Shown in pieces: positions 1 through 36,416 of a stretch of DNA of 36,416 nt. Every line of letters begins with the position of its first letter. Within the stretch, counting starts at the first letter, position 1. Origin of the DNA: Clostridia bacterium (GTDB taxonomy: Bacteria; Bacillota; Clostridia; Oscillospirales; Acutalibacteraceae); the NCBI GenBank assembly GCA_044426425.1, contig JAWXUN010000001.1, forward strand, positions 1-36,416, written 5' to 3'. The notes beneath the pieces were generated by a model. The model made no database searches. It worked only from the letters and a program-made list of their open reading frames with translations, and was not told where the DNA came from. The translations under genes and the position numbers were made by a program.

Positions 1-375
1 GAAATGGGCGAAACACTTGGCGACAAAGCTCCAAAAATCTTCAATGTTAACTGGTTCAGACTAGACGAAAACGGCAACTTTATGTGGCCTGGATTTGGCG
101 ACAACATGAGAGTTCTTGAGTGGATCATGAACAGATGTGAAGGTACAGTAGACGCTAAAGAAACAGCTATAGGTTATGTTCCAAATGCAGACGATATCAA
201 CCTTGACGGTCTATCAGACTTTACAAAAGCTGACCTAGAGAAAATCCTTGCAGTTGATAATGTTAAATGGGCTAAAGAAGCTGCTGGAGCAGAAGAATTC
301 TACACAAAATTCGGCGACAGACTACCAGCTGAACTTCGTGCAGAGTTAGATGCACTTAAAGCAAGAGTTCAATAA
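1..375 (+). CDS. pckG: GTP-dependent phosphoenolpyruvate carboxykinase, C-terminal fragment (5' end outside window)
   Basis: Frame is open from nt 1. ...KIFNVNWFRLDENGNFMWPGFGDNMRVLEWIMNRCEG... matches the conserved C-terminal block of GTP-PEPCKs (NWFRKD..G.FLWPGFGEN.RVLEW). TAA at 373-375 is followed by a terminator. Confidence 0.85.
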   Translation, partial: EMGETLGDKAPKIFNVNWFRLDENGNFMWPGFGDNMRVLEWIMNRCEGTVDAKETAIGYVPNADDINLDGLSDFTKADLEKILAVDNVKWAKEAAGAEEFYTKFGDRLPAELRAELDALKARVQ

Positions 376-392
376 TTTTATCTAAATAATTT

Positions 393-426
393 CAGCCACT
401 CTTATTTTTAGAGTGGCTGTTTTTTT
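393..426 (+). terminator. Rho-independent terminator of the PEPCK gene
   Basis: Perfect 9-bp stem cagccactc (393-401) / gagtggctg (411-419), 9-nt loop, then T-run 420-426. Confidence 0.8.
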
Positions 427-458
427 ATAAAACTACAAAAGAATTATCAAAAAAAACC

Positions 459-487
459 TTGACAACAAATCAAAAAAGTGGTAAAAT
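459..487 (+). promoter_or_regulatory. Sigma-70/SigA-type promoter for the tRNA-Leu gene
   Basis: TTGACA (459-464), 17-nt spacer, TAAAAT (482-487), with an extended -10 TG at 479-480. Lies about 24 nt upstream of the tRNA 5' end. Confidence 0.7.
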
Positions 488-510
488 ATACAAGTTGTTA
501 ATATACAACT

Positions 511-593
511 GCGGCAGTGCTGGAATGGCAGACAGGCACGTTTGAGGGGCGTGTGTCTACGACGTATGGGTTCAAGTCCCATTTGCCGCACCA
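511..593 (+). tRNA. tRNA-Leu (anticodon GAG), type II with long variable arm, CCA encoded
   Basis: Hand-folded cloverleaf. Acceptor is GCGGCAG/TTGCCGC (one G-U) and the D stem is CTG/CAG with a GG loop. The anticodon stem is CACGT/GCGTG with loop TTGAGGG (anticodon GAG, G37). The variable arm is GTC-TAC-GAC, the T arm is ATGGG-TTCAAGT-CCCAT, followed by discriminator A and CCA. Confidence 0.9.
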
Positions 594-647
594 AAGTAGG
601 TGTTTTTATAGGATTTAAGTATTCTGTAAGAACACTTACTTTTTTTA
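594..647 (+). terminator. Probable terminator downstream of tRNA-Leu
   Basis: Either an 11-bp stem aagtaggtgtt (594-604) / aacacttactt (631-641, one G-U), or a compact gtaag-aaca-cttac hairpin (626-639). Both are followed by T-run 640-647. Confidence 0.5.
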
Positions 648-655
648 TGTTTATT

Positions 656-678
656 GAGTAGCTTAGGCTACTCTTTTT
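656..678 (+). terminator. Second hairpin plus T-run at or near the chromosome/ICE junction
   Basis: gagtagc (656-662) ttag gctactc (667-673), then ttttt (674-678). Sits 18 nt from the recombinase stop codon. Confidence 0.45.
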
Positions 679-695
679 GTTTTTGCTAATTTCTT

Positions 696-2375
696 CTAGT
701 CGGTATCGTATTTCAAAACAACACCTTGTCTTGTAGGTATTTTAATGTTTGGAATGTCGATTGGAATATCTTTCGGAATGTCTATCACATCAACACAATT
801 ATAGTGAATAGTTATTTTTTGCTTTTTAATAGCATTTATTTTTTCAGCTTTGAATACTTCGATTTTTTCAATCAAATCATTTAGCATTCTTGTGTTTAGT
901 TTTTTTACTCGTGTATATTTCCGCACGGCTTTCAAAAAATCATCTGTTGTAGTTGATTGGTTTTCTATCTTTTTCATTTCCTTTTTCAAAAAAGAAATTT
1001 TCTCTTTTAGTTCTGCCTGTTCTTCTTCATATTTTGTAGACATTTTCTTAAAACGCTCGTCAGAAATTTTACCCTCTACATTATCTTCGTAAATTCGCTC
1101 AAATAGTACATCAAGTTGATTATATCTAGCCATAAGCTTTCTTAAGTCTTTTTCTTGCAAATCTAATTTAGATTGATTAGCGTTTGCGGTATAACCCATA
1201 ACCGCCTTTGTAAAAATATCTTCGTATTTTGTAGAATACTTTAATAATCTTTTTATTTCAGCAAATACAATTTGCTCTAAAAAGTCTACTCTTATGTAGT
1301 GTGTATCATTGCAAGTTCCACGATTTCCTTTATAGTTTGAACAACTAAAATATTTTATATCGTGATTACCTTGATTGAAATGATAGTGTAAATTGTGCCC
1401 ACAATCGCCACAAACTAGCAAACCAGAAAACATATTTTTTTCGCCATCTGCGGTTGGTTTGTTTCTTGTGCCTTTTTTGGTTTGGACTTTTTCAAAGATT
1501 TCTCGTGAAATAATAGGCTCGTGAACATTTTTAAATATCATCATATTTTCTACATCGTTATCGTATCTTTTCTTATTCTTGTATGATTTAGTATAAGTCT
1601 TGAAATTAATAACATCACCACAATATTCTTGAATGTTTAACATTTTAATTATTGTAGATGTATTCCAAAACCAAGGCTCATTTTTTGGTTGTGTTTTACG
1701 TGGTACAACTAAACCACGGTCTAACCAGTAAAAATATGGTGACAAGATTTTTTCGTTTGTTAGTTCTCCTGCTATTTGTGTTGTACCCATTCCATCTAAA
1801 TACATGGAGTATATTTTTCTAACTATGTTAGACGAATATTCATCTACTATCCATGATTTAGGATTTTCGGGGTTTTTTATATAGCCATAAGGCGGTTTGC
1901 CCATAGGCTCACCAGAAGTGCCTTTGATTTTGTTGCTTATCCGTCGTTTTTTGCTAATATCTTTTGCATACCACTCGTTGAACAAGTTGCGAATTGGTGT
2001 TAGTTCATTTTCACCCTCATCAGTATCAATATTATCAGATACTGCAATTAGCCGTATATCATTTTCGGGAAAAAATTCCTCTGTCAATCTGCCAACTTCA
2101 ATATAGTTCCGCCCAAGCCGTGACATATCTTTTACAAGAACTGCCGAAGCTTTTTTGTTTTCTATTTCATTCAACATTTTTTGTAGTCCTGTTCGTTTCA
2201 TTGTCACACCAGATACTCCGTCATCTATGAATGGGACTATATTTGTGTATCCTTTTGATTTTGCAACTGAGGTCAATAACTTTTTTTGATTACTTATACT
2301 GTAACTTTCACCATCTAGGTTATCATCTCTTGAAAGTCTAAGATATATGAAAGCTGTGTTTTCTGTCTTTTTCAT
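696..2375 (-). CDS. Large serine recombinase (TnpX/TndX/CcrB-like integrase)
   Basis: The N-terminal resolvase domain has the catalytic-Ser motif AFIYLRLSRDD and VKDMSRLGRN. It is followed by a recombinase domain, a zinc ribbon CGDCGHNLHYH...CSNYKGNRGTC and a C-terminal coiled coil. Start set at ATG 2375 (MKKTENTAF...), which has AAGGAG at 2381-2386. The ORF-track extension to 2447 runs through the promoter and inverted-repeat region. Confidence 0.9.
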   Translation of the reverse strand: MKKTENTAFIYLRLSRDDNLDGESYSISNQKKLLTSVAKSKGYTNIVPFIDDGVSGVTMKRTGLQKMLNEIENKKASAVLVKDMSRLGRNYIEVGRLTEEFFPENDIRLIAVSDNIDTDEGENELTPIRNLFNEWYAKDISKKRRISNKIKGTSGEPMGKPPYGYIKNPENPKSWIVDEYSSNIVRKIYSMYLDGMGTTQIAGELTNEKILSPYFYWLDRGLVVPRKTQPKNEPWFWNTSTIIKMLNIQEYCGDVINFKTYTKSYKNKKRYDNDVENMMIFKNVHEPIISREIFEKVQTKKGTRNKPTADGEKNMFSGLLVCGDCGHNLHYHFNQGNHDIKYFSCSNYKGNRGTCNDTHYIRVDFLEQIVFAEIKRLLKYSTKYEDIFTKAVMGYTANANQSKLDLQEKDLRKLMARYNQLDVLFERIYEDNVEGKISDERFKKMSTKYEEEQAELKEKISFLKKEMKKIENQSTTTDDFLKAVRKYTRVKKLNTRMLNDLIEKIEVFKAEKINAIKKQKITIHYNCVDVIDIPKDIPIDIPNIKIPTRQGVVLKYDTD

Positions 2376-2402
2376 TGTTACTCCTTTCTTTTTAAGACAG
2401 TT

Positions 2403-2433
2403 AGCAAGCGTTATATATATTATAACGCTTGCT
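2403..2433 (-). promoter_or_regulatory. 13-bp perfect inverted repeat just upstream of the recombinase RBS (operator or 5'-UTR hairpin)
   Basis: agcaagcgttata (2403-2415) / tataacgcttgct (2421-2433) with a 5-nt spacer. The minus strand reads GTTATAATATATATAAC, which contains TATAAT. Confidence 0.5.
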
Positions 2434-2495
2434 CTTGTCTTTGTCATGTTTCTAAAAGTGACTTTTCAATGTCGCTTTTTAACATTGTTAAGATT

Positions 2496-2528
2496 ATTTC
2501 ACTTAAACTTGGTTTTTCTAAGTGAAAT
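2496..2528. repeat. 10-bp perfect inverted repeat upstream of the recombinase gene
   Basis: atttcactta (2496-2505) / taagtgaaat (2519-2528) with a 13-nt loop. Confidence 0.4.
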
Positions 2529-3114
2529 TTAGGTGTAACAATAAATTCAGTATCGAAAAAAAGTATTTTTCCTCGTCTAAATCAATTTGTTTAATACTAT
2601 TTTGTAAAAGTGGTTTTGCTTTAGCATTTTGAATGGAAACGCACCTCCACTTTGATTTTTTTTAGGCTTTTATATCGAGTGTTTTTAGCTAAACATCATA
2701 ATTACAAATTTTGTAATTCCGTCTATTTTAATCGGCTTGACGGCTTAACGTGGGAGAAGTATCATTATACCTTGTGCTTTTCATCGCTCGAGTTTGCTAA
2801 ACTCTCTCTAATATTATCCATTTACTCGCTCTACCCTTGGAATATGTATATCCCTTTGAAATCATCGCTAATTAATCTTTTGTTTCAGACTAACAGGGTT
2901 CTCTTGGCGAATGCTTATTAAGCAGCTTGCACTTTTTGTGCACACAAGGAATGTCCTCGATATTTGTATTCAATTTTCAATGTTCTGTTCTTGGAAATAT
3001 TAAATTTCCTGCTTCTATTTTCTCATATTTTAGAAAAATTTCAAGTAGTAAAAATAAATTTAATATTTTGTTAATAATTTGAGATTTTTGAAAAACTAAA
3101 TATTTTCTTCTTTT

Positions 3115-3456
3115 TCACGATAAAAAACAGGCAAACAAGGTCTTTTTCTGTGTTCTAGTGACATACTCCCACCACCTACGCAAAAGCTTAGAGGTGGGGG
3201 CTTCTTGTTCGAATAAATAAAATGCATAACAATCACGAAACATTGCAAAATGTATACATTTTGCAAATTCTTCGTCTGTAACAGGCTTTCCCATTTTTTC
3301 ACAACAACGTGCAGTAAAATAATTTTGCCTTGACGCTTCTCCTAAGCTACCATGATATACTCCGCCACGTTCTAACCACTGGTCTTTAGTCATAACCAGT
3401 GGCTTTGACATTCTAAACTCTTTTGCTTCGGTTCTTTCTCTAATAATTGCTGACAT
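3115..3456 (-). CDS. Hypothetical protein (113 aa)
   Basis: ATG 3456 with GGAGG (3466-3470) 9 nt upstream. No family recognised. The 3' end is uncertain because the frame runs through a GC-rich hairpin at 3168-3200. Confidence 0.5.
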   Translation of the reverse strand: MSAIIRERTEAKEFRMSKPLVMTKDQWLERGGVYHGSLGEASRQNYFTARCCEKMGKPVTDEEFAKCIHFAMFRDCYAFYLFEQEAPTSKLLRRWWEYVTRTQKKTLFACFLS

Positions 3457-3469
3457 TTGAAAATTCCTC

Positions 3470-3997
3470 CTAAATTAATATAATTCTATTGACAAATATA
3501 TTATCTGTTGAAGTATTTGTTTGAAAAGTTAGGCTTTGCAAGCGATTTTCTTGTTCGCCTATCCCTGCTATTTCTTTACCCTTATAAAATATTGTATCAA
3601 CAATGGTTGCGTTAGCGTGAGCAGTAAATTCATTTTGACTATAAAGAGAAATCTGAGAATTATTATATGCTTCTATTGTTGCTTGTTCGTTTCCGATTAC
3701 ATGAGAATTATCGTATGCTTTTACTTTTGAGTTAGAGTAAGCCTCAACAAAGGCGTTATTATATGCTTCGATTTTTGTGTTTTTTTGTGTTACTACATGA
3801 GAATTATCGTACGCTTTTACCTTTTGAACATCAACAACTACGGCATAATACTTTTCATTGATTATTACTGTCGCTTGTGAAAAATTTTCTACGAATGATG
3901 GTGCTGAATGTTCTCCAAATTGAATTAATAATTCTCCTGTATAGTTTTTGTCCATGTAATCTAATTCGTTTTGATTTTTAATAATTAATTTTGTCAT
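3470..3997 (-). CDS. Octapeptide-repeat protein (xAYxNSxV repeats), probable beta-solenoid
   Basis: ATG 3997 lies behind the shared AAGAAAGAGGTAC leader. There are at least 7 consecutive 8-residue repeats: KAYDNSHV VTQKNTKI EAYNNAFV EAYSNSKV KAYDNSHV IGNEQATI EAYNNSQI. Confidence 0.6.
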   Translation of the reverse strand: MTKLIIKNQNELDYMDKNYTGELLIQFGEHSAPSFVENFSQATVIINEKYYAVVVDVQKVKAYDNSHVVTQKNTKIEAYNNAFVEAYSNSKVKAYDNSHVIGNEQATIEAYNNSQISLYSQNEFTAHANATIVDTIFYKGKEIAGIGEQENRLQSLTFQTNTSTDNIFVNRIILI

Positions 3998-4047
3998 TGC
4001 ATTGTACCTCTTTCTTAAATTTTCTAACTCTTTGCTTTTTTAAATTA

Positions 4048-4308
4048 CTATAACTCTTTTGGTAGTTTAGGTATTGGTCGCCAGTAAGTGACTGTTGGAT
4101 TTTCCCATTCTAAATAACCATCAATTTCCCATTCTTTGAAATTTTCATCATAGAAAGCTATACAAGTGGCATTTTCAAATATCATATTTTCAAAAGGACT
4201 CCCACTAACTAACACTAATACACATTTTTTTCCTTTTGGTAACCTATCCTTAACACTTACCCAATTATTTTGTTCCTGTTCTTCACGTTCTTGTTTTAAT
4301 TTTTTCAT
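4048..4308 (-). CDS. DUF551-like phage-type small protein (86 aa)
   Basis: NNWVSVKDRLPKGKKCVLV...VTYWRPIPKLPKE fits the DUF551 pattern (W[IV]SV.DRLP ... V.[HY]W.P.P.PP). SD GAGG lies in the conserved leader. Confidence 0.6.
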   Translation of the reverse strand: MKKLKQEREEQEQNNWVSVKDRLPKGKKCVLVLVSGSPFENMIFENATCIAFYDENFKEWEIDGYLEWENPTVTYWRPIPKLPKEL

Positions 4309-4336
4309 TGTTAGTACCTCTTTCTTAAATTTTCTT
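4256..4336. repeat. Copy 1 of two 31-nt exact repeat blocks (4256-4286 and 4306-4336)
   Basis: cttacccaattattttgttcctgttcttcac and cattgttagtacctctttcttaaattttctt recur identically at 4717-4747 and 4866-4896. A 22-nt core gtacctctttcttaaattttct also occurs at 4004-4025. Confidence 0.9.
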
Positions 4337-4337
4337 A

Positions 4338-4380
4338 ATAATACAACAAAAGCGTAATAAAGTCGAGGTTGTCGATTTTA
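4338..4380 (-). promoter_or_regulatory. Conserved promoter/operator-like module, copy 1
   Basis: The minus strand reads TAAAATCGACAACCTCGACT-N14-TTGTATTAT, giving TCGACT, a 17-nt spacer and TATTAT about 30 nt upstream of ATG 4308. A near-identical module with the same spacing is at 7359-7401. Confidence 0.5.
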
Positions 4381-4397
4381 TACGCTTTTGTTTTATT

Positions 4398-4868
4398 TTA
4401 CAAGTCACTAATTTTTTTAATTTCTAATATATTATTTGCATTACCAGTAAGACTGCATAACCAGTCTAATGATATATTACATTTTTTTGCAATATTAATC
4501 ATTCCCTCGGTAGTGGGCAAATTTTTATTGTTTTCATACATAGAAAGAGAAGGCTGTGGCACACCCAAAAATTCAGCAAATTCTGTCTGTGTATAGCCTA
4601 GATTTTTACGAGTTATTTGTAATCGTCCTCCAATTGACATAAGTTCACCACTATTTATTATCATTTCAGCTTTTTGGGGCAGGTTCGGTATTGGTTGCCA
4701 GTATGTGACTTTTACGCTTACCCAATTATTTTGTTCCTGTTCTTCACTTTCTTGTTTCTCTTGAAGTGCTTTAAAAACACTCTCTAGCAATTCGTAATCT
4801 GAACTATTCATATCACAGCCTGTTTGTAAATCTGCTATATAACGCATTGCTTGATTTAATTTTTCCAT
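4398..4868 (-). CDS. Chimeric XRE-family HTH protein carrying a collapsed DUF551-like segment
   Basis: The C-terminus IGGRLQITRKNLGYTQTEFAEFLGVPQPSLSMYENNKNLP is a Cro/C1 HTH. The middle reads EEQEQNNWVSVK|VTYWQPIPNLP, which is the two ends of the neighbouring DUF551-like gene without its core. Start set at ATG 4868 (MEKLNQ...) behind the same 31-nt leader as gene 4048-4308. Confidence 0.7.
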   Translation of the reverse strand: MEKLNQAMRYIADLQTGCDMNSSDYELLESVFKALQEKQESEEQEQNNWVSVKVTYWQPIPNLPQKAEMIINSGELMSIGGRLQITRKNLGYTQTEFAEFLGVPQPSLSMYENNKNLPTTEGMINIAKKCNISLDWLCSLTGNANNILEIKKISDL

Positions 4869-4896
4869 TGTTAGTACCTCTTTCTTAAATTTTCTT
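4717..4896. repeat. Copy 2 of the two 31-nt exact repeat blocks (4717-4747 and 4866-4896)
   Basis: Identical to 4256-4286 and 4306-4336. The blocks are 118 nt apart here versus 19 nt in copy 1. Confidence 0.9.
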
Positions 4897-5388
4897 TCAC
4901 AGATTTGAATATAAAATATTTTCATCTTCTCCATAATTTACAAAACATAAGATTAATTCTTCTAAAGTTGATGAATTGCTTGCACGGACTGGAGTATTAA
5001 GTTCTTCGCTTGTTAGTGAATTTAATATTTCGTCTAATTCTTTGCTGATTTTTTCACGGCTAAGTTTTAATTTTGTAAGTTTTTTGAAAATACGGGTGTT
5101 TCTTTTAGCAATTTCTTTTAAATATTTTGGTGTAGAAACTTGCATTTCAAGTAAGTAATCTAAACAAATACTATGCTGTTCGCCATTGGCAACTATAACT
5201 AAAACCTCAACTTCTGAATTTGACCAATAACCAATTAATTTACATTTTACAAAATTATCAGTACCAACTATATGATAAAAAAGTTGCTTCGGTATATTTG
5301 AAGTTTTAGGACTTAAATCTTTTTTGATTGAAAATTCTAAAACTTCATTTTGAGTTTCAAAATAAGTCATATTTACATCTTCATTCAT
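4897..5388 (-). CDS. Hypothetical protein (163 aa)
   Basis: ATG 5388 preceded by AGAAAGAGG. Co-oriented and tightly packed with its neighbours. No family recognised. Confidence 0.55.
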   Translation of the reverse strand: MNEDVNMTYFETQNEVLEFSIKKDLSPKTSNIPKQLFYHIVGTDNFVKCKLIGYWSNSEVEVLVIVANGEQHSICLDYLLEMQVSTPKYLKEIAKRNTRIFKKLTKLKLSREKISKELDEILNSLTSEELNTPVRASNSSTLEELILCFVNYGEDENILYSNL

Positions 5389-5409
5389 TTACAAATACCT
5401 CTTTCTTTT

Positions 5410-5745
5410 TTACGTATCTGTTTCAACTATGTATAACATTAAAAGGTCATCTAAATAATCTTCAATTACACAATTTTTACAAATTAATTTACCATCAAAC
5501 TTATATCCATAACAATCCAACCACTCACCACATTTTTCACAATAAACCTTTTTTAGATTAACTAATAATGAAATATTTATTTGAAAAATATTTGATAATT
5601 TTTGCAATTGCTCTAATTTTGGATTTCTGTCACCTGCTTCATATTTGCGTATTGAAATTTCACTTATTTCAGAAATTTCAGCTAACTTTTTTTGAGTTAA
5701 ATTGTTTTGAGTTCTAAAAAACTTTATTTTTTCGCCAATTGTCAT
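5410..5745 (-). CDS. XRE-family HTH regulator with C-terminal zinc ribbon (111 aa)
   Basis: IGEKIKFFRTQNNLTQKKLAEISEISEISIRKYEAGDRNP is a Cro/C1 HTH. CEKCGEW...CKNC is a 4-Cys ribbon. ATG 5745 is 2 nt after the upstream stop, with GAGG 7 nt upstream. Confidence 0.75.
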   Translation of the reverse strand: MTIGEKIKFFRTQNNLTQKKLAEISEISEISIRKYEAGDRNPKLEQLQKLSNIFQINISLLVNLKKVYCEKCGEWLDCYGYKFDGKLICKNCVIEDYLDDLLMLYIVETDT

Positions 5746-5747
5746 TA

Positions 5748-6599
5748 TTAAACCTCTTCTTCTTCAATAGTATTGTTACTGCCACACCACATACAAAATT
5801 TAGGATACTCACCATTGGTATCTGCGTTATAAGGCATTGACCTGCAACAATTACAACAAGTTACTTCATTTAACTGTTTTGAAACGTGCCATTTGGCTTG
5901 TTTATATTTATAGACATTTATATCGGATAATATTTTATTGTTATTTTGTAAAGTTATTCCATAGTCATCTAATAACTTTACTCGAATTTCCTCTAATGAT
6001 TTCCCACCCATATTTCGGACTTTTTCTAGTCCATCTAAGCCTGTATCTCGAATATCTTGAATTGTGTAAATACCGCTTCTAACTAAAAGATTATAGGTTC
6101 GTACTGAAAAATTTAATTTTTCGACTGGTGTGCTTGTTGGCTTAGAAAGCTTTTTTTCAGAACTCTCGATATTAATAAAATCTTTTAGCATATTTTCTCT
6201 ATTTTTGAGTTGCAGAGTTAAATGCTCGTTGTAAATTGTTTCTTTTTCAAGTTGTTCTTCAAGAAATTTTATTTTCTGTTCAAAATTTTCTTTTGCATAC
6301 ACTGTAAGTCCTTTTAATAATTTGTTGGCTCTATTCGTCCATCTCAATTTACGCAATGCTTTAGCTTCGACCTGCCTAATTCTCTCCCTTGTAATTTCAT
6401 ATAATTTTCCAGTTTCGACAAGACTTAAGTTTTCAACATAACGTCTATCTAAAACTTCTTGTTCACGTTCTGTAAGTTCCATTAGAACAACTGCAAGTGT
6501 TTCTTCTGCATCTGCTGGCATTTCTATAAGTCTGCCAAAAATGGCAACATATAAATTTTCGGGATATGCTAATTCTTCTGTGTTATAATTTTTAATCAT
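5748..6599 (-). CDS. Sigma-70 region 4 + RNAP alpha-subunit C-terminal-domain-like + zinc-ribbon fusion protein (283 aa)
   Basis: LTEREQEVLDRRYVENLSLVETGKLYEITRERIRQVEAKALRKLR is sigma region 4. VEKLNFSVRTYNLLVRSGIYTIQDIRDTGLDGLEKVRNMGGKSLEEIRVKL is an alpha-CTD-like helix-hairpin-helix. CCNCC...CMWCG is the ribbon. Confidence 0.75.
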   Translation of the reverse strand: MIKNYNTEELAYPENLYVAIFGRLIEMPADAEETLAVVLMELTEREQEVLDRRYVENLSLVETGKLYEITRERIRQVEAKALRKLRWTNRANKLLKGLTVYAKENFEQKIKFLEEQLEKETIYNEHLTLQLKNRENMLKDFINIESSEKKLSKPTSTPVEKLNFSVRTYNLLVRSGIYTIQDIRDTGLDGLEKVRNMGGKSLEEIRVKLLDDYGITLQNNNKILSDINVYKYKQAKWHVSKQLNEVTCCNCCRSMPYNADTNGEYPKFCMWCGSNNTIEEEEV

Positions 6600-6600
6600 T

Positions 6601-6795
6601 TTATTTCCTTTCTAATTTAGCAATTAAATCATTTTTATCAATTGTTGGTGTTGCTAATAAAAATATTTTCAAAAGTTCACAAAACATCTTTGCGGTTTCT
6701 TTTACTGCGTTTTCTGCATTTTGTTCATTTTCTACATTTAGTATGCAACGGTTTAAGATTTCTATTGCATTATCTAAATCAATATATTTACTCAT
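6601..6795 (-). CDS. Hypothetical small protein (64 aa)
   Basis: ATG 6795 overlaps the upstream stop by 8 nt (ATGAGTAA), with AAGGTG 5 nt upstream. Confidence 0.5.
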   Translation of the reverse strand: MSKYIDLDNAIEILNRCILNVENEQNAENAVKETAKMFCELLKIFLLATPTIDKNDLIAKLERK

Positions 6796-7333
6796 TTTTC
6801 ACCTTCAATTTTTTTGTATGCGGATTGGTAGTTTTCATTGACTCCATCATAGAAAAAATTTGCGTTAGAGTATCTTCATCAAACTTTGATTTTTTGTTTT
6901 CTGTAACATTATCATTGCTGAATAAGTTATGTTTGTTTAGAAAAGCAATATAAAATAATTTCAATTCGCTTTGGTATAAGTCTGAATAAAAATCATAGAG
7001 CATTTCAATTTCTAAAGCCTGTTCAGATGTACATTCAACAAATAAATTTGTGGGTAATCGTCTGCCTGTTAAATTGTTTTTTGAAAAAAATATTTTACAG
7101 GTTGAATTAACAACCATAAAAGCAATTTGAGCAAACAATTTCTTATCATCTTTACTCTTTAATTTAAATTGAAAATTCTTAAGTTTATTTTTATTCAAAT
7201 CTTCAATTTTTAAATTATGTTTTTCTAAAAGCTTTTCAAAAATTTGTTTTGCATTTTCACGTTCACCTCCTATACCTTGTTCTGAAAGTTTCTGTAATTT
7301 TAGTAATCGTTCGATTGTTTTTTCACTGTTCAT
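6788..7333 (-). CDS. DUF2786-like protein (181 aa)
   Basis: The N-terminus IERLLKLQKLSEQGIGGERENAKQIFEKLLEKHNL fits the DUF2786 helical pattern. AGAGGAG lies 5 nt before ATG 7333. Confidence 0.6.
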   Translation of the reverse strand: MNSEKTIERLLKLQKLSEQGIGGERENAKQIFEKLLEKHNLKIEDLNKNKLKNFQFKLKSKDDKKLFAQIAFMVVNSTCKIFFSKNNLTGRRLPTNLFVECTSEQALEIEMLYDFYSDLYQSELKLFYIAFLNKHNLFSNDNVTENKKSKFDEDTLTQIFSMMESMKTTNPHTKKLKVKNE

Positions 7334-7358
7334 TTTTACTCCTCTTTCTTTTTTCTTT

Positions 7359-7401
7359 ATAATACAATAATTATTTTTTTTAGTCGAGGATGTCGATTTT
7401 A
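7359..7401 (-). promoter_or_regulatory. Conserved promoter/operator-like module, copy 2
   Basis: The minus strand reads TAAAATCGACATCCTCGACT-N14-TTGTATTAT. The 20-mer has one mismatch to copy 1, and the N14 spacing and -10-like element are the same. It lies about 26 nt upstream of ATG 7333 and overlaps the radical-SAM stop codon. Confidence 0.5.
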
Positions 7402-8370
7402 AAAATATATTTCTCTTATTGTTTTTCCGTCAGTGCGTGGAATATAATTTAAAAAATTTTTGCATGAACGATAAATAATTTTGTTGTTACACCACCTTTG
7501 CAAATCTCTTGTTATGCGTGGTGCTGTTGCCTTTCTATAAATTCTAATATCGGGTGAAAATCCTAAATATTGAATTAATTTAACTCTGTAATACTCCTGC
7601 TCAAATGTTGTATTATAATTTGTTAAAACATATACATAAGCATTTCTTGATTTTGTTTCATCATAGTTCATGCACTCTTTAAAAGTGCTGAGTCCTTTGA
7701 ATATTTTTTCTTCATTTTGTAAAAAATCAAAAGCAAAGTGATACATTTTAACTTTCATTTTTTTGAAATATTCGCACACTTCTTTAGTAATAAATCTTGC
7801 ATCCAAGCCTTGTGTAAAATCAATTTTTGAACCACTATCAACAAGCTGTTGAAGTAGTTCGTTGCATGAGGAGCAGGCTAATATATTAGGGTCTAGTAAC
7901 ACAATTTCTTTTTGTCCGTTCCAAAAGTTTTTAAGGTCAGCTACTTTGTGGCAACACCTACTTTCTTTTTCACTGACTAGACAAAAACTGCAATTGTTCG
8001 GACACCCTCTTGTTAAAAATCCGTAGGCTTTATTTTTTGTTAATTGTGGATATAAATTATAATCGGGATAGCAGTTTTCAATATCTTTTGGTAACTGGTT
8101 ATCAAGTTTTTTGTTGTAGATTTCTTTGCCATTTTTTACTGAAATAGCAAAGCCAGTGCCACCTACAATAATTTCATCAGCACTTATAACTGTTTCATCT
8201 AACTGTGAATATTCGTCACCGAAAATCTTTGAAACATAAACCTTGTCATAGTGTTTCAAATGACTCATAAATTCAACATTTGCTCCTTGATTTTTCCAAT
8301 ATGCGGATATTTTCATTAACGCTAAGTTTGGGAAGTTTTTGCTATCGACATCGTAAAGACCTATATTCAT
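7399..8370 (-). CDS. Radical SAM enzyme of unknown specificity
   Basis: CxxxCxxC cluster motif in LTRGCPNNCSFCLV. Start set at ATG 8370 (MNIGLYDVD...) with AAGGAG at 8381-8386. The ORF-track start at 8403 adds only a K/R-rich 11-aa extension. Confidence 0.8.
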   Translation of the reverse strand: MNIGLYDVDSKNFPNLALMKISAYWKNQGANVEFMSHLKHYDKVYVSKIFGDEYSQLDETVISADEIIVGGTGFAISVKNGKEIYNKKLDNQLPKDIENCYPDYNLYPQLTKNKAYGFLTRGCPNNCSFCLVSEKESRCCHKVADLKNFWNGQKEIVLLDPNILACSSCNELLQQLVDSGSKIDFTQGLDARFITKEVCEYFKKMKVKMYHFAFDFLQNEEKIFKGLSTFKECMNYDETKSRNAYVYVLTNYNTTFEQEYYRVKLIQYLGFSPDIRIYRKATAPRITRDLQRWCNNKIIYRSCKNFLNYIPRTDGKTIREIYF

Positions 8371-8449
8371 ACTGACTTTTCTCCTTGTTTTTTTCTTACG
8401 CATTTTCTAACATCTCTAAGGAGTGTTAAAAATGTGGTAACGGAATTGG

Positions 8450-8557
8450 CAAGCAGGGCAAGTGGGTACCCACTTACGGCTTGTTGAGGGAAATACTCCC
8501 CCAATCCCCCTTTTAAAACGATGATAAAATCATCGTGCCACGCACTATAAATAGTGC
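8450..8557. promoter_or_regulatory. Cluster of three hairpins/palindromes in a GC-enriched intergenic region (candidate oriT and/or relaxase terminator)
   Basis: A 16-nt perfect palindrome aagtgggtacccactt (8460-8475) is flanked by caagc (8450-8454) / gcttg (8479-8483). An 8-bp stem acgatgat/atcatcgt spans 8518-8536. A 7-bp stem gcactat/atagtgc spans 8542-8557. Confidence 0.45.
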
Positions 8558-8626
8558 TGAAAAGTATTTGAAAATTTCATTGTTCAAAACTTTATTTGTG
8601 GAAAAAACACATCAAAATAAAAGGAT

Positions 8627-10039
8627 TTACCTTTCATAGTTTTGATTGTTTTTTCTTCTTTCTTGCGTGGGTATTTCTTGTTTTTCCAAAATTAAATCTA
8701 TATTTATTTTTGCTTTTTCTATTTCTTGCATTTGATTTTTTGCTGTCTTATATTCCGCATAGCAGGCATTTTTTTTCTGGACTAAATCGGAAAATTCCTC
8801 TCGTAAAAATCTAAGCGAAGGTAATTTTTTTACATCTAATGTATCAAAATATGCTTTTGCATTTTTGTGCAAATCTATCGCATTTGGATGCATTTCGAGA
8901 TATGATTTTGAATATCCAGACTTTCGATATTCAGTATAAATATCTCGTGTTTTGAGATAATTATATATGTGATTTTGCAATAGTTTGTTATCTGTAATTT
9001 TCGTTTCTAGTGATTTAATATCACTATTAATTTTTTCAAATCTGTCGCAACACTCTTGAGATTTTTGTGTTAATTTTTCATAAGAAAGTAGATTGTTTTC
9101 TCTCAAAAAATTAACAGTTTGTGCCATTTGCTTTAGATTAAAAATCTTTGCCCATCGCTCATATCCTGCACCCTTTCCCTCGTTAATTTTTGATTGAATA
9201 TCAAATAATAAATTAACAGTTTTCTTTGGTGGTGGAGCAATTAAAGTTTTTGATTTTTTGATTTTGGGATAGTCACTACTGATAATTTGCTTGATTTTTT
9301 CTTCTGAATATTCCTCGCCAAGTGAACGCAAACGGATAAACTTTTTTTGATTTTTACCTTTAAATGCTAAGTGTTTTCCACTCTTAACTTCGTAACCTGC
9401 GGACTTCATAAGATATATAAATGTAGTAAAATCTTTTGGATTTTGCTCTAAAACATCATCAATAATTTGTTTGAGTTTTTGAGAGTGCGACATAGTTTTA
9501 TTTTTATATAAACTAGATTTTTTAGTTTTGTTGTCCGCTGTTTTTTCTATTATTGATAGATTATTTTCTAAGCATATCCTATCAGATATTTTTGCTAATG
9601 CCTTGCCACTTCTTATAAAATTTCTGAATTTTCTTTCGCCATTTATTGTTGTCGAATTGAAAACAATGTGATTATGTATGTGTGCTTTATCGGTGTGAGT
9701 GCTAACAACAAATGCGTGTTTTCCTTTTGTAAAACTCATTACAAGTTCATATCCAACTTGATTAGCAAGTTCGGGTGTTATCTCGTTTGGTTTAAAAGAT
9801 TGAATAATTAAATATCCAATAACATCATTTTTTTGTTCACGACCTGTCATGTAATCATACTTTTTTTTAGACATCATAAATTCAATATCGGCAGTTTTTG
9901 GGTCACAATTAAATGATGAAACATACTTACCTTCGTTTGTTTTTTCATCATTAATTGTATAATCAATGCGATTAGAAAGACACTGATTTATAGATTTTCC
10001 TTTGTTTTTGCGTAACGATATAAGTGTTGTTCTTGCCAC
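8627..10039 (-). CDS. Relaxase / mobilisation nuclease (MobA/VirD2-type, HUH)
   Basis: Histidine triad HTDKAHIHNHIVFNS, and an N-terminal ...NRIDYTINDEKT block with the candidate catalytic Tyr. GTG 10039 with GGAGG 6 nt upstream. Confidence 0.9.
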   Translation of the reverse strand: MARTTLISLRKNKGKSINQCLSNRIDYTINDEKTNEGKYVSSFNCDPKTADIEFMMSKKKYDYMTGREQKNDVIGYLIIQSFKPNEITPELANQVGYELVMSFTKGKHAFVVSTHTDKAHIHNHIVFNSTTINGERKFRNFIRSGKALAKISDRICLENNLSIIEKTADNKTKKSSLYKNKTMSHSQKLKQIIDDVLEQNPKDFTTFIYLMKSAGYEVKSGKHLAFKGKNQKKFIRLRSLGEEYSEEKIKQIISSDYPKIKKSKTLIAPPPKKTVNLLFDIQSKINEGKGAGYERWAKIFNLKQMAQTVNFLRENNLLSYEKLTQKSQECCDRFEKINSDIKSLETKITDNKLLQNHIYNYLKTRDIYTEYRKSGYSKSYLEMHPNAIDLHKNAKAYFDTLDVKKLPSLRFLREEFSDLVQKKNACYAEYKTAKNQMQEIEKAKINIDLILEKQEIPTQERRKNNQNYER

Positions 10040-10126
10040 TAAAGACCTCCTTTAAACAAAAAAAGCAAAGCAAAGAACTGAAAATTTAAAATAAAAAATT
10101 CAGCCTTTACCTTGCCTTAAGTTTAA

Positions 10127-10318
10127 CTATATTAAAATAATTATAAATTGTAAATGCAATATTGAGGGATAGAAAAATTTCACTTTTCTATCTAACAAAT
10201 CTGTATTGATATAAAAATTTTCTGAATAACCTGCAAAAAGCAAGTTATCTTTTCCTTGTTTTTTATTATATATTTTCATGTCACCACGCAAAATATTAAT
10301 AAGTTTTTTTAATTTCAT
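10127..10318 (-). CDS. Hypothetical small protein (63 aa) between mobC and the relaxase gene
   Basis: ATG 10318 (MKLKKLINIL...) preceded by GAGAGGTGGG. No family recognised. Confidence 0.35.
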   Translation of the reverse strand: MKLKKLINILRGDMKIYNKKQGKDNLLFAGYSENFYINTDLLDRKVKFFYPSILHLQFIIILI

Positions 10319-10386
10319 TCTTTGTCCCACCTCTCATAAATACCTTAATTTAATTTTATCAAAAATTAAAAATTAAGTCTATGATG

Positions 10387-10722
10387 TCATGTTGAAAGTA
10401 ATTTTTTTAAAATATTTGCAGAGTTATCACGAATTTCCTCATAACTTTTTTTGATTTCGTCAATATCATCAATGTAAATATTACCAGTTTGATGTAGCTT
10501 TTTTACAAGTTGATTTAGACTATTGTTAGTAGCTCTAAGAGTCTTTAACATTAAATCAATTGATTTTAAATCCAGTTGAAGAAGATAACCATTTAATGCC
10601 ATTTTTCGCAAATACAATCCCATGTTTGTTATACCGCAATATTTCATATTTTCCTGTATTTGCTTATTTTCTTTCTCGTTCACTCTGAATTTTTTTTGAA
10701 TGTTTCTTTCTCTTTTTTTCAT
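10387..10722 (-). CDS. mobC: MobC-family relaxosome accessory protein
   Basis: KKFRVNEKENKQIQENMKYCGITNMGLYLRKMALNG...NNSLNQLVKKLHQTGNIY matches the MobC pattern. ATG 10722 overlaps the polyvalent-gene TGA (ATGA). Confidence 0.85.
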   Translation of the reverse strand: MKKRERNIQKKFRVNEKENKQIQENMKYCGITNMGLYLRKMALNGYLLQLDLKSIDLMLKTLRATNNSLNQLVKKLHQTGNIYIDDIDEIKKSYEEIRDNSANILKKLLST

Positions 10723-13700
10723 CGCTCAACCTCATTAGATAAACTTTTTTTAGGCTCTTGTTGTGTTTTTTGCTGTGGGTTTTCGGCTTTAGACTCTAAA
10801 CTCATTTCTGTTTCAAGTTTTTCTAATTGCTTAACTTTCTCACTTAAAATATCTTCTTTTGTAAACGGTTTACTCAATTCACTTTTAGCTGTTTCAAGCT
10901 GATTTTCAACATTTTCAAGCATATTTTTATTGTGAAATATTTTGATTTCGACTCTATCAAGTTCGTTATCAATTCTCAAAATATTACCTCTTGGGTCATC
11001 ACCTAGTGTAATATGGTGACTGATTTCGCCTTTTAGTCTAAGATTATATTCATTAGAAAAAGTGTTGTAATGTAAAAACATATCCATTCCACGATAAGTT
11101 CCTAATTGCATTTCTTGTGCGTCTAGCAATGATTTACACTTTGTAATTAATGCAAGTCCTGCAATTTCTTTATCTTTATAGACAATATTATCTATTGTCA
11201 TATTGTTAAAAAAGTTCTCTTTTATAGGATATTTTTCTTTAAGCATTAGCATATCTTTTTCCAAGCCTGCAATTGCAATTTTGTAATTGTTTATATCTTC
11301 TGGGAATTTTTTTGTGATATTATCTTCAAGACGATAATGGATATTTTTATAATCTGCTTTTTCTATTTTTAATTTAGAAATTTCAAGCGACAAGTCCATT
11401 GCAAGTTTTAAGTTTGGGTCACCTGCACAAAGAGCCTTTACCTCTGCACAGCTTAAAGCAAACTCGTCTAAATCATCACAAGAACGAACAGGCGATTTTG
11501 AGGTCATAATTTGACTTATGAATTTTTGTTTTTTCTCTAGTGTTTGCCATAAATAAGCATCAAAAGTACCATCTGTTACATATCTAAAGATATGTGCTTC
11601 CTTGTTCATATTTCCTTGTCGTTCGATACGTCCACTACGTTGTCGCAAATCCCCTGGTCGCCATGGAGCGTCAAGGTCATGCATTGCGACAAGTCTGTCT
11701 TGTACATTCATGCCTGCACCACATTTTGAGGTGCTACCAATCATAACTCTAACAGAACCAGTACGCATTTTTTCAAAAAGTTTTTGTTTTTGAACCTCTG
11801 TTTTTGCTTCATGTATAAATGCAATTTCTTCTCGTGGAACACCTCTTGAAACAAGTTTTTCACGGATATCGTCATACACACAAAATTCTTTTGAATTTGC
11901 TTTTGCTTTTGGTGTAGACATATCACAAAAAATCAACTGTGTTAATTTTTCAGCTTTGTTATCTTCCCAAATCTTGAAAACATTATTAATACAAGCATTT
12001 ACCTTGCTGTTTGGGTCATCTGGCAACATAGTGTTAAATAATCGTTGGTCTAAGCCTATCTTTCGTCCGTCTGATGTTATTTTTAGCATATTGTCAGCAC
12101 TTGGGTCAACTTTTCTATTATGAACATCGGTGGAACGCTGGCTAAGGCTTTGTATCATTTCTTTTTGAATTTCTGTCGGCTGTGTAACCACATTTGTGTA
12201 TGTCATAGTTGGAGTTGGTAAATCTAGTTGGTCTGCTGTTTTGATGTCAGCAACTTCCTTAAACATATTCATAAGTTCTGGAAGATTGAAAAATTTTGAA
12301 AAACGTGTCCTTAGTCTAAAACCTGTTCCCTCGGGTGCTAGTTCACTTTCTGTTGATGTTGTTGCAAAAGTACTTGCCCACGAGTCAAAATGCATTAAAT
12401 TTTGTCTTTTTACTGTGGCATATTGTAAATATCTTTGCATTACATACAACTCTGACATTGAGTTCATTACAGGTGTACCAGTTGCAAATACTACACCTTT
12501 ACCACCTGTAATCTCGTCTAAATAGCGACACTTTAAAAGCATATCCGCTGATTTTTGGCTTTCAGTAGTACTGAGTCCTGCAATATTACGCATTTTTGTA
12601 AATACAAAACCATTTTTATATGCGTGTGCTTCGTCTACAACTAGCATATCAACACCAAGCTGCTCGAATGTTACTACATCATCTTTTTTGTAGTTTGCTT
12701 GCATTTTTTCAAGTCTTTCTTCAAGTTTTTTTCTAGTGCGTTCTAATTGCCTTATTGTAAATCTCTCACTATTTTTGTATTTAAGTTCATTAATACCAGT
12801 TAAAACTTCTTGAATTTGTTCATTAAGCATTCTTTCTTGTCTTTCTTGAGAAATAGGAATGCGTTCAAATTGACTATGTCCTATGATAATTGCATCATAT
12901 TCACCTGTGGCAATTCTTGCACAGAATTTTTTGCGGTTTTTTGTTTCAAAATCTTTTTTTGTCGCTACTAAAATATTAGCAGACGGATATAATCGCAAAA
13001 ATTCTCCTGCCATTTGTTCTGTTAAGTGGTTAGGAACTGCAATTAAGGCTTTATTACATAAACCTAAACGCTTTTTCTCCATTACACCTGCAATCATTTC
13101 AAAACTTTTACCTGCTCCAACTTCATGAGCGAGTAATGTATTGTTGCCGTAAATAATACGAGCGATTGCATTTATTTGATGTTCTTTTAATGTTATTTCT
13201 GGATTAATTCCACCAAAAGTAATATGACTACCGTCATATTCACGAGGTCTTGTTGAATTAAATTTATCGTTGTAAAGTCTTGTGAGAAATTGCCTGCGTT
13301 CTTGATTGTTCCAAATCCATTCCCTAAACTTTTCTTTAATTGCATCTTGCTTTTGCTGTGCAACTTCTGTTTCATTTCTATTAATGACTCTTTTTTCTTT
13401 GCCGTCAATATCCGTAACTGTATCATAAATTCTTGTATCACGAAGATTTAGACAATCTTCTAAAAGTCTATACGCATTTGCTCTTTCTGTACCAAAAGTC
13501 GCTGTTGCTAAAACATTATCAGAACTTATAGCATTTTTAGATGTGATATTCCACTCACCTGTTACTGGTGAAAAGTCTACATTAATACCATAACTACTAT
13601 TATAACCTACTTGCAAATAATCTGGTGTTTGTAAAGTTTCATACATGAATTGTCGGATATATTTTTTATCAATCCAAGTTGCACCTAAGCGAACTTCAAT

Positions 13701-16700
13701 TTCACTTGCTTCGAGGTCTTTTGGTTGGACAAGTTCTAGCATATCTATGTGATTTTGAAATTCGGGATATTTGCTTACTATACATTTGACCTCTCCTAGT
13801 TTTTCTCTTACATTACCACTCAAATACTCGTCAGCTGTGAAAAATCTTGCTTTTTCGTTTTCTTCTCCACAATGTAGAGGGTCTTTGAATATTATTCCAT
13901 TTAGTTCGACTACAAGTCTATTTAAATCGTACTTATCACCGAGCAACTCTGCCATATAATTAACATCTACATAGCCTTTTTTGCCTATTGATATAGCTAA
14001 TGCTTCTGATGGTGTTTCTGCTGATGTTGGAATAACAAAGTTTTTGATAGTTCTTTTTGTAAAAATTGCTGATTTTTCTTTCAAAGTTCCATCATCATTT
14101 AGGTTTTCGAGGGAAGTTAATAAATGATAGGAATTATCTTCAGCTAAAGCCTTTGCGTTGGCTTTACTGCTTATTAATCCATGCTTTTTAGTAAAACTAT
14201 CATATATTTCATTTAATTGTTTTTGGCTTTGTTCAATCGCTTCAGAGCTGTATTCTTCAAGTTGCAAGCGTATAACTTCATTCAAACAGGACCTTACTTC
14301 AATTAAACCTTTTATTCGGTCTAAATTGTTTTTTTGTAAGGTCATTGTTGAATTTTGGCGATAATACACATTATTATCAATAACAGCATAAGAATAATTT
14401 TTAACTCGTGGGTCAGCAGGAACTACATCGTTTTTATTAGAATTTTTTTCGCTAATCTCTTCAAAACTACTCTCAAAGTCGATTTCTCCAACGATATTAT
14501 TAATAGCTTTGTCGAGTTGTTCGCTTAGGTTAGCACCCTCAAACGCTGTGCAAGTACTTTTCATGCCGTACTGGCTTGATACCATTTCCATTTTACCAAG
14601 CACCATGTGAGGATTTTCTACAAAGTAGCTGTTAATAGATATATTGTTTTCATCATATCCCAAGTGTGCCCAGTCGCATTCAATGTCAATTGGTCGCTCT
14701 CTTTTTTGTAAAAATATAATATCAGACGTAACATCTGTTCCTGCGTTAGCCTTGAATGCATTGTCTGGAAGTCTTATCGCACCCAAAAGTTCCGCCCTTT
14801 GTGCGAGATATCTCCTTACTTTTGGATTTTCCTTATCAAGTGTTCCTTTTGATGTCACGAAAGCAACTACACCTCCTGCCCTTATCTTATCTAGTGATTT
14901 TGCGAAAAAGTGGTCATGAATAAGGAAGTTATTTTTTTCATATTTTCGCTCATATAATTTGTAATTTCCAAAAGGAACATTACCAATAGCAACATCAAAA
15001 AAATTGTCGGGATATTCTGTTTTTTCAAAACCTTTGATATCAATATTTGCTTGTGGATATAGTTTTTGAGCAATTCGCCCAGTTACCGAGTCTAGTTCCA
15101 CACCGTAAAGATTAGAATTTTTCATATTCTCGGGTAACATTCCGAAAAAGTTTCCAACACCACAGCTAGGCTCGAGGATATTTCCAGTTTCAAATCCCAT
15201 ATTTCCAATTGCTTTATACATCGCATTAATAATTGTTGGTGATGTGTAATGTGCATTTTGAACAGTTGCCCTAGCATTAGAATACTCTTCATCATTTAAC
15301 AATGATTTTAGTGTGTTAAAATTGTTGTTATTTTCTTCAAAAACTTCTGCTAAACCACCCCAACCAACATATTTACTCAATATTTCTTTTTCGCTGTCCA
15401 TTGCTAGTCGGTTTTCGCTTTCAATTGTTTGCAAAGTTTCTATTGCTTCAATGTTGTTTCTAATTTTCTCGGACTTTGTTCCGATACCTAAATTATAATT
15501 TGTAATATGATAATTTTCTTCTATTAGTTCTTCTTTTTTCTCAAGTTTAAAATTTTGGTGAGAAATATTGTCAAACCAAGTAATCATAAAACTTTTCAAA
15601 TCTGCAACTACCTTTGGTGATACATCATCTACTGAATAGTATTGTCCTATTGAGTCTTGAAGAAAAGATGTAGGATAAATTCCATTGTTTTCTATTTTAA
15701 AGGTAATTTCTGGGTCACGCATCAAATCTCCGTTTTGCTCGTAGTAATGAGCAATGCTATATTCACCATAACCAATATTTTCAATAACTAAATCTTCATA
15801 GCCTTCTGATTTAAACTTTAGATAATCTGTTTTATTTTCAATGATTGGTTGCATATATGGGTATAGCTTTTTATATAAGTTTTGTTCGGTTCTATTTGCA
15901 ACTGGAGGAGCATTTAGACTATCTTTCCATGCCTTAAACTTATCATAAACCTCTGATGTCATGCTATCGCCTAAAATTTCACCACGAGGATTTATTGATG
16001 TTGTTTGAGTGGTATACACCATATCACCACTTTTACCAACTTGGTATTTGACTCCGTCTATGTTATATCCAATCACATCTCCGTCATTGTACTTAGAATA
16101 GTCAATATCTAAATCATGAAAATCTTTAAAAAATATTAATTCTGGACTTTGATTTTCTGATACTATATTTTTCTTTTCCCAAACAGCTAAAGCTTCTGTT
16201 AGTTCTTCACCTGTGTAACCTCTAAAATTTTCATTAATAGAGTAATCAGACTTGCTAATTTCTCTTGCTTCAATCTCAACTTTTAAGGCATTAAATTTAT
16301 ATGTATCATTGATTTTAATGACTTTTTCTATCCACTCTTCTTTAGGATAAAATTTTTCAGCATCATCATTGATTTTTGCAACAGCAAGTGGTGGTAAACT
16401 ATCTCCATAGATTTTAACTGTTCCTGTTTCACTAATATGTGCAACTGTTTTGTAGTCATTGCTTTCTGTATCTAAATAATTCCAAACAGTTGTACCGTTA
16501 CCTAAATTCCCATAACCTAAAGCAAATTCCTTGCCTTGCTCATTTGTAAAAACTTCTAACTCCATATCCACAAAATTACTGCTACTTTTTACAAATTCAC
16601 TAGCGATTGAACTATACATGATTGTTTTTGATGTGTTAATTGCAGGCTCGTTACTATCTTCTAATAATATTTCTGACTCGTCTAAATCATCAAAACCATT

Positions 16701-18389
16701 CCAAACATCATCAAGCACTAGTTTTGCATTTTCATCAACAATTAAACCTGCTGTTTCATCTCCATATTCTTCATGTTCTAGTAAAAAATAATCTTTACCA
16801 TTTCTAACATCTTTGTCTATAACATACCAAGTTCCAATATGTCCCTCAACTTCAATGTTGTCACTTTTTTCATCTAAAATAATATTTTTTTCTGTACCTA
16901 TCTCTTTTTTATCAGCTGTGATATAATTTGTTTTAACTTGCTCGTTTTCTTTCTCGCAAACAAGAACATTATAACCTTTTGCGTTTAAATAATTTGTATA
17001 CATATCTAGTGAGTGTGCAGGTATGCCAACCATAGTGACTTTTTCGTCACTATTAATAGATATATTTCTTTTAGTTAAAGTTAAATCTAGTTTTTCAGCC
17101 ATTATTTCGGCATCAGCGTTGTAAGCTTCAAAAAAATCACCTAAGCGATATAGTAATATATCATCTTGGTGATTTCCTTTTACATCTAAATAGCCTTGGT
17201 AAAATGGCTTGTATTCTAAAGAAATAGCGGACTCACTTGGTGCTTGTGCACTTTGTTCGTCCGCTATTGGTTCTGCTATATTTGTAAACAAGTTTGTTTG
17301 TTCGCTTGTTACTTGGTCTTGCTTTAGTTGTATATCAAGTCCTTTATCACGAAGTTCTCCGCTTCTTCGTTCAAATTCATCATGTGCCTTGCCCACTCTA
17401 TCGGATATTCCTCTTTGTTCGGTGGTGGGTTTTTCTCGAGGGACTGGCTCATTATTGTTGCTATTCTCTCTTTTGCTATCCTGTGTATCTCGTGTAGATG
17501 TGGGAACAGGGTCATGCTGAGGACTAAGTGATTGTACAATCCCGCTTTGTGCTCCTTGAGGTAATCTCTCCTCATTATTCCATATTTCCCTAGAGGTTTC
17601 ACTGGTTGTTCCTCCATTTCTAAGTCTGGAAGATACACGTTGCCTGCTTTCTTGTAATTGAAGTTGTTGTTTATCATATTGTTTGCTCCTCTCAAATAAA
17701 TATATGGTTTTTGATATATCTGTCAAAACTGGTTTAAGATTTTGGCTTATCGCTGTTCCTATCTCTGTTATGTTTTGTACAGTTTCGTTGTTAAAGATAA
17801 TCGAATGTTGTTCTTGCTTAAAAACTTTGCTGTTATCTTTGCTTAGTTTGCCGAGCAAAGAATATTCAATACTTTTTTCGAGAACAATTTTGAAATTATT
17901 TTGTTTGGTTTCGCTTATCTCACTATTATCATACTCCAAACTTATATTATTTGCAAGTTTGTGGATAGCGTTTTCTATATTTTCTTCATCAACACCATAT
18001 TTTTCACTAAACATTTTTTTTAGTGGTTCAGAATACTCTTCGTTAAAATTCCAAGTATATGGTGTTTTTGCATTTTTCTTTTCGTTAGTGTCTGAAATAT
18101 CAAAAACATATCTAATTTTACAAGTTTCATCTTGTGGGTCAATTAGAGCAATTCCAGAAGCACCAGACCTAACATAACGGTTCATTTTGTTTCCCCACAA
18201 ACGATATTCTGCACAGGCGGTGGCTTTTGGATTTTGTGCATATATCAAAACTTGCTCATGATAATCATATTTGTGAAAATTCGACATTACACTCAGTAAT
18301 TCACACCATTTAAGTGAATTTTCTGCTGTGTTTTGACTTGTTTTTGTATAAACTTCTAAATATTTGTTATATTTTTCAATATTAGCCAT
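10719..18389 (-). CDS. Polyvalent protein (2556 aa): ArdC-N-like, disordered linker, MutS-domain-I-like, LPD-type modules, N6-adenine DNA methyltransferase, SNF2-family helicase, coiled-coil tail
   Basis: Uninterrupted ORF; ATG 18389 behind AAGAAAGAGG. Motifs were located by hand (see the domain features below). Confidence 0.9.
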   Translation of the reverse strand: MANIEKYNKYLEVYTKTSQNTAENSLKWCELLSVMSNFHKYDYHEQVLIYAQNPKATACAEYRLWGNKMNRYVRSGASGIALIDPQDETCKIRYVFDISDTNEKKNAKTPYTWNFNEEYSEPLKKMFSEKYGVDEENIENAIHKLANNISLEYDNSEISETKQNNFKIVLEKSIEYSLLGKLSKDNSKVFKQEQHSIIFNNETVQNITEIGTAISQNLKPVLTDISKTIYLFERSKQYDKQQLQLQESRQRVSSRLRNGGTTSETSREIWNNEERLPQGAQSGIVQSLSPQHDPVPTSTRDTQDSKRENSNNNEPVPREKPTTEQRGISDRVGKAHDEFERRSGELRDKGLDIQLKQDQVTSEQTNLFTNIAEPIADEQSAQAPSESAISLEYKPFYQGYLDVKGNHQDDILLYRLGDFFEAYNADAEIMAEKLDLTLTKRNISINSDEKVTMVGIPAHSLDMYTNYLNAKGYNVLVCEKENEQVKTNYITADKKEIGTEKNIILDEKSDNIEVEGHIGTWYVIDKDVRNGKDYFLLEHEEYGDETAGLIVDENAKLVLDDVWNGFDDLDESEILLEDSNEPAINTSKTIMYSSIASEFVKSSSNFVDMELEVFTNEQGKEFALGYGNLGNGTTVWNYLDTESNDYKTVAHISETGTVKIYGDSLPPLAVAKINDDAEKFYPKEEWIEKVIKINDTYKFNALKVEIEAREISKSDYSINENFRGYTGEELTEALAVWEKKNIVSENQSPELIFFKDFHDLDIDYSKYNDGDVIGYNIDGVKYQVGKSGDMVYTTQTTSINPRGEILGDSMTSEVYDKFKAWKDSLNAPPVANRTEQNLYKKLYPYMQPIIENKTDYLKFKSEGYEDLVIENIGYGEYSIAHYYEQNGDLMRDPEITFKIENNGIYPTSFLQDSIGQYYSVDDVSPKVVADLKSFMITWFDNISHQNFKLEKKEELIEENYHITNYNLGIGTKSEKIRNNIEAIETLQTIESENRLAMDSEKEILSKYVGWGGLAEVFEENNNNFNTLKSLLNDEEYSNARATVQNAHYTSPTIINAMYKAIGNMGFETGNILEPSCGVGNFFGMLPENMKNSNLYGVELDSVTGRIAQKLYPQANIDIKGFEKTEYPDNFFDVAIGNVPFGNYKLYERKYEKNNFLIHDHFFAKSLDKIRAGGVVAFVTSKGTLDKENPKVRRYLAQRAELLGAIRLPDNAFKANAGTDVTSDIIFLQKRERPIDIECDWAHLGYDENNISINSYFVENPHMVLGKMEMVSSQYGMKSTCTAFEGANLSEQLDKAINNIVGEIDFESSFEEISEKNSNKNDVVPADPRVKNYSYAVIDNNVYYRQNSTMTLQKNNLDRIKGLIEVRSCLNEVIRLQLEEYSSEAIEQSQKQLNEIYDSFTKKHGLISSKANAKALAEDNSYHLLTSLENLNDDGTLKEKSAIFTKRTIKNFVIPTSAETPSEALAISIGKKGYVDVNYMAELLGDKYDLNRLVVELNGIIFKDPLHCGEENEKARFFTADEYLSGNVREKLGEVKCIVSKYPEFQNHIDMLELVQPKDLEASEIEVRLGATWIDKKYIRQFMYETLQTPDYLQVGYNSSYGINVDFSPVTGEWNITSKNAISSDNVLATATFGTERANAYRLLEDCLNLRDTRIYDTVTDIDGKEKRVINRNETEVAQQKQDAIKEKFREWIWNNQERRQFLTRLYNDKFNSTRPREYDGSHITFGGINPEITLKEHQINAIARIIYGNNTLLAHEVGAGKSFEMIAGVMEKKRLGLCNKALIAVPNHLTEQMAGEFLRLYPSANILVATKKDFETKNRKKFCARIATGEYDAIIIGHSQFERIPISQERQERMLNEQIQEVLTGINELKYKNSERFTIRQLERTRKKLEERLEKMQANYKKDDVVTFEQLGVDMLVVDEAHAYKNGFVFTKMRNIAGLSTTESQKSADMLLKCRYLDEITGGKGVVFATGTPVMNSMSELYVMQRYLQYATVKRQNLMHFDSWASTFATTSTESELAPEGTGFRLRTRFSKFFNLPELMNMFKEVADIKTADQLDLPTPTMTYTNVVTQPTEIQKEMIQSLSQRSTDVHNRKVDPSADNMLKITSDGRKIGLDQRLFNTMLPDDPNSKVNACINNVFKIWEDNKAEKLTQLIFCDMSTPKAKANSKEFCVYDDIREKLVSRGVPREEIAFIHEAKTEVQKQKLFEKMRTGSVRVMIGSTSKCGAGMNVQDRLVAMHDLDAPWRPGDLRQRSGRIERQGNMNKEAHIFRYVTDGTFDAYLWQTLEKKQKFISQIMTSKSPVRSCDDLDEFALSCAEVKALCAGDPNLKLAMDLSLEISKLKIEKADYKNIHYRLEDNITKKFPEDINNYKIAIAGLEKDMLMLKEKYPIKENFFNNMTIDNIVYKDKEIAGLALITKCKSLLDAQEMQLGTYRGMDMFLHYNTFSNEYNLRLKGEISHHITLGDDPRGNILRIDNELDRVEIKIFHNKNMLENVENQLETAKSELSKPFTKEDILSEKVKQLEKLETEMSLESKAENPQQKTQQEPKKSLSNEVER
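11520..13193 (-). other. SNF2/DEAD-like helicase domain of the polyvalent protein
   Basis: Walker A HEVGAGKSF (GAGKS at 13104-13118), DEAH box VVDEAH (12624-12635), motif VI QRSGRIERQGN. Confidence 0.85.
14685..15512 (-). other. N6-adenine DNA methyltransferase domain of the polyvalent protein
   Basis: SAM-binding motif I ILEPSCGVGNFFG and catalytic motif IV NVPFG (14967-14981). Confidence 0.85.
16950..17204 (-). other. MutS domain I-like module of the polyvalent protein
   Basis: DDILLYRLGDFFEAYNADAEIMAEKLDLTLTKR...MVGIPAHSLDMYTNYLNAKGYNV parallels the MutS N-terminal block (F[YF]R.GDFYE.F..DA...a..L.i.LT.R ... cG.P). Confidence 0.65.
17324..17677 (-). CDS. TnpV-like protein (117 aa) encoded out of frame inside the polyvalent gene (candidate overlapping gene)
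   Basis: ATG 17677 with GAGAGGAG (17686-17693) 8 nt upstream; the frame is stop-free to 17324. ...GNVYLPDLEMEEQPVKPLGKYGIMRRDYLKEHKAGLYNHLVLSMTLFPHLHEIHRIAKER...PIEWARHMMNLNEEAENFVIKDLIYN follows the TnpV family pattern as I recall it. Confidence 0.5.
   Translation of the reverse strand: MINNNFNYKKAGNVYLPDLEMEEQPVKPLGKYGIMRRDYLKEHKAGLYNHLVLSMTLFPHLHEIHRIAKERIATIMSQSLEKNPPPNKEEYPIEWARHMMNLNEEAENFVIKDLIYN
17700..18389 (-). other. ArdC-N-like (DUF1738-type) ssDNA-binding domain of the polyvalent protein
   Basis: FHKYDYHEQVLIYAQNPKATACAEYRLWGNKMNRYVRSGASGIALID fits the ArdC N-terminal pattern (yS..N..Li..Q.p.AT.v..y..W...gR.VkkGekGI.i). Confidence 0.6.
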
Positions 18390-18422
18390 AATCGTTCCTC
18401 TTTCTTTTTATTATTCTAATTA

Positions 18423-18454
18423 AGAAAAAACACCCTGCTTGAGCAAGGTGTTTT
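18423..18454 (-). terminator. Rho-independent terminator after the truncated HipA-like gene
   Basis: Minus strand: AACACCTTGC-TCAA-GCAGGGTGTT (10-bp stem, one G-U), followed by TTTTTTCTT. Confidence 0.75.
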
Positions 18455-18463
18455 CCCATTTAA

Positions 18464-19255
18464 TTATCGACAATCAAAATCATTTTCTTTATTATGATTT
18501 TTTATTCTAGCAATTTCTAATATTTTTCTTAACCTATATTGTATATGTTTTTCAATAGATAAAAGCCTTGCTTCTGGCAAATTATATCTTGAATGTCTAG
18601 TAAATTTAAAACCAATCAATTTTCTTAATTCTCTTATTTGTTTTAAACCTATTAATTCACTGCAAATTGTTTCAAATGAAAGTCTATATGGTGTTGTTCT
18701 TGTTTTTGCATACTCATTCAAATTTTCAAAATCTTTAGACATACCAAAATTAAATAAAGATAATCCATTATCAAAAATTGGTGCTGTGGATATTATTTTA
18801 CCACTTTTATTATCCCTTAAAACTCCAAAATTTCCAAAATGTCTATCTTCATTATAGATAACAGCATCGAAAATTAACATACTTTTTAAATCTTCTAAAG
18901 CTTCATTGCCTAAATTATCTTTGTAATAATCTAAATATGATTTCAAACTATCTCCTTTAAACAATCTACTTGCAGATATAAAAGATGTGTTAATGTCCGT
19001 AAAAAGTTTACACTTACAAGCTAATATACCTTTCCATTGTTCTAAATCATATTCTACTGCTTTTAGACCCATTTTTTTTGCTATTTGATATGCATAATAT
19101 TCGCTATATGGTTCGTTTCCAGTATTAATAGCACCTTCTGTACCACCTTTATATAAATATATTCCACTCGCTTTATCAAATCTCCAAGCTTTTCGGAGCA
19201 TACCATTAGTTGTTAATTCTGGTGATGTTGAAAAAGCTTGATTACTTTCTGACAC
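18464..19255 (-). CDS. HipA-like Ser/Thr kinase core, apparently 5'-truncated (possible pseudogene)
   Basis: Catalytic and Mg motifs YNEDRHFGNFGVL and APIFDNGLSLF are present. The first canonical start is GTG 19255. The frame stays open and protein-like for 40 more codons up to a TGA at 19376-19378, with no ATG, GTG or TTG in that stretch. Confidence 0.55.
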   Translation of the reverse strand: MSESNQAFSTSPELTTNGMLRKAWRFDKASGIYLYKGGTEGAINTGNEPYSEYYAYQIAKKMGLKAVEYDLEQWKGILACKCKLFTDINTSFISASRLFKGDSLKSYLDYYKDNLGNEALEDLKSMLIFDAVIYNEDRHFGNFGVLRDNKSGKIISTAPIFDNGLSLFNFGMSKDFENLNEYAKTRTTPYRLSFETICSELIGLKQIRELRKLIGFKFTRHSRYNLPEARLLSIEKHIQYRLRKILEIARIKNHNKENDFDCR

Positions 19256-19439
19256 TCCTGTATAGGCAACAAGAGATAAAGCTTCTGAAAAACGATTTTC
19301 AAATAAATTATATTCAGAAAAGCTTCCTTTAAATGTTGTAGGTTTAATCCAGTAACTATCAGTAAGTGATAAATATCACCTCAAATTCTTTATAAAATTA
19401 TTGTACCACAAATAGAAAAATAATGTCAATAAAAATGTA

Positions 19440-21785
19440 TTATATTTCCATACTATTGTTATTTTTTCTAAGTCTTTCTAAAATTGATATTTTTTCTTTC
19501 TTAATAGCAACTGTTCGCTTGCCGTTGCTCATAATCATGTGCTTATTATCAACAGAATTGTGATGAACACTATAACCTAGTCTTTCCATTTCTTTTAGTG
19601 AAATATCTACAATAGAAAATGTTCCTCTAGGAGTTTTTACACTCTCACCAGTTCTTGCTGTTTTCACAATATCTGTTTGTTCTTCGTATTGCTTAAATTC
19701 AGACTCGGACAAATAACTGTTTTGCGACAACATACTACGTATTTTCTTTTCCACATAAGAAAAATTCATATTAACATCCATGCTTTTTAGAGTAAATGTT
19801 AACATAGAATTTTCATATTTCAATGTAATTCCTACATCAGAAAAATCAACAGAATTTTGTTCTAACGCTTCTGAATACACAAGTTCTAAATGTTCTTCAA
19901 TTATATCATAATTGTCCGTTTCTTGATATAATTTATATATATCAATTTTTTTCTCACTAAAATTTCCTGCTCCAGAACGAATGAAAAAGTCACAACTTTC
20001 AGAAATGTTTTCAATTTCAAACATACTTAAGGTGATTTCTGTTTCAATACTATTTTCACTTTCTAATTTTTCGGTTAATTTGATTAATTCTTCGTTATCT
20101 GAAAGAATATTGTTAGCTTCTTGTATTGATATTTCTTTGTGAGGATATCTATCCTCGTTAATTAATACATCAATATGATTTACAATTTCCTCATAAGAAA
20201 TTGTAAAAGGTTGACCGCTACGCTCAAAATATAAATCATCAGCTTTTGATTGGATAACATCTAAACAATCACCATATTCAGTATAGTAGGAACTATCTAA
20301 ATTTTTATAAAAATTCAAAACACTTTCAAGCTTTTCAGCTTTGGAACTGTCAGCTGTGAAAACATCATAAATTGCGAACTGTGATATTTGTGGTACAGGT
20401 TCAAAACTTGGAGCGATTAAAAAATTATCTATCAAATTTGAAATTTCATTTTTGTCTAAATCATAGGTCTTATCTCTTATTTTTACAAAATTTTCTAGTT
20501 TGTTAAAACCAAATCCATCAACGTAATGAAAACTTATAGTGTTATCTATATTAACACCGATAATATCACTGACAGAAAGTGAATGACCATGAAAATCTTT
20601 TGGTAAATCAAGATTAAATTTTGTATATATATTATTGAGAATTACATTTACATCATCAGTATCCATTCCTAAATCGCTACTGTAAACTACGTTATAATTA
20701 TCACGAGAAACAGACAAATTCGCTTTTGCAAGTTCATCTATACGCATAAATCTATAATCTCTATTGTCTGAGTCCTCTATTAATTGGTAAATAGCAAAGG
20801 AATGTGAAAACTCTAAAAAGTTATTTTCCACACTATTTGAATTGTTTTCTATTCCGTCCATTGTTTTTCTATAATTATAGTAATTTAACCATTCTGATTT
20901 TTTGAAACCGAAAAAAATATCAGCGTTGTGTTCACCTATATTTACAATATAGTCAGTTTTCACTTCTCTTTCAGTGTTATCTTGGAATAGCATATATGGT
21001 TTGCAAAATTGCAAATACTCACTTACTGCCGTTGGTGAAATTGTTAACGGAAGAAACGGCACTATTTGCATATTTGTATAACCATATAAACGCATTTCTT
21101 CAATGCTTGCAAACGATGGCAAATATTCAGTAGAAGTGTATGTTTCAAATGCAGATGTGTTATATAAGTTTTCAAAAATATCAATATACTCATAAAAATC
21201 TTGAACCTTTTTCAATGTGTGCAAGCTTTGGAATAAATCATCAAAGCCATTCCATACATTATTTATTATAATTTTTCTGTTTTCATCTGCAATAATATAT
21301 GGACTATCTTCGTCATGTTTGTTTTCAAGAAGAAAAAAATCTTTTTCCTCTACAATTGTAGAGTCTAAGGTAAACCAACCATTTCCCATGCCCTCAAGAC
21401 TTATCATTTCAGACTCGCTAGTGATTTTTTCGTAATTATTTCTAAAATCGGCTACTTCTAATTTTTTTGTGTGCTGAATATCTACAAGCTCTTCAATTTC
21501 TCCGTCAAAATCATCATCAGCTAAATAGCTAACTTCTTGTAAATTGTATTCTGTTATATCCCAAAAATTCGCATTTTCGGTACTGTCATGGAATAAACAA
21601 TAATTTGATTGATATTTTGCAAAAATTTCTCTTGCTTCTTGTTCGTTTTTGAAGTGATTAATACGTTCTTTTTCGGTGTAACCTATAATATCAAGTATAT
21701 GAGGTTTTATATTTTTTTCAGCTAATTCAGAACAATTAATTGTTAAAGCATTCTCGGCTATTTCATAAACTAATATTTCTTTCAT
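19440..21785 (-). CDS. Large YodL-domain protein with LPD-type modules (about 781 aa)
   Basis: YodL-like block FAIYQLIEDSDNRDYRFMRIDELAKANLSVSRDNYNVVYSS...FNLDLPKDFHGHSLSVSDIIGV...HYVDGFGF (about 20487-20807). Start set at ATG 21785 (MKEILVYEI) with AAAGGA 9 nt upstream; ATG 21818 is also possible. Confidence 0.8.
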   Translation of the reverse strand: MKEILVYEIAENALTINCSELAEKNIKPHILDIIGYTEKERINHFKNEQEAREIFAKYQSNYCLFHDSTENANFWDITEYNLQEVSYLADDDFDGEIEELVDIQHTKKLEVADFRNNYEKITSESEMISLEGMGNGWFTLDSTIVEEKDFFLLENKHDEDSPYIIADENRKIIINNVWNGFDDLFQSLHTLKKVQDFYEYIDIFENLYNTSAFETYTSTEYLPSFASIEEMRLYGYTNMQIVPFLPLTISPTAVSEYLQFCKPYMLFQDNTEREVKTDYIVNIGEHNADIFFGFKKSEWLNYYNYRKTMDGIENNSNSVENNFLEFSHSFAIYQLIEDSDNRDYRFMRIDELAKANLSVSRDNYNVVYSSDLGMDTDDVNVILNNIYTKFNLDLPKDFHGHSLSVSDIIGVNIDNTISFHYVDGFGFNKLENFVKIRDKTYDLDKNEISNLIDNFLIAPSFEPVPQISQFAIYDVFTADSSKAEKLESVLNFYKNLDSSYYTEYGDCLDVIQSKADDLYFERSGQPFTISYEEIVNHIDVLINEDRYPHKEISIQEANNILSDNEELIKLTEKLESENSIETEITLSMFEIENISESCDFFIRSGAGNFSEKKIDIYKLYQETDNYDIIEEHLELVYSEALEQNSVDFSDVGITLKYENSMLTFTLKSMDVNMNFSYVEKKIRSMLSQNSYLSESEFKQYEEQTDIVKTARTGESVKTPRGTFSIVDISLKEMERLGYSVHHNSVDNKHMIMSNGKRTVAIKKEKISILERLRKNNNSMEI

Positions 21786-21824
21786 GGGTAAAGTCCTTTC
21801 GTAATACAAAAACTGCATAGTTTT

Positions 21825-22481
21825 CTACACAGTTTTTGTTAGTATATTGTATTTTAATTTTCCTAGTTCAAATAATAATGCTAATCTAAAATCAACTATT
21901 TTAGATAACTTTTCGTTAGTTATTGAACTATATGCGTAATCATCTTTGTAGTAAATATATGGATATATCATTGTCATATCCACTTTCTCAGCTTTAATAA
22001 AGCCTTTTTTTAAAAGCGAACCTGCGGTACTTGAGTGTATCCCGTTATATACATAAGCGATATCTAAATCAGCAAAATAATAAGCTTTATGATTATTTGT
22101 AAAATTAATAAAATCATTTTTAGTAATTGTTAGAATTGATTTTACAAATTTTTCAATGCTCCAAGGTATAGTTATCACAGTAGATTTTGACAAATCAACT
22201 ACCACCTCTTCGTTTGTATAATGATTTTCCATAATTCTATTTTCGGTTATTACTGTAAAGGGTGCTAAAAAAATATCATTTAACTTTCTGCTAAAATCTT
22301 TATAAATAATATCACTTAACAAGCTATACTTTATATCACTTTTTACAATCTCAATTGCACTATTTAAGATAGTTATTTTTTCTTCGTCTGTACCTGCATA
22401 TTTTACAAGATAATTAACTTTCTTGAAAGCAAAAGTAAAATCCGTTAATGTTACTTTCTCTTTTTTGAAAAACTTAAACAT
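21825..22481 (-). CDS. Uncharacterised 218-aa protein, paralogue of 28569-29237 (cassette B, large gene)
   Basis: Shares NNH.A.Y...LD.AY..NG.HSS.AG...KKG.I.A...D.T..Y and DFRL.LLFE.GK.KY with the 222-aa protein. AAGGTGG SD overlaps the upstream stop. Confidence 0.75.
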   Translation of the reverse strand: MFKFFKKEKVTLTDFTFAFKKVNYLVKYAGTDEEKITILNSAIEIVKSDIKYSLLSDIIYKDFSRKLNDIFLAPFTVITENRIMENHYTNEEVVVDLSKSTVITIPWSIEKFVKSILTITKNDFINFTNNHKAYYFADLDIAYVYNGIHSSTAGSLLKKGFIKAEKVDMTMIYPYIYYKDDYAYSSITNEKLSKIVDFRLALLFELGKLKYNILTKTV

Positions 22482-22492
22482 ATCAAACCACC

Positions 22493-22873
22493 TTAGAAGT
22501 ATTTTTTTAGCATATTACTAATACCATACAATACTCTATCTTGCAATACGTTCTCGTAATGATTAAAATTAACGATGTCATTACATACATCAATATATTT
22601 TTGGTTTTTCATTGATATATCAAGAAGTATAAGTCTATCTAAATATGTGAAGTAATGAAAATTTTCAACAGATTTTTTTTCGTGCTTAATAGTCAATAAA
22701 CATTTGTAAAATTCTTTGATAACTTTTTTTGCCTCTTTATTTTCTTTAATGTTGACATCATAGCCATGATAAATATAATCATATTTATCATGTAGGAATG
22801 TAGTAACTACTTCAATAGAATTGTTTAATTTTTTGCGTTGTTTAAACACTTGCAATCCCTCATCGTGCATCAT
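22493..22873 (-). CDS. Uncharacterised 126-aa protein (cassette B, small gene)
   Basis: ATGATG at 22873-22868 overlaps the Toprim gene end by 14 nt. Weak similarity to the 113-aa protein at 29241-29582 (C-terminal ..LKKY[FL]). Confidence 0.6.
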   Translation of the reverse strand: MMHDEGLQVFKQRKKLNNSIEVVTTFLHDKYDYIYHGYDVNIKENKEAKKVIKEFYKCLLTIKHEKKSVENFHYFTYLDRLILLDISMKNQKYIDVCNDIVNFNHYENVLQDRVLYGISNMLKKYF

Positions 22874-23846
22874 TATATTGATAGTTTGTTTTCTTTTTAC
22901 AATTTGAAACTATTGCTTTTGGCATAGTATCTTTTGATTTTAAATTTTGCAAATCTTCGTTAAAATCTTTTGATTTTGGTGATTTTCTAATAACCTCATA
23001 ACCTTTTTCGGTGAAGTTTTCTTTAATTTTTTGACTATGTATAGTACCTCTTTCGTCTGAGTCAAGGCACACAACTATTGTTTTAATATTTTCATTTTTA
23101 GCTAAAAACTCTTCTAAAGGTGCTTGAGAAACTCCACCTAGTGACACTCTTGAGTCTTTTTTGTAATCTAAATCATACATTTGTGCTAGTGTTGCATGAG
23201 ATAAGGCATCAATTGCACTTTCAAAAACATATACCTTATCAGAATTTCCAACAATCTTAAAAGCATGATGTTTGTCCGAGCCTGTGCAATCAAGCTTAAA
23301 CTTACTTGTTTGTGATGTGCTCCGTAAAGACGCATATTTTGCTTGGTGTTTCTCGTCATATCCTACAAAGACAGCATTTCCATAATCATCTTGATAAATA
23401 TATTTTGCATCAAGCATATCTTTGACTATCTCTTTAGAAATTCCACGAGTTTGTGTTAAATATGCATAGACACGATTGTTTTTCTCACTTGCCTTTGGCA
23501 GTTGTAAGCATTGTGGTTTTAGTTGTACTTTAATTTCTTTTTTTGTAATTACTTGTTGAGGTGTTTTTTCGCCTATTAGTGTTTCTATCGCCTGTGAGAA
23601 GTCTTGATTTTCTGTTTTCATGAGAAAATCAATTGAGCCATAACCGCCGACATCTCGGCTGTGCCAGTACCATGTTTTGCAATCTCCCTTAATAGTAAGG
23701 CTCTGGTGTTGTTTACACCTGTATGATTTACCTAAAACGGCAAAGTCTAAGCTAAGATAAGATTTTAAAAAACTTAATAAATCAACATTTCTAGCTTGTA
23801 AAACTTCGTCTTTAGTAAATGATTTTGTGTTTGTGGATACTCTCAT
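22860..23846 (-). CDS. DUF3991 + Toprim domain protein (primase-like)
   Basis: N-terminus ...ARNVDLLSFLKSY...YRCKQHQSLTI....WYWHS...GGSIDFLM, and a C-terminal Toprim-like segment VYVFESAIDALS...IVVCLDSDERG. Confidence 0.8.
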   Translation of the reverse strand: MRVSTNTKSFTKDEVLQARNVDLLSFLKSYLSLDFAVLGKSYRCKQHQSLTIKGDCKTWYWHSRDVGGYGSIDFLMKTENQDFSQAIETLIGEKTPQQVITKKEIKVQLKPQCLQLPKASEKNNRVYAYLTQTRGISKEIVKDMLDAKYIYQDDYGNAVFVGYDEKHQAKYASLRSTSQTSKFKLDCTGSDKHHAFKIVGNSDKVYVFESAIDALSHATLAQMYDLDYKKDSRVSLGGVSQAPLEEFLAKNENIKTIVVCLDSDERGTIHSQKIKENFTEKGYEVIRKSPKSKDFNEDLQNLKSKDTMPKAIVSNCKKKTNYQYNDAR

Positions 23847-23869
23847 TTTTGTGTATTATCCTCCTTAAT

Positions 23870-23906
23870 AGAAAAAACTTTGGTCAGTTATTTATGAACC
23901 AAAGTT
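23870..23906 (-). terminator. Rho-independent terminator after the HipA-like kinase gene
   Basis: Perfect 9-bp stem aactttggt (23876-23884) / accaaagtt (23898-23906). On the minus strand it is followed by TTTTTTC. Confidence 0.7.
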
Positions 23907-23973
23907 TAAATTTCTTTTTTATAAACAAAAAAGTCCTACAAAATTAATTGCAGGATTTTTACTGTTATTTTTT

Positions 23974-24939
23974 TTATCTCTCGTCATAACTGTAATTATG
24001 ACGTTTATTTTTATCTTTTTCTCTTTCTAAAGCAGGTTGTAATATAAGTTTATATCTCGACTCAATGCCTTTTTTCATAAATTCTTTTGCTATATCTGAT
24101 GTGACTTTAAGTTCATTATATTCATTAGGTAATTCATCTATAATAGAATAAATTTTATTAATATCTATCATCGGAACTATTTTCTTAATGGCTTTGTTTA
24201 ACTCGGGGATATCTTGAGTTTTGAAAAATTCATAAGGTATAATTAAATCACCATTTTCATCTTTAAAAACAGAAGCAATTTTCTTGCATTGCAATTCATC
24301 TAATTTATCAATTCTATTTAACATCTCTTTGTCTGAAAATTTATTATTAAAGCTATTACCATTATCAAAAACTGGTGCTAGTCTAACATCGCCATTGACA
24401 AGAAGTCCCCAGTTTCCATTGTTTCGGTCATTGTTATATAAAAGTGTATCTATTATAAACATTGTCCAAAAATGTTCTAAAACTTTATCAACTCCCACTT
24501 GTTTAACCAAGTGATTATTTTTGATATCTATTAATATTTCTTTTAAACTTACATCACCACTGTTAGAATAACTCTCCATAGCATTTACATGATATAAATT
24601 TTTGATGTTAGAAAAAACATTTAACCTTGCTTTTTGTTCTAATTTCTCAAACTCAATATCTTTACAAATGACTACCAGTTTATTATTATACACTCCTAGT
24701 TTCGTGTCATGTACTGGAACACCTATACTTCTATAAATTTGAGAACCTATAAACTCGGATAGAGGTGATGTTGTATATGATATTTTAATGTTACGTAACC
24801 CAAAGGTATTCTTAGGAAATTTTAGCATATAATATTCATTCTCAAATATAATTCCAAGTTTTAAACCTGCATTACCACCATAGCTTAAATTTGATAATTT
24901 ACAATTATCAAGATTATATATCTTAGTCATCATCTTCAC
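23974..24939 (-). CDS. HipA-like Ser/Thr kinase (short, about 320 aa)
   Basis: Gly-rich loop YGGNAGLK, then YMLKFP, catalytic LLYNNDRNNGNWGLL and Mg-binding LAPVFDNGNSF. Start is ambiguous (GTG 24939, ATG 24933 or ATG 24930); every option overlaps the upstream gene end. Confidence 0.8.
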   Translation of the reverse strand: MKMMTKIYNLDNCKLSNLSYGGNAGLKLGIIFENEYYMLKFPKNTFGLRNIKISYTTSPLSEFIGSQIYRSIGVPVHDTKLGVYNNKLVVICKDIEFEKLEQKARLNVFSNIKNLYHVNAMESYSNSGDVSLKEILIDIKNNHLVKQVGVDKVLEHFWTMFIIDTLLYNNDRNNGNWGLLVNGDVRLAPVFDNGNSFNNKFSDKEMLNRIDKLDELQCKKIASVFKDENGDLIIPYEFFKTQDIPELNKAIKKIVPMIDINKIYSIIDELPNEYNELKVTSDIAKEFMKKGIESRYKLILQPALEREKDKNKRHNYSYDER

Positions 24940-25201
24940 GATATGTCACACTCCCGTAAATTTCAAAAAAATAGTCCATTTCTCTCTCTGATATATTGCC
25001 ATTACATATTTCTATTTTTAAAAGAGGTTCTAAAGCTATAACTGCATCTAAAAAATAAATATCACCATCTTTTGTGTCTTTTAAATATAATTTTAGAATT
25101 TCATCTAATTTTTTAGGAAAGTGAACATATTTAACTTTTTTGATTATTTTATTTAATTTTTCGTTACCACACAAATCTTTAATACAACGCATTTTATTCA
25201 C
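24923..25201 (-). CDS. Hypothetical 92-aa protein translationally coupled to the HipA-like kinase (candidate antitoxin/partner)
   Basis: GTG 25201 or ATG 25192. No HTH is recognisable. TAA 24923-24925 overlaps the kinase start codons. Confidence 0.55.
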   Translation of the reverse strand: MNKMRCIKDLCGNEKLNKIIKKVKYVHFPKKLDEILKLYLKDTKDGDIYFLDAVIALEPLLKIEICNGNISEREMDYFFEIYGSVTYREDDD

Positions 25202-25222
25202 TCACTTTCTTTTATTATAATA

Positions 25223-25251
25223 ATAGTATCATAATGCAAAAAATAAGTCAA
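25223..25251 (-). promoter_or_regulatory. Promoter of the 92-aa / HipA-like kinase module
   Basis: Minus strand: TTGACT (25251-25246), 17-nt spacer, TACTAT (25228-25223), with an extended -10 TGa. Confidence 0.6.
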
Positions 25252-25274
25252 CCATAACACAAACAAGAAATATT

Positions 25275-27326
25275 TTACTTGAAAAATTCAAGTTTAAAAT
25301 TAACATATTTCTCACCAGTATCATCTAGCAATACTGTGCAATTGTATTTTTTGCCTGTTTTTGCGGAATAGCAATATTTTAGTTCTGCTTTTCCTGTGCT
25401 CAAAAGTTCTGATACCAGTTCATTTGTAACTGCTTTTTTCTTAGCGGTAAAAAATTTGTTATCTTTCCAAATTGCAAAACTGCAATTTTTTGAAGAACAA
25501 CAAAAACCTTTTGCATTTTCTGCAACTTCTGAACCACATCTTGGGCACGTTCCGACACTATCCTGTGTACTTTTTTTAGGAAATAATACATCAGCACCTT
25601 GTGGTACTTGATACGTTTTTACTAAATTGCTTGTTGTTTCAGAAATTTCCTCTAAAAACTCATTTGCGGATAATGTGCCGTTCTCAATTTTCTTTAGTTT
25701 TTCTTCCCATTCCGCAGTGAGATAAGGGGACACCAAATCTTGCGGTAGAACTGTCACAAGGGAAATTCCTTTTTCTGTTGGAACAAAATATTTAGTTTTT
25801 TTCTCGCCCCTGCGTTCTGCAAAGCCTATTTTAACAATTTTTTCTATAATGCTTGCACGAGTCGCAGGAGTTCCGATGCCTTTCATATCTGCATCAACCT
25901 CGGCATTGTTAGCGTTTTCCATAGCTGATAGAAGTGTATCATCAGTAAAGTTTTTTGGCGGTGAAGTTTTGCCATTTTTTATAAAAGATTTAGCTTTGAA
26001 ATATTCACCCTCGGTAATTTGTGGTAAGGATTTTTCCTTTGTTTCTTCATTTTTAGATATCTTTTCAATATTCTTAAATCCATTTTTAATGACAGTTTTT
26101 CCGCTTGCCGTAAATTCATAATCACCGCATTTTGCGGTCACGATTGTTTCAGAATAAATATGATTTTCGTTTGTTGCTACTGCAAGTCGCCTTGTAATTA
26201 ATTTTAGAATTTCACGCTCACCATATATTGTTGCGTTATAATCAAAATTTTTAATTTTGATTGTTGGAATAATAGCATGATGGTCTGACACTTTGTTATT
26301 GTCAATAACTTGCTCTATATTTACAGTAAAATCGTCCTTATCTACATAGAAATTCAAGCATTCATCAATAATATTAGGTACGGAATTTCTCATATCAGTT
26401 GTTAAGTACCTGCTATCAGTACGAGGATAAGTTACTAATTTTTGCTCGTACAAACTTTGAGTGTACTGCAAGGTCTGTTCAGCGGTAAAGCCTAAATGTT
26501 TGTTAGCTTCACGTTGTAAAGTTGTTAAATCGTAGAGTTTAGGCGGTTTTTCTGTTTTTTCTTTGCACTCAACTTTTGTAATAACAACATCATTGCCATT
26601 ACAAAAATTAGCTATTTTTTCGGCTTCTGTTTTATATTTTAACCTGTTAGATGTAACAACAAAATCACCAAGGTCAAGAACCACATTATAAAACGGCTCT
26701 GATGTAAAAGCTTCGATACTTGCGTTTCGCTCAACAATCATTGCAAGAGTAGGGGAGAGAACTCGCCCTATATTTAGAGTCTGTCCGTATAATACGGTAA
26801 ATAACCTTGTGGCATTCATGCCAACAATCCAATCAGCTTGAGAGCGACACAAAGCAGCTTGATATAGATTATCAAAATTTTTGCCGTCATGTAAATTAGA
26901 AAAACCATTACTAATTGCTTCATCTTCAAGAGAAGATATCCATAGTCTTTTTACTGGCTTGATACAACCAATTTTGTTATATACAAGACGAAAAATTAAC
27001 TCACCCTCTCGCCCTGCATCAGTGGCACAAACTATTGTATCTACATCAACTTTGTTCATTAGTGTAGATATAATTCTCATTTGTTTTTCTTTGCCTTTAG
27101 ATATATTGTATTTCCAATTGGTAGGCAAAATAGGCAAATCGTTGTAGTTCCACTTTTCATATTTTTTATCATAATATTCAGCTGTTGCAAGTTCTACAAG
27201 ATGTCCGACACACCAAGAAACATAATAACCACTGCCCTCATAGTAGCCGTCTTTTTTGTTACTTGCTTTTAGAACTTTAGCAATTGCAATACCAACGGAG
27301 GGTTTTTCTGCTAATACTAATTTCAT
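25275..27326 (-). CDS. topB: DNA topoisomerase III (type IA)
   Basis: Toprim N-terminus MKLVLAEKPSVG and DAGREGELI, active-site Tyr block VTYPRTDSRYL, and a C-terminal zinc ribbon CPRCGSEV...CSSKNCSFAIW. Confidence 0.92.
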   Translation of the reverse strand: MKLVLAEKPSVGIAIAKVLKASNKKDGYYEGSGYYVSWCVGHLVELATAEYYDKKYEKWNYNDLPILPTNWKYNISKGKEKQMRIISTLMNKVDVDTIVCATDAGREGELIFRLVYNKIGCIKPVKRLWISSLEDEAISNGFSNLHDGKNFDNLYQAALCRSQADWIVGMNATRLFTVLYGQTLNIGRVLSPTLAMIVERNASIEAFTSEPFYNVVLDLGDFVVTSNRLKYKTEAEKIANFCNGNDVVITKVECKEKTEKPPKLYDLTTLQREANKHLGFTAEQTLQYTQSLYEQKLVTYPRTDSRYLTTDMRNSVPNIIDECLNFYVDKDDFTVNIEQVIDNNKVSDHHAIIPTIKIKNFDYNATIYGEREILKLITRRLAVATNENHIYSETIVTAKCGDYEFTASGKTVIKNGFKNIEKISKNEETKEKSLPQITEGEYFKAKSFIKNGKTSPPKNFTDDTLLSAMENANNAEVDADMKGIGTPATRASIIEKIVKIGFAERRGEKKTKYFVPTEKGISLVTVLPQDLVSPYLTAEWEEKLKKIENGTLSANEFLEEISETTSNLVKTYQVPQGADVLFPKKSTQDSVGTCPRCGSEVAENAKGFCCSSKNCSFAIWKDNKFFTAKKKAVTNELVSELLSTGKAELKYCYSAKTGKKYNCTVLLDDTGEKYVNFKLEFFK

Positions 27327-27329
27327 TTT

Positions 27330-27923
27330 TTACCTCCAGAAAACTAGCAATATTAATGTTAGAAAATTAATAACTTGGCTCGTCCAGAAGAAAAAAGTTT
27401 TAGTACCATCAAATCTGAAAAATTTTTCTTTTTGTCTAGTGAAGTTAGAAACGTGACTTTCAAACATCTTATTGATTGTCTTTACTTTGTCTACAACTTT
27501 TAGCATTTCTTGTTTTGCTTCAACAATATTAATTTCAACTCTTTTCATACTTTCGGTTAATGATTTATCAACAATTTCTTTACAGCCTTTTTGAATGTTA
27601 TCTTGAATAGTAGCCATTTCTGAACCAACAGAATTAGCGATTTTTTGGTTAGCTGCTTCTATCTCTGACACACTTTTACGGATTTCTTTGTTATTTTGGT
27701 CAAATTGAATGTTGAATTGTTTTAGCAAATTAGTTGTTATATTATTTGTATTCTCAATCCAGTCCCTAGTATTACGCATAAAATCATTGTGCTCTTGTTG
27801 TTGCATTATGAATAATTCTGTTTGCTTTTTGATAGTTTCTTTGAGCAAACTATTTTCAAGCTGAATTGCGTTATAACGATTGATTTTTTCTTCTCGTTCT
27901 TCTTTTGTATTTTTATTAATCAC
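27330..27923 (-). CDS. Coiled-coil protein with C-terminal transmembrane anchor (about 197 aa)
   Basis: Start set at GTG 27923 with AAAGGAG (27930-27936) 6 nt upstream. The ORF-track TTG 27944 lies inside the upstream terminator T-run. The C-terminus FFFWTSQVINFLTLILLVFW is hydrophobic. Confidence 0.6.
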   Translation of the reverse strand: MINKNTKEEREEKINRYNAIQLENSLLKETIKKQTELFIMQQQEHNDFMRNTRDWIENTNNITTNLLKQFNIQFDQNNKEIRKSVSEIEAANQKIANSVGSEMATIQDNIQKGCKEIVDKSLTESMKRVEINIVEAKQEMLKVVDKVKTINKMFESHVSNFTRQKEKFFRFDGTKTFFFWTSQVINFLTLILLVFWR

Positions 27924-27942
27924 TAAAAACTCCTTTCTATAC

Positions 27943-27978
27943 AAAAAAGGGCACTAGTTACAGTTAACTAGTGCCCTT
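27943..27978 (-). terminator. Strong Rho-independent terminator after the DUF4366 gene
   Basis: Perfect 14-bp stem aagggcactagtta (27947-27960) / taactagtgccctt (27965-27978) with a 4-nt loop, followed on the minus strand by TTTTGT. Confidence 0.85.
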
Positions 27979-27990
27979 TGATTATAATTG

Positions 27991-28572
27991 TTAATTTTCG
28001 TCCTCATCATGGTTTACTGGTGGTTCACCTACATAGTTTTCGTCCTCGTCATTCTCGTTAGATTTATATTTGTTTTGCTTGAAAACAAAGAAATAATAAA
28101 GGACACCTAAAACTGCAAGACCTACACCACAAAATACAATATTCATAACACTAATATCGGTGTTTGTTGTAGTTTGTGACGGTGTGCTTGGTTCTGGAGT
28201 TGGTTCGGAAGTTTCGTCTTTTTCGTCACTATTTTCCATTAAAGGCTCATTTTCCTCTGTTTCGCTTAAATCTAAAGGCACATTTTCACCGCTAGTAATA
28301 GCAACAAGGTCGGCTTCGTCAACCATATTTAAAAAATATACATTTTCTGTATCTTTTGTCTTGTCTATAACAATATAGTAATAGTTGCCGTCTTTTGTTT
28401 GTGCAATAATAAACTGTTTTTCTTCATCATCGGTAACTGTCACATCGTCAACTATTGTCATGTTTCCATCGGGAATTAGTGTATCATCATCGTCAACAGG
28501 GTCAGCAAAAACAGCTATCGGCAAGATGAAAATAAAAGCTATTACTAATAGCTTTGAAAATAATTTTTTCAT
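27991..28572 (-). CDS. DUF4366-family secreted/membrane-anchored conjugation protein
   Basis: Signal peptide MKKLFSKLLVIAFIFILPIAVFA. GNMTIVDDV...KQFIIAQTKDGNYYYIVIDK...NVYFLNMVDEADLVAI matches the DUF4366 pattern. A C-terminal TM segment is present. ATG overlaps the upstream TGA (ATGA). Confidence 0.8.
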   Translation of the reverse strand: MKKLFSKLLVIAFIFILPIAVFADPVDDDDTLIPDGNMTIVDDVTVTDDEEKQFIIAQTKDGNYYYIVIDKTKDTENVYFLNMVDEADLVAITSGENVPLDLSETEENEPLMENSDEKDETSEPTPEPSTPSQTTTNTDISVMNIVFCGVGLAVLGVLYYFFVFKQNKYKSNENDEDENYVGEPPVNHDEDEN

Positions 28573-29237
28573 TGTTGAATTTCTCCTTTTTGCAGTAAAT
28601 ACTTAATTTTTCCAATCTCGAATAATAAACCTAGTCTAAAATCTTCTAATCTATATATTTCTTTTCTACTATTGATATCAAAACATTTATCAGTATAAAA
28701 ATAAAATTTTTCGTATAAAATAGTAGTGTCTATTACATCTGCTAAAATTTTACCTTTCTTGTGTATTATTCCAGCTGATGAAGAATGCATACCATTTGAT
28801 ATATAAGCAAAATCTAAGTGAGTATAATAACAGGCTACATGATTATTTTCATCATATTTGAAAGGATTTTTTTTGATATAAATTAATTTGTCATACAACT
28901 TAACTTGCTCATAAGGGCGAACAAATACAATATCATCTTCTAAATCAATTGTTTTCTTCTCGTCTGTATAAGCACCAGTATTTATATAAATACCATTCAT
29001 AGGTTGCTTGTGGTCACGATAAAGAACTTTATTTAGTAAACTTGCTTGTATTTCTATCTTTATCATTCGCATAACTGAGTCAATGAAAATTAACTTATCA
29101 TCAAAATTATCAGTGGTATCTAAATATTTTTTTACAAATCTTATACAGTTTTCAAAATCCTCTTGTTGCAGAAGTTCTAAATCATATATTCTTAATTTTT
29201 CAATTTTATCCGTTAAAAATTTTTTCTTAAAAAACAT
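28569..29237 (-). CDS. Uncharacterised 222-aa protein, paralogue of 21825-22481 (cassette A, large gene)
   Basis: See paralogue. AAGGTG SD lies in the last codons of the upstream small gene, with a 3-nt gap. Confidence 0.75.
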   Translation of the reverse strand: MFFKKKFLTDKIEKLRIYDLELLQQEDFENCIRFVKKYLDTTDNFDDKLIFIDSVMRMIKIEIQASLLNKVLYRDHKQPMNGIYINTGAYTDEKKTIDLEDDIVFVRPYEQVKLYDKLIYIKKNPFKYDENNHVACYYTHLDFAYISNGMHSSSAGIIHKKGKILADVIDTTILYEKFYFYTDKCFDINSRKEIYRLEDFRLGLLFEIGKIKYLLQKGEIQQ

Positions 29238-29240
29238 AAA

Positions 29241-29582
29241 TCACCTTAAATATTTTTTTAGTAAAAACATCAAATTATGATACAGTCCTATATCTAAATA
29301 GAAATTTTCAATTGAAACAACTGAAATTAGTTCATATATTGCAAGAACATAATTGCTTTCTTTCAAACAATTTTCAAAATTATGTAATATTAGAATATAC
29401 CAAAATGAATGAAGTTGTAAAAAACCACTAACTATTTTTGGATTTTCAATTTTTACATTCAGTAAAATGTTATACATTTTTAACAAGTCTTGCTTTGCAT
29501 CATTATTGTGTTTTGATTGACAATTATAATAATATGCTTGTTCTCTTAGATTTTCAAGTGTTATTTTATACAAATTATGCAT
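29241..29582 (-). CDS. Uncharacterised 113-aa protein (cassette A, small gene)
   Basis: ATG 29582 with AAGGTG 6 nt upstream. Helical-looking, with no recognised family. Confidence 0.6.
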   Translation of the reverse strand: MHNLYKITLENLREQAYYYNCQSKHNNDAKQDLLKMYNILLNVKIENPKIVSGFLQLHSFWYILILHNFENCLKESNYVLAIYELISVVSIENFYLDIGLYHNLMFLLKKYLR

Positions 29583-29604
29583 TTTTTCACCTTTTATAAA
29601 AAAA

Positions 29605-29823
29605 TTAAAAGTTTTCGTTTTCAGTTTTTGGTTTGTAATTGCGGATATAATTTGTTAATTCGTCAAAATCATCAAACTTAATACTTTTGATGATTTCTAA
29701 AAGTTCAGATTGTTCTATTTCTTTTTTTTCATCAATAAGATTATTGTTTTTTTCGTGCAAAGTATCAATTTTTTCTTGATTTTTTTGTATTTCGTTTATT
29801 ATTTTTTTAATTTTTGGGTTCAT
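29605..29823 (-). CDS. DUF4315-like small coiled-coil protein
   Basis: 72 aa. MNPKIKKIINEIQKNQEKIDTLHEKNNNL...EIIKSIKFD resembles the DUF4315 proteins that follow the hydrolase gene in this ICE type. Confidence 0.6.
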   Translation of the reverse strand: MNPKIKKIINEIQKNQEKIDTLHEKNNNLIDEKKEIEQSELLEIIKSIKFDDFDELTNYIRNYKPKTENENF

Positions 29824-29833
29824 TGGTTTCTCC

Positions 29834-31942
29834 TTAATTCATTAAGCCATAGCCTAATATATAGTTGCTGTCTAGCGGATAATCTCTAACACAACAAGCA
29901 TCGCTAGAATTTCCCTCAACCGTATAAACTCGACTTCCGTCTGTTCCTATAACTATTCCAACATGGTTTGGGTCACCGTTGTTATCCCAATCAAAGAAAA
30001 TTACATCACCTGCGGTTATATCTTCGTAGCCACGCTCTGCCCATCGTCCACTGTTTACAAAATAAGGTCGCCCTTGCGATGTACACCCTGCAAATTTAGG
30101 CTCGCTATAACCTGCTTGATTTAATGTCCAAGAAACAAAGCAAGCACACCATTCAACTCGATAATCAAAACCATACCAAGACCAGTAAGGCTGTCCGCCA
30201 ACATTGCCAACTTGTGAAAGTGCAATGTCAACAATATCTTGATTTCCAAGTCTTTCACCGTTAACAAAAACTACTCCACTAATATCAGTTGATGGGTTAC
30301 CATTGTATACACCACCACCAAAAAGCATAGGATTTCCACCGAATGTTTCTCTATAAGTGTTGTAAACATCTAGTTGTTCATTATTAAGCAAATCGTTAGC
30401 AACCGAATATACACCATGATTTACAAGTGTTACATTTACAATTTTGTATTCATATTCAACTTCGACTTCTACGCTCTCGGTTATTATTTCTCCATCTTCG
30501 TCAAGCATAACATTTCCATCTTCGTCAAGCAACTCAATTTCTTCTATTTCAGTTCTTGTTTTGATTTCTATTACTTCGTCAATTGTAAGAGTATATTGAT
30601 GTTGTAAAATGTTATCTAGTTCATCTTCAATATCATTATCATCTGAGGTATAAACACCAAATAAAGCAGATAAATAAGCGGTTAACTCGTGAGGGTCATG
30701 AGCAATATTATCTAAATTATAGTTATATTCATCATAGTCCTCATAATCATCTTCTATGTTATCTATTTGATTTTGTATGCTGTCCTCAACAACTGTGTAA
30801 CTGTCATTTACTGCTATCATATCAGCTTCTTCGGACGGATATGATGCATAAACTGTGCTACTACCGCCAGTGAATATTAAACTACATGAAGAAAAAAACA
30901 ATATAAACAATAGAGGTACGGCAAACATTCCTGCAAATAACAGTATATTTTTTGAATTAGTAACAAATTTTAAAAAACCTTTAGAAAAATTAATAGCACT
31001 TGTCTTGATACGAGCAACAGCATGAGATGCTGTTCTCGCTACTTTTTCTTCTCTCGAACGTTGCTTATAGATTTTATTTATTTTTGCTTTTTGTTGTGTT
31101 TTTGTTCTTTTGCTTTTGTATTTTTCGTATTTATCTATGCTTTTTTTATGTTTTAAACCGCTTTTTTGAGTTTTTTTCTCAAATTTTTGCATTTTATTGT
31201 TAAGTTTGTTTATTTTATTTTTTTCGTGGTTTAATTTCTTTTTTGTTCGCTCAAAAACAAATGAACGTGCTGAGGATACAACATCATCAGCACTGCTATC
31301 AGAAATTGTAGCATCAGCATTGCTATCAGATTTTTGAAAAAAATTTTTGTCAACAAAATCAATAGAATTAGAACCACCTTGTTTAATTGTAGTTTTAACC
31401 TTTTTTTGTTTGATTAATTTTGTTGCTGATATAGCATTTTTTACAGTAACACTCTCAATTTTTTTCACTTGATATTTATGCGGTGTTTTGCTAAATTTGC
31501 CAAGACTAAGCTTAACTAAATTTACTGTGCTTCGTCCGCCAAATCTTAAGACTTTGCTTGTTGTTCGTAACCCAAACTTAGCTGTTTTTCCGCTAAGTTT
31601 TACAGATTTTGAGCCAACTTCTGAAAAAACTTTTTTTGCTGAACTGCTTGAAATATTTTTGTTAATTTCTTGATTATCAGCACTAAAAACCTGTGATTTT
31701 ACAGATGAATAGGTGTTTTTTGAAACTTTTTTTAGAGTATTTCCAGTTTTTTTATTCTTTTTAAAATTTTGTGTAGAAATTGCATTGTTTGCTCGTAATT
31801 CGTCAAAATTCTTAACACGATATTTTTTAGGTATTTTGTCAATTTTCTTTTCAAAATTTTTGCTTTTTTTCTCAAACTTTATTTTTGACTTATCAACTTT
31901 GTGCTCAAGCTTGGATAGCTTTTTTTCACTATCAAACATCAT
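29834..31942 (-). CDS. T4SS cell-wall hydrolase with C-terminal CHAP/NlpC-P60 domain
   Basis: Catalytic Cys block WCACFVSWTLNQAGY and His block GDPNHVGIVIG...YTVEGNSS. Also has a K/S-rich N-terminal region and one TM segment. Start set at ATG 31942 (AAGGT 4 nt upstream); the ORF-track start 31969 is TTG. Confidence 0.85.
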   Translation of the reverse strand: MMFDSEKKLSKLEHKVDKSKIKFEKKSKNFEKKIDKIPKKYRVKNFDELRANNAISTQNFKKNKKTGNTLKKVSKNTYSSVKSQVFSADNQEINKNISSSSAKKVFSEVGSKSVKLSGKTAKFGLRTTSKVLRFGGRSTVNLVKLSLGKFSKTPHKYQVKKIESVTVKNAISATKLIKQKKVKTTIKQGGSNSIDFVDKNFFQKSDSNADATISDSSADDVVSSARSFVFERTKKKLNHEKNKINKLNNKMQKFEKKTQKSGLKHKKSIDKYEKYKSKRTKTQQKAKINKIYKQRSREEKVARTASHAVARIKTSAINFSKGFLKFVTNSKNILLFAGMFAVPLLFILFFSSCSLIFTGGSSTVYASYPSEEADMIAVNDSYTVVEDSIQNQIDNIEDDYEDYDEYNYNLDNIAHDPHELTAYLSALFGVYTSDDNDIEDELDNILQHQYTLTIDEVIEIKTRTEIEEIELLDEDGNVMLDEDGEIITESVEVEVEYEYKIVNVTLVNHGVYSVANDLLNNEQLDVYNTYRETFGGNPMLFGGGVYNGNPSTDISGVVFVNGERLGNQDIVDIALSQVGNVGGQPYWSWYGFDYRVEWCACFVSWTLNQAGYSEPKFAGCTSQGRPYFVNSGRWAERGYEDITAGDVIFFDWDNNGDPNHVGIVIGTDGSRVYTVEGNSSDACCVRDYPLDSNYILGYGLMN

Positions 31943-34406
31943 TTTTACCTTGAGATAATGATTTCTCAAATTTGTCTGATAGTCGAGTTGTCATTAACTT
32001 GTACAGTTCTGTGTCTTGTGGGAAGTGGTCAGCAAACGGAATTATAATATTACCGTATATTAATAAGCCCTCACCTGTACTTGAATTAGTAACGTAAGAT
32101 AATTGGTCACTTGAAATGTTAAGCTGCTTTGCCAGTATTCCTCTGTCACCACCTGCTTGATTTAGTAAATATACAAAGTCTGAATTTTCAAAAATATTTG
32201 AAACTTGTGGAGATAATAAGAAGTCTTTCACGTTTTGTGTTAGTCCAGTTGGTATACCGCCCCATTTTCTAAATCTTTTCCAAATTTCAACGGTATAGTT
32301 TGCTGTTTGCTCTTTGTTAAGAAGTAAATGCATTTCATCAATATAATATCGTGTAGATTTTCGGTTATCTCTGTTTTTTGAAACTCTGCTCCAAATCTGG
32401 TCTTGAACAACTAGCATTCCAAACTCTTTTAGAGCGTTTCCAAGTTCTTTAGTATCGTAACATACTACACGATTATTAATGTCAACATTTGTTCGGTGAT
32501 TGAATACATTTAATGAACCAGTTACATATATTTGCATACATTCAGCTATATGTCTTGATTGTTCAGTTCCATAGTTTAAGATTTTTTGGTACAAATCTTC
32601 TAAAATTGGAATTGGTGTATTTACTGGGTCAGCAATAAACGGCAAATACACTCGTTGTAAACAGAGGTCAATAATAGACCTTTCGTCCGCTTCAACTCGT
32701 CCCATCATAATTTCAAAAAGTGAGAGTATGAAGTCAGACTTTAAAATGAATGGGTCATCGTCAATATCAAGGTTAATATCCATTGGGTTTATATAATGAG
32801 AAGATAGCGGTGATATCCTTATAATCTGTCCGTTAAGTCTTTCTACCAGTTCCGAATATTCGTTCTCTGGGTCAAGAATTGCGATATCGTCATTCGTGAC
32901 GAAAAAGACATTTGTAATTTCACGTTTTGCGGAGAACGATTTACCACTGCCAGGTGTTCCCAAAATCAAGCCGTTTGGAGTTTTTAACAGTTTTCGGTCA
33001 GCCATTATCAAGTTATTAGATAGTGCATTAAGTCCATAGTATAATGCATCATCATGTTTTTGGAATAGTTCGCTCGTAGTAAATGGCATAAAACCTGCTG
33101 AAGCTGTTGTATTAATGCTACGATTGATAGGAACAAGGTTTATACCAAGTGGCAACATAGAAAAAAATCCCTCCTCTTGCATATAATCTAAGCGATACAA
33201 TATGCAAGATTGTTTTTGTGCAAGGGACGTGGCTGTGAAAATCGTGTTATCTAATTTATCTTTTTCTAGGTCTGTGTGCTCTGCTATTAATGTAAAAATA
33301 AACAAACGTTCGTTTCGACTTTGTAAATCTTTTAAAAGAGATTTCATATCATCAATATAACTCATGAGGTCAGCTGATAATATTTCCATATCGTAACCCT
33401 CTGAAACAGCCTTTTTTTGTTGGTCTATTTTGGTTCTTTCAAGGTCTGTTAGTTTGCTTTTTACCATCTTTATAGCTTTTAGGTGGTCTATTGATTTCAT
33501 GTGAATAGATATAGCTTGATTACCATCAATATCTAAAAAATCTGATAAAATTCTGTCAGAAATTTCGGGTGCTAAAACTTGCAAAAAAGACATTGCACCA
33601 TTTCTAGCACCTGTCTTAAAAGTTCTTCCATCAAAATTGAAAGATGATGGAGCAATATAATCTTTTACTGATAAACCTGTCTTTGGTAACCAGTCCCACT
33701 CAAAGTTAAACTTTTCGTTATCTTCCATTCTCAGCATTAAATGCATCAATGCTAGTCGCTCTTTGCCGTTTAAAATTTTGCAACGAACACCAAGCCTTTT
33801 GAAATTGTTTTGTATTTCAACTTCTATACTTTCAAGCCGTGTTTTTGCCTTTTTATAAGAACCTAGCTTAGCACCAAAAGTCAGATACATTGTTTTTTGT
33901 GTGCCGTTATTTCCTCGTGATAGTTGATTTAATAGCATATTTGAGTATTCCTCACGTATGCTATTAAATTCATCATCTTGTTTTTTTAGTTCGACACTTT
34001 CAGCAAAATTATCCTCGTTTTCTGCTAAGTTTAGAAAAGAAAATTGAAAACTTATCTGAGGGTCAAAGTAATTTAAAAAACCGCACCAACCGTCAAAAAT
34101 TGCTGATTTATCATCATTTTCAGCAAGTTGATAAGTAATATCCTCAAAAACAATAGTTTTTGAAAAAAAATCGTCCTTTACATTGCATATTCCGTCCATA
34201 TACATTTTCTTGAAAGGAATAGACTCTTGAGCCGATTTCTCTTTTGTATTCTTGTTATGTTTTTGCTTTATATCCTTAACTTGCTGTTTTTGTTGCCCTG
34301 TCAACTTTTGCTTGTTTGCCGTTTGTGGTGTTTTTGCTTGTGGTGTTTTTTTGATTTTTGCTTGTAGTTCTGCAAATAACATTCGCAATTTCCCTTTCAT
34401 AATCAT
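31932..34406 (-). CDS. VirB4-family T4SS ATPase
   Basis: N-terminus ...SAQESIPFKKMYMDGICNV..., Walker A LGTPGSGKSF, Walker B RYYIDEMHLL. The exact start is uncertain (ATG 34406, 34400 or 34382). Confidence 0.9.
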   Translation of the reverse strand: MIMKGKLRMLFAELQAKIKKTPQAKTPQTANKQKLTGQQKQQVKDIKQKHNKNTKEKSAQESIPFKKMYMDGICNVKDDFFSKTIVFEDITYQLAENDDKSAIFDGWCGFLNYFDPQISFQFSFLNLAENEDNFAESVELKKQDDEFNSIREEYSNMLLNQLSRGNNGTQKTMYLTFGAKLGSYKKAKTRLESIEVEIQNNFKRLGVRCKILNGKERLALMHLMLRMEDNEKFNFEWDWLPKTGLSVKDYIAPSSFNFDGRTFKTGARNGAMSFLQVLAPEISDRILSDFLDIDGNQAISIHMKSIDHLKAIKMVKSKLTDLERTKIDQQKKAVSEGYDMEILSADLMSYIDDMKSLLKDLQSRNERLFIFTLIAEHTDLEKDKLDNTIFTATSLAQKQSCILYRLDYMQEEGFFSMLPLGINLVPINRSINTTASAGFMPFTTSELFQKHDDALYYGLNALSNNLIMADRKLLKTPNGLILGTPGSGKSFSAKREITNVFFVTNDDIAILDPENEYSELVERLNGQIIRISPLSSHYINPMDINLDIDDDPFILKSDFILSLFEIMMGRVEADERSIIDLCLQRVYLPFIADPVNTPIPILEDLYQKILNYGTEQSRHIAECMQIYVTGSLNVFNHRTNVDINNRVVCYDTKELGNALKEFGMLVVQDQIWSRVSKNRDNRKSTRYYIDEMHLLLNKEQTANYTVEIWKRFRKWGGIPTGLTQNVKDFLLSPQVSNIFENSDFVYLLNQAGGDRGILAKQLNISSDQLSYVTNSSTGEGLLIYGNIIIPFADHFPQDTELYKLMTTRLSDKFEKSLSQGKNDV

Positions 34407-34728
34407 ATTGTTTTTCTAAAAGCAAGTAAAAACTTTGCGATTTATATTTTCTTTGTTTTTTTCTAAAAAACTTTACTGTTATTATTTGCCAAATAACTTT
34501 TTCAAATGTTTGACCATGCTTTTTAAACATAGCCATTAAAAAGCATGGCATCATAATTGCTATCATTGCTAATGTTGCAAAAGACGAATTAATGTCTTTT
34601 AGTAAAAAAAACACAGGTAAGCCAATTAGACCACCTGCCGAAAAACATAATAATTGTCGTTTTGTTAAATTGAAAATAAGTTTACTTTCAATATCATTTA
34701 AGTCTTTTGGAACTGAAACATAAGCCAT
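34276..34728 (-). CDS. PrgI-family (VirB3-like) membrane protein
   Basis: MAYVSVPKDLNDIESKLIFNLTKRQLLCFSAGGLIGLPVFFLL plus a second TM segment. The 3' tail overlaps the VirB4 ORF. Confidence 0.75.
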   Translation of the reverse strand: MAYVSVPKDLNDIESKLIFNLTKRQLLCFSAGGLIGLPVFFLLKDINSSFATLAMIAIMMPCFLMAMFKKHGQTFEKVIWQIITVKFFRKKQRKYKSQSFYLLLEKQYDYEREIANVICRTTSKNQKNTTSKNTTNGKQAKVDRATKTAS

Positions 34729-34741
34729 TTTTCAAACCTCC

Positions 34742-35605
34742 TTAATGTGCTGTCCATATACTTTTACTTATTGAACCTGTTTTGAAAAGCATTACACATA
34801 GCAAAACGCTACACATCATGCACTGCCAAATTGCGTTAAGTACATCGTCAGAACTAACTATTGATGTTAACAAAATAGAGTATATAGCCAAACATATTAT
34901 TATTAGAAAGCCTTGAAAAGCTAGTGCACACATAGCTTTGATATAGTTTTGTCCTAAGTTCCATTCCTTGTTTGTCATTGTCGCAAGTGGAATTGCACCC
35001 ATTGATGTCATTAAATATATCTCTAACATTCTGCTATAAACTACGATAAAGATACAAACGCTTGCTACCATCAGAACAATTTTTTGTAAAAACGCTTGTA
35101 AAAAAACTAGCATTAAAGCACCTGCGTCCATAGTTTCTAATTCTGCTTGTAATGAGTCTAATAATTCTTCGGTAACATTTGTTGTCCCACCTAAAATACC
35201 ACTCGCTTGTGATACAACGCTTTGTGATACATCAAATATTCCTATTATAATAGGAAAAGTGTTTGATACTAGTAAAACAGCCACAAATGTTTTAAAAATC
35301 CATTTAAAAATATCTGATGTTGGTAAATCATTCATGTTGTTTTTTTCAATTACCATGTGAATAAGTTCATAGCACATCACAAAGGTTAATATCATTCCTG
35401 CAATAGGTAAAATAACATTATCGGATATTGTCTTAATCATATTAAATACATCACCATTGAAAGCTTGCGGTGTAAGACCAATTATTGATTGTGCATTGTC
35501 AATCTCTGTGTTAACAGTGGTAAAAACTTCGCCTAAGGTTGACATTATCATAGGAATTAACAATCCAGCAATCCAATCATTAATTGCATCGGTTATCCAA
35601 TCCAT
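34742..35605 (-). CDS. VirB6-like polytopic membrane protein (CD0415/CD1112-type)
   Basis: 287 aa with multiple hydrophobic segments. Position is between Maff2 and PrgI, as in related ICEs. GAGG 8 nt upstream of ATG 35605. Confidence 0.7.
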   Translation of the reverse strand: MDWITDAINDWIAGLLIPMIMSTLGEVFTTVNTEIDNAQSIIGLTPQAFNGDVFNMIKTISDNVILPIAGMILTFVMCYELIHMVIEKNNMNDLPTSDIFKWIFKTFVAVLLVSNTFPIIIGIFDVSQSVVSQASGILGGTTNVTEELLDSLQAELETMDAGALMLVFLQAFLQKIVLMVASVCIFIVVYSRMLEIYLMTSMGAIPLATMTNKEWNLGQNYIKAMCALAFQGFLIIICLAIYSILLTSIVSSDDVLNAIWQCMMCSVLLCVMLFKTGSISKSIWTAH

Positions 35606-35617
35606 AATATACCTCGT

Positions 35618-35836
35618 TTACACGGTGAAAAGCGTTGAAAGTGACGGAACTAAGAGAACTCCAATTAGAGCTATGCCACCGCCTGCCATAAGTTGTTTAA
35701 TACCTTGGGACTTTGCACCTGCGTTGTCATTTCCGTATCCCTCAAGCAAGTTAATAACTCCCCAAAGTCCAAGTCCTGCACCTATTGATATAACCAATGT
35801 TTGTAGTACTCCTACTGCCTCTGCAAAAAAAGTCAT
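35618..35836 (-). CDS. Maff2-family small membrane protein
   Basis: 72 aa. ...GAGLGLWGVINLLEGYGNDNAGAKSQGIKQLMAGGG... is the Maff2 signature. Confidence 0.8.
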   Translation of the reverse strand: MTFFAEAVGVLQTLVISIGAGLGLWGVINLLEGYGNDNAGAKSQGIKQLMAGGGIALIGVLLVPSLSTLFTV

Positions 35837-35941
35837 AATTTTTCTCCTTTATTGTTTGTTAATTTTGATTTTTGTTGATTTTTGATTTAAAATTTTTTGG
35901 ACGTTTACATTATTAAATCATAGACATTCCTCCTTTTTTTA

Positions 35942-36416
35942 TCAACTTGTAGTTATTTCTTCATCACTATCTATAACAAATTCAAAATTTAAAAACTCTT
36001 CGTCTGCTCTAATTTTTTTTGAATTTTGTTTGACATATTCTTCAATATCAAAAGTGTTTTTAACATTAAAATCAGATAAATACTTATAATTCGGGTGTTT
36101 GGTAATATCATATTTATTGCTTAAAAATGGTCGAACACCTCTTAATTGTAAAACACATTTTCCACCATCCATAACAGCCAGTTCGTCCATGCTCATTAAA
36201 TCCTTACCAAGTTTTTGGTAATTTAGCCCATAACTGCGGTTTTGTCCTCGTGTATCAGATGTGTTGTAACTATCAATAGTTTCTTTTCCCATAGTTTCAG
36301 TCAAATCTTTGAGTGTTGTTTTTTCTTTGCCACCTAAAAAAACCATGCTATCGCAGTTGCCAATTATGGTATCAGCATTATCTTTGTATAGTGCTTTTAA
36401 TTGACTTTGAGCCTGT
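35942..36416 (-). CDS. Type IV coupling protein (VirD4/TraG-like), C-terminal fragment (5' end outside window)
   Basis: The frame is open to the window edge: ...ALYKDNADTIIGNCDSMVFLGGKEKTTLKDL...MSMDELAVMDGGKCVLQLRGVRPFLSNKYDITKHPNY, which is typical of a T4CP C-terminus. Confidence 0.85.
   Translation of the reverse strand, partial: QAQSQLKALYKDNADTIIGNCDSMVFLGGKEKTTLKDLTETMGKETIDSYNTSDTRGQNRSYGLNYQKLGKDLMSMDELAVMDGGKCVLQLRGVRPFLSNKYDITKHPNYKYLSDFNVKNTFDIEEYVKQNSKKIRADEEFLNFEFVIDSDEEITTS

Follow-up and report, generated by a model that had tools for sequence, protein, structure and literature searches.

A conserved tnpV reading frame nested within the polyvalent-protein gene of a Clostridia conjugative element

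The window, by which we mean the whole 36,416-nucleotide stretch of Clostridia bacterium DNA that was analyzed, contains a 7.7-kb gene of a conjugative element within which a second, much shorter reading frame is open on the same strand. The features to which we refer below are as follows.

10719..18389, minus strand: host polyvalent gene, 2556 codons (2556 aa), 7.7 kb; from the ORF listing and Pfam domains
17684..18389, minus strand: N-terminal folded domain of the host protein, residues 1-235, predicted with pLDDT 84-94
17169..17633, minus strand: main-frame linker, residues 253-407, predicted disordered (pLDDT 26-33, no secondary structure)
16929..17207, minus strand: MutS_I domain, residues 395-487 (PF01624, E 4.1e-21), the first recognized domain past the linker
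17324..17677, minus strand: nested tnpV coding sequence, 117 codons, ATG at 17677-17675 and stop TAA at 17326-17324; from the ORF listing and the sequence
17686..17693, minus strand: Shine-Dalgarno sequence GAGAGGAG, separated from the tnpV ATG by an 8-nt spacer; read directly from the sequence
17699..17726, minus strand: promoter-like TTGACA-16-TATATT just upstream of the Shine-Dalgarno sequence, 11/12 consensus matches; weak evidence
696..2447, minus strand: TnpX-type large serine recombinase; context only

The host protein is composed, in order, of an N-terminal ArdC-N-like domain, a linker, MutS_I, LPD18, DUF6908 and an SNF2-type helicase; the Pfam domains found in its 2556 residues are MutS_I, LPD18, DUF6908, SNF2-rel_dom and Helicase_C. 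It is a giant protein of a conjugative element with several unrelated domains, including an LPD, and thereby satisfies the criterion for a polyvalent protein. The combination of LPD18, MutS_I, DUF6908 and SNF2 helicase with a conjugation module makes the gene a typical member of the group surveyed by Iyer et al. 2017 (PMC5512222); that survey mentions neither TnpV, nor overlapping frames, nor a linker that overlaps TnpV. The ArdC-N label is weak. It rests on tblastn matches of residues 13-102 (E ~1e-7, 30-40% identity) to genes annotated as ArdC-like ssDNA-binding; in Pfam the window protein had no match to ArdC-N (PF08401), to which only 1 of 43 homologues matched, at E 0.002, and no PDB match was found for the domain. 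The neighbors of the host gene encode a relaxase, a TraG-like ATPase, a CHAP-domain protein, a topoisomerase and the large serine recombinase, whose gene and the nested tnpV are about 15 kb apart.

The nested coding sequence occupies the +1 frame relative to the polyvalent gene, since (18389-17677) mod 3 = 1, and is contained in a longer ORF at 17324..17695 (minus strand; 123 codons counted from a TTG). Host residues 238-355 share their bases with tnpV. The main frame encodes E-R-S over the Shine-Dalgarno sequence and reads ESRQRVSSRLRNGGTTSETSREIWNNEERLPQGAQSG... over the tnpV bases. The overlap segment is purine-rich, which leads to fewer stops, and antisense ORFs arise there as a by-product. 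The 117-residue product (family range about 110-125 aa) matched Pfam PF14198 over profile positions 1-111 of 111 with an E-value of 4.5e-28 and 97.9 bits, the gathering threshold being 27 bits, and PHROG 24764, a group of unknown function, at E 1e-23. The invariant family residues Y8, P17, G33, L40 and E107 are all there, as are the nearly invariant K31, Y32, L57, H60 and W95. AF2 predicted a beta-hairpin and four helices for TnpV, with a pLDDT of 86.7 overall and >94 for residues 30-117.

A preliminary description, made from the sequence alone, had proposed an out-of-frame TnpV-family gene with its own Shine-Dalgarno sequence inside the polyvalent gene. Its position, frame and Shine-Dalgarno sequence held, and so did its hand translation, which matches the 117-aa product, the family resemblance and the view of the main frame as a low-complexity linker between folded domains. 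The presence of a TnpX-type large serine recombinase in the element was also borne out (Resolvase, Recombinase, Zn_ribbon_recom and DUF4368 domains). The claim that the overlapping frames are improbable by chance held only in part, and only moderately for a single sequence: when synonymous codons were permuted over the whole polyvalent gene, 11% of trials gave a +1 frame open for 123 codons or more, and the local probability of an open second frame given the main-frame protein was 0.011. Taken alone, the window's sequence makes the open second frame no more than modestly improbable, and it is the comparative evidence, not the length of the ORF, that is decisive.

To find homologous loci independently of TnpV, we used the N-terminal domain, without TnpV, as the query. 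This search yielded 497 relatives in species-representative genomes, the best-scoring 80 of which were analyzed. In all 74 loci that had enough downstream sequence to be evaluated, the big ORF contained TnpV in the +1 phase, and TnpV was intact in 72 of the 72 whose contig holds all of its ORF. The nested loci cover a GC content of 23-62% and come from several Clostridia families and from MAGs labelled Bacilli; plasmids of C. perfringens and C. botulinum and one Listeria plasmid have the same nesting. In a reverse sample of 80 metagenome loci, selected by the TnpV motif alone as the best-scoring of at least 600 matches, 75 were nested, and in 74 of those the N-terminal domain was found upstream in the main frame. 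Both samples contain best-scoring loci only, and the picture could be different in more distant relatives. Gene callers seldom report the nested ORF: among 5.8 billion called proteins, only 16 were recovered by a profile search; the expectation that standard annotation would miss the gene was correct. In the absence of expression data, we consider it very likely that the overlapping tnpV is a real, conserved gene and not a peculiarity of the window.

The start signals of the nested gene are conserved as well. Among 35 non-redundant homologues, tnpV starts with ATG in 30, GTG in 3 and TTG in 2. A Shine-Dalgarno core (GGAG, GAGG or AGGA) is found in 33 of the 35, with the 8-nt spacer in 25, and the conserved sequence is of the GAAAGGAG type. 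The main-frame Arg codon at the Shine-Dalgarno sequence is AGG, against the bias of these genes, in which AGG makes up 10.8% of Arg codons elsewhere. In several lineages the TnpV frame has a stop codon (TAA or TAG) immediately ahead of the ATG. No RNA structure is indicated for the ribosome-binding region (z 0.24). With respect to the promoter-like sequence upstream, 21 sites of such quality occur in the 2.5-kb region versus 12 expected, and no common promoter-like motif was found when one was sought across the homologues; a high-GC subset instead keeps TTGCAA-17-TATACT at -87. An internal promoter for tnpV is thus possible, on weak evidence.

To estimate selection on each frame, we compared related lineages. 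The closest database relatives of the window lineage are distant (best matches: host protein, 33% identity; TnpV, about 42%), and selection was therefore measured in related lineages and not in this one. Pairwise differences at TnpV codon positions 1, 2 and 3 were 0.204, 0.162 and 0.387, a pattern of 3 > 1 > 2; the host-frame third position therefore varies least. In an OLGenie-type estimate of dN/dS from 25 independent pairs, the TnpV frame had a dNN/dSN of 0.235 (CI 0.18-0.28) and a dNS/dSS of 0.157. For the host frame, dNN/dNS was 1.17 (0.94-1.39) and dSN/dSS was 0.78 (0.52-1.31), both of which are consistent with neutrality. The estimator and the resampling test used below are our own simple implementations. 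This comparison shows that the TnpV protein is under purifying selection (dN/dS about 0.24), against a neutral ratio of about 1.0-1.2 for the host-frame residues. Purifying selection on the host-frame amino acids within the overlap was not detected; stop avoidance alone was detectable. Two checks named in the preliminary description, conservation of the frame, ATG and Shine-Dalgarno sequence across homologues and selection on the overlap, thus came out in favor of the nested gene.

Host-frame stops were absent from all 35 representatives, versus a mean of 7.0 (3.5-15 per locus) expected from synonymous resampling. Conditional on the TnpV protein and on local codon usage, the probability of an open host frame was at most 0.02 per locus; summed over loci, log10 P came to about -105, and to -63 when only the 21 representatives with less than 70% identity were counted. 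No depletion of stops was seen in the third frame (13.6 versus 10.6 expected). The free-standing tnpV genes checked contain 4-14 stops in the equivalent frame, the exception being a Cohnella gene (L089) with 0. In two loci (L091 and L092) the host frame is broken by a 1-nt deletion in GKYG, and 3 stops follow downstream. Comparison therefore shows that both frames are maintained, that the host frame is selected only against stops and that the start signals are conserved.

Four other explanations were weighed against these data. The resemblance to TnpV could be spurious, the ORF being due to chance or to a sequencing frameshift in the window. The 11% of synonymous permutations with a run of such length speak for this possibility, but the full-length Pfam match at E 4.5e-28 and the identical arrangement in about 150 independent loci all but exclude it. 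Alternatively, the TnpV frame might be a fossil, the untranslated relic of an ancestral tnpV swallowed by read-through fusion of the flanking genes. The uninterrupted host frame at every locus, the lack of expression data and the rarity with which gene callers report the nested ORF (the 16 proteins from 5.8 billion) would all fit a relic. However, a relic would gain stops and lose its start, yet the ORF is intact in 72/72 loci, its phase is identical in 74/74 and nesting is seen in 75/80 metagenome loci. The ATG and the Shine-Dalgarno sequence are kept, the latter against codon bias, and the dNN/dSN of 0.235 is accompanied by a concentration of substitutions at TnpV third positions. We regard a fossil as very improbable.

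We hold the same opinion of a three-cistron organization, in which an N-terminal domain gene, tnpV and a helicase/methylase gene would be separate and the host frame would be open over tnpV by composition only. The neutral and predicted disordered host-frame residues agree with it, as does the purine-rich segment, which lowers stop frequency. Against it are the complete absence of host-frame stops in 35/35 representatives where 3.5-15 were expected per locus, the undepleted third frame, the 4-14 stops in free-standing tnpV genes of similar composition (with one exception), and the stops gained once the host frame is broken by an indel (L091, L092). Programmed +1 frameshifting or transcriptional slippage, which would make TnpV a C-terminal extension of the N-terminal domain (ArdC-N::TnpV), has in its favor that databases contain proteins of about 370-410 aa with this domain fused in frame to TnpV, and that in one of them (P0051) an A-run coincides with the shift. 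The L091 and L092 fusions, however, were traced in the DNA to the 1-nt deletion inside GKYG with its 3 downstream host-frame stops, and P0051 shifts elsewhere, at the A-run, as judged from the protein sequence only; the fusions resemble mutations or assembly errors, not recoding. The TAA or TAG that immediately precedes the ATG in several lineages and the conserved Shine-Dalgarno sequence, 8-nt spacer and ATG also speak against recoding, and no common slippery motif was apparent in the aligned upstream regions on inspection, which was not a formal search. We consider this explanation highly unlikely.

The reading we prefer is that the polyvalent gene of the conjugative element wholly encloses a functional tnpV gene in its +1 frame. 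This is very likely, although translation of TnpV is inferred, without transcript, ribosome-profiling or peptide evidence. The host frame is neutral, predicted disordered and never stopped, and the TnpV frame is constrained and has its own start; the host would therefore read through tnpV as a passive tether. Ribosomes on the 7.7-kb ORF would produce a disordered tether of about 120 residues that connects the N-terminal (ArdC-N-like) domain with the MutS_I, LPD18, DUF6908 and SNF2-helicase modules. The sequence of the tether would be irrelevant, with the absence of stops as the sole requirement. Other ribosomes would initiate at the conserved Shine-Dalgarno sequence and ATG and make a separate, folded TnpV of 117 residues from the same 354 bases. 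That TnpV is made separately, either through initiation within the polyvalent mRNA or from a shorter internal-promoter transcript, is likely but inferred, there being no expression data. Conserved motif islands in the linker may be shadows of TnpV features, with ERS corresponding to the Shine-Dalgarno sequence, REIW/REVR to GKYG and D-x-Q-L to LIY-x-stop. A search of the literature found no report of tnpV within a polyvalent gene and no expression data for either product.

The function of TnpV could not be derived from its predicted structure. A Foldseek search with the model gave no Xis or other match at E <0.1, and sequence and fold searches of the PDB gave no match and no functional clue. 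The preliminary description had suggested a recombination-accessory role by way of the TnpX-type recombinase, which was not supported. No Xis-like fold was matched, TnpV is also found in non-integrating plasmids, and TnpX is reported to be the sole transposon protein needed for Tn4451 transposition (Lyras 2004, cited in PMC5704250); TnpV is thus not supported as an Xis-like excisionase, and we consider it unlikely to act as the directionality factor of the serine recombinase. The stretches examined of the plasmids with nested tnpV showed no large serine recombinase. As a low-confidence guess, TnpV may be an accessory factor for the transfer or establishment of conjugatively moved DNA that would be co-expressed with the polyvalent gene; its biochemical function is unknown.

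The nested protein resembles TnpV of Tn4451/Tn4453-type elements in family, length and the conserved Y8, P17, GKYG, H60, W95 and AEE..L..LIY, and free-standing copies also carry a GAAAGGAG-type Shine-Dalgarno sequence. Tn4451-type tnpV, however, is free-standing and has no other open frame; it is located either at the end of the element or immediately behind tnpX, which it overlaps by 4 nt. The window tnpV, in contrast, is wholly inside another gene and remote from the recombinase. Fully embedded, same-strand, out-of-frame genes include comS in srfAB of Bacillus subtilis, Rz1 in Rz of lambda and E in D of phiX174, which are short (46-91 codons), are not known outside narrow lineages or phages and are usually deemed younger than the frame in which they are embedded. 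Out-of-frame internal starts have also been mapped in E. coli by retapamulin Ribo-seq (bioRxiv 10.1101/520783). Like comS, Rz1 and E, the nested tnpV would use its own Shine-Dalgarno sequence and start to encode a small protein out of frame with the larger gene around it. Unlike them, it has 117 codons, belongs to a widespread, well-folded family and itself bears the protein-level selection, the host frame being unconstrained; in addition, the pair is conserved across Clostridia and a Listeria plasmid over the wide range of GC content given above. According to reviews of viral overlaps, viral overprinting likewise pairs a folded, constrained frame with a disordered, tolerant one. Here, in contrast, the disordered frame is a tether in a pre-existing multidomain protein and not a new small protein, and the overlap therefore resembles a gene fusion across an intervening gene.

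On a bolder reading, which we consider less likely than not, most natural tnpV genes are hidden in polyvalent genes, the nested state is older, the free-standing Tn4451-type genes are later escapes, and the linker is the product of a fusion of an N-terminal-domain gene and a helicase/methylase gene across tnpV. If true, this would be a gene fusion across an intervening gene without loss of that gene. All nested loci share one architecture and one phase, which favors a single origin of nesting. A still bolder possibility, that the linker is where TnpV itself originated, is not excluded but is unlikely, because TnpV is well folded and strongly constrained. In favor of the first of these two readings, a free-standing TnpV can share as much as 60% identity with certain nested proteins, while differences among the nested proteins themselves reach about 75%, and the deepest branches of a rough TnpV tree are all nested.

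The window carries a conjugative element. Pfam domain searches identified a TnpX-type large serine recombinase, a relaxase, a TraG-like ATPase, a CHAP-domain protein, a topoisomerase and a Toprim/DUF3991 protein, and the product of the 7.7-kb gene that hosts the nested ORF belongs to the polyvalent proteins described by Iyer et al. 2017. The features are as follows (residues are those of the host protein).

696-2447, TnpX-type large serine recombinase (Pfam domain search)
10719-18389 (-), host polyvalent gene, 2556 codons
17324-17677 (-), nested tnpV, in the +1 frame of the host gene
17677-17675 (-), ATG start codon of tnpV
17326-17324 (-), TAA stop codon of tnpV
17693-17686, Shine-Dalgarno (SD) sequence GAGAGGAG, 8 nt upstream of the ATG
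Residues 1-235, N-terminal domain
Between the N-terminal domain and MutS_I, linker
Residues 395-487, MutS_I (Pfam)
Residues 502-574, LPD18 (Pfam)
Residues 852-947, DUF6908 (Pfam)
With MutS_I, LPD18 and DUF6908, SNF2-related and Helicase_C domains (Pfam)

The N-terminal domain may be ArdC-N-like, a label that we keep with reservation. Its tblastn matches lie in genes annotated as ArdC-like ssDNA-binding; Pfam ArdcN gave no match for the window host protein and matched one of 43 homologues, weakly (E 0.002). Just upstream of the polyvalent gene are a HipA_C-like kinase ORF of 263 aa (18464-19255 (-)) and a second LPD18- and YodL-containing protein, of 792 aa (19440-21818 (-)); neither gene contains a TnpV-like frame.

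The preliminary description, made from the sequence alone, had proposed a hidden TnpV-like gene within the polyvalent gene. The position held, the ORF listing giving 17324-17695 (-), 123 codons from a TTG, as did the similarity to TnpV: the 117-aa product matched the whole Pfam profile PF14198 (E 4.5e-28; 97.9 bits against a cut-off of 27). It also matched PHROG 24764, a family of unknown function (E 1e-23). The host frame encodes a Ser/Thr/Gln/Arg/Glu/Pro-rich stretch across the same bases. The claim that two such open frames are improbable by chance held only in part. A +1 run of at least 123 codons arose in 11% of trials when synonymous codons were permuted over the whole gene, and the local probability of an open second frame was 0.011; the arrangement is moderately unusual in this single sequence, and ORF length alone is therefore not convincing. 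NCBIfam models neither TnpV nor the N-terminal domain, a word-indexed protein search with the 117-aa product returned no matches, and a DNA search of the region against plasmids returned none. The profile version of the indexed search found only 16 called proteins, and the two with readable contigs (loci L084 and L085) were both nested. We attribute this scarcity to the limited sensitivity of the index and to the nested ORF being rarely called.

The same arrangement was found in many other loci. A tblastn search of plasmids with the 117-aa product matched free-standing genes annotated as TnpV and also regions within ~6-kb "helicase-related" or "SNF2" genes on C. perfringens and C. botulinum plasmids, where an intact ORF of 119-122 codons lies 709-736 nt past the start of the big gene, at offset 1 mod 3 in every case. 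So that TnpV itself played no part in the choice of loci, an alignment restricted to the N-terminal domain was used to scan a single genome of each species, which gave 497 relatives; the best 80 loci were kept, of which six were on contigs that end before the region. In all of the 74 loci with sequence, TnpV was matched in the frame +1 relative to the N-terminal domain, and the big ORF continues beyond the TnpV stop. The nested ORF was complete in 72, the remaining two being cut by the contig end, and re-examination with a better TnpV profile gave the same result. The sources are Lachnospiraceae, Oscillospiraceae, Christensenellales and MAGs labelled Bacilli, and locus GC ranges from 0.23 to 0.62. 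Carriers that can be cultured include Hungatella hathewayi DSM 13479 (L011), Anaerotignum lactatifermentans DSM 14214 (L006), Butyricicoccus pullicaecorum DSM 23266 (L007) and C. perfringens plasmid strains (L001, L002). Sampling in the reverse direction, we took 80 metagenome loci by a TnpV motif from at least 600 matches: tnpV was nested in 75 and free-standing in the other five, and the N-terminal domain lay upstream in the host frame in 74 of the 75. In both directions only the best-scoring subsets of the collection matches were analyzed.

The Listeria monocytogenes plasmid pLIS14 (L090) holds a divergent nested copy (HMM E 1e-10) in the same place and phase of a SNF2-related gene:

L090 8641-9003, TnpV-like ORF in the +1 frame of gene 7953-14003, with GKIG for GKYG, SD GAGAGGG and an ATG start

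A tblastn search with the window protein did not find this copy. The same N-terminal domain occurs in about 95 records of Listeria plasmids. As a separate observation, an early end of the host ORF was seen together with an intact nested tnpV in L014 (891-2186, only ~120 nt past the TnpV stop), L039, L044, L066, L068 and L075; tnpV might have outlived disruption of the host gene there, or these could be assembly errors.

No close relatives of the window's element, as needed for lineage-specific dN/dS, were present in the databases searched, so selection was measured in related lineages instead. Across 59 pairs of moderate divergence, the first, second and third TnpV codon positions differed at rates of 0.204, 0.162 and 0.387, so that variation is lowest at the position that is third in the host frame. 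Host-frame codon positions of the N-terminal domain served as a control and gave 0.275, 0.200 and 0.530. Among representatives, TnpV averaged 42% protein identity and the N-terminal domain 41%; translated in the host frame, the bases of tnpV gave 27%. An OLGenie-type partition of dN/dS (25 independent pairs, bootstrap confidence intervals) gave a dNN/dSN of 0.235 (0.18-0.28) and a dNS/dSS of 0.157 for TnpV. For the host frame, dNN/dNS was 1.17 (0.94-1.39) and dSN/dSS was 0.78 (0.52-1.31), and the host protein sequence in the overlap is therefore effectively neutral. The statistical tests are our own simple implementations, and the loci are phylogenetically related, an effect limited by the use of representatives and independent pairs.

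When synonymous TnpV codons were resampled with local codon usage, 3.5-15 host-frame stops were expected per locus (mean 7.0; probability of an open frame at most 0.02). None was observed in any of the 35 representatives, and the third frame had 13.6 stops against 10.6 expected. There is thus little doubt that the host frame is kept open by stop avoidance despite its neutral amino-acid sequence. Free-standing tnpV controls had 4, 4 and 14 stops in the host-equivalent frame, and free-standing copies in the metagenome set had 5-10. The exception is an annotated free-standing TnpV on a Cohnella herbarum plasmid (L089 4004-4342), with no stops in that frame, which might be a recent derivative or remnant of a nested copy. 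This gene overlaps a divergent "hypothetical protein" call.

The start signals are conserved as well. Among 35 representatives below 90% identity, tnpV starts with ATG in 30, GTG in three and TTG in two; a GGAG, GAGG or AGGA core is present in 33, typically as GAAAGGAG, with an 8-nt spacer in 25. The SD motif reads Glu-Arg-Ser in the host frame, and its Arg codon is AGG, which elsewhere makes up only 10.8% of Arg codons in these genes, indicating constraint at the nucleotide level. In several lineages a TAA or TAG lies directly 5' of the ATG in the TnpV frame, so that TnpV cannot be reached there by an upstream frameshift. No significant RNA structure was found around the window SD (z 0.24), and hence no SD masking. 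TnpV would most likely be made by ribosomes that initiate within the polyvalent mRNA, at the conserved tnpV SD and ATG, an inference made without expression data. On weak evidence, an internal promoter upstream of tnpV can also be entertained:

17699-17726 (-), promoter-like TTGACA-16-TATATT, matching 11 of 12 consensus positions, with its end 5 nt from the tnpV SD

Transcription from this site would start at about the SD. A high-GC subset of homologues (e.g. L025, L039, L051, L056 and L069) has instead TTGCAA-17-TATACT ~87 nt upstream of the ATG.

The AlphaFold2 model of TnpV (17-sequence alignment) had a mean pLDDT of 86.7, with values above 94 for residues 30-117, and is predicted to form a beta-hairpin followed by four helices. 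For the host protein (43-sequence alignment), residues 1-250 were predicted with pLDDT 84-94, and residues 253-407 with pLDDT 26-33 and no secondary structure. In the reading that we propose, one set of 354 bases would serve two products: a small folded protein under constraint and, in a frame shifted by one base, an unconstrained and disordered tether within a giant protein. What look like conserved "motifs" in the tether are then probably, by inference, shadows of TnpV features:

ERS in the tether, the tnpV SD
REIW or REVR in the tether, the GKYG of TnpV
D-x-Q-L in the tether, the LIY-x-stop of TnpV

The nested gene would in this way explain why a widespread class of polyvalent proteins has puzzling islands of conserved motifs in its "low-complexity linker".

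Other readings of the locus start from long proteins and long ORFs. A phmmer scan of 1.84 billion representatives found 2559 TnpV relatives. Two kinds can be told apart among the longer ones: host genes that read into a tnpV at the end of an insertion, and fusions of the N-terminal domain to TnpV. In P0030, P0025, P0038 and P0166 (database proteins), unrelated sequences, among them a ParA-like ATPase and a membrane protein, run in frame into a complete C-terminal TnpV. We rejected these as true fusions; they fit a tnpV that lies outermost in an inserted Tn4451-type element, with interrupted host genes reading into tnpV. The in-frame fusions to the N-terminal domain could be taken as recoding or as natural fusions. 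A 408-aa protein of this kind occurs in two different assemblies:

L091 4056-5282, N-terminal-domain::TnpV protein
L092 7001-8227, N-terminal-domain::TnpV protein

The DNA traces both to a 1-nt deletion inside the GKYG codons (REIW|MLRR...), downstream of which the old host frame has three stops, with the remainder of the polyvalent gene broken into fragments. In P0051, of the same lineage, the shift is instead at an A-run, as judged from the protein sequence. We rejected recoding and natural fusion on the grounds that the shift points differ and the host frame decays downstream; mutations, decaying copies or assembly errors are the probable source. A third coding layer, on the antisense strand, was suggested by long ORFs (103-179 codons) opposite the overlap (window 17209-17520 (+) and 17683-18177 (+), L001 8999-9370 (-), L003 8765-9304 (-)). 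No antisense frame was consistently open across the 35 representatives, most loci having stops, and we rejected this layer as a by-product of the purine-rich sense strand (57-68% purines).

The biochemical function of TnpV is unknown. An Xis-like excision role had been suggested (PMC3158075), and the preliminary description had allowed for a recombination-accessory role; neither is supported. No significant match to TnpV was found by PDB profile searches or by Foldseek against PDB and BFVD, and the same searches found none for the N-terminal 500 residues of the host protein, so that structure gives no functional clue and both the Xis-like idea and the ArdC-N label remain unconfirmed. TnpX alone is enough for Tn4451 transposition (Lyras 2004, as cited in PMC5704250), and nested tnpV also occurs on some plasmids in whose examined stretches no large serine recombinase was seen. 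Free-standing copies either follow tnpX directly, overlapping it by 4 nt, or occupy the ends of inserted elements. The common denominator is DNA moved by conjugation, and for this reason we weakly favor a possible role in transfer or establishment. The nested position links TnpV to the transfer and establishment genes of conjugative elements that move resistance genes among gut Firmicutes, and offers a concrete experimental handle on its function.

Embedded out-of-frame genes such as comS in srfAB, Rz1 in Rz and phiX174 E in D are known. Long, fully embedded same-strand overlaps conserved across many bacterial lineages are very rare, and most proposals are disputed. Nested tnpV stands apart within this kind in being long and widely conserved, with the embedded frame as the constrained one. 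It rests on ~150 independent loci, and the two frames show clear selection signatures of opposite kind; it could thus become a reference case for dual coding in bacteria and how it is sustained. The polyvalent-protein survey of Iyer et al. 2017 mentions neither TnpV nor overlapping frames, and literature searches on TnpV and overlap, and on conjugative elements with embedded or out-of-frame genes, gave no relevant result; within these limits, the arrangement is probably unreported. Standard gene callers leave a whole population of tnpV genes invisible, on a scale of ~500 host-gene relatives in species-representative genomes and at least 600 metagenome motif matches, mostly from human gut. When the nested ORF is called, the giant gene is sometimes split in the annotation, as the alternative calls on record for a JGI metagenome contig (L085, 5229-12315 and beyond) show: either the full polyvalent gene, or TnpV (6001-6315) and a polyvalent gene truncated to start at 6342.

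In a rough neighbor-joining tree, free-standing TnpV copies were interleaved among nested ones and the deepest branches were all nested, and phase and architecture were identical in all nested loci. This pattern suggests one old nested origin with later escapes, which we regard as no more than possible; the tree of this short protein is in effect unrooted and has no support values, leaving the direction (capture or escape) open. A gene fusion that kept the gene in between is a suggested evolutionary route. In AT-rich loci, the GC content of the dual-coding segment was above that of its surroundings (window 17327-17677, 0.42 vs 0.31; L001, 0.36 vs 0.25; L003, 0.33 vs 0.25; L079, 0.34 vs 0.27), which may reflect the need to avoid stops in two frames.

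Follow-up and report, generated by a model that had tools for sequence, protein, structure and literature searches.

The ParB/sulfiredoxin (Srx) superfamily includes ParB, Noc, KorB, Srx, SerK, Osa and DdrB-like ParB, and an arginine is regarded in the literature as the hallmark of its active-site pocket. On mobile elements, ParB/Srx domains have been described as NTP-binding or NTP-regulated DNase modules, and orphan members of the fold are enriched on such elements and fused to lineage-specific domains (PMC5512222, PMC12704722). Osa of plasmid pSa, a conjugative plasmid, is presented in PMC5512222 as a ParB/Srx-fold ATPase/DNase of fertility inhibition; it is a small stand-alone protein that serves in conflict and not in partition. 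On the conjugative plasmid RK2, KorB, of ParB fold, works jointly with the small and wholly helical KorA. The latter is a repressor that binds DNA through an HTH, while KorB has its own HTH and CTP-binding arginines. Type II toxin-antitoxin operons place a small gene first and a large gene second, with translational coupling, on mobile elements. DUF6710 (PF20457) is a family for which our literature search returned neither a paper nor an experiment, although RefSeq labels plasmid homologues 'DUF6710 family protein'. Firmicutes conjugative elements spread resistance and other traits, and many genes of their transfer operons have no known role.

Here we describe two small-then-large gene pairs, cassettes A and B, in a 36,416-nucleotide stretch of DNA from a Clostridia bacterium, the whole of which is called the window. 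Comparison with other elements turns these two anonymous ORF pairs into one defined and widespread module. The pairs resemble type II toxin-antitoxin operons in gene order, translational coupling and location on a mobile element; both large proteins match DUF6710 end to end, and the core of the large protein is predicted to resemble the ParB/Srx fold.

Two diverged cassettes in one element

The genes and junctions of the two cassettes and their flanks are as follows.

19440..21818, minus strand: YodL and LPD18 polyvalent-type protein gene (Pfam; context only)
21825..22481, minus strand: large B gene, 218 aa, Pfam DUF6710 (E 3.3e-36)
22482..22495, minus strand: small-to-large junction of cassette B, TAA stop overlapping the GGTGG ribosome-binding site
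22493..22873, minus strand: small B gene, 126 aa (ORF listing)
22860..23846, minus strand: DUF3991/Toprim primase-like gene (Pfam; context, outside the module)
23934..23955, minus strand: terminator-like hairpin 5' of the Toprim gene (consensus scan only)
28569..29237, minus strand: large A gene, 222 aa, Pfam DUF6710 (E 4e-37)
29241..29582, minus strand: small A gene, 113 aa, distant paralogue of small B (leave-out HMM E 1.6e-11)

The coordinates, overlap, gap and Toprim/YodL flanks given for cassette B in the first-pass annotation were all confirmed, on the minus strand. The first 14 nt of small B are shared with the end of the Toprim gene, large B follows small B after 11 nt, and the YodL/LPD18 gene starts 6 nt past the end of large B, so that the genes form a tight run in the order Toprim, small B, large B and YodL, with the Toprim gene first. 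The GGTGG ribosome-binding site of large B lies 6 nt before its ATG. The sequence of the junction is CTTCTAAGGTGGTTTGATATG, and in the gap the stop codon and the ribosome-binding site overlap (TAAGGTGG), just as that annotation had described. This overlap suggests that small B and large B are translationally coupled. The transcription unit of cassette B may have its start marked by the hairpin that precedes the Toprim gene, and promoter-like sites, among them an antisense one at 22752-22779, were no more frequent in the consensus scan than in shuffled sequence.

Cassette A spans 28569-29582 and has the same TAAGGTG stop/ribosome-binding-site junction as cassette B. Its neighbours are envelope-related transfer genes (CHAP hydrolase, DUF4315 and CD1107-like membrane protein), while cassette B is surrounded by DNA-processing genes; both lie inside long, co-directional and tightly packed transfer operons. 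The element carries a large serine recombinase and looks like an integrating type.

The 218-aa large B protein had been called a paralogue of the 222-aa large A protein, and this was borne out by pairwise alignment (35% identity over 179 aa, E 1e-35). The similarity between small B and small A is weaker (30% identity over 94 aa, E 8e-5), and had been described as such, but it too is real: an HMM trained solely on small proteins from other loci, with both window copies and B's close relatives excluded, gave E 3.9e-19 for small B and 1.6e-11 for small A, and the runner-up among the 117 ORFs of the window scored 0.075. The weak resemblance of the small proteins is thus, by profile, true homology, and the two cassettes are, judged from their sequences, true but distant paralogues. 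When aligned family-wide, A and B share 22% (small) and 33% (large) identity, against family means of 23% and 32% respectively, and the nearest relatives of each cassette are found in other elements and not in the sister cassette. This supports the earlier suggestion of a functional module and speaks against recent duplication.

A predicted helical domain paired with or fused to DUF6710

Large B matches PF20457 at 125.1 bits (residues 3-213) and large A at 128.2 bits (residues 24-214), scores that exceed the 27-bit gathering threshold by a wide margin and assign both proteins to a named but uncharacterised family. The first-pass annotation, which could place neither protein of the pair in a named family, was therefore wrong for the large gene. 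An exhaustive search returned 710 DUF6710 representatives at 50% clustering, so that the family amounts to some 700 clusters at 50% identity. The small proteins had no match in Pfam, and none of the four proteins had one in NCBIfam, PADLOC or PHROGs; the small proteins thus form an uncatalogued family, and the partner domain of the module, now identified, is absent from the family libraries searched. Both window copies match the leave-out HMM, and each adjoins its own DUF6710 gene on the upstream side.

An AlphaFold model of small B, computed from 15 sequences (pLDDT 85, pTM 0.80), predicts an all-helical, five-helix bundle. The conserved residues of the small family are N45, A48, K49, H73, Y77, Y93 and E107 in small B numbering. 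Searching the PDB with this model using Foldseek returned generic helical bundles only (best E 2.1). HEPN was considered as the fold of small B and rejected, the top Foldseek match to a HEPN protein having a probability of 0.08. No DNA-binding domain was recognised in the small or the large protein, and neither has a net charge or pI of consistently acidic (DNA-mimic) or basic (DNA-binding) character.

Pairing of the two genes recurs outside this element, which answers the objection, raised in the first-pass annotation, that it might be confined to it. Nine further independent sites, on eight other contigs, have a small-family ORF directly 5' of DUF6710 (L001, L003, L004, L006, L012/13, L014/15, L016, L017 and, additionally, a second L010 site), and it is missing from none of the Firmicutes-clade copies with readable upstream DNA. 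The DUF6710 genes of proteobacterial (Aeromonas, Providencia) and Macrococcus plasmids, and that of L011, are without it; the obligate small partner, whether split or fused, is confined to one clade. The two parts are also found joined in one protein, in an unvarying order; this is so for at least six, and probably for 12, of the 150 representatives listed: the small-family HMM matched the N-terminal ~120 aa of the long DUF6710 proteins P0036 (382 aa; 1e-21), P0152 (4e-20), P0050 (7e-20), P0125 (3e-16), P0132 (4e-16) and P0099 (1.5e-8). The split point of the two-gene form aligns with a basic linker in the fusions. Split and fused forms interconvert, and small B corresponds to the N-terminal domain, which can be detached from the rest of the module; on a Bacillus mycoides plasmid, a protein joins the same domain to an unrelated C-terminal region. 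The C-terminal extensions of the long DUF6710 proteins are heterogeneous and mostly without a family match, one of them (P0045) ending in a RelB-like segment.

Small and large parts are inherited together, their identities being correlated across 22 pairs (r 0.76), a value reached in none of 2000 permutations. Each query of the word-indexed homologue search yielded 3 to 8 proteins and pattern scans found two loci in genome contigs, three in metagenome contigs and none in viral contigs, so that co-occurrence is based on about a dozen loci together with the fusions. Pairing elsewhere, fusion in a constant order and correlated divergence together indicate that the pair represents one two-domain protein that is often split.

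The setting of the module is that of conjugation. Most paired sites have conjugation genes nearby, and the neighbours include VirB4, CHAP or M23 hydrolases, CD1107-like proteins, DUF3991-Toprim primases, TopB, relaxases, SSB, ArdC and polyvalent proteins. A DUF3991/Toprim gene, the neighbour of cassette B, also stands beside DUF6710 in L011 and L016; in L001 one lies about 8.5 kb downstream, and the pair there is directly preceded by an LPD18 polyvalent protein. Cultivable carriers include elements of Caldalkalibacillus thermarum and Thermoanaerobacterium butyriciformans. Of 38 plasmids carrying DUF6710, 29 were typed as conjugative, and neither the phage database nor IMG/VR yielded a copy. 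Among the functions proposed in the first-pass annotation, an unrecognised conjugation accessory pair fits this context.

Predicted fold and conserved residues of the large protein

In the AlphaFold model of large B (pLDDT 91.8, pTM 0.87), residues 12-60 form a helical hairpin at the N terminus, residues 76-196 a beta-rich core, and a C-terminal helix follows. The first 28 Foldseek matches in the PDB comprised sulfiredoxin, Noc, 1vk1, SerK and Atu1540, followed by KorB, PadC and ParB (best E 7.9e-3, probability 0.96); we take Atu1540 to belong to the ParB/sulfiredoxin fold. The top matches in BFVD were ParB-like, ParB/Srx or DndB-type proteins (best E 1.2e-3). Top matches in both libraries were thus almost exclusively of the ParB/Srx fold at weak E values (~1e-3 to 1e-2), with none in the PDB or BFVD at 1e-3 or better, and target-normalised TM-scores were 0.34-0.45 over about 85-100 aligned columns.

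Profile methods gave no sequence link between DUF6710 and the ParB/Srx superfamily. The Pfam ParB domain (PF02195) matched none of 111 DUF6710 members, even at E 10, and PDB sequence searches with large B alone and with the profile of the 111 sequences returned nothing. Aligned by hhalign with sulfiredoxin alone, the NGxHS motif of DUF6710 falls on FGGCHR, weakly (E 0.02, probability 2%), and in the extension of this alignment the secondary structures (strand, helix, strand, strand, motif with helix, strand) are collinear with those of sulfiredoxin; with six ParB/Srx sequences, aligned from PDB-derived segments, as the target, hhalign gave E 0.2 and a register different from that of the sulfiredoxin-motif alignment. 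The predicted topology of the core, and the position of Gly-x-His at a strand-to-helix junction, appear to match the superfamily, and a ParB/sulfiredoxin-like core is our tentative prediction for the fold of the large protein. DUF6710 differs in adding the N-terminal helical hairpin, a beta-hairpin insert and the C-terminal helix, in lacking both an HTH and a ParA-binding motif, and in having a serine where the superfamily has its hallmark arginine (NGxHS).

The motifs of the two large proteins, located by checking translations, are as follows.

21885..21893, minus strand: DFR motif of large B (D197-F-R199), at the start of the C-terminal helix
22032..22046, minus strand: NGIHS motif of large B (N146-G-I-H149-S150), at the strand-to-helix junction
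28635-28643, minus strand: DFR motif of large A
28782-28796, minus strand: NGMHS motif of large A
28839-28847, minus strand: NNH motif of large A

Both motifs of large B are strongly conserved. Among 111 family sequences, G147 is kept in 108, H149 in 110 and S150 in 99, D197 in 108 and R199 in 107; the position of the GxxR/GCHR arginine of ParB/Srx is occupied by serine in 99 and by histidine in nine. The family-invariant set comprises P106, W107, F124, N130, H131, Y135, N146, G147, H149, S150, G154, K158, G160, D197, R199 and E205, nearly all of which are kept in both window copies, W107 being replaced by Tyr in large A. The window copies depart from most of the family in lacking the TDGxxW motif, the site of which (residues 178-183) reads YKDDYA in large B and TDKCFD in large A. 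D197-F-R199 is a candidate phosphate- or metal-binding element, and R199 might substitute for the missing ParB/Srx arginine.

Osa, with which no sequence similarity was detected, is comparable by functional analogy only; it retains the arginine of the active site and lacks a helical partner domain, two points of difference from DUF6710. The KorB-KorA complex (8qa9) is among the Foldseek matches of large B, but no HTH was found in the window pair, and the small part of the latter is N-terminal and can be fused.

Proposed role and competing readings

The explanation that we favour, and hold with moderate confidence, is that the module is a split two-domain protein with a predicted ParB/Srx-fold core, acting as a nucleotide-dependent establishment or anti-defence factor. 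Each cassette would encode the two halves of a single two-domain protein of Firmicutes conjugative elements, the small product being the five-helix N-terminal domain and the large product DUF6710, and the two would be co-produced from the transfer operon through translational coupling. Most likely they would form one complex, joined in the natural fusions by the basic linker. The invariant residues N130-H131, N146-G147-x-H149-S150, K158, D197-x-R199 and E205 would include the position at which ParB, sulfiredoxin and Osa bind nucleotide phosphates, and the complex might accordingly be a nucleotide-dependent switch or enzyme (an NTPase, phosphotransferase or nickase) that acts on DNA or on a host factor during transfer of the element and its establishment in the new cell. 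The helical domain would supply recognition of a partner or target, and specificity would differ between the two very diverged copies. An anti-defence role is possible. The hypothesis that a ParB/Srx-like pocket binds nucleotide without the canonical arginine can be tested concretely and cheaply. If it is true, the ParB-CTPase fold extends to a family that a search seeded with Pfam ParB, as in a recent survey, would probably miss, since no DUF6710 member matches that domain, and a candidate establishment or anti-defence factor is added to Gram-positive conjugation. A bolder version, which we regard as rather doubtful, would make DUF6710 and its helical partner a new, arginine-less (NGxHS) branch of the ParB/sulfiredoxin fold specific to conjugative elements, in which a portable helical adaptor (split, fused or, as in Bacillus mycoides, attached to other effectors) serves a nucleotide-dependent effector that is delivered to, or expressed early in, the recipient and protects or establishes the DNA, the two copies being directed against different host targets.

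A toxin-antitoxin pair was also among the suggestions of the first-pass annotation. As a type II-like toxin-antitoxin or abortive-infection system, the module would have DUF6710 as its toxin, perhaps a nuclease of ParB/Srx type, and the helical small protein as the cognate antitoxin, giving the element two addiction modules. The small-then-large order and tight coupling, the presence of two diverged copies, the joint divergence of cognate small and large parts, the RelB-like segment at the end of P0045 and the canonical toxin-antitoxin genes (PhdYeFM/ParE) near the L003 pair could all be read in this way. Such a system is nevertheless distinctly unlikely, given that the two parts are covalently fused in one order in the representatives described above, that DUF6710 stands alone in L011 and on the three kinds of plasmid named above, and that the small domain has joined an unrelated protein in Bacillus mycoides. 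Moreover, no RHH, HTH or other antitoxin DNA-binding domain is recognisable in the small protein, PADLOC gave no match, and the cassettes lie in long co-directional transfer operons, where the frequency of promoter-like sites gives no evidence of a separate promoter. The predicted ParB/sulfiredoxin-like fold of the large part likewise makes a DNA-transfer accessory factor more likely than a toxin-antitoxin pair.

The same predicted fold could point to partition or maintenance, with DUF6710 as a degenerate ParB-like centromere or DNA-clamp protein working with the segregation or replication-termination machinery. Several neighbourhoods are of this kind: in L004 and L010 the pair lies immediately 5' of genes for an actin-like ALP and an RHH adaptor-like protein, a ParB_N gene adjoins DUF6710 in L011, ParA is about 4 kb away on the Macrococcus plasmid, and a Tus-like gene adjoins DUF6710 on the Aeromonas and Providencia plasmids. 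We consider this reading unlikely; the GxxR arginine is missing, there is no HTH match in Pfam, the ParA-binding motif [LFI]G[KR]G[LFI] is absent from all four proteins, and neither cassette has a ParA or ParM gene next to it in what looks like an integrating element, in which two diverged copies would not be expected of a centromere-binding protein. Entry exclusion or immunity, another of the original suggestions, would be exerted at the cell envelope and would suit the position of cassette A between the CHAP hydrolase, DUF4315 and CD1107-like membrane protein genes, and an Imm_superinfect gene lies about 3 kb away at the Caldalkalibacillus locus, but it is very improbable indeed, since all four proteins lack hydrophobic segments (maximum 19-residue Kyte-Doolittle value of at most 1.37, compared to 2.64 for a CD1107-like control). 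Both models, furthermore, are compact soluble folds, and cassette B sits amid DNA-processing genes.

Two diverged cassettes in a conjugative element

The 36-kb contig, a conjugative element of Firmicutes, is found in fish gut metagenome runs, and sequenced plasmids include no close relative of it. Among its products are a large serine recombinase, a relaxase of the MobA/VirD2 type together with a NikA-like partner, the ATPase VirB4, a CHAP hydrolase, DUF4315 and CD1107-like proteins, TopB, a DUF3991-Toprim primase and a YodL/LPD18 protein. Two cassettes, A and B, each consist of a small gene followed by a large one; the relevant features are as follows.

10719-18389, minus strand: 2556-aa polyvalent protein with MutS_I, LPD18, DUF6908 and SNF2/helicase domains, upstream of the NikA-like and relaxase genes
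Starting 6 nt beyond the end of large B, minus strand: 792-aa protein with YodL and LPD18 domains
21825-22481, minus strand: large B, 218 aa, starting 11 nt past the end of small B
22493-22873, minus strand: small B, 126 aa, its 5' end sharing 14 nt with the end of the DUF3991/Toprim gene
22860-23846, minus strand: DUF3991/Toprim primase-like gene, upstream neighbour of cassette B
23934-23955: terminator-like hairpin upstream of the Toprim gene
27946-27979: terminator-like hairpin after a CD1107-like gene and before the next gene, a 15-bp perfect palindrome with a T-run on the minus strand
28569-29237, minus strand: large A, 222 aa
29241-29582, minus strand: small A, 113 aa

All genes of the region lie on the minus strand. 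The first-pass annotation had described a small-then-large pair with this overlap and gap, and both the coordinates and the junction of cassette B (CTTC-TAA-GGTGG-TTTGAT-ATG, in which stop codon and ribosome-binding site overlap) bear it out; cassette A has the same layout and an identical TAAGGTG junction. Promoter-like sites are no more frequent than in shuffled sequence and, given also the positions of the hairpins, of which 27946-27979 is the strongest terminator-like site of the region, both cassettes appear to lie inside transfer operons. One perfect sigma-70 consensus (TTGACA, 16 nt, TATAAT; 12/12 positions) lies at 22752-22779 on the plus strand, antisense within small B and facing the Toprim gene's end; it may be there by coincidence, the chance of one such site in a window of this AT-rich DNA being an estimated 5-15%. 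The G+C content is 25.5% in cassette B (21825-22873) and 23.9% in cassette A (28569-29582), against 30.9% for the whole window.

A second gene family also occurs twice in diverged form, as HipA_C-like kinase proteins at 23974-24939 (minus strand, 321 aa) and 18464-19255 (minus strand, 263 aa) with 30% identity (E 8e-11). The former matches the PADLOC candidate-defence family PDC-M03A (8.5e-22), and its gene is preceded and overlapped by a 92-aa ORF (24923-25201, minus strand) with no family match; a Clostridia MAG locus (L001) has a like arrangement, an 88-aa ORF and then a HipA_C-like gene.

A proposed two-domain protein, frequently split

Neither protein had been placed in a named family by the first-pass annotation, which was wrong for the large gene: large B and large A match the uncharacterised Pfam family DUF6710 (PF20457) over their full length (E 3e-36 and 4e-37). 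At 50% clustering, an exhaustive HMM search recovered 710 DUF6710 representatives with E <=1e-3, of which 318 reach E <=1e-10; no mention of the family was found in the searchable paper library. Searches of Pfam, NCBIfam, PADLOC and PHROGs gave no match for small B or small A. As proposed, large B and large A are clear paralogues (35% identity over 179 aa, E 1e-35), and the likeness of the small proteins is weak yet real (30% over 94 aa, pairwise E 8e-5): an independent HMM, built from small proteins of other loci only and run against the 117 ORFs of the window, gave 3.9e-19 for small B and 1.6e-11 for small A, against 0.075 for the ORF ranked after them.

Identity between the cassettes is 22% for the small and 33% for the large proteins, the same as the averages across the family (23% and 32%). 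The nearest relatives of large B are proteins of other elements (69%, 63% and 42% identity), those of large A are yet other proteins (35-37%), and the invariant residues of the family are kept in both. This pattern upholds the earlier argument for function rather than recent duplication, and the sequences indicate that the cassettes are ancient paralogues or separate acquisitions, both under selection. At residues 178-183 of large B, where approximately 85-90% of DUF6710 proteins keep a TDGxxW motif, large B and its near relatives have lost it (YKDDYA) and large A has a degraded form (TDKCFD); both copies retain intact core motifs.

Outside the window, DUF6710 is directly preceded by a homologous 110-125-aa ORF in the Clostridia MAG (L001), an NCBI metagenome-assembled contig (L003), Caldalkalibacillus thermarum (L004), Thermoanaerobacterium butyriciformans (L006), Logan contigs (L012/13 and L014/15) and JGI metagenome contigs (L016 and L017). 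In addition, the small-family HMM matches the N-terminal ~120 residues of longer DUF6710 proteins, which are fusions (P0036, 1e-21; P0152, 4e-20; P0050, 7e-20; P0125, 3e-16; P0132, 4e-16; P0099, 1.5e-8); six further proteins have the same pattern by alignment, and in a joint alignment the split point of the genes coincides with the basic linker of the fusions. The pair is not, as had been allowed for, absent elsewhere. Across 22 split or fused pairs, the identities of the small and large parts are correlated (r 0.76; 0/2000 permutations as high), which indicates long-term co-inheritance and does not alone demonstrate physical contact. Taken together, the fusions, conserved order, apparent translational coupling and co-divergence argue that the small and large proteins represent a single two-domain protein, often encoded in two pieces.

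Two modules in one element are not unique to the window, since another Logan contig (L010) carries the fused P0036 gene at 7001-8149 and, 1.5 kb downstream, a second, split small and DUF6710 pair (9632-10262) that is cut off by the contig end. The domains also occur apart. No small-family ORF was found near the more distant DUF6710 genes of Aeromonas, Providencia and Macrococcus plasmids or of L011, and DUF6710 can work without the small domain in other lineages. Conversely, a 258-aa hypothetical protein of Bacillus mycoides plasmid NZ_CP020748.1 (L019, 5974-6750) has the small domain at residues 5-125 (E 2.9e-31) followed by ~130 C-terminal residues that are unrelated to DUF6710 and have no Pfam match, so that the helical domain is a portable module; LPD25, macro-domain, restriction-endonuclease and topoisomerase genes are its neighbours. 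Some DUF6710 proteins have extra C-terminal regions: in P0045 a RelB-like segment (E 3e-12), in P0135 a P-loop region weakly matching Zeta toxin, in P0022 and P0075 a common unassigned extension, and in P0141 232 aa with a Fic/Doc-like HxFxxxN motif, seen by eye.

Predicted structure and proposed activity

The AlphaFold model of large B (pLDDT 91.8, pTM 0.87; 111-sequence alignment) has an N-terminal helical hairpin (residues 12-60), a core of strand(s), helix 109-121, strands 132-136 and 141-146, helix 148-156 and strand 161-167, and then a beta-hairpin insert and a C-terminal helix (198-216). Foldseek gave no PDB match at E <=1e-3 (best E 7.9e-3, probability 0.96, target-normalised TM 0.42), and the top 28 matches comprised sulfiredoxin, Noc, the Pyrococcus ParB-like nuclease 1vk1, the serine kinase SerK and Atu1540, which we count among proteins of the ParB/sulfiredoxin (ParB/Srx) fold, followed by KorB, PadC and ParB. 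An independent viral library agreed: its matches, with E 1.2e-3 at best, were ParB-like N-terminal domains, ParB/Srx proteins, ParB-like nucleases and DndB-type proteins. When the family was aligned by hhalign with human sulfiredoxin (sequence checked against 1yzs), the one local match paired AYVYNGIHSSTAGSLLKKGFIKAEKVD with a 27-residue stretch, the signature strand-motif-helix-strand element; relaxed settings extend it across the preceding helix. The Pfam ParB domain matched 0/111 members, the family profile matched no PDB sequence, and a small ParB/Srx alignment gave E 0.2 in a different register. An arginine in the active-site pocket is typical of the superfamily (PMC5512222); its position is serine in 99/111 members, the preceding Gly and His being invariant. 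The predicted core thus probably has the ParB/Srx fold, which we consider not established, and we do not file DUF6710 as a superfamily member. The small B model is a five-helix bundle (pLDDT 85, pTM 0.80; 15 sequences) with no informative structural neighbour. Net charge is inconsistent across both families.

By analogy with ParB/Srx proteins, we infer that the invariant cluster N130-H131, N146-G-x-H149-S150, K158, D197-x-R199 and E205 would bind nucleotide. According to two papers (PMC5512222, PMC12704722), such proteins include binders of CTP, ATP or GTP, NTP-regulated DNases such as Osa, and phosphotransferases such as sulfiredoxin and SerK. DNA or a host factor may be the target of the module at the stage of transfer and establishment, at which the module's recurrent neighbours (primase, SSB, ArdC, TopB and polyvalent proteins) work; an anti-defence role would account for two very diverged copies in one element. 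DUF6710 is already catalogued, yet unstudied; as far as our tools and the searchable library show, the partner family, the split-fused relationship, the recurring double copies and the predicted ParB/Srx-like fold with NGxHS have not been described. A recent survey of the ParB-CTPase fold took PF02195 as query (PMC12704722), and PF02195 does not detect DUF6710 members. For a widespread conjugation gene, the module offers a biochemical hypothesis that can be tested directly.

Genomic neighbours and alternative roles

At other loci the neighbours are of the same kinds as in the window (T4SS components, cell-wall hydrolases, primase, SSB, ArdC, Fic, relaxases and polyvalent proteins), 29 of the 38 plasmids that carry DUF6710 have been typed as conjugative, and no copy was found in a phage database or IMG/VR. 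Several features speak against the toxin-antitoxin pair suggested by the first-pass annotation: the fusions, DUF6710 genes that stand alone, the operon position of the cassettes and a small protein that has no antitoxin-type DNA-binding domain. Some neighbours do suggest partition: in C. thermarum (L004, 10702-12126) and L010 (8198-9622), two divergent loci, the module is immediately followed by an actin-like ALP_N/MreB-like_C gene and a small RHH-type adaptor-like gene, which stand between the two modules of L010 and together resemble a type II partition cassette. However, a partition role for the module itself is less well supported, because its proteins have no HTH, no ParA-binding motif and not the pocket arginine. 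Entry exclusion, also raised earlier, is unlikely, all four window proteins being soluble and free of any hydrophobic segment. On two MOBH plasmids of Gammaproteobacteria, Aeromonas salmonicida plasmid 4 (L008) and a Providencia rettgeri plasmid (L009), a solo DUF6710 gene adjoins a Tus-like one that carries the annotation "DNA replication terminus site-binding protein".
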